A stretch of DNA of 61,802 nucleotides, the filler included. It is 4 parts of 4 records of this genome, joined end to end, with 100 filler letters (N's around TTAATTAATTAA, not from the genome) between each part and the next. Parts side by side here need not be neighbours in the genome. Positions count along the whole stretch, not along the records: positions 41,687 to 54,900 come from DRR723986_13749; 3 more parts are not named here. The stretch is one strand, 5' to 3'. Made by a program: the position numbers and the translations under genes. Positions within the stretch are counted from its first letter, which is position 1. Every line of letters starts with the position of its first letter. The notes below the pieces were generated by a model. That model was not told the DNA's origin. It saw only the letters and a list, made by a program, of their open reading frames with translations, and made no database searches. Shown here in pieces: positions 1 to 61,802 of this stretch.

Positions 1-591
1 TGGCTCTCCTTTATCGTAAAATTCTTTTTGGTTCAAGATCGCATCGATAACTACCGCTGTCTTACCAGTCTGACGGTCACCAATAACTAATTCTCTTTGA
101 CCTCTACCGATTGGAATCATCGCATCGATAGATTTGATACCTGTCTGAAGCGGCTCAGTAACTGGCTGACGGTAGATTACACCTGGAGCTTTACGTTCCA
201 AAGGCATTTCGTACAAGTCTCCAGTAATAGGTCCTTTACCGTCAATTGGATTACCTAAAGTATCCACAACCCGGCCTAGCATTCCTTCACCTACTTGGAT
301 AGAAGCAATTCTTTTAGTTCTTTTTACGGTATCTCCTTCTTTTACAGATTTGGAGTCACCGAAAAGTACTGCTCCGACGTTGTCTTCTTCCAGGTTCAGT
401 ACCATTGCTTTCAGACCATTGTCGAATTCTAGCAATTCACCGGACTGTGCCTTAGAAAGTCCATAGATACGAGCTACACCATCCCCCACTTGAAGGACTG
501 TACCCACTTCTTCGAGTTCAGCTTCGGTTCTTGCACCAGAGAGTTGTTCTCTTAAAATTGCCGAAACTTCATCAGGTCTTACTTCTGCCAT
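1..591 (-). CDS. atpA: F1Fo ATP synthase subunit alpha, 5' part (runs off window start)
   Basis: Not in the ORF track. Manual translation from ATG 591 gives [17 protein letters not shown]...[11 protein letters not shown]...[16 protein letters not shown] (Walker A); follows atpH. Confidence 0.97.
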
Positions 592-614
592 GATATATAG
601 ATTAATGCTTTTTG

Positions 615-1175
615 TTAGATTTTACTTTCGTAATGATTTGTGATAAACTGAGTTTTCAACTGTCTCAGTTTGCTACTCAATGACTCGTCTATCTGGCGGT
701 CATTTACTTTCAAAATATATCCACCGATTAGGTCTGGATTTATTTTCTCAACCAATTGTACTGATTTCTTTCCAGATACTTCTTTCACAACCTCAGCAAA
801 CTCCTTGCGAAGTGTATCATCGAGAGGAAAAGTAGTAGTCACTTCAGCCACCTGAATTGACATATGAAGATTGTACTGGTTTTCAAATTCCTTTGCTACG
901 TCAAGAAGGATTTCTTCTCTATTCTTTCGAGAAATAATCTCAAAGAATGTCATAGTAAGCGGATCAACACTTTTGGCAAACAGTGCTTTTAGCACATTCA
1001 ATTTCTTATCAGAACCTACTATTGGGTTTTTCAACACCAAATTCAATTCATGATTGCTTTCTGCCAAAGCAGTCAGCCTAAGAAAATCTGTATGCACCTC
1101 CTCTAGTCTTCCTTTTTCCAAAGAAAGTTCCATGATTGACTTGGCATAGCGGGATGCTACTCTCTGGTTTGACAT
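615..1175 (-). CDS. atpH: F1Fo ATP synthase subunit delta
   Basis: VASRYAKS N-terminus, [19 protein letters not shown]-terminal motif, position between atpF and atpA. Confidence 0.95.
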
Positions 1176-1184
1176 GGAGGTGTA

Positions 1185-1679
1185 TTAGTTAAGCTTAAGT
1201 TCTTTGATGAATCCTTCTACCAAATCCTTTTGAGACTTGTCATCAGAAAGATTTGCCCTCAATAATTTCTCTGTTATGTCCAAAGAAAGTGAAGCAACCT
1301 GAGACTTCACATCTGCTAAAGCAGCTTTTTTCTCAGTTTCAATCACCGCCTTAGCATTCTCGATCATCAAAGCTCCAGCTTTTACAGCTTCCGCCTTAGC
1401 ATCATCGATCATTTTAACAGAAGCATCTTGAGCTTTTTTAAGAATAGTATCTCTTTCCAGTCTGGCTTCAGCAAGAAGTTTTTCATTCTCCGCCTTTAGG
1501 TTCGCCATTTCATTTCTAGCAGTCTCAGCAGCTTTCAATGCATTGTTGATACTGGTTTCTCTCTCTTCAATTGCCGCAAGCATAGGCTTCCAGGCAAACT
1601 TGATTAGGATAAACAAGAGTGCTAAAAAGCCAAACAACTGCCAGAAGATCAGTCCGGAACTAGGTAAAATCAGATCCAT
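1185..1679 (-). CDS. atpF: F1Fo ATP synthase subunit b
   Basis: N-terminal TM helix, KFAWKPMLAAIEERE, long Ala/Glu/Lys coiled coil. Confidence 0.95.
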   Translation of the reverse strand: MDLILPSSGLIFWQLFGFLALLFILIKFAWKPMLAAIEERETSINNALKAAETARNEMANLKAENEKLLAEARLERDTILKKAQDASVKMIDDAKAEAVKAGALMIENAKAVIETEKKAALADVKSQVASLSLDITEKLLRANLSDDKSQKDLVEGFIKELKLN

Positions 1680-1706
1680 TAGATATATATAATTTCGTTA
1701 TTGTTC

Positions 1707-1738
1707 AAAAAGAGGGATTGGCCCTAATGACCAATCCC
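1707..1738 (-). terminator. Stem-loop plus U-rich tract directly after atpE (partial terminator or stabiliser)
   Basis: GGGATTGG (1714-1721) / CCAATCCC (1731-1738) inverted repeat, followed on the minus strand by TCTTTTTG. Confidence 0.6.
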
Positions 1739-1751
1739 GATTCATTTGTTC

Positions 1752-2018
<267 letters not shown>

Positions 2019-2050
2019 TTATTTAATAAATTGAACAAAGAAATTCCTAA

Positions 2051-3094
2051 TTAATGTGCCTCGTCATGTGCATGCTCTGCTACTGCAGAACCGATGTACA
2101 TCGCCGTGAACAGGGTAAATACATAAGCCTGAATCGTAGCTACCAGTAACTCGATCATATTGATAAATGTCACCATCAGCGTACTAACCACTCCAATAGT
2201 GTATGACTCAAATATGAAGACCAAAGCTATGAAAGCCAAGATTACAATGTGACCTGCTGTGATGGCTACAAAAAGACGAACCATCAAAGCAAAAGGCTTA
2301 GTGAACAAACCGATAATCTCTACCGGAACAATTACCAATAGCAATGGAATAGGAACACCGGGGGTCATGAAGACGTGTTTCCAGTAATCCTTATTGCCAT
2401 TGACATTTACAATGATAAATGTCAATACCGCTAAAGTGGCAGTAACAGCGATGTTACCTGTCAGGTTAGCCGCACCTGGAAGCAAACCGATCAGGTTACC
2501 AATCCAGATGAAAAAGAAAAGTGTAAGTAAGTAAGGTACGAACTTCTTATACTTAGGACCGATCGCTTTATGAGCGATCTCGTCTCTAACAAATATAACT
2601 ATAGGCTCTACGATTGCCGCAGCTCCCTTTGGCGCAATAGCACCGTGCTTCTTATAGTGACCAGCAGCAGAAAGAGATAGAATCAAGACAACTGCAATCA
2701 CCAGAAACATCATCACAACATTTTTAGTAATGGACAAATCAGTGAAACTAGCACCATCCACTCTACCCATATGGTCATGAGAATCTATATAATATCCTTC
2801 ATATGCATACTCCTCACCAAAGGCGTGTGTTTCATGATCCTGAAAGTCCTTAGAGCTAAAAATCTCTAAACCTCTATCTCCAGAATACACGATTACAGGA
2901 AGAGAAAGCGTTATGTGAGTATGGCCTACATTGAAAAAATGCCACTCGTGCGAGTCCTTGATGTGATGCATGATGAAGCCCGTAGGATCTTCACCTCCAT
3001 CTTCAGAATCTGCTCCAGAAGCAAAAGACACACTGGAGAAACTCAGCAAAAACGCTGACAATAAAATACTTAGGGAAAGAAATTTGCGCGTCAT
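2051..3094 (-). CDS. atpB: F1Fo ATP synthase subunit a (long Bacteroidota-type N-terminus)
   Basis: KPFALMVRLF..ITAGH and IQAYVFTLF motifs. Confidence 0.95.
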   Translation of the reverse strand: MTRKFLSLSILLSAFLLSFSSVSFASGADSEDGGEDPTGFIMHHIKDSHEWHFFNVGHTHITLSLPVIVYSGDRGLEIFSSKDFQDHETHAFGEEYAYEGYYIDSHDHMGRVDGASFTDLSITKNVVMMFLVIAVVLILSLSAAGHYKKHGAIAPKGAAAIVEPIVIFVRDEIAHKAIGPKYKKFVPYLLTLFFFIWIGNLIGLLPGAANLTGNIAVTATLAVLTFIIVNVNGNKDYWKHVFMTPGVPIPLLLVIVPVEIIGLFTKPFALMVRLFVAITAGHIVILAFIALVFIFESYTIGVVSTLMVTFINMIELLVATIQAYVFTLFTAMYIGSAVAEHAHDEAH

Positions 3095-3112
3095 CTACTC
3101 TTTTTTTGAGGG

Positions 3113-3496
3113 CTACTTCGAAATCGGGCGCAAGTTAGCCAGAAACGTGTAGATATCAAAAACCAGATAGAACAAAAACAGAATAAAGAAATCCACCACA
3201 AACAAAAGAATATTCTCTGTCCCCATAAAAACCATGATTCCAATGAAGGATAAGGAGGCAATTATCCTGAGTATCATTCCCAACATTTTTATTTGAAGTA
3301 GGTTTTCTGAAGAACCTTTTAGCAGCCAAAGACTCATTACACCCACCAAATAGGACGATATTGCCAGAAAAGACAGAATTTTCCAGATGTCCGCATGTAT
3401 GGTGGAAGGAAGCAACCATCCCAGAAAAAGGATCAGCAGACTTATTATTCCAGTGAGCAGGAAAAATTTCAGATGATAGTTAGATTTCAACAGCAT
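3113..3496 (-). CDS. Small 4-TM membrane protein at head of atp operon (AtpI-like)
   Basis: Four hydrophobic segments; immediately upstream of atpB. Confidence 0.7.
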   Translation of the reverse strand: MLLKSNYHLKFFLLTGIISLLILFLGWLLPSTIHADIWKILSFLAISSYLVGVMSLWLLKGSSENLLQIKMLGMILRIIASLSFIGIMVFMGTENILLFVVDFFILFLFYLVFDIYTFLANLRPISK

Positions 3497-3512
3497 GGGT
3501 ATTAATTTCTTA

Positions 3513-3520
3513 CAAATTTA
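3513..3520 (-). promoter_or_regulatory. Bacteroidota -7 promoter element TAAATTTG
   Basis: Exact match to TAnnTTTG on the minus strand, 16 nt from the 3496 start; no well-spaced -33 TTTG seen. Confidence 0.4.
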
Positions 3521-3542
3521 TCCCAAATTTTCTTTTGTCTGA

Positions 3543-3770
3543 CTACTTATCCGATCGAATCGAATTCCACAACTGATAAAAAGCTACCCCAATCGAGGCA
3601 AAACAAAAAAGCAGTAACCATAAAGGAAATTTCATATCACTCTTCTGCTGAAGCCACCAACCCAGCCAAGTTCCGCCACCGATAACTCCAAAAAGCTGAA
3701 ATGAAAGACCAATATACTTAACATAAACTGGTGTATTATTTCCTTCATTCTTTTTAGACTGTTCACTCAT
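3543..3770 (-). CDS. AtpZ/AtpI family small 2-TM protein
   Basis: KYIGLSFQL...GTWLGWWLQQK...PLWLLLF pattern; first gene before atp genes. Confidence 0.75.
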   Translation of the reverse strand: MSEQSKKNEGNNTPVYVKYIGLSFQLFGVIGGGTWLGWWLQQKSDMKFPLWLLLFCFASIGVAFYQLWNSIRSDK

Positions 3771-3916
3771 CTATTATCTGATTTATTCCTTAAAACTATT
3801 AAAAAATTGATGCGAATAGCCTGCCAATATAAAATCCAAAAATAATAGAACAGCGATTTCGTTCACTAAGTAAATCAAAAGACCTATTTTGCTACTTTAA
3901 TTGGGCAAAACAACTC

Positions 3917-6538
3917 ATGAGGAGATTTTCCAAGCTAGCATTAATCATTTTACTTTTTAGTGGGGCATGCTCATCCGAGCGCAACACCTTTACAAACAGG
4001 ACATTTCATAATGTCACTGCTCATTTTAATGCTTATTACCTAGCTGATGTTAGGCTGAAAGAGGTAGAATCTGAAGTTTTTAAAAATTATAAAGAAGACT
4101 ATACCCAGATTCTCCCTGTCTTTATTCCTCTTGATTCAGCAACTATTCAAGCAAATGCCGAGAAGCTTCAATCATCCAGAGAACTCGCATCAAAAGCCAT
4201 AGAATGGCATAAAATCAGCAATTGGGTAGATGATAGCTATTACATTCTTGGCAAGCTTGACTATTATCAATCGCATTTTGACGATGCACAGAACACGTTC
4301 AAGTACATCAATGTAAATTCAAAAAGTGATGATTTGCGCCATCAGACTCTAATCACTTTGCTACGGCTGTATGTAGATCAAGGGGAAGTTGAAAATGCGA
4401 ATTTCACTATTGATTACCTCTCCAAGGAAACTGATATATCAGAAGAAAACAGATATGAGCTTTACCGAACCTTGGCCTATTACTATGAGAAAAGAGGCGA
4501 TAAGAGTGGCGTAATCGGCGCATTGGATAAAGCAATAGAATATTCGAAGGACAAAAAAGAGGCCTCTCGAATCAACTTTATACTAGCCCAACGCTACCAG
4601 CGGGAAGGTTTTGATGCCTTGGCCCATGAATATTACGAAAAATCACTAGCTGGAAACCCTCCTTATGAGCGTAGTTTTTATGCACAATTGTATGCACAAC
4701 AAGTGGCTGAACTAAATGCATCAAAGGATCTTAGAAAAGTACGCAGATACTACGATGACCTATACGAAGATCCTAAAAACAAGGACCTAAAAGATGTAGT
4801 CATTTATGAAAAGGCGCTTTTTGAAGAAAAACAAGGGGACACAGAGCTTACTCTTGATTTACTTCATCAGGCAGCTAAAGAACCCGGAAGTAACCCCCGT
4901 GTGAAAGGATATATTTATCAAAAGCTCGCAGATATCAATTTATCTGAATTCAAAGATTACAGAGCCACCAAATACTACCTGGATTCTGCGCTTTCCTACA
5001 TTAATGAAAGTGATCCAATAGCGATACAAATCACAAGTCAAAAAGAGTCTCTTGATCAATATGTTTTTCATTTTGAGAGAATCCAAGACAATGACAGTCT
5101 CCTGAATTTAGCGGAATTAACTCCTGAAGAGCAAAAACTAGTCGCTGAAAACTACATTAAATCAGAAGAAGAACGCCTCATGCGGGAGGCCGCGGAACTT
5201 CAGAAACCGAAAAGCACAAGTATTTTCGACAATCTTTTAGCCTTCAATGACAGGGGGACTGGCTCATCCTTTTACTTTGACAATAGCGTCGCCATGCAAC
5301 AGGGGGCTATTGACTTTAGAAGAACCTGGGGTAATCGTCCTTTGCAGGATAATTGGAGGAGAAGTGCCATGAGTTTCCAAAGTTCAGCTCCGACCATACC
5401 TGAACCTGCTGAAGGAGACTCCATAGCCACAGAAAACGAAAGTCTTCTAAGCCAATTGCCAACCATAGACAATTTGTTGGCGGAAATCCCAAATACAGCC
5501 GAACAGATTGCCTCGCTAAACCTAGAATTAGAAGCATCATACTTCGAGTTAGGTAAACTCTTATACTTTGAGCTAAAAGAAACCGATCAAAGTGTTGAGA
5601 ACCTTGAAACTTTAGTTCGAGTTTACCCTGCTTCATCAAGAAAGCCAGAAGCGTATTATTTATTGTATTTAGCACAAAAAGATTTGGGAGGAAATTCCCA
5701 ACAATATGTAAGCCGTTTGAATCGAGAGTTTCCAGAATCACAATACACTTTTTCAGTGAACAACCCAGATGCTGCCTCGGGAAATTTGGCCTATGTAGAA
5801 TCTTCCAAAAGATACGAGCAGGCGTATAATTCTTACTATTCTGGGGAATATCAAGCCAGCAAAGCGATAATCAAATCAGCACTCGAAGAATATCCTCTCA
5901 CTCGAAATACGGAACGATTACTGCTTCTGGACATTATGGTGACGGGCAAAACTGAAAGTAAAGCTAAGTACCGAGAACGCTTAGAAAATTACATTGAAAA
6001 TACTGAAGACAAAAGTTTGGTAGAATTGGCAAGGAATATGCTAAAACCTATGCTGTCTCAAGAAGAGCTGGCAGAACTCAATCCAAAAGAACTAGCAGAA
6101 GGAGATTCCACACAGATTGAGAACACGGCTTCGGAAGATAAAGTAAAAAATGAAGGAGTATCTTCTTCACCTTTCAAATACAATGAGGCGGCAACGCACA
6201 TCTTTGCACTTGTGATGGATCCAACTCTTCCTGAAACTGCAAAAAGTCTTTTACCTGATATAGAGAATTTTCATGCGTCGAATTTCTCTAAGGAAAGATT
6301 GAGAACAGGAGATTTTAATTTCAACAGAGAGAACACGATTTTGATTATTAGCCCTTTTTCGAATGGCGAAAAAGCAAAAGAATATTACAGTAAGTTTCTA
6401 AAAGAATTCAAATCAGAAGGGTTACCTGATGAGGTAAAGTCAAATTCATTTGTGATATCGATAGAAAACTTTCAATTACTGAGTAAAAGCAAAAATTTAG
6501 AAGAATATAGGGCTTTCTTTAAGTCCGCTTATAAGTAA
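3917..6538 (+). CDS. sprE: Type IX secretion TPR lipoprotein SprE/PorW
   Basis: Lipobox LFSGAC, FHNVTAHFNAYY N-terminus, FYFDN...GAIDFRRTWGNRPLQDNWRRS motif, TPR-like helices. Confidence 0.85.
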   Translation: MRRFSKLALIILLFSGACSSERNTFTNRTFHNVTAHFNAYYLADVRLKEVESEVFKNYKEDYTQILPVFIPLDSATIQANAEKLQSSRELASKAIEWHKISNWVDDSYYILGKLDYYQSHFDDAQNTFKYINVNSKSDDLRHQTLITLLRLYVDQGEVENANFTIDYLSKETDISEENRYELYRTLAYYYEKRGDKSGVIGALDKAIEYSKDKKEASRINFILAQRYQREGFDALAHEYYEKSLAGNPPYERSFYAQLYAQQVAELNASKDLRKVRRYYDDLYEDPKNKDLKDVVIYEKALFEEKQGDTELTLDLLHQAAKEPGSNPRVKGYIYQKLADINLSEFKDYRATKYYLDSALSYINESDPIAIQITSQKESLDQYVFHFERIQDNDSLLNLAELTPEEQKLVAENYIKSEEERLMREAAELQKPKSTSIFDNLLAFNDRGTGSSFYFDNSVAMQQGAIDFRRTWGNRPLQDNWRRSAMSFQSSAPTIPEPAEGDSIATENESLLSQLPTIDNLLAEIPNTAEQIASLNLELEASYFELGKLLYFELKETDQSVENLETLVRVYPASSRKPEAYYLLYLAQKDLGGNSQQYVSRLNREFPESQYTFSVNNPDAASGNLAYVESSKRYEQAYNSYYSGEYQASKAIIKSALEEYPLTRNTERLLLLDIMVTGKTESKAKYRERLENYIENTEDKSLVELARNMLKPMLSQEELAELNPKELAEGDSTQIENTASEDKVKNEGVSSSPFKYNEAATHIFALVMDPTLPETAKSLLPDIENFHASNFSKERLRTGDFNFNRENTILIISPFSNGEKAKEYYSKFLKEFKSEGLPDEVKSNSFVISIENFQLLSKSKNLEEYRAFFKSAYK

Positions 6539-6541
6539 ACT

Positions 6542-8848
6542 ATGAGTAACAAAGCAAAACCCCAAACTTCCCCATGGGTGACCAAGACTGTAAAATTTCT
6601 TTGGATTGCCTTTATAGCAGGATTTTTTGGTTTCATCCTTTTTGTTTGGATGATTAGTATCAACTTTCTAGGATTATTTGGAACGCTACCAGACTTTAAA
6701 GCTTTAGAAAATCCAGATTCTGAAATTGCATCGGAATTATATTCTACGGACGGGGTGCTCCTAGGACAGTATTTCCGTGAAAATAGAAGCCCTGTCAAGT
6801 ATGAAGACCTGTCACCAAATCTAGTTAATGCATTGATTTCGACTGAGGATGTACGTTTTGAGAACCACTCCGGAATCGACATGCAAGCAATGATGCGGGT
6901 TTTTGTCAAATCAATTTTACTTGGCCAGAATGCCGGTGGAGGATCTACACTTAGCCAGCAGACCGCAAAAAACCTTTTCAAAACTAGAACAGATGCCAGC
7001 AATGGTTTGCTAAGCTCAATCCCTGGCCTGCGGATGTTAATCATTAAGACCAAAGAATGGATTGTTGCTACTCAATTGGAGAAAGCTTACACTAAAAATG
7101 AGATCCTAACATTGTATTTAAACACTTCCGATTTTGGATCTAACGCATTTGGGATAAAAACTGCCGCCAAGACTTTTTTTAATAAAACTCCCTCAGATCT
7201 TGCCGTTCAAGAATCAGCTGTTCTGGTTGGCCTATTCAAAGCTCCGACCTACTATAGCCCTGTTTACAATCCAGAGAACTCACTTCGTAGACGTAATACT
7301 GTATTATCACAAATGCGAAAGAACGATGCGTTAACTGATTCAGAATATGATTCTCTGTCCAAATTACCCATTGAATTAAACTATAGTGTAGCAAATCAAA
7401 ATAAAGGATTAGCTACCTATTTCAGGGAAATCGTCAAAGCAGATTTGATAAAATGGACGAAGGAAAACTTAAAATCCGATGGAAGTGCATATGATCTTTA
7501 CGGAGATGGTCTTAGAATTTATGCTACTATTGATAGCCGCATGCAGCAATACGCAGAAGATGCAGTGGCAGATCATATGGCAACCTTGCAAGCTAAATTC
7601 TATAAGGAAATGGGTAAAAATGACCCATGGATAGATGAACACCGTCGTGTTATCCCGAATTTCATCGAAGATGCCGTAAGAAGAACTGAAGCTTACCGCT
7701 TACTCAAAGTACGCTACGGAAACGACACAGATTCTATCAATCTCAAGCTGAATGAGAAAAAGAAGATGAAGGTATTCTCATGGGAAAAAGGAGAAATAGA
7801 TACCCTAATGAGCTCAATGGATTCCATGCGGTATTATAAGAAATTCCTTCAGACTGGCTTTATGAGTATGGATGCACATACGGGACAAATCAAAGCTTGG
7901 GTGGGTGGTTTGGACCATAAGTATTTTAAGTACGACCACGTACTTAGAGCTAAGAGACAGCCTGGTTCTACCTTCAAGCCATTCGTATATGCCGCAGCCA
8001 TTGAAAATGGCTACAGTCCATGCTATAGTGTGATCGATCAGCCTGTGGAAGTTTACATTCCAGGGCAACCTGCATGGAGTCCTTCCAATGCAGACGGAAC
8101 ATTCTCCTATAAGAAAATGACTATCAGACATGCGATGGCAGAATCTGTAAATTCTATTACTGCCTATATGATGAAAAAGTTAAGCCCTAAGATTGTGGTA
8201 GAGACCGCAAGAAGATTAGGAGTAACAAGTGATTTGGAAGAAGTTCCAGCTTTGGCGCTAGGAGTAAATGATGTTTCTATTTTCGAAATGGTGGGGGCCT
8301 TTGGGACTTTTGTCAATAAAGGTGAGCATACAACCCCATTCTATATTGACCGCATTGAGGATAAAAACGGGAACGTAATTCAGCAATTCACAGCTAAAAA
8401 GAGACCGGCAATGAGCGAAGAACATGCTTATTTAATGACTTATATGCTCCGAGGTGGTTTTGAAGAAAGCGGCGGAACAAGTCAGGGTGTGGATTGGGAA
8501 TTGAGGCAAGACAATGAGCTTGGAGGTAAAACTGGAACAACCCAAAATGCTTCCGATGGTTGGTATATGGGAATAAGTAAAGACCTAGTAAGTGGAGTAT
8601 GGGTAGGTGGAGATGATCGCGCTATTCACTTTAGAAGTTGGTATGAAGGTCAAGGAGGTAGGACTGCCCGACCTATTTGGCAGAACTACATGAAAAAAGT
8701 TTATGCTGACAAGAGTTTAGGATATACTAAGGGTGCATTTCCAAGACCTGAGCGTCCTCTTAGTATAGAAATAGATTGCGATGTCTATGAAAAAGAAAGT
8801 CAGCGTTTTGCTGACTTTGATTATGATGCAAAGAAGAACGATTTTTAA
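6542..8848 (+). CDS. Class A penicillin-binding protein (PBP1A-type transglycosylase/transpeptidase)
   Basis: EDVRFENHSGID, GGGSTLSQQTAKNL, QPGSTFKP (SxxK), SVN, KTGTT; N-terminal TM anchor. Confidence 0.95.
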   Translation: MSNKAKPQTSPWVTKTVKFLWIAFIAGFFGFILFVWMISINFLGLFGTLPDFKALENPDSEIASELYSTDGVLLGQYFRENRSPVKYEDLSPNLVNALISTEDVRFENHSGIDMQAMMRVFVKSILLGQNAGGGSTLSQQTAKNLFKTRTDASNGLLSSIPGLRMLIIKTKEWIVATQLEKAYTKNEILTLYLNTSDFGSNAFGIKTAAKTFFNKTPSDLAVQESAVLVGLFKAPTYYSPVYNPENSLRRRNTVLSQMRKNDALTDSEYDSLSKLPIELNYSVANQNKGLATYFREIVKADLIKWTKENLKSDGSAYDLYGDGLRIYATIDSRMQQYAEDAVADHMATLQAKFYKEMGKNDPWIDEHRRVIPNFIEDAVRRTEAYRLLKVRYGNDTDSINLKLNEKKKMKVFSWEKGEIDTLMSSMDSMRYYKKFLQTGFMSMDAHTGQIKAWVGGLDHKYFKYDHVLRAKRQPGSTFKPFVYAAAIENGYSPCYSVIDQPVEVYIPGQPAWSPSNADGTFSYKKMTIRHAMAESVNSITAYMMKKLSPKIVVETARRLGVTSDLEEVPALALGVNDVSIFEMVGAFGTFVNKGEHTTPFYIDRIEDKNGNVIQQFTAKKRPAMSEEHAYLMTYMLRGGFEESGGTSQGVDWELRQDNELGGKTGTTQNASDGWYMGISKDLVSGVWVGGDDRAIHFRSWYEGQGGRTARPIWQNYMKKVYADKSLGYTKGAFPRPERPLSIEIDCDVYEKESQRFADFDYDAKKNDF

Positions 8849-8870
8849 AAAAATATAAATCCTCTTTCCA

Positions 8871-8901
8871 AAACAGCCTTACACCAAGGCTGTTTTTTTT
8901 T
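8871..8901 (+). terminator. Rho-independent terminator after PBP1A
   Basis: AAACAGCCTT-acacc-AAGGCTGTTT followed by a T run. Confidence 0.85.
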
Positions 8902-8912
8902 AATTTTAGCCT

Positions 8913-10718
8913 ATGCAATCCTCTTCCTTTTTACCAACTGATCACCTCACGCTTCCAGATCAACCGGGGGTATACAAATATTTCAATGAGGAGAATGAAT
9001 TAATATATGTTGGTAAGGCAAAAAGCTTAAAAAAGCGGGTTGGTAGTTATTTCAACAAAAATACAGGCGTAAATCTCAAGACCAGAAAGATGGTCAAAGA
9101 AATACGAAGAATTGAAATCACTTTAGTTGACAGCGAATTTGACGCTCTCCTTTTGGAGAATAACTTGATAAAAAAGTCACAGCCGAAGTATAACATCTTA
9201 CTTCGAGACGATAAGACGTATCCTTATCTGCTTTTAACAAAAGAAAATTTCCCGCAAATCTTCCCTACGAGAAAAATGATTCCTAGGAGAGGAACTTACT
9301 TTGGGCCTTTTGCCAGTGTGAAGGCTATGAATAATGTACTGGACTTGATTCGAGAGTTATTCACTATAAGAACTTGCAAACTTGATTTATCCCCATATAA
9401 AATAGCTGAGGGAAAATATAAAGTATGCCTAGAATACCACATAGGTAATTGCCAGGGGCCTTGTGTAGGATTACAAAATGAGGTTGATTACAATAAAGAT
9501 TTGGAGCAGGCAAAGCATATCCTAAAGGGTAATCTTGCTGTGGCAAAAGCATATTTCAAACAAGAAATGCAGCTACATGCAGAAAACCTGGAATTTGAAA
9601 AAGCTCACAAACTCAAGGAAAAATTGGAGTTGCTTGAAAAGTACCAGGCCAAGTCGCTAATAGCAAGCCCGTCAATTAACAATCTAGACGTGTGTACAAT
9701 TGTGTCTGATGAGAAGCATGCCTATGTAAACTTCATGCGGGTAAAAAATGGCGCGCTGATAACATCAAAGAACGTGGAGCTAAAAAAGAGACTGGATGAA
9801 TCTGACGAACAATTGCTCCTCACAGCATTAATTAGACTTCAAGATCAATTCCAAAGTGATGCCGAAGAGGTCTTACTAAATATCGAGTTGACAGAACAGA
9901 TAGAGGGATTGAATGTATTCCATCCGAAAATTGGAGATAAGAAGAAGCTTATCGAGTTATCCTTGAAAAATGCTCTTTATTACAAAAAAGAAAAAGCTTT
10001 ATTAGTAGGCTTAAATCAGGATAAAAAAGACCGAGTAATCCGCCAACTGCAACAAGATTTAAGTTTGCCGGAAATACCAGATCACATAGAATGCTTTGAC
10101 AACTCCAATATTCAAGGCACTAATCCTGTAGCTAGTATGGTTTGTTTTTTAAATGGTAAACCTGCGGTTAAAGAATATCGACATTATCACATTAAAACTG
10201 TCGTTGGTCCAGATGACTTTGCAAGTATGAAAGAAGTTGTAGGGCGTAGGTATAAGCGTCTATTAGACGAAGGTAAGCCTATGCCAAAGCTTGTGGTAAT
10301 AGACGGTGGTAAAGGTCAATTATCATCGGCAGTCGAGGCGCTCAAGGAATTGGGTGTATATGGGCAGATGCCTATTATTGGGATTGCCAAAAGACTGGAA
10401 GAAATCTATTTCCCTGGAGATTCCTATCCTATTCATATCGATAAGAAATCAGAGAGTTTGAGGCTATTGCAAAGAATCCGTGACGAAGCTCATCGCTTTG
10501 CTATTACCTTTCATAGAAACATCCGAAGTAAAAATGCTTTTGGAACACAGCTGACAGCTATCCCTGGCATAGGTAAAAGCACAGCTGATAACTTATTGAG
10601 TCATTTTAAATCAGTAAAAAAGATCAATGAGGCAAGCGAGAAAGAAATAGCCGCAGTAATAGGAGCTAGTCGCGCAAAAGCACTAATAGAATGGAAAGAA
10701 AAAAATAAAGGGGCTTAA
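8913..10718 (+). CDS. uvrC: Excinuclease ABC subunit C
   Basis: GIY-YIG (PGVYKY...YVGKAKSL), ECFDNSNIQG, IDGGKGQL, RDEAHRFAI, C-terminal HhH. Confidence 0.97.
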   Translation: MQSSSFLPTDHLTLPDQPGVYKYFNEENELIYVGKAKSLKKRVGSYFNKNTGVNLKTRKMVKEIRRIEITLVDSEFDALLLENNLIKKSQPKYNILLRDDKTYPYLLLTKENFPQIFPTRKMIPRRGTYFGPFASVKAMNNVLDLIRELFTIRTCKLDLSPYKIAEGKYKVCLEYHIGNCQGPCVGLQNEVDYNKDLEQAKHILKGNLAVAKAYFKQEMQLHAENLEFEKAHKLKEKLELLEKYQAKSLIASPSINNLDVCTIVSDEKHAYVNFMRVKNGALITSKNVELKKRLDESDEQLLLTALIRLQDQFQSDAEEVLLNIELTEQIEGLNVFHPKIGDKKKLIELSLKNALYYKKEKALLVGLNQDKKDRVIRQLQQDLSLPEIPDHIECFDNSNIQGTNPVASMVCFLNGKPAVKEYRHYHIKTVVGPDDFASMKEVVGRRYKRLLDEGKPMPKLVVIDGGKGQLSSAVEALKELGVYGQMPIIGIAKRLEEIYFPGDSYPIHIDKKSESLRLLQRIRDEAHRFAITFHRNIRSKNAFGTQLTAIPGIGKSTADNLLSHFKSVKKINEASEKEIAAVIGASRAKALIEWKEKNKGA

Positions 10719-10726
10719 AAAGCCCC
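10701..10726 (-). terminator. Terminator hairpin between convergent uvrC and gldN
   Basis: GGGGCTT-aaa-AAGCCCC (10710-10726), with TTTATTTTT downstream on the minus strand. Confidence 0.6.
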
Positions 10727-10736
10727 GTTGTATTTA

Positions 10737-11555
10737 TTACCACTCCCAAAGGGAGTTTTCATATTCTAGCAATTTGTATTCAAAATTGAGCGCATCCACA
10801 TAAGCCTGCATCTCTGGATTAGGATGATCAACAGCTACTAAATCGGCAATCAAAGCTTCTTCAGAGTTTGTGAATTTTCTTACCACAGATCTAAACAACC
10901 TAGTCTCAAATGCCTGATCATAAGTTAAGCTCCTCGCCTGATTTTGAAAATTAATCCATCTAGCATCAGGATGATCTTTGAAATGATTGTAGAAGTCTTT
11001 GTAACGAATGAAAGCAATTGTCTTCTGTCCTGCATTGGAATTTGTCTCTGACGGCATGACTAATTCAAGGTATTTGATATCAAATACCATGTCTGAATGA
11101 TGTTTATCAAAAACAAAATCTTCCTTGAAATCCAAATAGTACAATTGTTTTGAGAAGATACTATCTCCAGTCGCATTCAACCAGAAATTCTCTTGAAATT
11201 CAGCTATTGACAATGGCTGAGTGAAATCCTCATCAGCGAAAACTTCTAAAGCATTCTCCTCTACGATAGCATCATAAATCTGATTAACAATACCATTACT
11301 TTTGGTATCTCCAGAGCCATAAAGAGGCATATTATACTTTTCACGGAGATCAATCCTTCTCCAAACACCTATTTGATACATTTTATCATCTTCTCTGATT
11401 CTTTTAGCAGAGTAGATGGTATCCATGTCAAACTGACGATCCCCATACCCAGATGGACTAACGCTTGTAGCAGGGATTTGCGCCTGACTCACAAGAGGCG
11501 AAAATCCCCCGGCTATAAGCAAGGATAGGATTAATTTTGGAAGATACTTTTTCAT
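10737..11555 (-). CDS. gldN: Gliding motility/T9SS periplasmic protein GldN (PorN)
   Basis: VWRRIDLREKYNMPLY, EDFVFDK, C-terminal LLEYENSLWEW; last gene of gldKLM cluster. Confidence 0.9.
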   Translation of the reverse strand: MKKYLPKLILSLLIAGGFSPLVSQAQIPATSVSPSGYGDRQFDMDTIYSAKRIREDDKMYQIGVWRRIDLREKYNMPLYGSGDTKSNGIVNQIYDAIVEENALEVFADEDFTQPLSIAEFQENFWLNATGDSIFSKQLYYLDFKEDFVFDKHHSDMVFDIKYLELVMPSETNSNAGQKTIAFIRYKDFYNHFKDHPDARWINFQNQARSLTYDQAFETRLFRSVVRKFTNSEEALIADLVAVDHPNPEMQAYVDALNFEYKLLEYENSLWEW

Positions 11556-11587
11556 AATTATTCGTTTATGTTAATCCAAAACTCGAA

Positions 11588-13201
11588 TTACTTAACTCGA
11601 ATAGTGACAACTTGTCTTAATTCTGAAGGAATTTTATTTCCTCTGAAATTTGTCCTAGTTACTTGTCTAATTTCAAACACCACAACATCTCCAGCTCTAG
11701 CGCTTTCCAATAACGAACGCATCGCTAAACTATTGCCATTAGATATAGGCGTAGTTTGTCTAGGTACTTCATTTCTCAACAGTCTCATTTCACCACCAGT
11801 TACCTCGAAGGTAGCATCCTTTGCCATTGTTCTAGCAAAAGTTGGTTCTGCCTTAGCTAGCATTTTAAGTCCCATTAGAGAACTGATTGCTTGTGCTTGA
11901 CTTAGGTCAATTTCAGTACCATTAGATGAAGCTGGTACTAAGCTAGGCAAAGGAACTGGCTTAATATCATAATCCACTGTACCGATTTTATTTCCTCCAC
12001 TACTAACTCCAATATTTACCTTTCCAGATGCACCTGGAATTACAGTTAATTGACCAGGTTTATTTCCTTTAATAGCTTGCCCATTACTTACTGCGAATTC
12101 TGGTGAATAAGTGTTTCCTAGAGCGGGAACCTCAATCAAAAGCTCATTTGCACAATCCGCATAAAGCTGTTGTACAACTTCTGAGGAAACTTTAATTACG
12201 GGCTGAGCTACGAAGTACTCATATTCAACTGGTAGCACTTTATCTTCTCCACCTACATTGGTGATAATCTCACCGTTGATTACTCTTCTAGCTAATCCTC
12301 TATCATCATACTCAGAAGCTGGAGTTACATTAAATTCAATTTTACCAAACCCAGTAGCATCTACAGGCACCGCACGACCATCAATAGTCATAGTCGGCAC
12401 TGAAGCTGTTGAACTTGAAGCGATAAACATATCAGCTTCGAACTTTGTACCAGCTGCTACAACATTAGATAATGCAGCAATTCTTGCTTCAGTAACGTCA
12501 GCTTTGAAAAAGAATGAACCAATTGTATTCTGTACCGCAGTTAGTGACTCACTTTCAATATTCAAAACTTCGTTTTGGTATTGTGAAATCAAAGCAATTA
12601 CAGCACCAACTGGAGATTTAACGAAATTCAATGCAACAAAGTCCTTATTTCTTGCTTCTCTGTCATTTGCGAAAAGCTCGATTTCAGATGCATCCTTAGC
12701 GATGTCATCAAATTTGAGATCAGAAAGTCCTACTGAGCTTAAAATTTCGGATATCTTGGCAGGATAAGCATTTAATTTTTGCTTCATCTCTTCTCCTTTA
12801 CCATTATTGGCAAATAGATTACCAGTAATCTCTGTATTTTTAAGTTGCGCGTTTACGTAGTTGCCTTCGTCATTTTTAGCATTGGACTGCGTAATCAAAT
12901 CCTGCTTAAGCTGCTCCAAATAATCAAAGGTTTCTTTCGTAGCTTCTCGAATCTGGTTTGCTGCAGCAACTTTTGGCACATCCACTTCTTTGTTTCCTTG
13001 TTGATCTACCGTGTACTCTATCGATTCAACCGTTTTCTGGTTTTTATTGATGAAATTTCGGGAAGTCCTTTCCATTCCATCGTTAATCAATACAAATTTT
13101 TGGAGGATTTGGTTGCTTACCTGTAGGGCCAAAAGGGCCGTCAAAACCAGGTACATCATACCAATCATCCGCTGTCTAGGTGTCTCTTTAGCTCCTGCCA
13201 T
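11588..13201 (-). CDS. gldM: Gliding motility/T9SS motor protein GldM (PorM)
   Basis: MAGAKETPRQRMIGMMYLVLTALLALQVS hallmark N-terminus. Confidence 0.96.
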   Translation of the reverse strand: MAGAKETPRQRMIGMMYLVLTALLALQVSNQILQKFVLINDGMERTSRNFINKNQKTVESIEYTVDQQGNKEVDVPKVAAANQIREATKETFDYLEQLKQDLITQSNAKNDEGNYVNAQLKNTEITGNLFANNGKGEEMKQKLNAYPAKISEILSSVGLSDLKFDDIAKDASEIELFANDREARNKDFVALNFVKSPVGAVIALISQYQNEVLNIESESLTAVQNTIGSFFFKADVTEARIAALSNVVAAGTKFEADMFIASSSTASVPTMTIDGRAVPVDATGFGKIEFNVTPASEYDDRGLARRVINGEIITNVGGEDKVLPVEYEYFVAQPVIKVSSEVVQQLYADCANELLIEVPALGNTYSPEFAVSNGQAIKGNKPGQLTVIPGASGKVNIGVSSGGNKIGTVDYDIKPVPLPSLVPASSNGTEIDLSQAQAISSLMGLKMLAKAEPTFARTMAKDATFEVTGGEMRLLRNEVPRQTTPISNGNSLAMRSLLESARAGDVVVFEIRQVTRTNFRGNKIPSELRQVVTIRVK

Positions 13202-13241
13202 TTTTAAGTTTTAATGGATTTTAAAATGAATTGAAGAGAAA

Positions 13242-14048
13242 TTAACCTTTCATAGCGGATAGCATTCCACCATAGATTTTATTCAATGAACTTACGTTCT
13301 GATTCAATTTTGATAATTCTGTTTTAAATGCTTGAGTTTCTTTACCTGCTTCAGTAAGACCTTCCATAGCCGCTGTCATGTTAGCATAGAACTTATTCAA
13401 TGTTTTAACATGGCTATTGGCATCCTGAAGCTCCATCTCATAGACAGAATTAAGTGCAGAAAGATTTTTCGTTACAGTTACTACTTGAGTATGATATGCC
13501 TTGGCGTCCTGAGAAGCAGAAGACATTTCAGTCAAAGCAGCTGCAGTTTTGCTATATGAAGCATTCATATCTACCAAAGTCTTGGCAGCAGATTTAACAT
13601 TTGTTGCATATTCGTTAGTAGCTACAGCTGCATCAGAAAGATTACCCATCTTCTGAGCTGAGGTTGCTAGATTTTGCATTCCTTTACCAAGGCTCTCAAT
13701 TAATTCAGGGCCAACTTTAGCATTCGCTAGCATTTCGTCAAGCTTTTGCGAAACTTGATCGCCTCCTCCTGCTACTACTCTTTGCGCTCTTGGAGCTGCA
13801 GGTGCATCACCAGCAAGCTCTGGATATACTTTAGACCAATCCACCTCTTTATGCTGTGGCTCAAAAGCTGAAAGGAAAAATATAAATGCCTCAGTACTTA
13901 GTCCAATACCAATCATCCAGTTGGCGAATGGTAAATCTAGGATTTTAAACATCGCACCAAGAATAACGACTGCAGCACCAATACCATAAATTTTTGGCAT
14001 TATGCTGGTATAAAATGTTGCTGAAAATGAGTTGCTTTTACTAGCCAT
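13242..14048 (-). CDS. gldL: Gliding motility/T9SS motor protein GldL (PorL)
   Basis: YGIGAAVVILGAMFKI, TEAFIFFLSAFEP, DWSKVYPEL, C-terminal IYGGMLSAM. Confidence 0.96.
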   Translation of the reverse strand: MASKSNSFSATFYTSIMPKIYGIGAAVVILGAMFKILDLPFANWMIGIGLSTEAFIFFLSAFEPQHKEVDWSKVYPELAGDAPAAPRAQRVVAGGGDQVSQKLDEMLANAKVGPELIESLGKGMQNLATSAQKMGNLSDAAVATNEYATNVKSAAKTLVDMNASYSKTAAALTEMSSASQDAKAYHTQVVTVTKNLSALNSVYEMELQDANSHVKTLNKFYANMTAAMEGLTEAGKETQAFKTELSKLNQNVSSLNKIYGGMLSAMKG

Positions 14049-14100
14049 GTGAAATGATATAATAAGGTGTTAGGTAGTTGTTTTTGCTAAATTAAATTAA

Positions 14101-15219
14101 TTATCTTCTTCTTCTAGTTGAATTTTTTACATCCATTGATCCTGAACGGCCAATAAACGTCATCTTAGTTCTGAATCCAATATGCGCTTGCGCAACATCT
14201 TCATATTCGTAAGTTCGGGTACTTGTCTCTAAGTAATGAGCGATATCTTTCCAGCTACCACCTCTTACAACTTTTCTTGGTTCGTTCGGGTCTGTGTAAA
14301 CTGGATTCAAATCCCAGGTGATTGAACTAGATGTAGTAGCATAGGCGTCTAGCACCCACTCCGCCACATTACCTGACATATTATATAATCCATAACCATT
14401 TGGAGCAAAAACATCAACAGGCGCTGTATATGCAAAGCCATCATCGATGTAATTACCACGACCAGGTTTGAAGTTAGCCATCAAGCAACCTCTCTTGTTC
14501 TTCAAGTACGGACCACCCCAAGGATATTTAGCTACATCTTTACCTCCTTTAGCAGCGTATTCCCACTCAGCCTCAGAAGGAAGTTCAAATGCAGGCCCAT
14601 CAAAATCAACCTCGTCATTTGCCCTCATGTGGTAAGTTTTCCATTCACAGTATTTTTTAGCCTGATCCCAAGTTACCCCTACCACTGGATAGTTGTCAAA
14701 TGCCGGATGATCAAAATAAAATTCCATCAATGGGTCTCCATAATGGTATGCAAAGCTTGTAGACCAAACAGTGGTATCTGGTTTAAGCTCATCATAATTT
14801 AATTGAGGAGGATCTTTTAAAGTAGTTGGAGTACCTGTTTCATATGTCCCGCTTTTTACAGCTTCTAAAAATTGACGGTACTTATTATTAGACACTTCAT
14901 ATTTGTCCATGAAAAATTCTGAAATGGTTATTTGCTTGTTCAATGCAGATTGCGAGAATGCAATATCTTCATCGGCTTGCCCCATCCAGAATGTTCCAGC
15001 TTTTACCGGAACCATGTCATAAGGAAGATTTTGTTGCCAGTTTTCACGCTTAGGAACACCTGTTACCTCTCCTCTTCTATTCATCTTTTCACTAGCCGAA
15101 CCTTTTTTACTAAAAAGACCGCAACTAGGTAAAAGTGTCACTAGTGCCAACCCTAAAGTAAGAGGCAATAAGCGAACATTCATTTTTTTATACATAAATG
15201 ACGTTTTTTCGTTCATCAA
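14101..15219 (-). CDS. gldK: Gliding motility/T9SS lipoprotein GldK (PorK), FGE-sulfatase fold
   Basis: Lipobox LLPSC, YPVVGVTWDQA, LPSEAEWEYAA, GLYNMSGNVAEW, RGGSWKD; the true start may be a downstream Met. Confidence 0.92.
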   Translation of the reverse strand: MMNEKTSFMYKKMNVRLLPLTLGLALVTLLPSCGLFSKKGSASEKMNRRGEVTGVPKRENWQQNLPYDMVPVKAGTFWMGQADEDIAFSQSALNKQITISEFFMDKYEVSNNKYRQFLEAVKSGTYETGTPTTLKDPPQLNYDELKPDTTVWSTSFAYHYGDPLMEFYFDHPAFDNYPVVGVTWDQAKKYCEWKTYHMRANDEVDFDGPAFELPSEAEWEYAAKGGKDVAKYPWGGPYLKNKRGCLMANFKPGRGNYIDDGFAYTAPVDVFAPNGYGLYNMSGNVAEWVLDAYATTSSSITWDLNPVYTDPNEPRKVVRGGSWKDIAHYLETSTRTYEYEDVAQAHIGFRTKMTFIGRSGSMDVKNSTRRRR

Positions 15220-15362
15220 ATAATTACGATGTGTAAAGTATTTTCAAGATTCGAAATTTAGCTGAATTTGGCACAATAATGCAAATAACCTGCCAAAATA
15301 TAGGAATTGATATTCTGTTGCTCATCTATTACAACTATTGTTCCTATTGAATTTCAGCTAAT

Positions 15363-16343
15363 TTAAAACCTAAACCTCGGTGTTCTTTGTATCACTCGTT
15401 GTATTTCTCTACTTACATTAGATAAAGTGTAGCGAAGCATAAGTTCGTGACTTGTCGGAGATTTAGCTTCTACACCGCTAAATACCAAATCGAAGGCATA
15501 GCCCAATTTCAATGAATTATCTTTTAATAGGGAATAGCCTAAGATTAATGAAACTGATTCTTCCCCTCTAAATCCTATCCCCCCACTTATTTTATTCTGA
15601 TGAGTAGCAATAACGCTAGCCTCATAAGAAAAATTATTAAATGACACTGATTTTAATAGGAAACTAGGTTCAATTACTAATTGCCCTACCGGTCTAAACC
15701 TATATCCCAAGAGCAAATACGAATGATTTTTCAATTGATTCGAATAAGAACCATCCCCAAAATCAAAATTAGGCTCATTTATATGTCTACTACTGAGACC
15801 TATATAATAATTTCGAGCATCCAGGAGTAAGCCTGCTCCAAAATTGAAATTCAATTGACTTTCTTTCCCTGCCACCGGAAGATTAGGCTCAGGATTAACA
15901 ACGATTAAATCACCATAATCTAGCGCACTGGAAAACATTCCAACATACGCCCCAACGCTTAAAGTTGATCTGTTAAGCTTTTTATGATAGGCTCCTTGTA
16001 GATTAATCTCCAAATTACTAGTCGCGCCTATTCGATCATTTACGATAGTAAGACCATATCCTATATTTTTCCCTTCTATCCTACCTTGACCAGTCACCAA
16101 TTGAGTCACAGGCGCTCCACCCTGACCAGTGGTGGTTGTATAATTTAACCATTGAGATCGATGCAGTGCAGAAAACCTAAATCCACCATCTTTGCCAGCA
16201 AATGCGGGATTGTAATACATCCCATTGTACATATACTGGGTGAATTGAGGGTCTTGCTGGGCCATCAGCGAAGAAACCTCAAAACAGAAAAACAAGAGAA
16301 ATGCGTATCTCAAAAAATTAATACAGTGGCCTCTTTTAAACAT
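15363..16343 (-). CDS. porP: T9SS outer-membrane protein PorP/SprF family
   Basis: AQQDPQFTQYMYN...NPAFAG, HRSQW, GYAFD...SHELML, ends TPRFRF; upstream of gldK. Confidence 0.92.
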   Translation of the reverse strand: MFKRGHCINFLRYAFLLFFCFEVSSLMAQQDPQFTQYMYNGMYYNPAFAGKDGGFRFSALHRSQWLNYTTTTGQGGAPVTQLVTGQGRIEGKNIGYGLTIVNDRIGATSNLEINLQGAYHKKLNRSTLSVGAYVGMFSSALDYGDLIVVNPEPNLPVAGKESQLNFNFGAGLLLDARNYYIGLSSRHINEPNFDFGDGSYSNQLKNHSYLLLGYRFRPVGQLVIEPSFLLKSVSFNNFSYEASVIATHQNKISGGIGFRGEESVSLILGYSLLKDNSLKLGYAFDLVFSGVEAKSPTSHELMLRYTLSNVSREIQRVIQRTPRFRF

Positions 16344-16419
16344 TTTATAGTGGTTTCGTCTAATATAATAACTAGTGTAAGAATTTAAACTGAAAAACCA
16401 CAGACTTAGGTTTTATGTT

Positions 16420-17193
16420 TTACAAATTATTTGCCTTTTTAATATAAAGCTCTAATGCCCCAGTCATACTTGGAGCATTTGGCATAGGTGCCTCAATGTC
16501 CAAAAACAAATCCAGATCCCTAACTGCCTGGGCTGTAGTAGGGCCAAAAGCAGCTATGCGCGTGGCGCCTTGTTCGAAATCCGGGAAGTTGATTTTCAAC
16601 GATTTAATACCTGATGGACTGAAAAAAGCTAATATATCATATTTAACATCAGCCAAATCAGACAAATCTGCTTCTAACGTATGATAAATAATAGCTTCAG
16701 TAAATGCTATCCCATTTTTTTCCATGTATTCAGGAATATCGTCTTTACGAATATCAGAACAAGGAAATAAATACTTTTCAGATTTATGTTTTTTAAAGTA
16801 ATCGAATAAATCCTGCGCAGTCTTCTGACCTACGAATAATTTACGCTTTCGGATTACAATATACTTTTGAAGGTAATGAGCAGTTTGATCTGAAATACAA
16901 AAATACTTCATGTCAGCAGGCATTTCGATTTTGAAATCCTTGCAGATCGCAAAGAAATGATCAATTGCATTACGGCTAGTGAAAATCACGGCAGTATGCT
17001 TCAAAATATCAATCTTCTGCTTGCGGAATTCCTTTGGCACTACAGGCTCCACCTTAATGAATTGACGGAAATCAATCTTCAGGTTATACTTTTCTGCCAA
17101 TTGTACGTAGGGAGAATTTGCGCCCGCTGGTGCCGGTTGAGATACTAGGATACTTTTTACTGGTCTAAACCTGTCTTTGGTAACTGTGCTCAT
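16420..17193 (-). CDS. hemD: Uroporphyrinogen-III synthase family protein
   Basis: VKSILVSQP, IFTSRNAID, FFSPSGI, AAFGPTTA motifs. Confidence 0.85.
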   Translation of the reverse strand: MSTVTKDRFRPVKSILVSQPAPAGANSPYVQLAEKYNLKIDFRQFIKVEPVVPKEFRKQKIDILKHTAVIFTSRNAIDHFFAICKDFKIEMPADMKYFCISDQTAHYLQKYIVIRKRKLFVGQKTAQDLFDYFKKHKSEKYLFPCSDIRKDDIPEYMEKNGIAFTEAIIYHTLEADLSDLADVKYDILAFFSPSGIKSLKINFPDFEQGATRIAAFGPTTAQAVRDLDLFLDIEAPMPNAPSMTGALELYIKKANNL

Positions 17194-17227
17194 GCTTCTT
17201 TATTATTCCTTTTGGTGATTTTCGAAA

Positions 17228-18355
17228 TTAATAACCCAAATCAAGCACCAATTTGGCCAAGATTAAAAAGGGCACTAATTCTGCGATGCAAAGGTAAGTA
17301 AATAAATGATATTTCTTAAAGCCCAATCTATTCACCATAATGAGGAATAATCCTAAAATGCCAAAAATATAAATCCAGAAAAACCCAGTAAATAATGCCT
17401 CCAATGCCATTTTAACTGCTGAGAATTCATTAAACAAGAAAAACGCACATCCTAAAATCAAACCTATGGTGGTAATCACTACAAGGCGGAGTAAATAAAA
17501 AAAGTGGGCAAATTCTAATTTTCCCAAATCAAAAAGATAAGATAAAATTCTGATCGCTGTAAACTTTAGTATAGTCAACACTAAAAGAAAAAGTGATCCT
17601 AATAACCATAATACTATCAGCGAATTGAAATTCAATTCCATCCTCGCTTCTAGCCACTCATGACGAAAAATAACCATCGCAGTCACCATGGCTAATGAAA
17701 GAAGCATATTTACGATAAACACATACAATAAAATATCTCCGGAAAAAAATTTCTGTAAACTCCCACTTTCGGAGAAATCTTCTGCATTAAGTAAGGAAAT
17801 AGGCTTGATCATCATGGCAAAAATGAAAGGATATGCCAGTTTATATAGAGTAATTAATAATAAGCAGGATATCATCCCTACTATGAAGAAATCACGGATA
17901 ACTTGCCGATTAAATTCTCTTTTATTAAACAAAAAACCTTCGCCAGTAGAAATGGTCCCTAACAGCTCAGACTTCAAAACCTTCATTACACTTGCCTGGT
18001 CTGAAGAAATCCCGTTTTTAAAAACTGTCAAACTTACTTTTGACTTCGAAAATTCCCTTTGTAATTCATTCACTTGCTCGTTAAAAGCAGTGTCCTTATC
18101 TGTAAAAAACCATAATTTTTCCCCAACAAAAACTACAGAATGGTCTGGAATCTCAAATGAAAAGTAGGCCAATGGAAATGTTTCCAGATCCAATTCCAAA
18201 ATCAATCTGTCATTTGAACTAAACCAAGTCTCTCGCTCACCTTCTTGCCATTTTGGATTGTAATCTTCCAAAATCTGAGAAAACGCAACTTGGCTAAGAG
18301 CCAAAAGAAGGGTAATTAATACTATTGACTTGCTGATCAATTTTTTCATACTCAA
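17228..18355 (-). CDS. Membrane protein, DUF4271-like
   Basis: Signal peptide, soluble domain, about 6 TMs, C-terminal HLFTYLCIAELVP; directly upstream of hemD. Confidence 0.7.
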   Translation of the reverse strand: MSMKKLISKSIVLITLLLALSQVAFSQILEDYNPKWQEGERETWFSSNDRLILELDLETFPLAYFSFEIPDHSVVFVGEKLWFFTDKDTAFNEQVNELQREFSKSKVSLTVFKNGISSDQASVMKVLKSELLGTISTGEGFLFNKREFNRQVIRDFFIVGMISCLLLITLYKLAYPFIFAMMIKPISLLNAEDFSESGSLQKFFSGDILLYVFIVNMLLSLAMVTAMVIFRHEWLEARMELNFNSLIVLWLLGSLFLLVLTILKFTAIRILSYLFDLGKLEFAHFFYLLRLVVITTIGLILGCAFFLFNEFSAVKMALEALFTGFFWIYIFGILGLFLIMVNRLGFKKYHLFTYLCIAELVPFLILAKLVLDLGY

Positions 18356-20055
18356 AATCTGGCTAGGTAGCCAAAATGTATCCTAGAATAGGAGAATTGT
18401 AAGGGTTGAAGATTCGATTTTCCAACTCCATAAATAAATCGAAAGATACCTGATCCTGTATCAAGATTGATCCCAGCACCAAATGAAATCGGTTTATCAA
18501 TGGAAGTTGCAAAGTACGGGTTTTCCACAATCCCAAAGTCAGCAAAAACCATGAGAAATGAGTTTTCCCCAAAAAAAAGTCTCTGCTCCATATTTATGTA
18601 CCCGTATGATTTAGCAAAAAAGTAGTTCTCATTAAATCCACGTATACTTTTCAAACCTCCCAAACGGAAAAGGTCATTAAGCAGAAGGTTTTCATTTTGT
18701 GTAAAAGCCCCACTGCCTTTCAACCACATCCCCCATGTTGGCCTTAGGTAAATATGCTTTTCCACCTCCAGCTTACCCAGGTACTGTGGACTATTCAAAT
18801 CAAGATTATCATATACCTCAGGTGGAAACCCTGTGTTTTCTAAAATCCTCTTATTGCCCAAGGCAAATTCACTGGTAATCAGAAAGCCTCTTCTTGTAAA
18901 AAATGGTGAATCTCTCCTATCCAAAGCCCAGCCAATCCCATATTGGTTCCAGCGATAGTCTGCCACCTCAGGTAATTCGGTCACCTCATCAAAGGCTTCT
19001 GTGTCTAGCAAATCGCTGGATTGCCTCTTAGTAAAAAACCGTAGATAACTAGTTTGACTCATATGGTACCCAAAATCTAAACTTAAATACCTATTCAAAA
19101 AGGTAGAATCTTGCTTTAGCAAGCTGAAACCTAAGCTTACGTCCAAAGGAGAATTAAAAACAAAAGACTCTTTTGCGGATATTTCCAGCGATTGGGTCGC
19201 AATATTCAGTCGCTTCCAATGAAGAGCCAGATCTCTTCCTTTCCCTCCAAGATGGTATAATTCCAAATCCAATTGTCCAGTGATCAGCATCTTACCTGGT
19301 TCATTCTGATTGGGAAGCAACCCTATTATTCCATCCAGAACATTGGTATTTCTGTCCCTCAAAGTAAAAGTTGGTTGTGCTTTTTGTACTTGAAAATCGA
19401 CCTGCGGAAATTGGTTCTGCACAAAATAGGGGGATCGGGAGAGCACTTGATTTGCTTCATTGAGTTGTTTTTGGGAAAAAGGCGTCCCAGGCTGGATTCC
19501 CGTGATATTTTGCAAATACCTTTCCTGGGTCTTGGTATCGCCGGCTACTTTCACACTATCCCATAGAATCAAAGGACCTGAGTCATAGTTGAAAACAGCT
19601 GAAAGCAAGTTTCCATGCCGCTGAATACTGTCAAGTTTGACTTGCGCAAAAGGAAACCCCTTGTTCTCTGCCTTCGAAACTACCTCATGCATCCACCTTG
19701 AGGCAGAATTGTATTCCGCTGTAATAGGATCAATATTATTAGAAAATTCTTCAGGAACATTTCCCAAAGAAATCTCCTGCCAAGTGTACTTTTCCCCAAG
19801 GATTATAGTTACGCTCAAAGAATCGCTTGAAACATTCTCTTCTTGCGAGAAAAGAGAAAGATATCCAAGATGTTGAAGCGAGTGCTCAAGAGAATCGAGA
19901 TATCTTTCCGCTTCTAACTTGTTAATAAATGTAGCCCAATCAGCAGATTGTAGGGGCGGATCAGTTGTCCATTTTAGCCAATAAGCACCTTGAGCTTTGC
20001 ATAGCTGTCCTCCGGCAATAAAAAAAAGAAGTGACGCCAAAAGGAAGGTTTTCAA
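18352..20055 (-). CDS. Omp85 (BamA/TamA-like) outer-membrane protein with POTRA-like domain
   Basis: ENKGFPFAQV POTRA-like segment, FRLGGLKSIRGF lid-lock motif, C-terminal HFGYLARF beta-signal. Confidence 0.85.
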   Translation of the reverse strand: MKTFLLASLLFFIAGGQLCKAQGAYWLKWTTDPPLQSADWATFINKLEAERYLDSLEHSLQHLGYLSLFSQEENVSSDSLSVTIILGEKYTWQEISLGNVPEEFSNNIDPITAEYNSASRWMHEVVSKAENKGFPFAQVKLDSIQRHGNLLSAVFNYDSGPLILWDSVKVAGDTKTQERYLQNITGIQPGTPFSQKQLNEANQVLSRSPYFVQNQFPQVDFQVQKAQPTFTLRDRNTNVLDGIIGLLPNQNEPGKMLITGQLDLELYHLGGKGRDLALHWKRLNIATQSLEISAKESFVFNSPLDVSLGFSLLKQDSTFLNRYLSLDFGYHMSQTSYLRFFTKRQSSDLLDTEAFDEVTELPEVADYRWNQYGIGWALDRRDSPFFTRRGFLITSEFALGNKRILENTGFPPEVYDNLDLNSPQYLGKLEVEKHIYLRPTWGMWLKGSGAFTQNENLLLNDLFRLGGLKSIRGFNENYFFAKSYGYINMEQRLFFGENSFLMVFADFGIVENPYFATSIDKPISFGAGINLDTGSGIFRFIYGVGKSNLQPLQFSYSRIHFGYLARF

Positions 20056-20101
20056 AGGGATCTTTGGGAATGATTATATTCGCAAAATAATAGAATTCAC
20101 A

Positions 20102-21223
20102 TTGGCTGGCATATACATCCACATTCCTTTTTGCAGGCAGGCATGCCATTATTGCGATTTCCACTTCAGCACAAATCTTGACCGAATGGAGCAGATGGCT
20201 AATATGATCTGCCAGGAAATTGAAATAAGAGCTAATTACCTTCCGGACAAGACTCTGGAAACAGTCTATTTTGGAGGAGGAACTCCTTCACTGTTACCCC
20301 CAACTTCAATTGATAAGATTCTAAATCAAATTGCTCTTACTTTCAATTCTGATTGGAAAGAGGTCACCCTAGAGGCAAATCCTGATGATTTGAACGAAAA
20401 CAATCTTCGCGCTTGGAAGAGTCTCGGCATTGATCGACTAAGTCTGGGAATCCAGAGTTTTGATGAGCAGGTATTGAAATTCTATAATCGTGCACATACT
20501 GCAAAGGAGTCTAAATCCGCTATTGCAAAAGCTAGAAAAATTGGTTTTGAGAAATTCAGCCTAGACTTGATATATGGCTTTCCACAACCTGACCATGAGC
20601 TTTGGAAGCGAGATTTATCAGAAGCAATTAAGCAAAACCCCGGACATATTTCTAGCTATGCACTCACAGTGGAGTCAAAAACTGCACTTGGCAACTGGGT
20701 AAACAAAGGCACCTTCAAGCCAGCTGAGGAGGATTTTGTCGCCGACCAATTCGAAATCTTACAAGAACAAACTGAAAAAGCCGGATATATCCAATATGAG
20801 GTATCTAACTTTGGTATGCCTGACCAATTTGCCCTGCATAATACCAATTACTGGAAAGGCGTTCCCTATTTAGGCATTGGCCCCAGTGCGCATTCTTTTG
20901 ATGGACAAAACAGAGGAGCAAATCCCTCAAATAATTCCCTTTACCTAAAAAGTATGGAAAGCGGTGCTATCCCATTCGTAGTAGATAATCTTTCTGCTGA
21001 TGATAGATTAAACGAATCCATCCTTACAGGACTAAGGACCTTGTGGGGAATAGATCTCGAAGAAATAAACAACGTTTTCGGCATAGATCTCTTGACGTCT
21101 AAAAAAGTTATTTTATCTAAGATGGATTCTGAAGGCTGGCTTATTTGGAAGGATAAAAACCTATCTTTGAGCAAAAGCGGAAAACTACTTGCGGACAGTA
21201 TAGCAGAAGCACTTTTCGTTTAA
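20102..21223 (+). CDS. hemW: Radical SAM heme chaperone HemW (HemN-like)
   Basis: YIHIPFCRQACHYCDF, YFGGGTPS, YEVSNF, HNTNYW. Start reassigned to TTG 20102 because the track start 19997 overlaps the divergent gene. Confidence 0.9.
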   Translation: MAGIYIHIPFCRQACHYCDFHFSTNLDRMEQMANMICQEIEIRANYLPDKTLETVYFGGGTPSLLPPTSIDKILNQIALTFNSDWKEVTLEANPDDLNENNLRAWKSLGIDRLSLGIQSFDEQVLKFYNRAHTAKESKSAIAKARKIGFEKFSLDLIYGFPQPDHELWKRDLSEAIKQNPGHISSYALTVESKTALGNWVNKGTFKPAEEDFVADQFEILQEQTEKAGYIQYEVSNFGMPDQFALHNTNYWKGVPYLGIGPSAHSFDGQNRGANPSNNSLYLKSMESGAIPFVVDNLSADDRLNESILTGLRTLWGIDLEEINNVFGIDLLTSKKVILSKMDSEGWLIWKDKNLSLSKSGKLLADSIAEALFV

Positions 21224-21226
21224 GAA

Positions 21227-21547
21227 ATGACAATTATGGGGAGAGACGGATATTATAGCAGAAAAAAAGAAGTTGCACCACTCGAGTCAGCTTTCAACGA
21301 TCTACTCAAAGCATACCGGTTAGAAGGTAAATTCAAAGAAAAGTCCTTGGTCCATGATTGGCCTGAAATCGTAGGGAAAACCATCGCGGATCGGTCTACA
21401 TCGGTTTTTATCCGAGACAAAAAACTCTTTGTGAAACTAAGTTCAGGGCCAATCAAGAAAGAATTACTGATGAATAAGAGTAAGGTACTCAGTCTTATCG
21501 AAGAGAAATACGGTACTGGTGTGATCGAAGACTTAGTCTGTATGTAA
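21227..21547 (+). CDS. DUF721 (DciA-like) protein
   Basis: WPEIVGKTIADRS...LFVKLSSGPIKKELL pattern. Confidence 0.75.
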   Translation: MTIMGRDGYYSRKKEVAPLESAFNDLLKAYRLEGKFKEKSLVHDWPEIVGKTIADRSTSVFIRDKKLFVKLSSGPIKKELLMNKSKVLSLIEEKYGTGVIEDLVCM

Positions 21548-21669
21548 TCTTGTCTGATTCAGGTTCCAAGCCTCCTCAATTTACACTTTTTAACACCTGA
21601 CTCTTCTTAGTAACTTATCTAGGTTCATTATTTTCCAATCCGAATGAGTATTATTGTGGCAGCGCATTC

Positions 21670-23748
21670 ATGATCAAACTACCGCAAATCCATATCGGAA
21701 AGCTAAGCTTGCTGCTCGCCATCCTTGTATGGCTGGGTTTGCTATTTGTGAATCTGGTGAGGCTGGTTGGGGTACTCAATGAGATGGACTCTGGAATTGC
21801 CATCGAATTCACTTGGATTCTACAAATCCTATATTTCATCACGGTTTACAGCTTTTATAAATACTCGATCAATAAAAGTACCCAAAGCGACTTTCTGAAT
21901 CTCATCTGGCGCGGTGCATCGACCGGAATATTCGCAGTTACTGTTTATTTAATCATTGGTTTTTTTTACACCTCCCTTGGTGAAAGTAAGCTTGCTGGAG
22001 ATCCATTTCTCAAAACTTTCTTTTATCATGTCCGCTTTGGGCTCATGACTGTTTTTTTGATATCCACTTCTCTATTATGGCAGCACCTTATCCTCTACCA
22101 AAAAACTAAGCGAGTTGTAAAACAATGGCAGGCGTATGAAATCGCTTTGCTTGTAGCAATGTTTTTAGTGTTTTTTGATAGAGAAGCTTATGAGTACAGC
22201 TTTTATTTTGGCATGGTTCTACTTGGAATCTTGGCAGTCATCCTTTCTACTAATTTAAAATGGATTCCATATCTGACTTTTAAGGAGAAATGGAAATCTC
22301 TACTGTTCCTTGCCATAATTATTTTAGCTATTAGCTATATGCTGTGGTACACTGTTTCAGTGGATATGGAATACGATTACCTAGCAAACTTAATGGGTAA
22401 TCTATTCGTAATTTCTCTGTTTTGGTTCATACTGGTTTATGCTGTTCTCAGCTTTTTAGTAACGCTATTTAACCTTCCGACTTCCTCCGTTTTCGAGCAA
22501 AAACTAACTGAGGCTATAAATTTCCAGCGACTAAGCCAATCCATTCAGCCAGAAGAAAATGAGGAGCAAGTGCTGGATATTTTAATGGACTCCTGTATGA
22601 GTGCCGCCTATGCAGATGCGGCGTGGTTAGCGATGAAAAGTGAGGAATTCCCAGAAGGCTTTTTTCAGGAGAGATTCATAGATCGAAAGACAAGAGAAGA
22701 AATATCAGCACTGATCGAACCTCAAAAGACTATTCGAGATTGGGAATCTGAAAAAAGGCCGGATAATTTAAGTCCTATTAACCTTAGAATTGCTCATTCA
22801 AAATATGAATCAATTCTTTTGGTCCCTTTGGTGATCAACAAATCGGTCATTGGTAAAATAGTGTTGTGCAAGGAAGTGCGAGACGGCTTCAATAAGGAAA
22901 TGTTGAACATCATCAGCACATTTGGAAGACAAGCATGTATTGCCGTAGAAAATCATCGTTTGCTCAATCAGGCCATCCTCAATGAACGCTACCAAGAAGA
23001 ATTGAAAATTGCTCAGCGCGTTCAAAAATCTCTACTTCCTACCCAATTAGATCATAACGAGTATTTTGACATCTGCGCTTTTTCAAATGCAGCCGATGAA
23101 GTAGGCGGGGACTATTACGACACATACAAATTAGATGAAAATCGGTTTGTATTGATCATTGGAGACGTTTCTGGAAAAGGAACCTCTGCGGCTTTTCACA
23201 TGTCACAGATGAAAGGAATTTTTCAAAGTCTCATACAGTTGAATCTCAGTCCATCGGAATTTATGATCAAGGCTAATGCAGCACTAAGTAAATGTCTGGA
23301 ACGTAATCACTTTATCACCGCCTCCATATTTATTATCAATACTGCAAAACAAACTATCTGTCACTCCCGTGCAGGTCATGTACCTACGCTAATTCATAAG
23401 AAAAAATTAAACAAATCAGAGTATTTGGAGATTGATGGACTAGGTTTGGGAATTTTAAGAAACAAGCAATATGAAAATCACGTAGTGGAAAGGACATTCA
23501 CTTATCAACCTGGAGATGTATTGGTTTTATTCACAGACGGAATAGTAGAGGCAAAAAACAACAATTCCAATCAATTTGGCTACGAGCGTGTAAGAACCTT
23601 ATTGGAAGTTTACAACGAGCTTAATCCACAAGAAATCCAGACTAAAATCATTGATTCACTACATGATTTTGTAGGAGGAGACAGACTGATTGACGATGAT
23701 TATTCCATGATGGTGGTGAAATTTACCAAACAAAATAAAGCAAGCTAA
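21670..23748 (+). CDS. Multi-TM GAF + PP2C (SpoIIE/RsbU-type) phosphatase
   Basis: About 8 N-terminal TMs, GAF-like LLVPLV...IAVEN, GGDYYD, IGDVSGKG, FTDG, DDD motifs. Confidence 0.9.
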   Translation: MIKLPQIHIGKLSLLLAILVWLGLLFVNLVRLVGVLNEMDSGIAIEFTWILQILYFITVYSFYKYSINKSTQSDFLNLIWRGASTGIFAVTVYLIIGFFYTSLGESKLAGDPFLKTFFYHVRFGLMTVFLISTSLLWQHLILYQKTKRVVKQWQAYEIALLVAMFLVFFDREAYEYSFYFGMVLLGILAVILSTNLKWIPYLTFKEKWKSLLFLAIIILAISYMLWYTVSVDMEYDYLANLMGNLFVISLFWFILVYAVLSFLVTLFNLPTSSVFEQKLTEAINFQRLSQSIQPEENEEQVLDILMDSCMSAAYADAAWLAMKSEEFPEGFFQERFIDRKTREEISALIEPQKTIRDWESEKRPDNLSPINLRIAHSKYESILLVPLVINKSVIGKIVLCKEVRDGFNKEMLNIISTFGRQACIAVENHRLLNQAILNERYQEELKIAQRVQKSLLPTQLDHNEYFDICAFSNAADEVGGDYYDTYKLDENRFVLIIGDVSGKGTSAAFHMSQMKGIFQSLIQLNLSPSEFMIKANAALSKCLERNHFITASIFIINTAKQTICHSRAGHVPTLIHKKKLNKSEYLEIDGLGLGILRNKQYENHVVERTFTYQPGDVLVLFTDGIVEAKNNNSNQFGYERVRTLLEVYNELNPQEIQTKIIDSLHDFVGGDRLIDDDYSMMVVKFTKQNKAS

Positions 23749-23751
23749 ACG

Positions 23752-24084
23752 ATGCTAACAATAGAAACTCAGGAAGAGAACGGTCACACTATTTTGCGAC
23801 TCACTGGCGAGGTAGATGCCAGCAACTCAGTAATACTAGATGAAGCAATCACTAAGGTCGTTGCAGACGGAAGTAGTTCTATATTAGTTGATGGTGCGGG
23901 CCTAGAGTATATTTCTTCTGCAGGCTTGGGCGTATTTATGTCCTATTTGGAAGATTTTCAGGAAAAAGAGATTGATCTGAAAATCTATTCTTTATCCGAA
24001 AGGGTATATGAAGTATTTAAAATTTTGGGACTAGATCAGTTGATGCACATTTACCCAAATAAAAAAACTGCGTTAGAAAGCTGA
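23752..24084 (+). CDS. STAS anti-sigma-factor antagonist (RsbV/SpoIIAA-like)
   Basis: LTGEVDA, LEYISSAGLGV with phospho-acceptor Ser, VFKILGLD. Confidence 0.92.
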   Translation: MLTIETQEENGHTILRLTGEVDASNSVILDEAITKVVADGSSSILVDGAGLEYISSAGLGVFMSYLEDFQEKEIDLKIYSLSERVYEVFKILGLDQLMHIYPNKKTALES

Positions 24085-24085
24085 T

Positions 24086-24499
24086 ATGAAACATCAGATG
24101 AAAATATCTTGTCAAACAGCAGCACTCTCAGAACTGCGAGTCTTTTTAAAAAAGACCTTGGGAGAGTTTCGCCTGTCTGATGTCGACCAGCTCCAGCTTA
24201 TTTTGGCAGTGGAAGAGGTATGTGCTAATCTGATAATTCATTCGCATAAGTGTAATGCACTTGATTATATTCAACTAGACATCAAACAAAATCCAGGGAA
24301 ATTAATTTTTGAAATTACCGATGAAGGTAAAGCATTCAATATGCTCGATTATGAAGTACCCGACCTAAATAAAGTCAAAGGTGATAAGCGAAAAGGAGGT
24401 TTAGGCATAATTTTGGTCAAGAAGATCATGGATGAAATTGAGTTTGATTCTACCAGAGGCACCAATACCTGTCGGCTGATCAAATGGTTTCAGTCCTAA
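24086..24499 (+). CDS. Anti-sigma-factor-type Ser kinase (RsbW/SpoIIAB-like HATPase)
   Basis: EEVCANLIIH N-box, DEGKAF G1 box, GGLGIILVKKIMDEI G2 box. Confidence 0.9.
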   Translation: MKHQMKISCQTAALSELRVFLKKTLGEFRLSDVDQLQLILAVEEVCANLIIHSHKCNALDYIQLDIKQNPGKLIFEITDEGKAFNMLDYEVPDLNKVKGDKRKGGLGIILVKKIMDEIEFDSTRGTNTCRLIKWFQS

Positions 24500-24546
24500 T
24501 TCTTGTTAAAACCTTAGTATTCGGGACTTTTGACTTTAAATCCTAA

Positions 24547-24554
24547 TAAATTTG
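24547..24554 (+). promoter_or_regulatory. Bacteroidota -7 promoter element TAAATTTG for the PPIase genes
   Basis: Exact TAnnTTTG 32 nt before ATG 24587; upstream TTTG (24529-24532) is only 14 nt away. Confidence 0.45.
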
Positions 24555-24586
24555 TAAAATTGCAATCCAAATCTTGCATTCACCAC

Positions 24587-26587
24587 ATGACAAACCGAAC
24601 CATTTCGGCATATATAATCACATTCCTTATAGTATTTGGACCCACAGTATCTGCGATGGCATTTATACAGGCCCCAAATCAGGGTGACCCTTTATTGACT
24701 TTAGGAGGTAAAGCTGTAGATAAAGACGAGTTGATTTACTTATTAACTAAAGGAAATAAGTCTGAACCCGGTACTCCAGGAATGTCAAGAGAAGAATACG
24801 AAGAGAACCTTGACCTTTTTATCAATTACAAGTTAAAAGTAAGAGAGGCCGAAGCACAGGGACTCGATCAGACAGAGGAATTCAATAGAGAATTTGAATC
24901 GTTCAGAGAAAACCTAAAAGCTCCCTTTCTCATTCGAAACTCATTGGAAGAAGGTGAATTAAGGAAAGCCTATTCAAGAATGCAGGAGATAATTCGTGCG
25001 AGTCACATCCTACTTCAATTCCCTCAAAACGCAACCAAAGAAGATAGTTTAATTGTCTTACGGATGGCTTTGAAAATTGAAGACGAAATAAAAAATGGTG
25101 GCAGCATCAACGAATTAGCAGTAAAATATTCTGATGATCCTTCGGCTCAGGTAAACAAAGGAGACCTAGGATATTTCACCGCCCTTCAGATGGTTCAGGC
25201 ATTTGAAGACGCAGCATTTTCTCTTCAGCCAGGTCAAGTTTCTGACCCAGTGTTAACCAATTTTGGTTACCATATAATAAATGTGAAAGACCGTCAGCCG
25301 AATCCGGGACAGGTAAGAGTTTCGCACATCCTAGTCAGAATCGATGATAATGATACGAATGGCGAAGACCTTGCTAAAAGAAAAGTAGCTGACATTTATA
25401 CCGAAATACAAAAGGAAAATACAATCTGGGAAGATATCGTAAAAAACTATTCTGAGGATCCTTCAAGTAGTCAAAAAGGAGGTATTCTACCCTGGTTTAG
25501 CGTTGGGTCTATGATTCCGGAATTTGAAATGGCTGCATTTTCGCTGACAGAAATAGGCGAAGTATCTCCTCCTATTCGTACCAAATATGGATACCATATT
25601 CTGAGATTGGAGGGTAAAAAGCCGCTTGATACTTTTGAATCAATGGAAGAAAGTATTCGGTCTAAAATACTAAGAGATTCTCGTTCTACGATGATACAGT
25701 CACAGGTGATGGCGATTCAGAAATCCCGCTACAACTTTGATGAAAACGAAGAAAATGTCGCAAAATTAAGAACTGAATTAAGCTCAACTTCCAAGAATGA
25801 TTTTGCTCAGGTAGTGGCAGACAAGGATTTAGCTAAAAATCAAATTTTCTCTCTTCAGGGAAAAAGTTACATCACACAAGATCTTGTGGACTATATGAAT
25901 GAGCAGGAAATCAAGATTCCCACTAACGATGGGGTTTTCGATGCTTGGTACGAAAGATTTGCAGCAACCATTCTAAATGAAGCTGAAGAAGCTGACTTAG
26001 AAGCTAACAATAAGGAATATCGTATGCTCTTGAAGGAATATAGAAATGGCATTTTGTTATTCTCACTGATGAATGAGGAAGTCTGGCAAAAAGGCCTGAT
26101 GGATTCTGTTGCCCAAAAGGCCTATTATCGAAATAATATCCAAAATTACCAGTGGAAAGAAAGAGTAAACGCCTACATCGTAAAAGTACTTGATATGACT
26201 CAGTTGGATGCTGCTAGACAATTACTTCAGGGAAAACCACTTTCAGAGGAGCTAATCTCGACTTTTGATGCAGGTTATGAAGGCACTAACTCTTTAGCAT
26301 ATCAAACTGAAACCGGCACCATCGAATACGCTGAACATCCTGTCTTATCCAAAGCAAATATTGATTTAACCTATCAAGAAATAGAAACCAACGGACATTT
26401 GCACATTGTTATTTTAGGAGAAAAAACCAGTGCAGGGCCGAAAAAATTCGAGGAAACCCGAGGGGTGGTAATTCGAGATTACCAAGAATACTTAGACAGA
26501 AGTCTAGTTGAATCATTACGAAAAAAATACCCGATCAAGATAAATCCCAAGGCGAAAGAAGAAACTTTCATAGCTTTAAATCAATAA
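24587..26587 (+). CDS. Periplasmic parvulin-type peptidyl-prolyl isomerase, two PpiC domains (SurA-like)
   Basis: RASHIL, YSDDPS...GDLGYF, TNFGYHII, second domain VSHIL...TKYGYHIL; start moved to ATG 24587. Confidence 0.9.
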   Translation: MTNRTISAYIITFLIVFGPTVSAMAFIQAPNQGDPLLTLGGKAVDKDELIYLLTKGNKSEPGTPGMSREEYEENLDLFINYKLKVREAEAQGLDQTEEFNREFESFRENLKAPFLIRNSLEEGELRKAYSRMQEIIRASHILLQFPQNATKEDSLIVLRMALKIEDEIKNGGSINELAVKYSDDPSAQVNKGDLGYFTALQMVQAFEDAAFSLQPGQVSDPVLTNFGYHIINVKDRQPNPGQVRVSHILVRIDDNDTNGEDLAKRKVADIYTEIQKENTIWEDIVKNYSEDPSSSQKGGILPWFSVGSMIPEFEMAAFSLTEIGEVSPPIRTKYGYHILRLEGKKPLDTFESMEESIRSKILRDSRSTMIQSQVMAIQKSRYNFDENEENVAKLRTELSSTSKNDFAQVVADKDLAKNQIFSLQGKSYITQDLVDYMNEQEIKIPTNDGVFDAWYERFAATILNEAEEADLEANNKEYRMLLKEYRNGILLFSLMNEEVWQKGLMDSVAQKAYYRNNIQNYQWKERVNAYIVKVLDMTQLDAARQLLQGKPLSEELISTFDAGYEGTNSLAYQTETGTIEYAEHPVLSKANIDLTYQEIETNGHLHIVILGEKTSAGPKKFEETRGVVIRDYQEYLDRSLVESLRKKYPIKINPKAKEETFIALNQ

Positions 26588-26639
26588 TATTTTACAAAAG
26601 AAAACCGTCATATTAGAACGTAAGGACGGAAAAAATCCC

Positions 26640-28007
26640 ATGAAATTGCTAAACCGACTAACTTTCACTTTAATAGCTAGCTTGCTGATTACCGCATCAT
26701 TTGCTCAAGAAACAACACCTACCACAGGTCAGGTACTTGATAAAATCGTGGCTAAAGTGGACAATTATATTTTATTGGAATCAGACGTTCAAAAAGCGTA
26801 TTTGGAAGCTATTTCCCAAAATCAACCTGGACAAGAAGCCCCCAGCAGATGTCAAGTATTTGAGTCATTGATGATCAATAAACTAATGGTAGCCAAAGCA
26901 GAAGTGGATTCTGTAATCGTTACCGATGCTGAGGTAATGCTTCAAACCGAACAGCGATTCAACATGGTGCTTCAGCAGTTTGGCGGAGATGAAAATACAC
27001 TGGTAGAAGCTTACGGAAAAACTTCAGATCAACTCAAAACTGAAATTGAAGATGTGATTAGAGAGCAATTAATTGTACAACGGATGAGAAGTCAGATCAC
27101 AGAAGGTGTGACTGTTTCTCCAAATGACGTTAGACAGTTTTTCAACAGCATACCTACAGACTCATTACCTCTATTTACTTCAGAAGCTACAGTAGGACAA
27201 ATCGTAGTCAAACCCGAAGTAAATCCCCAAACAAAGCAGGACCTTTATGACCGAATGGTTCAGTTCAAGAAAGATATTGCCGAGGGTAGAGCGGATTTTG
27301 CTGATTTGGCGAGACGTTACTCAGAAGATCCTGGTTCAGCTGCCAACGGTGGTAATTTAGGGTTTTCCTCAAGAGGCCAAATGGTCCCTGAATACGAAGG
27401 AGCTGCATTATTACTGAGGCAAGGTGAAATTTCTGACCCAGTAGAAACTGCCTATGGATTCCATATTATTCAGTTATTGGAGAAAAAAGACAATACCTAT
27501 AATACAAGGCACATTCTGATGTCACCGAAAGCCACAACGGCAGATATTGAAAAATCTGAGAGATTTCTAGATAGCCTTAAAACGGAGATTGAAGCAGGTA
27601 GAATGGAATTTGCAAAAGCTGCTAAAGACTATTCTGATGACAGAAGCACATCAGATAATGGCGGCTTTTTCACCGATCCATCCAATAGTTCCAATCGCCT
27701 CTCTTTAAGAACTCTCGAAGATCCTAGTCTGTATTTTATGATAGATTCCATGGAGGTAGGTGACATTACGCCACCGATGCAGTTTGATGATCCGAGAGAA
27801 GGCAAAAAGGTTCGTATTATCTATTACAAAGCAAAATATCCTGCACATAGAGCTAATATGAATGATGACTACGAAAAGCTAAAAGCAGCAGCACTTCGCA
27901 AAAAAGAAGATGATTTGCTCAGCAAATGGTTTATCACCGCCAAGGAAGATATATTCATAGATCTTGACCCAGCCTATGACCGATGTAATGCCCTCGCTGC
28001 GAAGTGA
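26640..28007 (+). CDS. SurA-type chaperone/PPIase
   Basis: Signal peptide, LDKIVAKVDNYILLESDV SurA N-domain, YSEDPGS...GGNLGF, TAYGFHIIQL. Confidence 0.9.
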   Translation: MKLLNRLTFTLIASLLITASFAQETTPTTGQVLDKIVAKVDNYILLESDVQKAYLEAISQNQPGQEAPSRCQVFESLMINKLMVAKAEVDSVIVTDAEVMLQTEQRFNMVLQQFGGDENTLVEAYGKTSDQLKTEIEDVIREQLIVQRMRSQITEGVTVSPNDVRQFFNSIPTDSLPLFTSEATVGQIVVKPEVNPQTKQDLYDRMVQFKKDIAEGRADFADLARRYSEDPGSAANGGNLGFSSRGQMVPEYEGAALLLRQGEISDPVETAYGFHIIQLLEKKDNTYNTRHILMSPKATTADIEKSERFLDSLKTEIEAGRMEFAKAAKDYSDDRSTSDNGGFFTDPSNSSNRLSLRTLEDPSLYFMIDSMEVGDITPPMQFDDPREGKKVRIIYYKAKYPAHRANMNDDYEKLKAAALRKKEDDLLSKWFITAKEDIFIDLDPAYDRCNALAAK

Positions 28008-28011
28008 CGAA

Positions 28012-28039
28012 AAAGGCCCGAGATTAATCTCGGGCCTTT
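28012..28039 (+). terminator. Perfect 28-bp palindrome, probable terminator, at contig end
   Basis: AAAGGCCCGAGATTAATCTCGGGCCTTT is its own reverse complement; 4 nt after the stop codon. Confidence 0.8.
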
Positions 28040-28139
28040 NNNNNNNNNNNNNNNNNNNNNNNNNNNNNNNNNNNNNNNNNNNNTTAATTAATTAANNNNN
28101 NNNNNNNNNNNNNNNNNNNNNNNNNNNNNNNNNNNNNNN
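28040..28139. other. Artificial contig linker
   Basis: 44 N + TTAATTAATTAA (stops in all six frames) + 44 N; sharp composition change across it. Confidence 0.98.
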
Positions 28140-28231
28140 GGATTTTGCCCTCTGTTGATCATTCCCCACACGCGTCGCGCCCGATACCCAACGGCCATCC
28201 GGGCGCCCATCTCTGAAAGAAGCGGTATGCG

Positions 28232-28303
28232 CGTCATTCCATGACGTGCCCGAGGCAGCGTCCGGAGATGGATCCCCAGACCGCTGCGCGGCTGGGGATG
28301 ACA
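28232..28303. repeat. Alphaproteobacterial REP-like palindromic element
   Basis: CGTCATTCC...TGGATCCCCAG-a-CCGC-tgc-GCGG-CTGGGGATGACA; nested hairpins with GTCAT/ATGAC ends; one copy in window. Confidence 0.55.
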
Positions 28304-28408
28304 CATGTGGAAAGCTATCCACCACTTCAGCCATTTGATCCTGCCGCAACCATTGCCGCAAAAATAAATTCATCCGACACCTCCGTAGCCTGACGTATAG
28401 TTCGGTAC

Positions 28409-28784
28409 ATGTCGTTCCTGCAGCCTCCCGAAGGCTTCCCGCCGCATCTCGTCTGCATCTGGCCGCTGGTCTGGGCCAGCTGCTCCTGCTCACGTCGCGG
28501 TGCGGGCGGCCTATGGGCAGGATGCGCGCTATTACTGGAGCATCACCCCGAACGGGCGGGTAATCCCGACCTGCATTCACTTCGGCCTGAAAGACAAAAC
28601 CGCGCGCGACTGGCTGAAGCCCCGCGAGCATTGCAATGACCGCCTGGCGGCCGCTTGCGATGGCCTGGCCTTTGCGCCCACTTATACGGCACGGTGTGAC
28701 GAGCCACATGATGCCAAGGGTGCGCTTGTCGCACGTGGTAGCACGCAAGCCTGCATCTTGAACCGGCTCCTGCCGGAAACCTGA
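28409..28784 (+). pseudogene. Small hypothetical gene apparently split by frameshift(s) near 28475-28500
   Basis: MSFLQPPEGFPPHLVCIWPLVWA (frame of 28409) reads on plausibly as QLLLL and then AVRAAYGQDARYYWSITPNGRV...LPET (frame of 28500). Confidence 0.4.
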
Positions 28785-28828
28785 CGCGGGGCCTGATCCT
28801 GAAAAGCAAGTTTTCCTTCCAAGCGCCT

Positions 28829-29923
28829 TTACGGGCGTTGCACGTGCTGGCGAAGGGCGCCGTCCCTTGACCCCACAAAGGTTTTCTTCAGCCAACGCTG
28901 AAGCGGAACCTCATAGAAAACCGTGGCGGCCTGTGTAACCAAGGCCGCAAACACGGCCATGAAGACCACATTGAAGGTCTGCCCCATTCCAAGCTTGGCG
29001 AGCACGACGCCCGCCCCCATAAAGAGCGGCACGTGCAGGATATAGACCCCGTAAGAGACCTGCCCCAGCCAGCGGCAGGCGCCGTCCGCGACCCGCCAGA
29101 TGCTGGCCTGCGCCGCCAGGTAAACCGTCACCGGGATCAGGACCAGCGTGGCGAAAACATCGAACCCGCGCCGATAGGTGTCCGGCGCCGGGAAAGCGAG
29201 GATGAAAAGGAACAAGGCGAGCGGCAGGAGGACCGGGACTTTCCCGATCCGGCGCCAGGCCAGAAGGTCGTGGATCGCCACGCCGCAGAAGAAGGAAAAC
29301 AGCACGCGGGAGAGCCCGACATCAAAGTCCGACCAGAGCCAGCCTGCGCCGAGCAGGTCTGCATGGAACACGGACACCCCGACCCAGACGGCACAGATCG
29401 CCAGGAAGCCAAGCCTCAGCCGGGCGCCTACCAGCCATGCGCCCATCGCCCAGGCCGCATTCGCGACGAGTTCGAAGAACAGCGACCATGCCGGTCCGTC
29501 GAAGGGAAACAGGGCATCATTCGGCGGCACCGCACCCAACGTGCTGGGCGATGGCAGGAACAGAACGCCTGAAATGGCCGACGGGAGGAAACTTCCGGGC
29601 TCCACTTCGCCCCAGCCTCTCAAGGCAAAAGCCAGGGTCACCGCCATGCCGATGATCAGGCCCAGCAAGTAAAGCGGATAAAGCCGGATGATCCGCAGCT
29701 TGAAAAAGCGCGCCACTCCGGCCCGGTCCTTCACCATGTCGCTATAGGCCATGGCCAGGACGAGCCCGCTCAGCACGAAGAAAAAGTCGACCGCAAGGTG
29801 CCGGCCGGAAAGGAGCTGGCGAAGCGGTTCGGAAGGCACATGGTCCACAATGACAGCGAATGCCGCAATGCCCCGCATGCCATCCAGCAGGACCAGCCGC
29901 TCCTTCGATTGCCCTGCCCCCAT
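28829..29923 (-). CDS. Acyltransferase-3 (OafA/YrhL-type) membrane O-acyltransferase
   Basis: LDGMRGIAAFAVIVDH, VDFFFVLSG, RIIRLYP, WSLFFE, SYGVYILH. Confidence 0.93.
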   Translation of the reverse strand: MGAGQSKERLVLLDGMRGIAAFAVIVDHVPSEPLRQLLSGRHLAVDFFFVLSGLVLAMAYSDMVKDRAGVARFFKLRIIRLYPLYLLGLIIGMAVTLAFALRGWGEVEPGSFLPSAISGVLFLPSPSTLGAVPPNDALFPFDGPAWSLFFELVANAAWAMGAWLVGARLRLGFLAICAVWVGVSVFHADLLGAGWLWSDFDVGLSRVLFSFFCGVAIHDLLAWRRIGKVPVLLPLALFLFILAFPAPDTYRRGFDVFATLVLIPVTVYLAAQASIWRVADGACRWLGQVSYGVYILHVPLFMGAGVVLAKLGMGQTFNVVFMAVFAALVTQAATVFYEVPLQRWLKKTFVGSRDGALRQHVQRP

Positions 29924-30157
29924 GACTGGTTCCCCGCCTCGACCGGCCAGACATCTGCCTTCGCCGGAAATTCTACGATTGGGACACGATGAGTAACCTG
30001 TGCCCCGCGACCAAGTTCCTCATCCTCAAGAAATGTACCAGTCCCGCCAAACTTGCTACTACTAGCATGGAAATTGCAACCGGACTGGTCATATCCGGCC
30101 CGTCATATCCGGCTTGGCGCCGGGATGCCGGCTGGCCAAACCGCGGAAGGCTCTAAA

Positions 30158-30979
30158 ATGGCGAATGCCACACAATTACTCCGCCGGGGCCTGATCGGCG
30201 GATTGAACAGGGTCGGTCTCAGCCGCCACAATCTGGCAACCGCGCGCACCTGCTGTGAACGCCATGTCCTGGCGGCTGTCGGCCAGGCCCGGCGGCGCTA
30301 TATCGGGCGCATTCTCTGCTATCACTCGATCGGGCAGGAAGACTGGGGCGTCAATGATGTGACCCCGGCAATGTTTCGCAATCAGATCGAACAGGCGCTG
30401 AACGCAGGCTTCCGGTTTGTTCCCGCGTCCGAAATCGTGCGGACCGGGGGCGGGGAAAAGGATCTCGCCATCACGTTCGACGACGGGCTGAAAACCGTCC
30501 TGACCCAGGCCGCACCGATCCTGAAAGACTACAACATTCCGTGGACCTTCTTCCCGGTTTCAGAATGGTCGGACGGGCGGCACGATAGCGACGATAACAC
30601 TTTCCTCACTTGGAACGAAATCGAAACCCTGATGAAAGAGGGGGCGGAGATGGGCAGCCATTCCGCCACCCACCCGCAGTTCCAGACGATTGGCCGGGAC
30701 CAGATCATTGATGAGCTTGCCGGCTCGCGGGAGCTGTTCCAGAAGCGCCTCGGCATTGCCCCGGACTCCTTCGCCATCCCGTTCGGGCAATCAGGAAACT
30801 GGACGAAGATGGCGCATGACATCGCGCTTGAAGCAGGGTATTCGACCATCTTTGCGCAGGCAGAAGAAACGCGCCCCACTGATACGGTCGCGAGAACTTT
30901 CGTGACCAAATTCGATCACGAATTCATTTTCCGGGCGATTCTGAAAGGCAAGTTTGACCGGTGGGAGGAATGGTTCTGA
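30158..30979 (+). CDS. Polysaccharide deacetylase (CE4/NodB-type)
   Basis: ILCYH, ITFDDG, GSHSATH, FAIPFG; start moved to ATG 30158. Confidence 0.9.
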   Translation: MANATQLLRRGLIGGLNRVGLSRHNLATARTCCERHVLAAVGQARRRYIGRILCYHSIGQEDWGVNDVTPAMFRNQIEQALNAGFRFVPASEIVRTGGGEKDLAITFDDGLKTVLTQAAPILKDYNIPWTFFPVSEWSDGRHDSDDNTFLTWNEIETLMKEGAEMGSHSATHPQFQTIGRDQIIDELAGSRELFQKRLGIAPDSFAIPFGQSGNWTKMAHDIALEAGYSTIFAQAEETRPTDTVARTFVTKFDHEFIFRAILKGKFDRWEEWF

Positions 30980-31108
30980 GCCTCCTTGCCCCCCGCCTGC
31001 AGGCACCTGTCTGAGGCCACCAGAGTCACGTCAACAAACCCCGCCGCGCTCTGTCGACCAAACTCCGATGGCAGCGGCATACAGATAAAGTCTTTTGGAG
31101 GATATTCA

Positions 31109-32620
31109 GTGGAAGGTGTGCGTGGACGTCTGGCGATCGGATCGCTCTGGACTGCAGGCATCCGCGTCTTCATCAATCTACTGGGAGCCGCCAACACGCT
31201 GGTGCTCGCGCGGCTGTTGACGCCTTCCGATTTCGGCCTCGTTGCCATCGCCACCATCGTCTTCACGATCGTCAACGCCTTTACGGAACTGTCTCTCGCT
31301 TCGGCCCTGATCCAGCATCCGGATCCGAAGCGCAAACACTTCGATACGGCATGGACGCTGAACGTCATGCGTGCCCTGATTGTTGCGGCAATCCTGTTCT
31401 GCTCGGCGCATATAATCGCCATCGTATTTGGTGACCAACGGCTGGTCCTGATCACGTATGCGCTTGCGCTCACCTCGCTGGTTACCGGCATGGTGAACCC
31501 GAAAATGGTGGAGTTCCGCCGGCGGCTGTCCTTCCATCAGGAAATGTTCGTCGAACTGGCCAACAAGCTTGCCGGCCTGATCGTTGCCATCACCATCGCC
31601 GTGCTCTTCCGCACCTATTGGGCGATCGTTTTCGGATTGCTGGCCGCCCAGCTCACCGGCACTCTCTTGTCCTATCTCCTGATCCCCTACCTGCCCCGCT
31701 TCTCCCTGATCCATTGGCGGAACCTCTTCTCCTTCTCCAGCTGGCTGGCCCTCAGCTCCGGCTTTAATGCCATCAACTACCGGGCCGACCAGTTGATCGT
31801 CGGCGGCGTACTCGGCACGTCGTCTCTCGGTCAGTACACGGTCGGGGACAATCTCGCGTCGCTGCCGGTGAGGGAATCCACCACTCCCCTTTCCTATGTA
31901 CTCTTTCCCGCTTTCTCCAAGGCGCAGGATGACAAGCCCCGCCTGAGGGACATGTATTACCGGGCGCAGCGTCTCCTGGTGGCGGTCGCGTTGCCTGTGG
32001 GCGTCGGATTTGCGCTTGTCGCCGAGCCGCTGGTCCATCTGGTCATGGGGCCGGAATGGTCATCCGCCGCGCTGGTGATCCAGATCCTGAGCACGATATT
32101 TGCGCTGCACGCTTTCTCCATGCCGCTGACCCCGCTTGCTATGGGTGTGGCCCGCACGCGCATGCTGTTCAAGCGAGACGTCGTGAACCTGTTGGTGCGG
32201 TACCCGCTGATCTTTGCCGGCCTGTTCTCAGGCGGTCTTCTTGGCCTGCTGCTGGCCCGGTGTGTCAGCGGCCTGTTCGGCGTCATGCTCGACATGTATC
32301 TGGCCCGGATGCTGGTGCAGGCATCGCTCATTCGGCAAGTGCGGAACAGCGCGCGTGCGCTCACTGCGACACTGGCCATGGTACTGACAGTATGGGGACT
32401 GGAAAGTCTCGGTGTGGACGGATCGAACCTGCTGGAAATTGCGTGCCTGATAATTGCCGGTGCCATCACCTATTTCGGCGCGACCGCCATGCTCTGGCTC
32501 TGGTCCGGCCGTCCGGCAGGCCCCGAACAGGAAGCCATGGAGATGCTCCAGTTCCTGCAGAGACGTTTGCAATCCCGGCACGTCACCGCCGACAAACCTG
32601 AACATTCCAATTCCGCCTGA
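31109..32620 (+). CDS. Wzx (PST-family) oligosaccharide flippase
   Basis: LARLLTPSDFGLVAIA, many TMs, LGQYTVG; GTG 31109 with GGAGG RBS. Confidence 0.92.
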   Translation: MEGVRGRLAIGSLWTAGIRVFINLLGAANTLVLARLLTPSDFGLVAIATIVFTIVNAFTELSLASALIQHPDPKRKHFDTAWTLNVMRALIVAAILFCSAHIIAIVFGDQRLVLITYALALTSLVTGMVNPKMVEFRRRLSFHQEMFVELANKLAGLIVAITIAVLFRTYWAIVFGLLAAQLTGTLLSYLLIPYLPRFSLIHWRNLFSFSSWLALSSGFNAINYRADQLIVGGVLGTSSLGQYTVGDNLASLPVRESTTPLSYVLFPAFSKAQDDKPRLRDMYYRAQRLLVAVALPVGVGFALVAEPLVHLVMGPEWSSAALVIQILSTIFALHAFSMPLTPLAMGVARTRMLFKRDVVNLLVRYPLIFAGLFSGGLLGLLLARCVSGLFGVMLDMYLARMLVQASLIRQVRNSARALTATLAMVLTVWGLESLGVDGSNLLEIACLIIAGAITYFGATAMLWLWSGRPAGPEQEAMEMLQFLQRRLQSRHVTADKPEHSNSA

Positions 32621-32660
32621 TCGTCCTGCACCAGATCCTCAAACCCGGAGCCAGACCCGC

Positions 32661-33686
32661 GTGACCCGACATCACATGCCCGCAGAAGATTTTGCATTGC
32701 TGCAGACGCAGACCGGCGAAGTCACTGCCATCCTGGACAAACATATTCCTGAAGGTCGCCCCGTCGCGATCCTCCAGTTCCCGCTGGACGGCAATGTCGG
32801 CAATCACATGATGTGGCTCGCCATCTCGAACTATCTGGCCGAAAACCGGTCCCATCCGGCCTATGTCGCGCATGAGTGGGATTTCGACCTCGCCGCCATG
32901 AAGCGCGCCATCGGCGAGTATGGTGTGATCCTGTTTATCGGCGGGGTGACGGTTTCACGGCTCTGGCCTGGCCATGCAGAGGTCAAGCGGACGGTGGCGC
33001 AGGCGTGTCCGCGCAACAGGCTGATCTCCCTCCCATCGACCATGCTGTTCGTCGATGAGGAAGACCGGCAGGCAGCCGCCACCATCTTCGGAGACCATGA
33101 CGATGTCATCATGATGGCCCGCGACCCGGTCAGCGGCGCTTCAGCACGAGAGGTCTTCCCGGCTCACATATCGGTCGTGACCAGCCACGATTCGACTTTC
33201 ATGCTGCCGCCGCAACCACATCGAAGCGGCACGCCGGAACACGATATCATCTGGCTCGCGCGGGACGATCAGGAAGGGCTGGGCACCTCAGTTCCGGGAA
33301 ATGTCCATGTGTTCGACTGGCCCGAACTCGGCACGGGCTCGGCAAGCGTTCTAGCCGCACGCACCAGCATGAAGTTTCGCCGTCAATTCCCGGCCTTGTA
33401 CAAGCCCGCCAATGCCATGGTTGGTGCATCCTATCGCGGCATCACGCGGCATGTGATGGAGACCGGGCGCAGGCTGATGGATAAGGGCAAGGTGCTGGTC
33501 ACGGATCGGTTGCACCCCCATGTGCTGGCGGTATTGCGGGGCCAGCCCTGCGTCCTGCTTCCGGATCGGTTCGGGAAAAACCGCGCCGTGTGGGAATATT
33601 CAAGCCGCAGCTACAGCACGATACATTGGGCAGATACGCCCGAAGAGGCCCTGGCGCACGCACGCGAACTTGCCGCGGCAGAGTGA
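32661..33686 (+). CDS. Polysaccharide pyruvyl transferase family protein
   Basis: GNVGN, MARD, HDSTF, VTDRLHPHVL, DRFGKN; start estimated at GTG 32661 (GGAG upstream). Confidence 0.8.
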   Translation: MTRHHMPAEDFALLQTQTGEVTAILDKHIPEGRPVAILQFPLDGNVGNHMMWLAISNYLAENRSHPAYVAHEWDFDLAAMKRAIGEYGVILFIGGVTVSRLWPGHAEVKRTVAQACPRNRLISLPSTMLFVDEEDRQAAATIFGDHDDVIMMARDPVSGASAREVFPAHISVVTSHDSTFMLPPQPHRSGTPEHDIIWLARDDQEGLGTSVPGNVHVFDWPELGTGSASVLAARTSMKFRRQFPALYKPANAMVGASYRGITRHVMETGRRLMDKGKVLVTDRLHPHVLAVLRGQPCVLLPDRFGKNRAVWEYSSRSYSTIHWADTPEEALAHARELAAAE

Positions 33687-33704
33687 GGCCCCAGAAGACT
33701 GGAC

Positions 33705-34784
33705 TCAGAGCACCTGCCGTTCAGCGATTTTCGGATCTGGCAGCCAGCCGAATGTCTCACCGGGATTGAACGGATTGTGAGGCTCAAGCTTGCTTTGCTT
33801 TCCTGTCAGCTTTCGCAAACCTGTCAGGACGCGCTTGCCGAGCTTGCGCTTGATCTCAAAACGCTTCCAGGCCTGCGCCTTTTGCCAATCCGGGCTGACC
33901 TCCTTGGCAAAATCAGTGCAGATATCCACGCCCTTGTCATCTCCGCGCTCAAGCGCCATCCCGGCAAGCCAGGCGGATTCTTCAAGGAGACGATCAGTCG
34001 AGACCTTTTTCCATTCAGCCGCCTTCGGCAAATTGGCGCCATGGACGTTCAGAATCACACTGAGCGCCTCATACTGCTCTCTCAGGTCACTCAACGGGCG
34101 ATAGGTGAAGCCTGACGACATGTTGCTTTCATGGCGGCGATAGAATGCCTGCACCGTGTTGAGCACGCCAACATCCGCGACCGTGGAAATTCTCATCCAG
34201 ATCTCCACATCGCAGGTAGCAGGCAAATTGGGATCAAGCCCGCCAAGCTGTTGTTGAACCGAGGTGCGAACCATTGCGCTCGGCGAGGCCGTCGGGCACC
34301 AGGAATCACAGCACCGGTCGATATAAGCGTCACCTGGAATCACCTGGTATTCGACCGGATCAGGAAGCCCTTCCTCCTTGATGTCACTGTCGCGCGAAAA
34401 GACCCGGGCGAGCCCGTAAACCAGTCCGACGTTGGGGTGCGCGTCCATAATCTGCGCAGCCCGGGATACGGCGCCCTCACACAGCAGATCGTCGGCTGAG
34501 AGCCAGATGGAGTACTTCGCGGTCGCCCATCCCATCAGCCCGACATTGGACGTGCCCACGAGCCCTTTGTTGGTCTCATTCCGGATGTATTCGACCTGCG
34601 GATGCTCTGCCGCCAGCCGCCGTCCGACCTCTTCTGTATTGTCCGGCGAACAGTCGTCGACGATCAAGGCCCGGATGATCACGTTTTCCTGCTGTATGAC
34701 CGACTGGATGCAACGCTCCAGATAGTGGGCATAGTTGTAGCAAGGGATAACCACATCGACTGTTGGCAGATTCTCGGCGGGCAT
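33705..34784 (-). CDS. Glycosyltransferase family 2
   Basis: VVIPCYNYAHYL, IVDDCSPD, SADD. Confidence 0.93.
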   Translation of the reverse strand: MPAENLPTVDVVIPCYNYAHYLERCIQSVIQQENVIIRALIVDDCSPDNTEEVGRRLAAEHPQVEYIRNETNKGLVGTSNVGLMGWATAKYSIWLSADDLLCEGAVSRAAQIMDAHPNVGLVYGLARVFSRDSDIKEEGLPDPVEYQVIPGDAYIDRCCDSWCPTASPSAMVRTSVQQQLGGLDPNLPATCDVEIWMRISTVADVGVLNTVQAFYRRHESNMSSGFTYRPLSDLREQYEALSVILNVHGANLPKAAEWKKVSTDRLLEESAWLAGMALERGDDKGVDICTDFAKEVSPDWQKAQAWKRFEIKRKLGKRVLTGLRKLTGKQSKLEPHNPFNPGETFGWLPDPKIAERQVL

Positions 34785-35058
34785 AAAGAGGTTGGCCTTT
34801 ATCGTTTAGCTTGTTCCAGGCCGGACGAGCACCAGCACAGTTTGAAATCGCCCCGAAGCGCTCGGCTTGTCGTCACCATATCTCGAACAGAACAGCGCAG
34901 GTCAGGGGCAGACCAGCAATACTCACACATCTCCATAAGTGGTTGGAAGCCCGAAAATTCCCCAATTGCCAGAATCGCGCACCAGAGCCAATACGGCCAC
35001 TTCAGTCACACGGCAAAAGAAATGAGGCCAATTCTATCGGCGAAACGGGCACATCACC

Positions 35059-36195
35059 CTAACTTGTCGCATCGATAAGTGCGGTCGCCACGGTCTGGAT
35101 TTCGTCATCCGTCATCTGATGGTAGAGGGGAAGGATGATGCGCTTGTCCTGGCAGGCTTCGGAATTCGGCAGCGGGGCCCGCAAGGGCGCCGACGAATAC
35201 ACCTCTTCCCGGTGGGCGCACATGATGCCACGCCGGGTGGAGATCTGCTTGTCGAGCATGGCCTGCATCACCGCACGCTGGTCGCAAGTGTCCGGAATAC
35301 GCACCGAAAAGCTCTGCCAGTTGGAACGCGCCCAGGTGGGCTCTTCCGGCAAGCCGATCCATTGGGCATCGGCCAGATGACGTTTGTATTTGTCCGCGAT
35401 TTCGCGGCGGCGCTGAACGACACCCGGCAGGCGCTTGAGCTGTTCCCGCCCGACAGCGGCCTGAATGTCGGTCATGCGGTAATTATAACCGAGAATGGAG
35501 TGATTTTCGAAAATCACTGAATTCGCCTTGTGCCGCACCGTGTCCGGCACACTCATGCCATGCTGGCGCAGGAGCCGGCACCTGGCCGCCCAGTCCGCAT
35601 GGGGCGTCGTGATCATGCCGCCGTCACCGGTAGACAGGACCTTGCGCGGATGGAACGAGAAGACTGCAGCATCCCCGCGGCAACGCCCGACCTTCTCCCA
35701 CTCCCCTTTCCACAGGATTTCCGCACCCGCTGCGCAGGCGGCGTCCTCAATGACGAATAGATTGTGCTTTCGGGCAATTGCGACGATCGCCGACAGGTCC
35801 GCCGGCATGCCCATCTGGTGAACCAGAAGGATCGCCTTGGTTTTGGCTGTAATGGCCGGCTCGACGAGGTCGGGATCCATGTTGCAGGTCGCTGGTTCAA
35901 CATCGATGAAGACAGGCTCGGCGCCGCAATATTGTATCGAGTTTGCGGTAGCGATATAGGAGTGGCTGACCGTGATGACTTCGTCGCCCGGGCCGACCCC
36001 CGCCGCAAGCAGGGCCAGATGCAGACCGGTCGTGCAGTTCGAAACCGCAACGGCATGCTCGGCGCCCATATAGCCTGCGAATTCGCTTTCGAAGGCGGCA
36101 ACTTCGGGCCCCTGAGTGACCCAGCCGGAAAGGATGACACGGGATGCCGCATCAGCCTCTTCCTGGCCCATCAGGGGCTTGATGATCGGGATCAT
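35059..36195 (-). CDS. DegT/DnrJ/EryC1/StrS sugar aminotransferase (copy 2)
   Basis: [25 protein letters not shown] (PLP Lys), GDGG, GYNYRM. Confidence 0.95.
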
Positions 36196-37169
36196 TCAAA
36201 CATGTCCTTGTTCGCCCGCCACCAGGTGACCAGGCGGCGCAGACCCTCTTCCAGATCGACTTCCGCCTTGAAGCCCAGCATACGCTCCGCCTTCGACGTA
36301 TCGGCCAGCCGTCGGGCAACAGGGTTCACGCTGCGCTCTGGGCCATATTCCGGAACCATGGACGGATCAGCCCCCATGACCTGCATCAGTGAGGCTGCGA
36401 GGCCATTGAGATTGGTTTCGACGCCTGACGCGACATTGAAGACTTCGTCCGATGCATCTGACTTCAGGGCCAGAACATTCGCTCGCGCCAGGTCTTCAAT
36501 GTAGATGAAATCCATGGATGTGGAGCCATCTCCGAGGATGAGCGGCGGCGTACCCTGCTCGATCCGCTGCATCCAGCGCACAAGGACTTCCGTGTACTTG
36601 CCATGGATATCCATACGGGGACCATAGACGTTGAAATAGCGCATCGCTACATAGTTGAGGCCGTACATGTCATTAAAGGAACGCAGCAAGCCTTCGAGCA
36701 TCATCTTCGATGCGCCGTACCAGGTGCGATTATTGTAAGGGTGGTGTTCTTCCGTCGTCGGAAAGGTGTCAGCCATGCCGAGAATGGATGCCGACGACGC
36801 GGCGAGCACTTTCTTCACGCCGGCCTTCTGTGCCGCCTCAACAACATTGTAGGTGCCGTCGCACATGACTTCCATGGCTTCACGCGGCTCAGCGGCGCAA
36901 GCCGTGATGCGTATAGCTGCCATATGGATGACGGCGTCCATGCCCGCTGTTGCCGCTTCTATGGCCGCCTGGTCCCGGATATCGCCTTTGACCAGCTCGA
37001 CTCGGTCATCCTTCAGGATCTCCTGAACATTGCGCATGGAACCGCGGACAAGGTTGTCGAAGATGACGATCTTTTCCGGGTTTTCGTTCGCAAGAAGCTG
37101 ATCAATCGTGGTTGAGCCGATGAGGCCGCATCCACCGGTTACAAGGATTTTCGCACCCTCTAGGTTCAT
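36192..37169 (-). CDS. NAD-dependent nucleotide-sugar epimerase/dehydratase (extended SDR)
   Basis: [27 protein letters not shown]. Confidence 0.93.
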
Positions 37170-37233
37170 TGGTCTTGTGCCTTGTCATTGATTGGTGGCC
37201 AGCGCGGGCGGCGCCGTTCGAGCCGTATCTGGT

Positions 37234-38349
37234 TCAGACGTTTGCTGCTGTTTCCTGCTGCAGGCGAATCACTGCGTTTGCAACGACTTCCTGCTGATCG
37301 GCCGTAAGTTCCGGGAACATCGGCAAAGACAGGACTTCCGCAGCTGCCTTTTCCGCATGCGGGAACTGGCCGTGTTTGTAACCAAGAAACTCAAATGCCT
37401 TCAATTCATGAAGCGGGAACGGGTAATGAATGCCCGTCGATACCCCGGCCTTGGTCAATTCCTCAATCCAGCGCTGACGATCCGGTGTGCGGATCGCGTA
37501 GACATGGTAGACGTGACGGCGGTCTTCCGCTTCAGCCGGGATCTGAACACCAGTACCTGCAAACAGGTCACGATAACGTTTCGCGGCTTCGCGGCGCTGC
37601 TCGGTCCACGTCTCGATATACTTCATCTTCACGCGCAGGACGGCCCCCTGGATACCTTCCATCCGCATGTTGTAACCGATGATCTCGTGATGGTATTTCT
37701 GCTTGGCACCCCAGTCACGCAGCATACGGACCTTCTCGTCAATCGCTGCATTGCCGGTGACTGTCATGCCGGCCTCCCCTGCAGCACCCATGTTTTTTCC
37801 GGGATAGAAAGAGAACCCGGCAAGGTCTCCAATAGAGCCAGCCCGGCGGCCTTTGTATTCGGCACCGTGAGATTGTGCTGCATCTTCCATCACGATCAGG
37901 CCATGCTTTCTGGCGATCTCCATGATCGGGTCCATGTCAGCCATCTGGCCATATAGATGAACCGGCACAATCGCTTTCGTGCGTGGTGTAATGGCCGCTT
38001 CAAGTGCGGCCGGGTCCATCGTGAAGGTGACCGGGTCGATGTCACAGAAGACGACTTTCGCCCCGGTATAGTGAATTGCCGATGCCGACGCGATGAAGGT
38101 ATGCGGTACCGTGATCACTTCGTCACCGGGTCCAATTCCAGCTGCCAACAGGCCCAGGTGCAAGGCGCTGGTGCCACTGTTCACGCCGATCGCGAACTCG
38201 TTTTCGCAATAATCGGCAAAGTCCTTCTCAAGCGCCGCGACATCCGGGCCGAGGACAAAAGAGCAATTCTCAAGCGTCTTCAGAACCGCCTGATCAACTT
38301 CTTCCTTGATCGACTGGTACTGGGCTTTCAGGTCAACAAACGGGATCAC
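37234..38349 (-). CDS. DegT/DnrJ/EryC1/StrS sugar aminotransferase (copy 1, 3-amino type by context)
   Basis: NSGTSALHL, EDAAQSHGA, FSFYPGKNMG, GYNMRM. Confidence 0.95.
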   Translation of the reverse strand: MIPFVDLKAQYQSIKEEVDQAVLKTLENCSFVLGPDVAALEKDFADYCENEFAIGVNSGTSALHLGLLAAGIGPGDEVITVPHTFIASASAIHYTGAKVVFCDIDPVTFTMDPAALEAAITPRTKAIVPVHLYGQMADMDPIMEIARKHGLIVMEDAAQSHGAEYKGRRAGSIGDLAGFSFYPGKNMGAAGEAGMTVTGNAAIDEKVRMLRDWGAKQKYHHEIIGYNMRMEGIQGAVLRVKMKYIETWTEQRREAAKRYRDLFAGTGVQIPAEAEDRRHVYHVYAIRTPDRQRWIEELTKAGVSTGIHYPFPLHELKAFEFLGYKHGQFPHAEKAAAEVLSLPMFPELTADQQEVVANAVIRLQQETAANV

Positions 38350-39482
38350 TTGCTCGCTCCATTGCGGGAAAGATGAACAGTTTCGCCGCGCCCCCGCATG
38401 GAACTCGTAGCGGCTTCAATGACTTCGACCATCCGCAAACCGAACTGGCCGTCGGAAATAGAGGATTTTCCTGTGGCGACGCAGTCGCAGAAATGTTGGG
38501 CTTCGACACGCAATGCTTCGACATTATCGACTTTTGGCGCCCACATGTCTCCTGTCCGGTAGCCGACGCGCATCTCGTGAATCTGCTTGGGATCATCCGT
38601 AAAGGACACGCCCTTGTCGTAGATCTTCAGCTTTTCGGAAGGCTGGAGTTCGTCGAACGTGATCATCTTCTCGGTGCCGCCGATCAGAATGTTGCGAACT
38701 TTCACAGGCGCGAGCCACGACACGTTAACGTGGGCGATGAAACCGGAGTCGTAAAACAGGGTGATGAAAGCAAGGTTTTCCGGTGTACCCGGATAATGAT
38801 TGATACCCGAAGCAGAGACGGCGACGGGATGTTCCCCGAACACATAGTCCAGGATTGAAAAATCATGGACAGCCAGGTCGGAGATGACATTCACATCACG
38901 CTGGAACAGGCCGAGATTGACCCGTGTCGAGTCATAATAGAGCGACTTGCCGAGCGTGTTCGACTGAACAAGCTCGCGCATCTTCACCACCGGGCCCGTA
39001 TAGATGAAGGTGTGGTCGATGTGCAGAGTCAGGCCGCGATTTTCGGCTTCGTCAACCAGTGCGCGGGCCTGTAGAGAGGTTTCCGTCATCGGCTTTTCCA
39101 GCCAGACATGCTTACCCGCCCGGAGAGCCGCCAGAGCCAGCGAAAAATGTGTCGAAACAGGCGTCGCAATTGCGACAGCATCGATCTCCGGGTCATGGAT
39201 CATTGCCATCGTGTCAGTCGTCGTTTTGGTCGCCGGGTATCGCTTGGCGACAATATCCAGGACCTGCGGATTCAGGTCTGCAACTGTGTGAACGCGCGCT
39301 TCATCCAATTCGGAAAAGTTGCGGACAAGGTTCGGCCCCCAATAGCCGTAACCGATAACACCAATATTCAACACGGACTTCTTCCCCTTGTTCGCTTCAC
39401 CGTCTGTCGCGGTTTTCACCTTCGCGGCATCCGGTTCTCCGGACCCTTTTTTGATCTTCTCATCCATTTCCACGGACATCAC
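38346..39482 (-). CDS. Gfo/Idh/MocA oxidoreductase (WbpB/WlbA-like sugar 3-dehydrogenase)
   Basis: GYGYWG, ATPVSTH, LEKPM, DLAVHD. Confidence 0.9.
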
Positions 39483-39939
39483 CCACCACCTTTGCTGGCA
39501 CCCCAGCTACAATTGCATAATCCGGAACATCCCTGATAACGACCGCACCCGCCGCTACCAATGCCCCCTCCCCGATTGTTACGCCGCACACGATCGTCGC
39601 GTTCGACCCGATCGAGGCTCTGCGCCTTACCCGCGTCAGTTCGAGCGTCCAATCAGCATCCGTCTGCGCAGACCCATCCGGGTTGGTCGCGCGAGGAAAA
39701 CGGTCATTCGTAAACATGACACCATGCCCAACGAAGACTTCGTCCTCAATCGTCACCCCTTCGCAGACAAATGAATGCGAAGATATCTTGCACCGCTCCC
39801 CGACTGCCGCCCCTTTTTGAATTTCGACGAACGACCCGATTTTCGACCCGTTACCAACCGTGCATCCGTAGAGGTTGACCAAATCGGGATGATGTATCGT
39901 GACCTCGCCTTGCAGCGTTACATTTTGCGAAATTGGCAT
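39460..39939 (-). CDS. Hexapeptide-repeat sugar N-acetyltransferase (WbpD/WlbB-like)
   Basis: [46 protein letters not shown]. Confidence 0.92.
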
Positions 39940-40396
39940 CGCTGATCCTTATTCCGGGAGGGTGTGTATTTCATATGCAAGTTTCGAGCTAGGGCTTGTT
40001 TATGAAAATTCCCAAGATGATCCGGTTGGCAGTTACTTTTGTGGGATTCAGGGGGTGGGCGTCCAAGTAAATGTGAAAGTCTGGAATGCGCGGCAGGTCC
40101 ATGCGCAATTTGGCGTGGAAATCGGGAACCGGACGGGTCCCGAAACAGGACAATTTAAAGCGCCGGAGGATAATTCAGTACCTGACCGAACGACGCGATA
40201 AGCACCAGCATAGAAATCCATCACCACCGTTCTAAGGTTCAATGTGCATTCAAAACCATCCTGGGGTGAAGATGCTCGAACACCTGAACCTCAAGCGCCA
40301 CCTGGACTACCCTGAATAGCATTCACATGTTGGGATCAGGCTGCTGGGCGGCGTAATAGAGAGCCTTCCGCCAGGTGCTTTCACACTTGGCCGGCG

Positions 40397-41407
40397 TCAG
40401 GGGCCCGCGACTTCATAGCCTTGGGCACGCAGAAGCTCGATCACGCTGTCCTTACCGGCAAGGTGCCCCGCACCGACAGCGATCAGCACTATGCCGGGTT
40501 CGTCCAGCATCGCCTCGATTTTCGGGACCCAGTCCTGGTTCCGTTCTTTGAGAAGCGCATCATAAATGGCTTCCGACCCCATCATTTCGGGATTGGACAT
40601 CAACGCGGCAAGACCCGCGACATCGCCGTCCTCCCATTCATCAACCAGTACATCCAGCATCTCACTCCCCTCCTCCACCGATTCAGCAGAAGAAATCAGG
40701 AAGTCGACCTGCTCATCATCTGGCAGGTTGGCGAACCGGCCAAGCTGTTCCTCGATGGTTTCGAGATAGGCGAAGTCCTTGCCTGCAGCCTTGCCTTCGC
40801 GCTCCAGAACCTGCTCCACACCAGCGTTCGGATCGAAGCCATCCTTCTGCATCTGCAGAACAGACAGGTTCACCGCCGCATACCAGGGCCTGAATGTCTC
40901 CATGGCGCCAAGGGGAAAACCCAGATAGTCGAGCGCGGCTTTAAGTTCCTCGGTTTCTGCCTCGTCCAGCAGGCTGGTCAGCTGGCGGCCATCGGTGAAG
41001 AGGGCGTGGCTGGAGACGAAAGCCATCATCTCGCTGGCGGCATCCGGGCTCGACACATCGGCCTCGAAAACCAGCGTATCGGCTTCTGCCAGCGCAATAT
41101 CTATCTTGTCGGACCGCCAGTCCAGCTCCGGCCGCAGGAAGTGAACCGTGCCCATGATGCGGATGGTCGTATCCTCATCGGCCAGCGTCCAGACGGCCGG
41201 TTCGCCGGCGCCGTGGCTCGCCTTGGCAGCCGCCAGAGCCTCTTCATAAAGCGCCTCTTGCCTTGCCTTCAGCTCGGCCCGTTCGGCTTCCGACGACCGA
41301 TCTACAGGTGTTCCCGGCTTGCTTTCGACGGTACCGCTTTCGCCGCAGCCAGCCATAGCCAGCATCATAACCGCTGCCGCTGCAGCCGCCCAACCTGTTC
41401 GCGTCAT
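40397..41407 (-). CDS. TraB/GumN family lipoprotein
   Basis: Lipobox AMAGC, MGTVH, LETIEEQL, ERNQDW, AVGAGHL. Confidence 0.9.
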   Translation of the reverse strand: MTRTGWAAAAAAVMMLAMAGCGESGTVESKPGTPVDRSSEAERAELKARQEALYEEALAAAKASHGAGEPAVWTLADEDTTIRIMGTVHFLRPELDWRSDKIDIALAEADTLVFEADVSSPDAASEMMAFVSSHALFTDGRQLTSLLDEAETEELKAALDYLGFPLGAMETFRPWYAAVNLSVLQMQKDGFDPNAGVEQVLEREGKAAGKDFAYLETIEEQLGRFANLPDDEQVDFLISSAESVEEGSEMLDVLVDEWEDGDVAGLAALMSNPEMMGSEAIYDALLKERNQDWVPKIEAMLDEPGIVLIAVGAGHLAGKDSVIELLRAQGYEVAGP

Positions 41408-41549
41408 GGAGAAACACCTCTTCTACCCCGCCGGCCGATACCCTAGACCGGGCCTGCGCTCCGGGAAAGCACCGCAGCTGCAGCCGCTACCAGCCGCACT
41501 GCGGCATTGCGCTGTCGCGCAGCTTGGCTTATTCACCGGCCTCGGCTTG

Positions 41550-41586
41550 GCACCCATAGCTCAGCTGGATAGAGCGCTGCCCTCCG
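41550..41586 (+). tRNA. tRNA-Arg(CCG), 5' half, truncated by contig end
   Basis: GCACCCATAGCTCAGCTGGATAGAGCGCTGCCCTCCG: acceptor 5' strand, D-arm, anticodon stem 5' strand, CT-CCG anticodon. Confidence 0.9.
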
Positions 41587-41686
41587 NNNNNNNNNNNNNN
41601 NNNNNNNNNNNNNNNNNNNNNNNNNNNNNNTTAATTAATTAANNNNNNNNNNNNNNNNNNNNNNNNNNNNNNNNNNNNNNNNNNNN
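41587..41686. other. Artificial contig linker
   Basis: N run + TTAATTAATTAA + N run. Confidence 0.98.
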
Positions 41687-41968
41687 GTGTTGCAGGCTTT
41701 GCCAGCCCATTTCGACGAATTTTGCATAGGCTTCGGAAAACCCGTTGGGCAGGGTCACACGGCCATTGCCATAGCTTGATCCAGCTTCGTCACCCGGTGC
41801 ATTCAAGGGGGCGATTTCTTCGGCGCAGAACCGGCCATATTCCTCAAGCACCGCTGCCGCGTCTTCCAGATCCAGATCCCGATATGGGGGCAGCTGGGAT
41901 ACCTCTGACCATCCGGAAAGATGTTCAAGATTGAAAAGCATGTCTTTGGTCGGGGCGGCAAAGGTCAC
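41687..41968 (-). CDS. Acyl-CoA dehydrogenase, N-terminal part (truncated by contig end)
   Basis: APTKDMLF, AVLEEYGRFCAEEIAPLNAPGD, FSEAYAKFVEMGW; GTG 41968 with GGGAG RBS. Confidence 0.85.
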
Positions 41969-42090
41969 GAGGTGATCTCCCAAGTTGAATTCGTTAGGGG
42001 CTACATAGGATGTCCCTGCCCGGTGCGGCTATCTCCGGGATGGACGCAAAACTTGCAAAAAGTGACAAATCTTGCGATACGCGACGTAAG

Positions 42091-43110
42091 ATGAGCATTC
42101 ACCATTCCCCCCCCATTTTGCCCACCGTTTCACGGGCTTTTTTGCAGGACTGGCTGACGACGCTCAGCGATCAATGCCCACCCCAACGCCTGTCTGAGAT
42201 TCTGCGTCAGGCGGGGGTTACGCCCACTGAAATTCCGCGATCCCGCGTGACCCATGACCAGTTTGTGCGCCTTTACAAATTGGTGGTGGACGAAACCCAA
42301 GACGAGATGATGGGCCTGTGGAGCCGCCCCATTCGCCCCGGCGCGCTCAAACATTTATGCACATCTGTTCGGGGGGCCTCTTCTTTGTCCGCCGCTCTGT
42401 TTCGCTTTACCTCGTTTTGGAATTTGCTGCTCGACGACTACCAACTAACGCTTGAAAATGACGGGGATCTGTTGCGCGTCGAATTGTTGCCGCGCGGCGC
42501 CCCCACCCCGCAACGGTTCGGGCAGGTTCTTTTGCTGAAACTGACACATGGGGTCACCTCATGGCTGGTGGGGCGCGAACTGCCCCTGCATGACGTTGGC
42601 TTTGTGTTTCCCCGCCCAGAGTTCGCCCAAGACTATCCCATCCTGTTCCCAGCCCCTGTGCGGTTTGATCAGCGGTTTTCATCAATCACCTTTGCCGGGG
42701 TGCAGGCAGAAATGCCCGTGTCCCGCAGCGATTCAGAAATGCAGGAGTTCTTGCAACGCGCCCCGCGCGATTGGATTTTCACCAGCCTGCGCGAGCACAC
42801 TCTATCGCTGCAGATCCGGGAATTGCTGCTGCAAGCGGACCAGCTGGAGTATCGACTGAAAGATGCGGCACAGGCCCTGAACCTGACTCCGCGCACGTTG
42901 ATGCGCCGCCTTGATGCCGAAGGCACCTCTTTTCAAGGGATCAAAGATGATCTGAGGCGGGATATCGCCATTCGGGATCTGACGCATGGAAACAAAAGCA
43001 TCGAGGCAATCTCACAAGACATTGGGTTTGCTTCGGCGGCCAATTTCCATCGCGCGTTCAAACGATGGACCGACGCGACACCCGGCACTTATCGTCAGAA
43101 AATGCCCTAG
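42091..43110 (+). CDS. AraC-family transcriptional regulator
   Basis: C-terminal AAQALNLTPRTLMRRL...IGFASAANFHRAFKRWT; divergent from the acyl-CoA dehydrogenase; start estimated at ATG 42091. Confidence 0.93.
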   Translation: MSIHHSPPILPTVSRAFLQDWLTTLSDQCPPQRLSEILRQAGVTPTEIPRSRVTHDQFVRLYKLVVDETQDEMMGLWSRPIRPGALKHLCTSVRGASSLSAALFRFTSFWNLLLDDYQLTLENDGDLLRVELLPRGAPTPQRFGQVLLLKLTHGVTSWLVGRELPLHDVGFVFPRPEFAQDYPILFPAPVRFDQRFSSITFAGVQAEMPVSRSDSEMQEFLQRAPRDWIFTSLREHTLSLQIRELLLQADQLEYRLKDAAQALNLTPRTLMRRLDAEGTSFQGIKDDLRRDIAIRDLTHGNKSIEAISQDIGFASAANFHRAFKRWTDATPGTYRQKMP

Positions 43111-43286
43111 ACACCGCTTTTGACTTAGCAACTGTCCGGGAAAGCCGTTTTTTTGTCAGCCTTGCGTCTCAACCAACTCTTACGTGTATTTTCAGAGCAA
43201 ATAACCCGCGCCTTTTGGTTGATTTTTGTGTGCGTAATCTGGAAACTCGTCTCAAACCGAACGGTGCGTTTAAGAGGTAGGCAGGA

Positions 43287-44150
43287 ATGAATTCAAGCAA
43301 CCAAAAACAGTCTTTGATTGCACGCGTAATCAAAGAACCTCTTTTTGCTTTCATGATCGTCGGAGGTCTTATTTTTGGAATTTCCGCAGCCCTTCAACCT
43401 CAAACCTCTGAAAAACATGACAATATTATTGAAGTTTCTGATGTAACCATCGACAGATTAACGGCTCAATTCGAGGCGGCTTGGAAACGCGATCCGACGC
43501 CAGAGGAAATGCAGGGCCTAATCGATACCTTCATTCGAGAAGAGGTCTTGGTTCGCGAAGCTTTGGCATTGTCCATGGATCAAGCAGACGCTGTGATCCG
43601 CCGTCGTTTGGTGCAGAAAATGACCTTTCTTATGGAATCCGCATCTTCGGGTGCACAACCCTCTGACGCGGAATTGCAGGCCTTTTTTGAGGCAAACAAA
43701 GACACGTATGCCGGCAAACAAAAACAAAGCTTTGAACAGGTCTATTTGGGGGCACAGGTATCGCAAGACGACGCATCACGCGCATTGGCAGCATTGAACG
43801 ATGGTGCGGATCCGCTAACGGTCGGGCAACCCTCGCTTATGCCCGGCGCTTTGACGCGCGCCCCCGCGCAAGTCGTTGATGCCACCTTTGGCAGAGGGTT
43901 CTTTGCCAGCGTCCTTTCGCAGCCCACCGGAGTTTGGGACGGGCCCGTGAGATCGGGCTATGGATATCACTTGGTGCGTGTAACCGAACGGCCAGTGGCG
44001 GCCGACCCAGCCCTAGATGACGTCAGAGAAAAAGTAATTGAAGACTGGGCGCAGCAAGCCACCGACGACATATCCAAAAAAATGTACCAAGCCATGTTAG
44101 CGAATTTCGACGTCACCCTGCCCGATGCACAACAGAATGTAACGCAATGA
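43287..44150 (+). CDS. Membrane-anchored PpiC/rotamase-like protein
   Basis: KEPLFAF TM, REEVLVREALAL...DAVIRRRLVQKM, WDGPVRSGYGYHLV. Confidence 0.85.
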   Translation: MNSSNQKQSLIARVIKEPLFAFMIVGGLIFGISAALQPQTSEKHDNIIEVSDVTIDRLTAQFEAAWKRDPTPEEMQGLIDTFIREEVLVREALALSMDQADAVIRRRLVQKMTFLMESASSGAQPSDAELQAFFEANKDTYAGKQKQSFEQVYLGAQVSQDDASRALAALNDGADPLTVGQPSLMPGALTRAPAQVVDATFGRGFFASVLSQPTGVWDGPVRSGYGYHLVRVTERPVAADPALDDVREKVIEDWAQQATDDISKKMYQAMLANFDVTLPDAQQNVTQ

Positions 44151-45166
44151 GGATGTGGATCGCAGCATTCCTTGCCTTTGTCATAGCGTGGATGCCCGTG
44201 CAGCCTGTTCTGGCCCATGCCTTGCAGCCCGGATACCTAGAGATTTCCCATCTGGGCGCAGAGACGTATCGGATTTTCTGGCGCAAACCCGATGTGAAGG
44301 GCAAAGCCATGGCGCTTGAGGCCACTTTGCCCGAAAACTGCACTCCGTCCATTGGGCCCGAGCCCAGATTTGACGGAATCGCATGGATCGCATCATGGTC
44401 GGCAACCTGTTCAGGGGGGCTTGCGGGCGGTCAAATCAACATTGGCGGGTTGGAACACACCCAAACGGATGTTCTGGTCCGCTACCCGTCATCAACTGGC
44501 GCCGCCTTAACACAGCGCCTGACGCCGGATTTCGCGTCGTTTGAGGTTCAGTCAGATCCCGATATCTGGACCGTTATCAGCAGCTATTTCTACCTTGGGC
44601 TAGAGCATATTCTAGGTGGGTTCGATCATCTGCTGTTTGTATTGGCCCTGCTTTTGTTGATCCGGGATCGATGGCGGCTTGTAGGCGCGATCACCGCTTT
44701 TACAGTCGCTCACAGCATCACAATGGCAGGTGCCACGTTGGGCTATGTGTCCCTGCCCGGCCCCCCTGTCGAAGCGGTCATTGCCCTGTCGATCATGTTT
44801 GTCGCCTCTGAATTGCTGAAACGCGATCCTGACACGCCGCGTTTTTCCGAGTTGTATCCATGGAGCGTTTCGTTCTTGTTCGGCTTGCTGCACGGATTTG
44901 GCTTTGCGGGGGCTCTGGCAGAAATTGGGCTACCGTCCGGCGATGTTCCCTTGGCGTTGCTGTCGTTCAACCTTGGTGTTGAGGCGGGTCAGCTTTTGTT
45001 TATCGCGGTGGTATTGGTCGCGGGTTATATCCTCAAACGTCTGTTAGAGCCGCGCGGTCTGCTGCCGCCCAAACTCCGCATGAATGTAAGTTGGGGGTCT
45101 GCACAGCTGATCGGTATCATGGCCGCCTATTGGCTGATCGAACGGGTCACAGGTATTCTGACATAG
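44147..45166 (+). CDS. HupE/UreJ-like membrane protein with periplasmic N-domain
   Basis: AHALQPGYL after the signal peptide, GLEHILGGFDHLLF, TAFTVAHSIT, FGLLHGFGFAG, FNLGVEAGQ; overlaps the upstream stop (ATGA). Confidence 0.88.
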   Translation: MRMWIAAFLAFVIAWMPVQPVLAHALQPGYLEISHLGAETYRIFWRKPDVKGKAMALEATLPENCTPSIGPEPRFDGIAWIASWSATCSGGLAGGQINIGGLEHTQTDVLVRYPSSTGAALTQRLTPDFASFEVQSDPDIWTVISSYFYLGLEHILGGFDHLLFVLALLLLIRDRWRLVGAITAFTVAHSITMAGATLGYVSLPGPPVEAVIALSIMFVASELLKRDPDTPRFSELYPWSVSFLFGLLHGFGFAGALAEIGLPSGDVPLALLSFNLGVEAGQLLFIAVVLVAGYILKRLLEPRGLLPPKLRMNVSWGSAQLIGIMAAYWLIERVTGILT

Positions 45167-45171
45167 CACCA

Positions 45172-46095
45172 TCAGCGGCTCAGGGTGTTCCCTGACTTGG
45201 CCTTGGCAATCATCCAATCGCGCACCTGTTCCGCCTGCGGAATAAGGGGCGTTTCGGTTGACCAAACCAAATAAAAGCCGTTGCCGGTTTCCCAGCTCCA
45301 TTCGGGGCGCGCGGCCAGCAGTCCTTTTTCGATCAGATTGTCGGTGACATGCTGCCAGCCAAAGGCAAACCCCTCGCCCGCCATGGCGGCCTGCAGAACC
45401 AAAGCATAGTCATTCAGGCGCAGACCCGCCTTTGGCGTTCCGCCCGGCACCCCAAAGTGGGCAAACCATTGATCCCATGTGGGTCTTTCGCGAACCGGTT
45501 CTTCCAGATGGATCAACCGTTCATGCAGCAAATTCGCCGCGGTTTTCAAATTGATTGCCGAGGCCATCAACCGGGGGTTTGCAATCGGGAAAATAACCTC
45601 GGGCGCGATCAAAACCGATTGCACACCGGGCCAAACCCCATTGCCCCGACGAATGGCAAGGCTGATCCCTTCCGAGCCGATATCCGGTTCTCGGTCACTG
45701 GTCTGCAATCGCAAATCAACGTTTGGATGTTTCTCGTGCAAGTCTTCGAGCCGGGGCACCATCCAATAATAAGCAAAAGCGGTTGAAACCGACAGGGTCA
45801 CGTGATCGTTCTGGCCACGTTGATGAATCGCAAGGGCCGCATTTTGAATGTGGCCCAAGCCAATAGACACATCCGTAAAAAACCGCTCGCCCGCTTTGGT
45901 CAGTTCTATCTTTCGATGGCTGCGATGAAACAGGGTAACACCCAGCGACCCTTCCAACTGCTTGATCGCCATGCTGACCGCAGGTTGCTGAATATTCAAT
46001 TCTCCTGCCGCCCGTGTGAATGATCCAAGACGCGCGGCGGCCTCGAAAACAATCAAGTGGCGTGGGCTATTCAAGAGTTTCCAGAGATTTCGCAT
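45172..46095 (-). CDS. LysR-family regulator (GcvA-like)
   Basis: FEAAARLGSFTRAAGELNIQQPAVSMAIKQLE HTH; divergent from the MttB gene. Confidence 0.95.
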   Translation of the reverse strand: MRNLWKLLNSPRHLIVFEAAARLGSFTRAAGELNIQQPAVSMAIKQLEGSLGVTLFHRSHRKIELTKAGERFFTDVSIGLGHIQNAALAIHQRGQNDHVTLSVSTAFAYYWMVPRLEDLHEKHPNVDLRLQTSDREPDIGSEGISLAIRRGNGVWPGVQSVLIAPEVIFPIANPRLMASAINLKTAANLLHERLIHLEEPVRERPTWDQWFAHFGVPGGTPKAGLRLNDYALVLQAAMAGEGFAFGWQHVTDNLIEKGLLAARPEWSWETGNGFYLVWSTETPLIPQAEQVRDWMIAKAKSGNTLSR

Positions 46096-46190
46096 TTTCT
46101 GTGCTTATCCTAAAGATCAAAAATTTCAAGCGTCACAAGGGCAATTCACACAGCTAACATTCGGTCATCAAATGTTGCTGGAGACACCCC

Positions 46191-47711
46191 ATGGCCAGAC
46201 GTTCCCGCGCTGCGCGTGACAGACAGACCCAAATACCCGGCGCGCCTGCATCGCCTTGGATCAAGCGCACCCTGCCGTTTTTTGACATGCTGGACGAAGA
46301 GGCCCTGCAAAAACTAGAGGCCCAAGTGGATTGGCTGTTGCAGGATATTGGCATTGCCTTTCGCGACGACCCCGAGGCGCTGCGGATCTGGAAACAAGCG
46401 GGCGCCACGCTGGACGGGGATATCATCCGCGCCGATGCACAGTGGATACGGTCCTTATGCGCCAAAGCCCCCAGCGAATTTACCCAACTGGCCCGAAACC
46501 CGGCGCGCTCGGTCACCATAGGGGGCAACAATCAGGTCTTTGCGCCCATATATGGGGCGCCATTTGTACGCGATCTGGAAGGCGGTCGCCGATATGGTGA
46601 CATGGATAGCTTTGAAAAGCTGGTCAAACTCACCTACATGCACCCCAATCTGCATCACGGGGGTTTCGTCATCTGCGAACCCTGTGATGTGCCGGTTTCC
46701 AAACGTCATTTCGATATGCTTTTTGCGCATATGACACTCAGCGACAAACCCCACCTTGGGGCGATCACCGAAATGAGCCGCGCCCAAGACAGCGTCGACA
46801 TGGCGGAAATCGTCTTTGGCCGCGAGGTGATGGACAACAATTGCGTCATCATGGGCAACGTCAACACCAACTCTCCGTTGTTGGTGGACAAGGTGGTGAC
46901 CGAAGCCATCCGCACCTATTCCGCCCGGGGTCAGGGGATTATCGTGGTCCCGTTTATCCTGTCTGGTGCGATGGGTCCGGTGTCCACCGCCGCATCCGTT
47001 GCCCAAGCGATGGCCGAGGCGATGATGGTCTGCGCTTTTACCCAGCTCGTCCGCCCCGGCGCACCGTTTGTGTTGGGCAACTTCCTCAGCTCAATGTCGC
47101 TGAAATCCGGCGCGCCCACGTTTGGCATGCCAGAGCCGGTGATTTCAAACTATGCCATTGGCCAGCTTGCACGCCGGGCTGGCCTGCCGTTGCGATGCGG
47201 CGGGTCGCTGACTGCCTCCAAGATCGAGGATGCACAAGCCGCTTATGAAAGTGCGGACTCAATGCACTCCACCATGCTGGCGGGGGCCAACTATGTGCTG
47301 CATTCGGCTGGCTGGCTCGAAGGGGGTCTGTGCACCGGGTTTGAAAAGCTCATTATGGATGCCGACCGTCTGGGATCATATCAAAAGGTCCTGTCCCAAG
47401 GTTTGGACACAAGCGACGAAGCCTTTGCGCGGGATGCCTATGGCGAAGTTGCCCCCGGCGGTCATTTTCTTGGCTCCGGGCACACTATGCGCAACTATCA
47501 GACCGCGTTTTATGAACCTGCCCTCAGCGACAGTGAAAACGTCGAAAGCTGGGAAGACGGCGGATCAAAGGACATGCGCCAACGCGCCTATGATCGCTGG
47601 AATGCAATGCTGTCCCAATACCAGGCTCCGCCAATGGACCCCGCAACCAAAGAAGAATTGTCCGCCTATGTTGCCAAGCGCAAAGAAGAGATCCCCGATG
47701 CTTGGTACTGA
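46191..47711 (+). CDS. Trimethylamine methyltransferase (MttB) superfamily protein, non-pyrrolysine
   Basis: YGAPFVRD, NTNSPL, GAMGPVS, SGAPTFG, GGSLTASKIEDAQAAYES, HSAGWLEGGL, GPGG-like APGGHFLG; no in-frame TAG. Confidence 0.93.
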   Translation: MARRSRAARDRQTQIPGAPASPWIKRTLPFFDMLDEEALQKLEAQVDWLLQDIGIAFRDDPEALRIWKQAGATLDGDIIRADAQWIRSLCAKAPSEFTQLARNPARSVTIGGNNQVFAPIYGAPFVRDLEGGRRYGDMDSFEKLVKLTYMHPNLHHGGFVICEPCDVPVSKRHFDMLFAHMTLSDKPHLGAITEMSRAQDSVDMAEIVFGREVMDNNCVIMGNVNTNSPLLVDKVVTEAIRTYSARGQGIIVVPFILSGAMGPVSTAASVAQAMAEAMMVCAFTQLVRPGAPFVLGNFLSSMSLKSGAPTFGMPEPVISNYAIGQLARRAGLPLRCGGSLTASKIEDAQAAYESADSMHSTMLAGANYVLHSAGWLEGGLCTGFEKLIMDADRLGSYQKVLSQGLDTSDEAFARDAYGEVAPGGHFLGSGHTMRNYQTAFYEPALSDSENVESWEDGGSKDMRQRAYDRWNAMLSQYQAPPMDPATKEELSAYVAKRKEEIPDAWY

Positions 47712-47772
47712 GCCACGTTAACACCGCGACAATCCAGTCTGCCCCCCTGCACGCCTGTTAAAGAGATCCCAC

Positions 47773-50223
47773 ATGCCCGAAATTCAAAGCGACACCTCGA
47801 CCACCACCAAAAAGCTGCCCTCACACGCCAAAGTCGTCATCATTGGCGGCGGTGTTGTTGGCTGTTCCATTCTGTACCATCTGGCCAAATTCGGCTGGAA
47901 AGACGCCGTTCTCCTGGAACGGGACGAGCTGACATCAGGCTCGTCCTGGCACGCGGCTGGTCAGATCCACACCATCAGTTCAGACCCAAACATCTCGCGT
48001 CTGCAAAGCTATACCATTGATCTGTATAAAGAGATCGAAGAGCTATCGGGCCACTCGGTCGGATTGCACATCACCGGTGGGTTTTATCTGGCCTCGAACA
48101 AAACATGGTATGATTATCTCAAACGCGAACGCTCCAAAGCGCGCTACATGGGGCTCAACCAGGAATTCATTTCCCCAAAAGAGGTGGCCGAACGTCATCC
48201 GCTGATCGACCCCAGCCATTATCACGCCGCGTTGTGGGATGATCAGGATGGTGATCTGGACCCGTCTGGGGCCACCTATGCCTTTGCCAAGGCCGCCAAA
48301 GTCCACGGCGCGCAATATTTCACACATACCCCGGCAACTGCCACGAAACAGCGCCCCGATGGCAGCTGGGATGTGACCACGCCCAAGGGGGTGATCAACG
48401 CCGAACACATTGTGAACTGCGGTGGCCTGTGGGCACGCGAAGTCGGGCATATGCAGGGTCTGAACCTGCCGGTGCAGCCGATGGAACACCACTATCTGAT
48501 CACTGAAAAAATCGACGCCGTTGCCAACCACCCAACCCGCCTGCCTGCCGGGATCGATTACGAGGCGAACATCTACTTCCGCCAGGAACGTCAGGGGATG
48601 CTTTTGGGCACGTACGAGCCCAAAGGCACACCTTGGAAAGTTGGCGGCACCCCATGGGATTTCGGGCATGAACTGCTGCAACCCGATCTGGACCGCATTG
48701 CCGATCGACTAGAGATGTCATTCGAACGTATCCCAGCGATTGGCGAGGCCGGCATCAAGGATATGATCAACGGGCCGTTTACCTTTGGCCCCGATGGCAA
48801 CCCGATGATTGGCCCGGTGCCGGGGATGAAAAACTATTGGTGCGCCGTGGGCGTGATGGCCGGGTTCTGTCAGGGCGGCGGCGTGGGCCTGACCATGGCC
48901 GAGTGGATGATCGACGGCGAACCCAGCATTGATGTCTGGGCCATGGATGTGGCGCGTTTTGGTGATTTTGCCACCCCCGACTGGGGCACGGTCAAGTCGA
49001 CCGAAAACTACGAACGTCGCTTTGTCATGACATTTCCCAATGAAACGCTGCCCAAGGGACGGATGCAAAAAACCACTGCCCTGCATGACCGCCTTGTCGC
49101 CAAAGGCGCGCGGATGGGGCAGAGCTTTGGTCTGGAAAATGCGTTGTGGTTTGCGGATGGGCCCGCGGACGCCCACGAAGACCCCACGTTCGAGCGCAAC
49201 CGCAGCCATGACTATGTCGCGCGCGAGGTCAAAGCCGTGCGCGAGGCGGTGGGCGGCATTGAAATCGCCAATTTCGCCAAACATGAATTCAAAGGCGCGG
49301 GCGCGCGCGCCTATCTGGATCGGACCCTGGCAGGATACGTCCCCAAACCGGGCCGCCTGACTCTGACCCCAATGCTGACACCCAAGGGCAAGCTGTACGG
49401 GGATCTGACGGTTGCCTGTTTAAGCGAGGACCATTTCATCCTGTTCGGGTCAGGCACCATGCAAGAGGCCCATCGCCGTTGGTTTGAAAAGGATCTGCCC
49501 AGCGATTTGACCTATGCCAATGTCAGCGATGACTGGCATGGGATCGCCCTGTCCGGTCCAAAGTCGCGCGATTTGCTGGCCCGCCTCACCCGTGACGACG
49601 TTTCAGCGGATGCGTTCAAATTCCGCGATCTGCGCCAGACCTATGTCGGGGGCGTCCCTGTCATTTTGAACCGGATCTCGTTCAGTGGTGAGCTGGGCTA
49701 TGAAATCTATTGCAAACCGCAATACCTGCTGCGTCTGGCAGAAGCAATTGAAGAGGCAGGCGCTGACCTCGGCTATCGCTGGTATGGCGCACGCGCGCTG
49801 ATGTCGATGCGGTTGGAAAAAGGTTGGGGCGTGTGGACACTGGATTTCCGGCCCGATTTCGACGCCGTTGAATCCGGGATGGATGTGTTCATCAACTGGA
49901 AGAAAGACTTCGTCGGCAAAGACGCCACCCTTGCGGCACGTGATACCGGCCCCAAACAAAAGCTGGTCACGATGACCATAGATGTGGACGGAATTGATGT
50001 CAGCAACGACGAGGCAATTCTGAAAGATGGCACCGCCGTCGGATATATCTCGTCTGGCGGATATGCCCACCACGTAAGCAAATCCATGGCCATGGGATAT
50101 GTCAGCACGCAACATGCCGAGGCGGGCACCCAGCTGCAGGTCGAAATTCTGGGCGATCTTTATGACGCCGAGGTGTTGGGCGCGCCGATCTACGATGCCA
50201 GCGGCGCCAACATGCGGGCCTAA
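47773..50223 (+). CDS. FAD-dependent oxidoreductase with GcvT folate-binding domain (dimethylglycine/sarcosine dehydrogenase-like)
   Basis: IIGGGVVG, LTSGSSWHAAG (covalent FAD His), FGPDGNP, RISFSGELGYEI, SMRLEKG. Confidence 0.93.
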   Translation: MPEIQSDTSTTTKKLPSHAKVVIIGGGVVGCSILYHLAKFGWKDAVLLERDELTSGSSWHAAGQIHTISSDPNISRLQSYTIDLYKEIEELSGHSVGLHITGGFYLASNKTWYDYLKRERSKARYMGLNQEFISPKEVAERHPLIDPSHYHAALWDDQDGDLDPSGATYAFAKAAKVHGAQYFTHTPATATKQRPDGSWDVTTPKGVINAEHIVNCGGLWAREVGHMQGLNLPVQPMEHHYLITEKIDAVANHPTRLPAGIDYEANIYFRQERQGMLLGTYEPKGTPWKVGGTPWDFGHELLQPDLDRIADRLEMSFERIPAIGEAGIKDMINGPFTFGPDGNPMIGPVPGMKNYWCAVGVMAGFCQGGGVGLTMAEWMIDGEPSIDVWAMDVARFGDFATPDWGTVKSTENYERRFVMTFPNETLPKGRMQKTTALHDRLVAKGARMGQSFGLENALWFADGPADAHEDPTFERNRSHDYVAREVKAVREAVGGIEIANFAKHEFKGAGARAYLDRTLAGYVPKPGRLTLTPMLTPKGKLYGDLTVACLSEDHFILFGSGTMQEAHRRWFEKDLPSDLTYANVSDDWHGIALSGPKSRDLLARLTRDDVSADAFKFRDLRQTYVGGVPVILNRISFSGELGYEIYCKPQYLLRLAEAIEEAGADLGYRWYGARALMSMRLEKGWGVWTLDFRPDFDAVESGMDVFINWKKDFVGKDATLAARDTGPKQKLVTMTIDVDGIDVSNDEAILKDGTAVGYISSGGYAHHVSKSMAMGYVSTQHAEAGTQLQVEILGDLYDAEVLGAPIYDASGANMRA

Positions 50224-50274
50224 CCCTGCAAAACCACCGATGTGTGCCCTTTCAAAGGGGCACGCACCACTCTG

Positions 50275-51099
50275 TCAGAGGTGATCCAAGGCTTCGTGCA
50301 ACTTGGCCAACTCGCCCTCGTGCATGGATATGGATTGGGCCGGATAGGGGAAATTGCGCGCCTGAACCTCGCTTTGGAACGCCTGCAACGCTGTGACCCG
50401 TTCGGAATAGATTTGCTGATGCAAACGGTTCAAATCACCAAACGCATGGGCGTGTTTCGGCGGGTTCTCTGCCTCTCCACAGATGTCAGCCATGAACAGA
50501 AAGATGATATCGCCCGCGTTTCCAGACCCAAGCGAGATCGTCACGATCGACGTCCGGTCGTTGAGCAAGCGCAGCGTATCCTCGGCCACACATTCAATCT
50601 CGCAGGCAAAGGCCCCGGCATTTTCATAGTCTTTGAAAGTCCGATAAATCGCCATCGCTTCGTCCGCGGTCCGACCAAAGGCCCGCAACCCACCAGCCCA
50701 ATGGCTGAGCGAGGGCACCAACCCCATGTGAACCTGAACTGGAATGCCCTCTTTCGCGAGCATTTCCACCACCTCGTAAGATCGGTTGGTGAAATACATA
50801 TCCGCGCCCTGTTCCATGCAAGTTATCGCATGGCGCATGATCTCATCCTTGGTGGCAAACTGCCCCCAGTTCATAGCCGTGCCCGCAAAATGGGTGGGGG
50901 CCAACGCCCGCGCCATGTCCAGATGCACATCCCACAGTGTCAGCGTGTCAATCCCGGCCTCAACGCAGGCTTTTATTTCGGCCTCATTGGCTGGATTGCA
51001 CATGGTCAGGCGCTGGCCGTTTGCTTTGAGATCTTGCAGATCCTTAGCCGTATAATTGCGCTGCGCGGGTTTTCGGCCAAAAGTATAGATGTTTTTCAC
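50275..51099 (-). CDS. Divergent PanB-like (ketopantoate hydroxymethyltransferase fold) protein
   Basis: GIPVQVHMGLVP, GGLRAFGRT, ENAGAFACEIECV, ISLGSG, PKHA; canonical GDS, DxPF and VKxEG motifs not recognisable. Confidence 0.85.
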   Translation of the reverse strand: MKNIYTFGRKPAQRNYTAKDLQDLKANGQRLTMCNPANEAEIKACVEAGIDTLTLWDVHLDMARALAPTHFAGTAMNWGQFATKDEIMRHAITCMEQGADMYFTNRSYEVVEMLAKEGIPVQVHMGLVPSLSHWAGGLRAFGRTADEAMAIYRTFKDYENAGAFACEIECVAEDTLRLLNDRTSIVTISLGSGNAGDIIFLFMADICGEAENPPKHAHAFGDLNRLHQQIYSERVTALQAFQSEVQARNFPYPAQSISMHEGELAKLHEALDHL

Positions 51100-51109
51100 A
51101 GGTCGATCC

Positions 51110-52108
51110 TCACTTGGTTAGCCAGATTTTGCGGCGGCGTTCTTTGACCAGCTCGTTTCCGTCCACAGTGCCATCGTGAAAGGTGTTGAACCACCGATCC
51201 CAAGGCGTTTCCCACGTGCCATAGTTGCAGTCGAAAAACTTGTGATGCAGCTGATGAAAGAAATCCCCCAGCGCAAATTTCCCGACTTTGCCCAGCTTGA
51301 TGTTTTCAAAACCTGCATGGGACGTGGGCGCGCCGATCCCGTGATGTAACAGCAAGAACAACACATGCACCGGATGCGCGGGCAGCAGGAAAAAGATCAT
51401 GGTGTCAAACATCAGGAAAAAGCTTTCGACCGGGTGCATGGCCAAGCCAGACCACGGGCCGGTGTTGATGTTCTTGTGATGCCAGCTGTGAAACCACGTA
51501 TACAGCTTGCCCACATGCAACAGCCGATGCAGCCAATAGAAATGCAGCCCGGCCCAAATTGGGATCGACACGATCAATGCAACGAACCAGATCGGGTTGC
51601 TCTGGACCGTGATCATCGTGGCCCAGCCATTGGCATAGGCGTACCACATCAGGCATTCCCAGAACGTCCAGAACGCAAGCGCGGGACCCAGAGACCAGAA
51701 CATGTTGTCCCAGACCTGATTTTTGAAATAGAAAACCTTGGCCCCCTTGGCCATGGGACGCATGTCATAGCGATAGTCGTCTTGCTGTGTTCGGTATTTC
51801 CACAAGGCCAGATGCAGCCCCCCCGCCACAGCCACCAAAATGATCAGGTTTCGCACCCAAATCTCAAAGATCCAGCTCGCTTCCAGCGTTTTCATGCGGG
51901 TCATGTCGGGCGTGAACCACGTCCAGACGGCCATCGCAACGATCAGGATCAGGAACCGCAATCCGACGGGGTTCCAGCTCTGCAAGAGATAGAGCAGGGA
52001 TGCCACAGGTCGGGCGGGCCAATCCCAATAGGGTGCCATGTTCAACGGCAAGGCAGGCGTGTAGTTCCATATCTTACGCGGGACACGCTTTGTTTCGGGG
52101 GTACCCAT
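51110..52108 (-). CDS. Sterol desaturase / fatty acid hydroxylase family membrane di-iron enzyme
   Basis: His boxes HFYWLHRLLH, HSWHH, HQLHH; CNYG and WDRWFNT; about 4 TMs; start moved to ATG 52108 (G-rich RBS). Confidence 0.9.
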   Translation of the reverse strand: MGTPETKRVPRKIWNYTPALPLNMAPYWDWPARPVASLLYLLQSWNPVGLRFLILIVAMAVWTWFTPDMTRMKTLEASWIFEIWVRNLIILVAVAGGLHLALWKYRTQQDDYRYDMRPMAKGAKVFYFKNQVWDNMFWSLGPALAFWTFWECLMWYAYANGWATMITVQSNPIWFVALIVSIPIWAGLHFYWLHRLLHVGKLYTWFHSWHHKNINTGPWSGLAMHPVESFFLMFDTMIFFLLPAHPVHVLFLLLHHGIGAPTSHAGFENIKLGKVGKFALGDFFHQLHHKFFDCNYGTWETPWDRWFNTFHDGTVDGNELVKERRRKIWLTK

Positions 52109-52237
52109 CAGAATCCCCCCCAATATTTTTGCATGATGAGTGTTGCACGCTTCATTGCAATATTCCCTAAATTCGCACTAAGGGGCATATTTGCTCAAGG
52201 AAACGCTTGGCGCACAGTCCAAATATCCTCATGATCG

Positions 52238-52254
52238 GATAACTTTTTATTATC
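52238..52254. promoter_or_regulatory. LysR recognition box
   Basis: GATAA-N7-TTATC dyad containing T-N11-A (52240/52252) in the divergent promoter region, 16 nt before the LysR ATG. Confidence 0.65.
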
Positions 52255-52270
52255 ATGGTAAGAGATAGAG

Positions 52271-53200
52271 ATGCGCCGACGCCTGCCCCCTTTGAACGCA
52301 TTGCTCGCCTTTGAAGCGGCGGCGCGTCATGGCAATTTCACGCGCGCCGCACGCGAACTGTCTGTCGCGCAACCCGCTGTCACGCGCCACATTGCAAATC
52401 TTGAAAACTGGTTTGGAACTTCGCTTTTTAAAAGAAATGGCAATCACGTCTCATTGACTGCACAAGGACAAGAGGTCGCCGAACTGGCACTTGGCGCTTT
52501 TGACCGGCTCGAACTGGGGTTTGACCGCATGGCAAAGCGGGGTGAAAACGAACTGGTGATCGGGGCGTCTTTTGGTATGGCGCACCTTTGGCTCATGCCG
52601 CGGATATCGGAACTGCGGGGGGCGGCACAGGGCGCGGCGATCAATTTTGTGACCTCTGATACTTACACTGATTTTGACAGCAATAAGGTCGACTTTTCGA
52701 TCCGTTTTGGCACCGGTCACTGGCCCGGATACGCGGCTGATTTGCTATTTCGCGAAGAAGTTCAAGTGATCGCCACCCCCAAGTTTTTGCAAGCACACCC
52801 AGGCCTTGACCCTAACAATCTAACCGAAACGCTTACACAGGATTGGATGTTGGATCATGGCGATGAACACGCAATCGGCTGGTTCACGTGGCACACTTGG
52901 CATCAACACCATCAGCTTGGATTTGACACCACACGCCCCTTTACCGAAATTCGCAACTATCCAACCCTGCTGGATATGGTTCTCTCTGGCGAAGGGGTTG
53001 GGTTGGGCTCTTCTGGATTAGAAGATCCGCACGTTCTCTCTGGTGAACTTGTCAGACTAGGGCCCGTGATCAGCCGCCCCAACCATGGCTATTACTTGGT
53101 CTATGACCCTGATACTCTTGAAAAACCCGCAGCTCAAAATTTGCGAAGCCACCTTTTGACCGAAGCAAAGCATCGCTTAGACTCCGGCATAACACCCTAG
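52271..53200 (+). CDS. LysR-family regulator (GcvA-like)
   Basis: MRRRLPPLNALLAFEAAARHGNFTRAARELSVAQPAVTRHI. Confidence 0.95.
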   Translation: MRRRLPPLNALLAFEAAARHGNFTRAARELSVAQPAVTRHIANLENWFGTSLFKRNGNHVSLTAQGQEVAELALGAFDRLELGFDRMAKRGENELVIGASFGMAHLWLMPRISELRGAAQGAAINFVTSDTYTDFDSNKVDFSIRFGTGHWPGYAADLLFREEVQVIATPKFLQAHPGLDPNNLTETLTQDWMLDHGDEHAIGWFTWHTWHQHHQLGFDTTRPFTEIRNYPTLLDMVLSGEGVGLGSSGLEDPHVLSGELVRLGPVISRPNHGYYLVYDPDTLEKPAAQNLRSHLLTEAKHRLDSGITP

Positions 53201-53254
53201 GTTCGAAACCGAATTGCCATCGACCCAGTAGAACATGACACAAGGATTCAAACC

Positions 53255-54187
53255 GTGGCCTCAAACAAACAGTCCCTGACGCCACCGAACCAGACGTCGC
53301 CAAACCTTAGGGGTGTTCTGTGGGCGCTGTTGTCCACTGCGATCTTTGCCTTGGTGGCGGCGCTGGCTAAGATTGCATCCGGCGATTACCATGTTCTGCA
53401 AATCCTGTTCATTCGCCAAGTTGTTGTGTTTTTTGCAGCGGTCCCGTCAATCGCCGGTAATTTTCCACACAGCCTGCGCACGCAGCACCCCAAACTGCAC
53501 CTGATCCGCCTGATCGGGGCCTTTCTTGCCTTGTCTTGTAGTATATGGGCGGTTTCGGTGTTGCCGCTGACGACTGCGATCACTCTTACTTTTGCTCAGG
53601 TCTTTTTTGTGACCCTGTTGGCCATGTGGTTTCTGAACGAACCTGTCGGCCGCCATCGCATTACGGCCGTTGTCTTTGGCTTTATCGGCGTTCTTTTCGC
53701 AACCCGCCCCGGTGTCAGTGGCTTTTTTGATGTCTATGCGCTGATCCCGATCCTTGGCGCGTTGGGGGCGGCCATGGCTGTCACCTCTATCCGCCGTCTG
53801 TCACAAACGGAATCCACCGCAACCTTACTGGCCTATCAAGCCATTTTCGTCGGGGCATTGGCCGGTATTCCTATGTTCTGGCTGTGGGAAGCCCCAGACG
53901 CCCAAGGGTGGATTTTGATGCTGAGCATGGGCGCTTTGTCCAGCGTGGGTCAGTGGATTGGCGTCAAAGCATTGCGCCTTGGCGAAGCCAGCGTTGTGAC
54001 CAACATCCAATACATGAAACTGATCTATGCCGCGATTTTGGGGTATCTTCTGTTTCTGGAAATCCCAGATTCCTACACCCTGATTGGGGCTGCAATCATC
54101 ATCGGGTCGTCTGGTTACATGATGCACCGGGAACGGCGTCTCAAGATTGGCGCAGAAAAATCAGCCTTTGCAGGGCCACGAAACTAA
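53255..54187 (+). CDS. EamA/DMT-family transporter
   Basis: About 10 TMs in two repeats, FLNEPVG, GVLFATRPG, LFLEIPD. Confidence 0.9.
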   Translation: MASNKQSLTPPNQTSPNLRGVLWALLSTAIFALVAALAKIASGDYHVLQILFIRQVVVFFAAVPSIAGNFPHSLRTQHPKLHLIRLIGAFLALSCSIWAVSVLPLTTAITLTFAQVFFVTLLAMWFLNEPVGRHRITAVVFGFIGVLFATRPGVSGFFDVYALIPILGALGAAMAVTSIRRLSQTESTATLLAYQAIFVGALAGIPMFWLWEAPDAQGWILMLSMGALSSVGQWIGVKALRLGEASVVTNIQYMKLIYAAILGYLLFLEIPDSYTLIGAAIIIGSSGYMMHRERRLKIGAEKSAFAGPRN

Positions 54188-54321
54188 CCATTTTCCGGGA
54201 GGGATTTGGCAGAAAAGGAGGTGTCGGTTCTTGCAATGATCCTTCGCAACGGTACGGGCGGCGACCTGCTAGAATCGTGCAAGGTGGCCCCACACCCCAG
54301 CCCCTCGTGCGGAGATCTGCC

Positions 54322-54900
54322 ATGACTGACCAAACGCCCCCAACCCCTGCCCGCTCTGGCGGACGGTCTGCACGCCGTGCCCTGCGCAGCGCCCCCAATT
54401 TTGAAATGCTGCCCGGCCTTACCCGCAATATTCCCCTATGCGAGGTGATGGACGAGGCGCAGGTTGAGCGCATTGATAATGCGTCGATGGACATTCTGGA
54501 AAACGTAGGCGTCCACTTCCGTGACCCCATCGCGATCGAGGATTGGAAAAAAGCCGGTGCCAAAGTGGTGGGCGAAACTGTCTATCTGGACCGCGGGCTG
54601 GTCCGGGATCTGATTTCAACAATCCCCAGCGATTTCACCTATCACGCCCGTGATCCCAATAAGAACGTGCGTCTGGGCGGCAAGCATTCGATCTTTGTGC
54701 CGATGACGGGTGCGCCCTTCCTGCGCGATCTGGACGACGTGCGCCGCAACCCGATGCTGGACGATCTGGCGATGTTCCACAAACTGGCGCACATGATGCC
54801 CGCGTTGCATTCATCTGCGCATCACATTGTCGAACCCTATGACCACCCAATCAGCCAGCGCCACCTGCAAATCACCTATTCGTCGATGAAATATTCCGAC
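54322..54900 (+). CDS. Second MttB-superfamily methyltransferase, 5' part (truncated)
   Basis: ATG 54322 after GGAG; RSGGRSARRALR, IDNASMDILENVGVHF, TGAPFLRD. Confidence 0.88.
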
Positions 54901-55000
54901 NNNNNNNNNNNNNNNNNNNNNNNNNNNNNNNNNNNNNNNNNNNNTTAATTAATTAANNNNNNNNNNNNNNNNNNNNNNNNNNNNNNNNNNNNNNNNNNNN
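54901..55000. other. Artificial contig linker
   Basis: N run + TTAATTAATTAA + N run. Confidence 0.98.
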
Positions 55001-55406
55001 CCAGAACGATGGTCAGAACACCGCGATCCAAGCCGATGCCGATAAACAACAGCAACAGCGACAGGCCTGTGATCACTTCGGGCATCACCAACGGAGCATA
55101 GATCATACCGGAAAACAGGGTTCGCCCCATAAAACGACCGCCGCGTACCAAAACATAGGCCGCCATGGTTCCCAAAACTGTGGCGATTGTTGACGAAAAG
55201 ACCGCGACTTTTACCGTAACCCATGCCGCATTCAGGAACGCCTCGTTTTGCATCAGCTCGCCGTACCATTTGGTCGAAAAACCAGCCCAGACCGTCACCA
55301 GCTTGCTTTCGTTAAAGCTGAAGATGATCAGAATGATCATTGGGATATAAAGAAACGCGAATCCCAAGGTCAGCGAAACCACATTGAACCAACTTAACTT
55401 GTTCAT
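55001..55406 (-). CDS. potI: Putrescine ABC transporter permease PotI (truncated)
   Basis: FLYIPMIILIIFSFNESKLVTVWAGFSTKWY, PLVMPEVITGLSLLLLF. Confidence 0.88.
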
Positions 55407-56284
55407 TCCTCCGCCTCCGCTTGTTTCTGCTGGTTACGCTGGAACAGCACGATCGGAATCACCAAGATCAACAACAGGATCACCGCCACCGCGCTTGCCA
55501 CTGGCCAATCCCGGTTGGAGAAGAACTCCTCCCACAACACTTTGCCGATCATCAATGTGCCGGAGCCGCCCAGCAGCGAAGGAATAACAAATTCGCCCAG
55601 AACCGGGATGAAAACCAAAAACGACCCGGCGATGATACCCGGCCGTGAAAGCGGAATCGTGACCAACCAAAACGCGAGAAGCCGTGAACACCCGAGATCC
55701 TCGGCTGCTTCTATCAGCGAGCCATCCAACCGTTCAAGGGCTGCATAGATCGGCAGGATCATGAACGGCAAATAGGTGTAAACGATGCCGATGTAGACCG
55801 CCGTGTTGGTGTTCAAAATCGTTAGCGGCGTCGAAATGATGCCCGTCCACAACAGGAATTGGTTCAGGAACCCTTCGTTACTTAGGATGCCCATCCACGC
55901 ATAGACCCGGATCAGGAACGAGGTCCAAAAGGGCAAAATCACCAACATCATCAGCGTGGCACGCCATTCATCCGGCGCACGCGCCATGGCATAGGCTATC
56001 GGATAGCCGACCAGCAACGTGCAAAAGGTCGAAATCAGCGCGATTTTGGCGCTGCTCAGGTAGGCTTTCCAATAGAGGTTATCCTCAGTCAGAAAGATGA
56101 AGTTTTCGAAATCCAACTCGGCCAGAAACGCGCCAATGCCGGTGGCCCAATCGAATTGCGGCAGATAGGGCGGACGGGCGATTGCCGCATCCGACAGTGA
56201 GATTTTGAAGACGATGACAAACGGCACCAGAAACAGCGCCAATAGCCACACATAAGGAACAGCGATCAGAACAAAGCGGCGCAT
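55403..56284 (-). CDS. potH: Putrescine ABC transporter permease PotH
   Basis: ILPFWTSFLIRVYAW, EAAEDLG, NRDWPVASA; start ATG 56284 overlaps the potG stop (TGATG). Confidence 0.88.
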   Translation of the reverse strand: MRRFVLIAVPYVWLLALFLVPFVIVFKISLSDAAIARPPYLPQFDWATGIGAFLAELDFENFIFLTEDNLYWKAYLSSAKIALISTFCTLLVGYPIAYAMARAPDEWRATLMMLVILPFWTSFLIRVYAWMGILSNEGFLNQFLLWTGIISTPLTILNTNTAVYIGIVYTYLPFMILPIYAALERLDGSLIEAAEDLGCSRLLAFWLVTIPLSRPGIIAGSFLVFIPVLGEFVIPSLLGGSGTLMIGKVLWEEFFSNRDWPVASAVAVILLLILVIPIVLFQRNQQKQAEAEE

Positions 56285-57411
56285 CAGTTTGCCAACAAGA
56301 CACCTGCCGTGGCCGTCCAAGACAGCCAAACGGGGTCTTCCCAAGTAAAGGAGCGGCGCGAAATCCGACGTGTATTTGCCGCCTGTGCTTTGATCATCGT
56401 GCCGTTCGCCAGTTCGACATAATAGGTGGACAGATTCCCCAGATAGGCAATGTCATGCACTTTGCCCTGCACCATGTTGTCTGCGTTTTCAGGGCGATCT
56501 GCCGTGATGGTTATCTTTTCTGGGCGGATCGCCAGATGGCAGGTCTGATCCTTGGAAAATTCGGTCGCCGATGTTGCGTTCAAGGCCGCCTGCCCTTCGG
56601 CCCAATCCACGCGATACGTGCCTTCGTTTGCTGACGTAGTCCGACCTTGGATGATGTTCACATCCCCAATGAAATCAGCCACATAAACAGAGTTTGGCGT
56701 TTCATAGATCCGGTCTGGGGTGGCCACCTGCTTCAACAACCCTTCGTCCATGACGGCCACGCGCGAGGCAACGGTCATCGCCTCTTCTTGGTCATGGGTC
56801 ACGATCACAAAGGTTGTGCCGGTGCTTTCCTGAATATCCATCAATTCAAACTGCGTATCCTGACGCAGCTTTTTGTCCAACGCCCCCAAAGGTTCGTCCA
56901 ACAACAACAGCTTTGGGGCTTTGGCCAATGAGCGCGCTAGCGCGACACGTTGGCGTTGCCCCCCTGAAATCTGATGCGGTTTGCGGCGGGCGAATTTTTC
57001 GAGCCGAGTCAGCTTGAGCATCTCTTCGACGCGGGCCTCAAGATCTAGTTTTGGCATTTTGTCCCGGCGCAGGCCAAATGCAATGTTTTCCCAAACGCTG
57101 AGATGTGGAAACAACGCGTAGGACTGGAACATCATGTTCACAGCCCGCTTGTTGGGAGGCACGGCTGCGATGTCTTGCCCCGCCAATTCAATTGTCCCCT
57201 CGGTGACGGTTTCAAATCCCGCAAGCATCCGCATCATCGTGGTTTTACCACAGCCCGATGGCCCCAACAGGGCGAAAAACTCTTTCTCAAAAATATCCAG
57301 AGACAGATTGTCGATCGCGGTAAACGAACCAAAGCGTTTCGTGACATTTCGAAAGCTAATCAATGGCTTGGCATTGGGGTCTTCCCAAGGCGCAAAGACG
57401 GATGTGTTCAA
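56284..57411 (-). CDS. potG: Putrescine ABC transporter ATPase PotG
   Basis: GPSGCGKT, ISGGQRQR, LLLDEP, TOBE C-terminus; start estimated at TTG 57411. Confidence 0.88.
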   Translation of the reverse strand: MNTSVFAPWEDPNAKPLISFRNVTKRFGSFTAIDNLSLDIFEKEFFALLGPSGCGKTTMMRMLAGFETVTEGTIELAGQDIAAVPPNKRAVNMMFQSYALFPHLSVWENIAFGLRRDKMPKLDLEARVEEMLKLTRLEKFARRKPHQISGGQRQRVALARSLAKAPKLLLLDEPLGALDKKLRQDTQFELMDIQESTGTTFVIVTHDQEEAMTVASRVAVMDEGLLKQVATPDRIYETPNSVYVADFIGDVNIIQGRTTSANEGTYRVDWAEGQAALNATSATEFSKDQTCHLAIRPEKITITADRPENADNMVQGKVHDIAYLGNLSTYYVELANGTMIKAQAANTRRISRRSFTWEDPVWLSWTATAGVLLAN

Positions 57412-57455
57412 GGTGGACCCCCGTATATTTCCCGTGCGTGCAACACAGGCCACAC

Positions 57456-57478
57456 AGACGGGCCACTGCGGCCCGCCT
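57456..57478 (-). terminator. GC-rich stem-loop between potF and potG (likely mRNA stabiliser or attenuator)
   Basis: Minus strand AGGCGGGCC-gcagt-GGCCCGTCT, no U tract. Confidence 0.45.
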
Positions 57479-57498
57479 TAGGTTTTTCAAATCAAGGC

Positions 57499-58584
57499 TT
57501 AGATACCTGACTTAATCTTGGTCCAGAGACGGGTTACCACCCGCTGCGTTTTCGCGGGGTACGGCGTGGTGATGTACAGGTTTTCCATCGTTGCCTCGCT
57601 GGGATAGATCGCAGGATCGTCGATCACGTCCGACTCTAGATGCGCTTGCGAGGCTTTGTTGCCGTTGGCGTAATACACATAGTTCGACGCTGCCGCCATA
57701 TTGTTGGCATCGAGAATAAAGTTCAGGAATTTATGCGCGCCTTCGGGGTTCGGGGCGTCAACTGGAATGGCCATTTGGTCGAACCACATCAGAGAGCCTT
57801 GCGAAAAGGCGTTATAGGCGATTTCAACACCGTTTTCCGCCTCAGCCGCGCGATCACGGGCCTGCAGGATGTCGCCAGACCAACCAACTGCAACGCAGAT
57901 GTCCCCATTGGCGAGCGCGTTGATGTATTCCGAGCTGTGGAATTTCTGAATATGGGGGCGCACCGCCGACAATATCGGCTCGGTCTTGGCAATCACATCC
58001 TTGTCGTGGCTATCGGGATCTTCGCCAAGGTATTGCAGAACCATTGGGATCATTTCGCTCGGCGCGTCCAGGAAATGCACACCACAGGCGGCCAGTTTTT
58101 CCATGTTTTCCGGCTTGAGAACCAAATCCATGCTGCTGAGTGGTGCGTCATCTCCCAAGACCTCTTTGACCTTGCCGACGTTTACACCCAACCCGGTGGT
58201 GCCCCACATGTAGTTGATTGAATAGGCGTTGTCTGGATCATAGCCCGAGGTGCGATCTTGGATCACATCCCACAGGTTGCCAGAATTGCTCAGTTTGCTG
58301 GTGTCCAGCTTTTGAAAGGCACCCGCTTGAATTTGACGTTGTAGGAATGTGCCCGACGGAACAACGACATCATAGCCGGATCCACCCGCCAGCATCTTGG
58401 TTTCCAGCACTTCGTTGCTGTCAAACACATCGTAGATCAGTTTGAGGCCGGTTTCAGTTTCAAACTTTTCCAGCAACTCTTCGTCGATGTAATCAGACCA
58501 GTTATAGACCCGAACTTCTTCGGCAAAGGCCATGGATGTGCTCAGCGCAAGTACGCCAGTGAGTGTCAGCATTTTGAGTGTCAT
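57499..58584 (-). CDS. potF: Putrescine ABC transporter substrate-binding protein PotF
   Basis: YNWSDYI, YDVFDSNE, GSGYDVVVPS, WGTTG, GWSGD, WFD; start ATG 58584 after GGGAG. Confidence 0.9.
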   Translation of the reverse strand: MTLKMLTLTGVLALSTSMAFAEEVRVYNWSDYIDEELLEKFETETGLKLIYDVFDSNEVLETKMLAGGSGYDVVVPSGTFLQRQIQAGAFQKLDTSKLSNSGNLWDVIQDRTSGYDPDNAYSINYMWGTTGLGVNVGKVKEVLGDDAPLSSMDLVLKPENMEKLAACGVHFLDAPSEMIPMVLQYLGEDPDSHDKDVIAKTEPILSAVRPHIQKFHSSEYINALANGDICVAVGWSGDILQARDRAAEAENGVEIAYNAFSQGSLMWFDQMAIPVDAPNPEGAHKFLNFILDANNMAAASNYVYYANGNKASQAHLESDVIDDPAIYPSEATMENLYITTPYPAKTQRVVTRLWTKIKSGI

Positions 58585-58629
58585 TGAGTGTCTCCCTGCT
58601 AGGAACGGGTATGCTCCCGCCTGCGGGGA

Positions 58630-58639
58630 TTTGATCAAG
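58630..58639. promoter_or_regulatory. Putative GntR operator 1 (TTTGATCAAG) upstream of potF
   Basis: TTGATCAA palindrome, recurring at 58725, 59437 and 61075. Confidence 0.55.
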
Positions 58640-58724
58640 TTTTGCCTTCTGCGGCAACAGTGTTTATGGTCATCAGCGAAAATGGCCACCTATGCCACCG
58701 GGTTGAAATCGAGTTAAGTCCTTT

Positions 58725-58737
58725 GAATATGATCAAA
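58725..58737. promoter_or_regulatory. Putative GntR operator 2 overlapping the gntR start codon
   Basis: GAATATGATCAAA is the exact reverse complement of 59437-59449. Confidence 0.6.
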
Positions 58738-59409
58738 AATAACACTGCAGAAAAAACCCAATCTGAAGGGAAAAAACCTGTTCACGAGCAGGTGTATCAG
58801 ACGATCAAGGCCCAAATCCTGTTCGGAGAGATGGCCCCGGGACAGGCTGTCACCATTCAGGGGCTGACAGATTCGCTGGGGGTTGGCATGACCCCGGTGC
58901 GCGAAGCGATCCGCCGTCTGATCTCGGATGGAGCGTTGGTATTTCAGGGCAATCGTCGGGTCAGTGTGCCCGTGCTGTCTGCGAATGATATCGAACAGCT
59001 CATATATGTAAGGATATCAATCGAATCCGAACTGGCCCGTCGTGCCGCACAGCGTATGGCAGCTGCGGATATTGATCAGCTGGAAACCCTTGATCAGGCT
59101 TTGGATGCAGCAATTGCAGCCGGGGATGTGCCAAAATACTTGCGCTTTAATCACGCCTTTCACGCGGCCCTTTATGCCCATGCCAATGCCCCGATCATGA
59201 CGGACTTGGCAGACCGGTTGTGGTTGCGATTCGGCCCTTCGTTGCGGGTGGTATGTGGGCGGTTTGGCACCCAGAACTTGCCGGATCGGCACAAAGATAT
59301 GTTGGTTGCGATGCGCAATCGTGACGTTGATGGTGTGGCCAAGGCCATGGAACAAGACGTTTCTCAAGGCACCGAGATGATGATCGAGGTCTTATCAGAG
59401 GCACGTTAG
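58729..59409 (+). CDS. GntR-family (FCD) transcriptional regulator
   Basis: LGVGMTPVREAIRRL wHTH, NHAFH FCD motif; start moved to ATG 58729. Confidence 0.93.
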   Translation: MIKNNTAEKTQSEGKKPVHEQVYQTIKAQILFGEMAPGQAVTIQGLTDSLGVGMTPVREAIRRLISDGALVFQGNRRVSVPVLSANDIEQLIYVRISIESELARRAAQRMAAADIDQLETLDQALDAAIAAGDVPKYLRFNHAFHAALYAHANAPIMTDLADRLWLRFGPSLRVVCGRFGTQNLPDRHKDMLVAMRNRDVDGVAKAMEQDVSQGTEMMIEVLSEAR

Positions 59410-59422
59410 GGCAAGGACGCAA

Positions 59423-59450
59423 TTGACAGCCTGAAATTTGATCATATTCT
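59423..59450 (+). promoter_or_regulatory. Sigma70-type promoter TTGACA-N16-TATTCT with overlapping operator 3 (TTTGATCATATTC, 59437-59449)
   Basis: Perfect -35 at 59423-59428; -10-like hexamer at 59445-59450, 29 nt before the aminotransferase ATG. Confidence 0.65.
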
Positions 59451-59479
59451 GCATGGCAACCTTTTTACCGGAGATCGCC

Positions 59480-60877
59480 ATGTCGACCATCACCAACCAC
59501 CTGCCCACGGCCGAACTTCAGGCGTTGGATGCAGCCCATCACATGCACCCCTTTACCGCCAATGATGAATTGGCCAAAAAAGGCGCGCGGGTGATTACAC
59601 GTGCCACCGGGATCTACCTGACCGACAGCGAAGGCGAAGAAATCCTGGACGCCATGGCAGGCCTGTGGTGCGTCAACATCGGCTATGGCCGCGATGAGCT
59701 GGCCGATGTCGCCGCCCGTCAGATGCGGGAGCTGCCCTATTACAACTCGTTCTTTATGACGACCCATGTCCCGGCGATCGCATTGGCCAACAAAATCGCT
59801 GAACTGGCGCCCGGTGATCTGAATCACGTCTTTTTTGCCGGTGGCGGGTCCGAGGCCAACGATACCAATATCCGCATGGTCCGCACATATTGGGCGAACA
59901 AGGGCAAGCCGAGCAAATCGGTAATCATCAGCCGTAAGAACGCCTATCATGGCTCGACTGTAGGCAGCGGATCCTTGGGGGGTATGGCGCCGATGCACGC
60001 GCAGGGTGGGCTGCCAATTCCGGACATTCACCATATTAGCCAGCCAAACTGGTGGGCCGAGGGCGGTAATGCCACCCCCGAAGTATTCGGCCTGGCGTGC
60101 GCGCAAGAGCTGGAAGAAGCCATTCTAGAACTGGGCGAAGACCGCGTCGCGGCCTTTATCGCGGAACCTGTGCAGGGCGCTGGTGGGGTCATCGTTGCCC
60201 CCGATACCTATTGGCCCGAAATTCAGCGGATCTGTGACAAGTACGAGATCCTGCTGATCGCGGACGAGGTCATCTGTGGCTTTGGCCGCACGGGAAACTG
60301 GTTCGGGTCGCAAACGGTTGGCATCCAGCCGGATATTATGACCATCGCAAAGGGGCTCAGCTCTGGCTATGCGCCTATTGGTGGCTCGATTGTCAATGAC
60401 GAGGTCGCGGCGGTTATTGGTCAGGACGAGTTCAACCACGGCTATACCTATTCAGGTCACCCTGTTGCGGCAGCTGTGGCGCTCGAGAACCTGCGTATCA
60501 TTGAGGAAGAAGACATCGTCGGTCACGTGCAATCCGTTGCTGGCCCCTATCTGAAAGAAAAGTGGGAGGGTCTGATGGATCACCCACTGGTGGGAGAGGC
60601 GAAAATTGTCGGCATGATGGCGTCGATTGCATTGACGCCTGACAAAGCAACGCGGGCAAAATTTGCCTCTGAACCCGGCACTGTTGGGTATGTTTGCCGG
60701 GACCGGTGCTTTGGCAACAACCTGATCATGCGCCACGTCGGGGATCGTATGATTATCTCGCCACCACTGATTCTGTCGCCTGCGGATATCGACGAAATGA
60801 TTCGCCGAATCCGCAAATCTCTGGACGAAGCACATCAGGATTTGATCGATCAAGACCTGATGAAAGCCGCATCCTGA
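59480..60877 (+). CDS. Class-III PLP aminotransferase, putrescine:pyruvate (SpuC-like)
   Basis: DAMAGLWCVNIGYG, GSEAND, AYHGST, AEPVQGAGG, ADEVICGFGRTG, AKGLSSGY; pot context; start ATG 59480. Confidence 0.9.
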   Translation: MSTITNHLPTAELQALDAAHHMHPFTANDELAKKGARVITRATGIYLTDSEGEEILDAMAGLWCVNIGYGRDELADVAARQMRELPYYNSFFMTTHVPAIALANKIAELAPGDLNHVFFAGGGSEANDTNIRMVRTYWANKGKPSKSVIISRKNAYHGSTVGSGSLGGMAPMHAQGGLPIPDIHHISQPNWWAEGGNATPEVFGLACAQELEEAILELGEDRVAAFIAEPVQGAGGVIVAPDTYWPEIQRICDKYEILLIADEVICGFGRTGNWFGSQTVGIQPDIMTIAKGLSSGYAPIGGSIVNDEVAAVIGQDEFNHGYTYSGHPVAAAVALENLRIIEEEDIVGHVQSVAGPYLKEKWEGLMDHPLVGEAKIVGMMASIALTPDKATRAKFASEPGTVGYVCRDRCFGNNLIMRHVGDRMIISPPLILSPADIDEMIRRIRKSLDEAHQDLIDQDLMKAAS

Positions 60878-60921
60878 CGATACGGCACCCATACGGGCCC
60901 AAGCGCCTGTAATTTCAGCAG

Positions 60922-60966
60922 CAAAGCAGCCGGGCACCTTATAACGTGACCGGCTGCTTTGTTTTT
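60922..60966 (+). terminator. Rho-independent terminator after the aminotransferase
   Basis: CAAAGCAGCCGG...CCGGCTGCTTTG 12-bp stem followed by TTTTT. Confidence 0.85.
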
Positions 60967-61074
60967 CACTAACCCAGATTTCGAAAATTCTGATCCACAA
61001 CCGACTGAAAAAGGCCGCTATTTGGCACTCATGCGTCGTAAACCTGTTGCGTCCCACACAATTGCGCGCTTTAG

Positions 61075-61084
61075 TTTGATCAAA
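61075..61084. promoter_or_regulatory. Putative GntR operator 4 (perfect TTTGATCAAA)
   Basis: Perfect 10-bp palindrome 40 nt before the second ABC ATPase start. Confidence 0.6.
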
Positions 61085-61124
61085 GCGGCATAGACTGCGG
61101 TAATATAATCTCAGGGAGCTGGCA

Positions 61125-61802
61125 TTGTCTCAATCATCCAGCAATGACGCATTCGTCGAATTCGAACGCGTGCAAAAAAGCTACGACGGCGAAAATCTGG
61201 TCGTTAAAGATCTTAACCTCGTTATGCCGAAGGGTGAGTTTTTAACAATGCTCGGCCCCTCAGGCTCTGGCAAAACCACTTGCCTGATGATGCTCGCCGG
61301 TTTTGAAACCGCGACACATGGCGACATCCGGCTTGGTGGCACATCCATCAACAACATCCCGCCCCACAAACGTGGCATTGGCATGGTGTTCCAGAACTAC
61401 GCTCTGTTCCCGCACATGACGATTGCTGAGAACCTCAGCTTTCCGCTCGAAGTGCGTAAAATGGGCAAGTCCGAGCGCGAAGAAAAAGTAAAGCGCGCCC
61501 TCGACATGGTCGAAATGGGCGCCTTTGGGGGTCGTCGTCCGGCGCAATTGTCCGGTGGTCAGCAACAGCGGATCGCTTTGGCCCGCGCGCTGGTGTTTGA
61601 ACCCGAACTGGTTTTGATGGACGAACCGCTCGGCGCGTTGGACAAGCAGCTGCGGGAAAAGATGCAGTTCGAAATCACCCATCTGGCACACCGCTTGGGC
61701 ATCACCGTGGTCTACGTGACCCACGATCAGACCGAAGCCCTGACAATGTCGGACCGCGTGGCTGTGTTTGACGATGGCCGCATTCAGCAGTTGGCCCCGC
61801 CA
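61125..61802 (+). CDS. Polyamine-type (PotA-like) ABC transporter ATPase, runs off window end
   Basis: Not in the ORF track. From TTG 61125 (GGGAG RBS): MSQSSSNDAFVEFERVQKSYDG...GPSGSGKT...FQNYALFPH...LSGGQQQR...MDEPLGALDK. Confidence 0.93.
   Translation, partial: MSQSSSNDAFVEFERVQKSYDGENLVVKDLNLVMPKGEFLTMLGPSGSGKTTCLMMLAGFETATHGDIRLGGTSINNIPPHKRGIGMVFQNYALFPHMTIAENLSFPLEVRKMGKSEREEKVKRALDMVEMGAFGGRRPAQLSGGQQQRIALARALVFEPELVLMDEPLGALDKQLREKMQFEITHLAHRLGITVVYVTHDQTEALTMSDRVAVFDDGRIQQLAPP

Follow-up and report, generated by a model that had tools for sequence, protein, structure and literature searches.

A LysR regulator divergent from a membrane di-iron oxygenase gene (here Des), with PanL (a PanB-fold protein), an HD protein and a PhyH protein as optional partners, forms a recurring unit. 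It is our tentative view, held at slightly less than an even chance and drawn by analogy, that this is a catabolic unit under LysR control, in which Des would carry out heteroatom demethylation and PanL would be an optional formaldehyde-to-folate helper resembling DmmD. If true, this would add both a new small-molecule demethylase family and a new formaldehyde-handling fold to roseobacter C1 metabolism. PanL would then represent a natural separation of the half-functions of PanB, enolate chemistry versus folate handling, and natural strain pairs with and without PanL make the reading directly testable.

The window, the whole 61,802-nucleotide stretch of DNA that was analysed, consists of four joined contigs, and the locus of interest lies only on the contig at 41687–54900. 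The contig at 1–28039 (36–41% GC, with Bacteroidota gliding genes) is unrelated to it; genome G001, which has a canonical panB only and no Des match, most likely reflects this Bacteroidota contig and was left out as a relative. The features of the locus are as follows.

46191–47711: MttB-like gene, by profile match
47773–50223, plus strand: DMGDH-like flavoprotein with a GcvT domain (PF01266 and PF01571); convergent neighbour, outside the recurring unit
50235–50271, no strand: G+C hairpin in the gap where PanL and the DMGDH-like gene converge, −18 kcal/mol by ViennaRNA
50275–51099, minus strand: PanL (PF02548), 274 aa, GTG start; PanB fold without the Mg/2-oxo-acid site; optional partner
51107–51111, minus strand: GAGGA motif resembling a ribosome site, read from the sequence, overlapping the Des stop codon
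51110–52108, minus strand: Des (PF04116), membrane di-iron His-box oxygenase, 332 aa from ATG; core gene of the unit
52238–52254, no strand: LysR-type T-N11-A palindrome in the Des/LysR intergenic region
52271–53200, plus strand: LysR regulator, divergent from Des, in the GcvA/choline-sulfate-regulator neighbourhood
53255–54187, plus strand: EamA transporter (PF00892); local neighbour, outside the recurring unit
From 54322: second MttB-like gene, cut by the contig end

The gene order proposed in the sequence-only reading is borne out: the genes are real, Des has intact His boxes and ends 10 nt before PanL, and the LysR gene, with its palindromic box, lies head-to-head with Des across 162 nt and is followed by EamA (52238–54187). 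That reading had also placed MttB and DMGDH-like genes on both sides; MttB-like genes do flank both, but the DMGDH-like gene is found on one side only. The layout suggests that Des and PanL share one transcript, and the GAGGA motif over the Des stop suggests coupled translation of PanL. This motif is kept in L001 and eroded in L151 (96.8% identical), where PanL carries an early TAG. The hairpin at 50235–50271 is likely a terminator; it was missed by a simple terminator scan, and signals from a promoter and terminator scan at the locus did not exceed those of shuffles, while similar hairpins occur in L001 and at the PanL-less junction of the sister genome G045. No ferredoxin gene was found within 41687–54900 by gene calls and Pfam. 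The best NCBIfam matches of the LysR regulator are GcvA (195 bits) and TIGR03418 (184 bits), both below cut-off. Its palindrome has a chance figure of 0.07 for a pattern drawn from the site itself, hence no independent test; boxes resembling it (ATAA-N7-TTAT) occur in L138, L151, L013, L015, L020 and L021, and in loci of the Leisingera type the LysR is unrelated (27% identity) and the box is CTAAG-N5-CTTAG-like.

Conservation of the Des, PanL and LysR genes, on which the earlier proposal hung, extends well beyond this genome: Des lies within 2.5 kb of PanL in 25/47 close PanL loci, and a divergent or nearby LysR is present in 22/47. Cultured carriers include Leisingera, Ruegeria arenilitoris, Octadecabacter and Sulfitobacter. 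Membrane di-iron enzymes partner PanL in 32/47, 15/25 and 15/20 of the cases counted, and the pairing with di-iron oxygenases spans the whole PanL tree, with two partner families swapping along it; nine of the 47 close loci, mostly in Acidimicrobiales, are without any listed oxygenase. EamA, MttB and DMGDH genes, by comparison, stand beside PanL in 1/57 related loci, so that neither a dedicated EamA nor a link to the neighbouring DMGDH and MttB genes can be upheld, and the proposed tailoring and export pathway is without support. PanL itself is optional. It is found beside 5/14 close Des genes in a 401-genome sample, being absent from 9/14, and in 4/12 metagenome Des loci with enough flank. 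PanL is cleanly absent from G045 (92–93% DNA identity), and in run X1 one contig covers PanL but a second passes over 50266–51114, joining at the same letters as G045. Wider samples (151 relatives of G045 and 401 class-level genomes) gave no further close Des locus. The HD and PhyH partners come and go independently among loci. In a single locus (L147), a GFA-family gene on the opposite strand converges on Des; this case was not counted.

Known members of PF04116, which include Scs7p, ERG25, AGMO and OlsE, are mostly lipid enzymes, with AGMO providing a precedent for heteroatom dealkylation within the family. Des shares three His boxes with these enzymes (H194-x3-H198, H207-x2-HH211 and H285-x2-HH289) and matches PF04116 with E 4e-19 (69.7 bits against a cut-off of 31); among 89 aligned relatives, seven of the eight histidines are invariant and H211 is conserved at 90% or more. 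Its AlphaFold2 model (pLDDT 91) has long helices, and the top structural match, to Scs7p, is weak (Z 5.0, rmsd 5.2, 189 aligned). Foldseek with this model gave no match under E 0.001, and the sequence gave no significant match to solved PF04116 members. Des belongs to a bacterial clade of 330-aa proteins present in 150/401 Paracoccaceae-family genomes sampled, in which no characterised member was found.

PanL scores far below the NCBIfam panB cut-offs (88 versus 272 bits and 75 versus 208 bits) and forms a clade separate from PanB (SH-aLRT 100) in a quick, midpoint-rooted tree of 116 locus-derived rows, P-id rows being left out. A full-score panB is also present in 5/5 host genomes tested. The PanL model (AlphaFold2, pLDDT 92.8) matches PanB 1M3U with Z 24.5, rmsd 3.1 and 212 aligned residues (Foldseek E 9e-16), and PanL shares the fold of PanB (EC 2.1.2.11; 1M3U, 1O66, 3VAV, 3EZ4, 1OY0) at 20–26% identity. 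From PanB it keeps H136 (131/131 close members), E181 (129/131; both 98–99% of 157), D209, D217 and the glycine motifs of the C-terminal half, whereas it has lost the GDS motif, S46, D84 and K112 (the last two each kept in 0/131), E114, which is replaced, and a 21-residue loop after the D45 position. We take D45 and D84 to be the Mg ligands of PanB; an Asp near position 45 occurs in 119/131 close members, but two alignments place it in different registers, and in distant members the residue varies. The LVGDS motif, missing from PanL, is together with D84, K112 and E114 described among the conserved pocket residues of PanB in the available text of PMC13488298. PanL further carries the substitutions V214F (95% of 157), I212F (mostly F or Y), V179E and F229H; by alignment, bulky residues occupy the 2-oxo-acid pocket position, at which smaller residues in E. 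coli PanB (V214/I212) widen the pocket, according to the portion available of PMC7610986.

E167, F202, H216 and S189 are 92–99% conserved among 157 members, unlike canonical PanB, and H124, E167 and E169 at the barrel centre are 98–99% conserved in this set, in which some members share less than 45% identity. With dN/dS of 0.00–0.08 in 5/5 pairs, PanL is under purifying selection yet dispensable. We know of no structure showing the folate contacts of PanB, and retention of a folate site in PanL is therefore only putative; Pfam gave no GCV_T match to PanL. Of 7996 candidates scored, a single one was a longer fused form, in which no second family was named; the profile search also yielded longer proteins, either a tandem PanL or isolated fusions to unrelated domains, none of them informative, and the ESM Atlas returned same-family clusters only. 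A prediction of the Des-PanL complex without alignments scored 0.00, which is evidence neither way.

The sequence-only reading proposed that Des hydroxylates a C-methyl group, as ERG25 does, and that PanL removes the resulting hydroxymethyl by a PanB-type retro-aldol transfer onto THF. The PanB fold, the kept general base (E181/E169) and the tight coupling of the two genes agree with this, as does the class II aldolase activity that PanB can show with free formaldehyde, reported in the accessible part of PMC7610986. However, PanB needs a divalent metal for 2-oxo-acid enolisation (PMC7770189 and PMC13488298, each in the text available), the residues D84, K112 and E114 are gone from PanL, and if the C-C step were obligatory, 9/14 close Des loci would not be expected to lack it. 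This makes retro-transfer from a carbon skeleton improbable; an optional PanL and the loss of the metal and 2-oxo-acid site favour heteroatom demethylation instead. Still more improbable is that Des modifies only a membrane lipid, in the manner of OlsE, Scs7 or a sterol desaturase, with PanL an unrelated passenger. Although the lipid enzymes that predominate in PF04116, the lack of a conserved reductase or transporter at the locus and the frequent occurrence of Des without PanL would suit it, a catabolic role is suggested by the divergent LysR, by the HD and PhyH genes in the same orientation and by neighbours of the amine-dehydrogenase, dipeptidase and peptide-ABC kinds, and the pairing of PanL with di-iron oxygenases spans the PanL tree.

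In the preferred reading, Des would hydroxylate a small marine solute at a methyl group bound to N, O or S; the solute is most likely a betaine, a methylated amine or a derivative of an amino acid. Des would work as a monooxygenase fed by a ferredoxin and reductase encoded elsewhere; paralogous Des-PanL loci (L247, L134, L136) carry reductases in cis. The heteroatom-bound hydroxymethyl group would leave as formaldehyde without an enzyme, which would make the C1 step dispensable; where PanL is lacking, glutathione-dependent formaldehyde dehydrogenase would cover that step. An frmA-type dehydrogenase, FolD and ferredoxin reductase are present in 5/5 genomes tested, with or without PanL at the locus. 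Against the reading, no FolD/PurU-type gene was found among the part of the PanL neighbours scanned with Pfam. PanL would accelerate capture of formaldehyde as methylene-THF, using the kept H124, E169 and D205 and the new invariants E167 and H216.

Neighbourhoods speak for this mechanism, as does the LysR regulator, nearest to GcvA and choline-sulfate regulators. In L152, LysR is divergent from PhyH-HD-Des-PanL; in L155 and L156, it is divergent from PhyH-HD-Des and a GcvT-like gene, before valS, the latter occupying the slot of PanL. These two loci are 97.9% identical, so the swap represents one lineage, and 21 other matches to the GcvT-like protein had no Des within about 1.5 kb. The one-carbon/folate link claimed earlier thus gains indirect support from this gene, and not from the neighbouring DMGDH and MttB genes. 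In L025, L028 and L031, PanL is flanked on one side by a gene of the histamine/trimethylamine-dehydrogenase family and on the other by a dimethylargininase-like gene. GcvT domains are found in Tdm, DMGDH and DmmD; in the available text of PMC5520151, DmmD of the dimethylamine monooxygenase dmmDABC is a non-essential oxygenase partner with a GcvT folate-binding domain, proposed to join formaldehyde to H4F, and PanL, without a GCV_T match, would resemble it in role only. Against PanL as a trap, THF condenses with formaldehyde spontaneously in vitro (PMC13488298, PMC4814558, both as far as the texts available), so that a catalyst may be unnecessary, and a generic trap leaves the preference of PanL for membrane di-iron partners unexplained.

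That preference, shared between two swapping oxygenase families, would be accommodated if PanL were a folate-independent lyase, deformylase, decarboxylase or hydrolase acting on the oxygenase product through a rebuilt centre (H124, E167, E169, D205, H216), possibly with a new metal site, and only accelerating a reaction that can also proceed on its own or through another enzyme. The four residues conserved unlike canonical PanB point the same way, as does a precedent in the Aib system. There, in the text available of PMC7782822, a di-iron methyl hydroxylase (AibH1H2GF), with an amidohydrolase fold unlike Des, adjoins an annotated hydroxymethyltransferase, AibC, that is described as a PLP-dependent decarboxylase without hydroxymethyltransferase activity; this cautions against function from annotation alone. 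Folate-independent chemistry is nonetheless unlikely in our judgement: it accounts neither for a GcvT-type gene taking the place of PanL nor for the amine dehydrogenase and dimethylargininase neighbours, and with partners in both amine-type and sugar-type operons the common product must be simple. A non-catalytic PanL, whether it buffers folate or C1-folate, acts as a sink for the product or serves the oxygenase as an adaptor, would fit a dispensable but conserved protein that has lost its known catalytic metal site, but the conserved polar H124, E167 and E169 resemble a catalytic centre, and such a binder is quite unlikely.

As to substrate class, a phosphonate (PhnY/PhnZ) pathway was set aside: the HD partner matches PhnZ weakly (E 1e-4), the PhnZ-like RWD motif lacks its Arg in 3/8 HD rows, and HD and PhyH vary independently; phosphonates remain no more than one possible type of substrate. 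Clues to methyl-histidine or imidazole substrates (a PhyH best match to 6ZYK, presumably ThoJ, and histamine-dehydrogenase-like, histidine-ammonia-lyase-like and M19 dipeptidase neighbours) were too scattered to commit to.

The MocD/MocE/MocF rhizopine oxygenase, compared by description and not by sequence, is likewise a membrane His-box di-iron enzyme in the catabolism of a small soluble compound. We take this type to be a PF00487 oxygenase with a Rieske ferredoxin and reductase, whereas Des is a PF04116 protein whose locus encodes neither a ferredoxin nor a sugar ABC transporter, and which has a LysR regulator, with HD and PhyH proteins as extra partners; a literature search on this oxygenase type found nothing. 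PF00487 genes with Rieske ferredoxins also pair with the PanL family. No description or characterisation of the Des-PanL pairing was found in the literature covered, mostly papers free of subscription and their main texts. It is possible, though we would not call it probable, that PanL is a widespread misannotated PanB offshoot that abandoned C-C chemistry and now works as an independent formaldehyde-to-folate enzyme, exchangeable with GcvT domains and marking many uncharacterised PF04116 and PF00487 membrane di-iron demethylases, through which marine bacteria would gain the methyl groups of algal and invertebrate solutes. In many marine genomes these genes probably carry wrong labels, namely 'sterol desaturase' and '3-methyl-2-oxobutanoate hydroxymethyltransferase'; at 90%, the related proteins fall into 964 and 794 clusters.

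The Des-PanL locus lies on a contig at 41687-54900 that is alphaproteobacterial, with about 55% GC; the window joins four contigs and its assembly mixes organisms. The locus is laid out as follows.

51110-52108, minus strand: Des, a PF04116 membrane di-iron oxygenase gene, its stop 10 nt before PanL
50275-51099, minus strand: PanL, a PanB-like gene (PF02548) downstream of Des
52271-53200, divergent from Des: LysR
52238-52254: T-N11-A palindrome in the Des/LysR intergenic region

A GAGGA motif ahead of PanL overlaps the Des stop codon, an EamA gene comes next after LysR, and MttB-like and DMGDH-like genes are neighbours in the window; the sequence-only reading had described all of these genes, and the LysR box, accurately. 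Elsewhere in the window, 1-28039 is a Bacteroidota-like contig of 36-41% GC with GldM and PorP, against 52-61% GC for the contigs in 28140-61802, and 43287-45166 holds a PPIC-type rotamase and HupE/UreJ-family gene pair flanked by an AraC regulator and a second LysR.

PanL is PanB-shaped, yet it is not a PanB. Its AF2 model (pLDDT 92.8) has E. coli PanB as best structural match (Z 24.5, rmsd 3.1, 212 residues), but its NCBIfam scores are about one third of the panB cut-offs, and a quick tree places it in a separate clade. A full-score panB is also present in 5/5 host genomes tested, two of which carry three PanL copies. Among 131 close PanL members audited against E. coli PanB, D84 has become A, G, S or V (D kept in 0/131), K112 has become F, Y or I, E114 is replaced, S46 is variable and 21 residues are deleted, while H136 (131/131), E181 (129/131) and D217 (131/131) are kept. 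D45 and D84 of PanB are presumably Mg ligands. A wider set of 157 members has a variable N-terminal site, and near-invariants new to PanL are E167 (V179 in PanB), F202 (V214), H216 (F229) and S189, as compared with ten canonical PanB rows that include E. coli twice. The strictly conserved PanB pocket residues are given as D46 (D45 in the E. coli sequence used here), D84, K112, E114, H136 and E181 in a 2026 study demonstrating metal dependence (PMC13488298), and according to a review enolisation is driven by the metal (PMC7770189). In PanB, the pocket for the nucleophile is reported to become wider with I202A, I212A and V214G (PMC7610986), so V214F and I212F in PanL likely close it. The dN/dS values of 0.00-0.08 in 5/5 pairs indicate that PanL is under purifying selection.

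PanL occurs in 57 GTDB loci, 50 at 60% identity or more and 47 of those with 1.2 kb upstream; these 47 close loci are not independent, about eight being Leisingera-like. Within 2.5 kb of PanL, Des is found in 25/47 and LysR in 22/47, so the proposed association of the three extends beyond the window; a PF00487 desaturase-family gene is found in 7/47, the HD protein in 8/47, PhyH in 4/47 and an amine-dehydrogenase-family gene in 4/47. The suggested dedicated EamA and MttB/DMGDH link did not hold up: these genes adjoin PanL in 1/57 loci (L001, 94% DNA identity to the window) and are therefore local context. For more distant PanL genes, two sets of loci show Des or a PF00487 gene as neighbour in 15/25 and 15/20, the 20 being hand-picked from lower-scoring matches, and those with PF00487 often carry Rieske ferredoxins and sugar ABC genes. 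Des and PF00487 interchange in one operon type, class II aldolase-oxygenase-PanL (L113, L118-L120), and the LysR genes heading the Des-PanL pair belong to two lineages that are unrelated (27% identity) and have differing boxes. Ferredoxin/reductase genes in three Des-PanL paralog loci (L247, L134, L136) support a putative monooxygenase role for Des. No such gene lies in cis at the locus in the window, and a reductase homologue is found elsewhere in the genome in 5/5 genomes tested.

PanL is an optional partner of Des. A Des homologue occurs in 150 of 401 family genomes, with 14 matches at least 60% identical, and PanL accompanies 5 of the 14. Among the best 80 of 141 metagenome contigs with Des, 20 were at least 60% identical and 12 of these had 500 nt downstream (PanL 4/12, HD 8/12, PhyH 4/12). 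In genome G045 the matching locus (92-93% DNA identity) cleanly lacks PanL; in sequencing run X1 one contig, with 37 letters on its short side, skips 50266-51114 with the junction letters of G045, and another covers PanL. In locus L151 (96.8% identical; one contig) PanL codon 25 is TAG and the ribosome site is eroded. At the valS locus PanL is present in Leisingera and missing in G399. In L152, LysR is divergent from PhyH-HD-Des-PanL, then valS; in its counterparts L155 and L156 (97.9% identical, one lineage) LysR likewise heads the set, and the order is PhyH-HD-Des-GcvT-like, then valS. The GcvT-like protein is a stand-alone folate-binding GCV_T whose closest models, Tdm and DmdA, score below their cut-offs; of the 21 further matches to this protein in the sample, none had Des within about 1.5 kb. 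The Des gene of the closest named MAG (L001 6978-7990, G002:C8) has a frameshift near residue 95, which could be an assembly indel.

Other genes recur around Des and PanL.

L013 6346-6969; L045 5388-6950; L152 3433-4958; L173 2034-2663: HD/PhyH partner genes
L025, L028, L031, about 5700-12950; also L169, L182, L201: histamine/trimethylamine-dehydrogenase-family gene, PanL, dimethylargininase-like gene, Rieske gene
L074 5882-9829, L076 6180-11700, L139 4660-10268: paralogous aldolase/GbcA-like/PanL/Des operon

Des combines in varying sets with the HD protein (about 200 aa, weakly PhnZ-like) and a PhyH protein resembling PDB 6ZYK; as a partner of Des, HD is at least as common as PanL. In L025, L028 and L031 PanL lies between the dehydrogenase-family and dimethylargininase-like genes, a pair that, given the established chemistry of both families, would yield formaldehyde from dimethylamine; a 76% identical dehydrogenase-family gene also flanks LysR-Des loci without PanL.

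The sequence-only reading had proposed C-demethylation by Des followed by PanB-type retro-transfer to folate. This retro-aldol on a carbon skeleton needs the metal site lost in PanL and, as an obligatory step, would not go missing beside Des; fitting neither residues nor absences, it is improbable. We tentatively prefer, at somewhat less than an even chance, a reading in which Des is a heteroatom demethylase and PanL its formaldehyde-to-folate helper. Des would hydroxylate a methyl bound to N, O or S and formaldehyde would leave unaided, so that the C1 step would be optional, with PanL passing formaldehyde to folate. The lost metal site and the PanL losses argue for this, as do a frmA-type dehydrogenase and FolD in 5/5 genomes tested, whether PanL is present at the Des locus or not, and a precedent: DmmD, a dimethylamine monooxygenase subunit, is a non-essential partner whose joining of formaldehyde to THF is, like the PanL role, proposed (PMC5520151). 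The GcvA-type LysR and scattered neighbour genes weakly suggest a methylated amine, betaine or amino-acid derivative as substrate.

Several points count against the formaldehyde helper. The GcvT-type gene in the PanL slot is a single event, the PanL neighbours scanned include no folate-cycle genes, formaldehyde and THF condense unaided (PMC13488298, PMC4814558), the preference of PanL for di-iron membrane partners is unexplained, and 9/47 close loci have none of the listed oxygenases within 2.5 kb of PanL. In Aib catabolism, too, an annotated hydroxymethyltransferase adjoins a di-iron hydroxylase, and it is a decarboxylase (PMC7782822). A different, new chemistry for PanL is unlikely, though it deserves some weight; a non-catalytic PanL is only marginally more credible than the retro-aldol, and Des in lipid tailoring is the least probable of all.

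Des-PanL is a genuine pairing, for which we found no characterisation, and a putative form of an "oxygenase plus optional C1 helper" design. A full-text search, covering neither subscription papers nor supplements, which could bear on it, returned no description of the pairing; the available text of PMC10949508 and PMC4814558 concerns canonical panB only. The analysis adds the PF04116/LysR/HD/PhyH form, the repeated PanL loss and the GcvT-type gene in the PanL slot.

PanL also appears in other settings. The paralogous operon, in three roseobacter genomes, runs LysR, class II aldolase (PRK07490)-GbcA-like Rieske oxygenase-PanL-Des, two of the three having RidA and a second Des. Acidimicrobiales PanL genes (L041, L042, L043, L047, L048, L052) are 62-70% identical, with unrelated or mobile-type neighbours and no listed oxygenase nearby; horizontal transfer is possible. 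A distant PanL sits alone within a mur/ftsW cell-division cluster (L073 7552-8397, G002:C17), and tandem forms occur as the 542-aa two-domain protein P0246 and as two adjacent genes after a Rieske oxygenase (L125 1501-3195).
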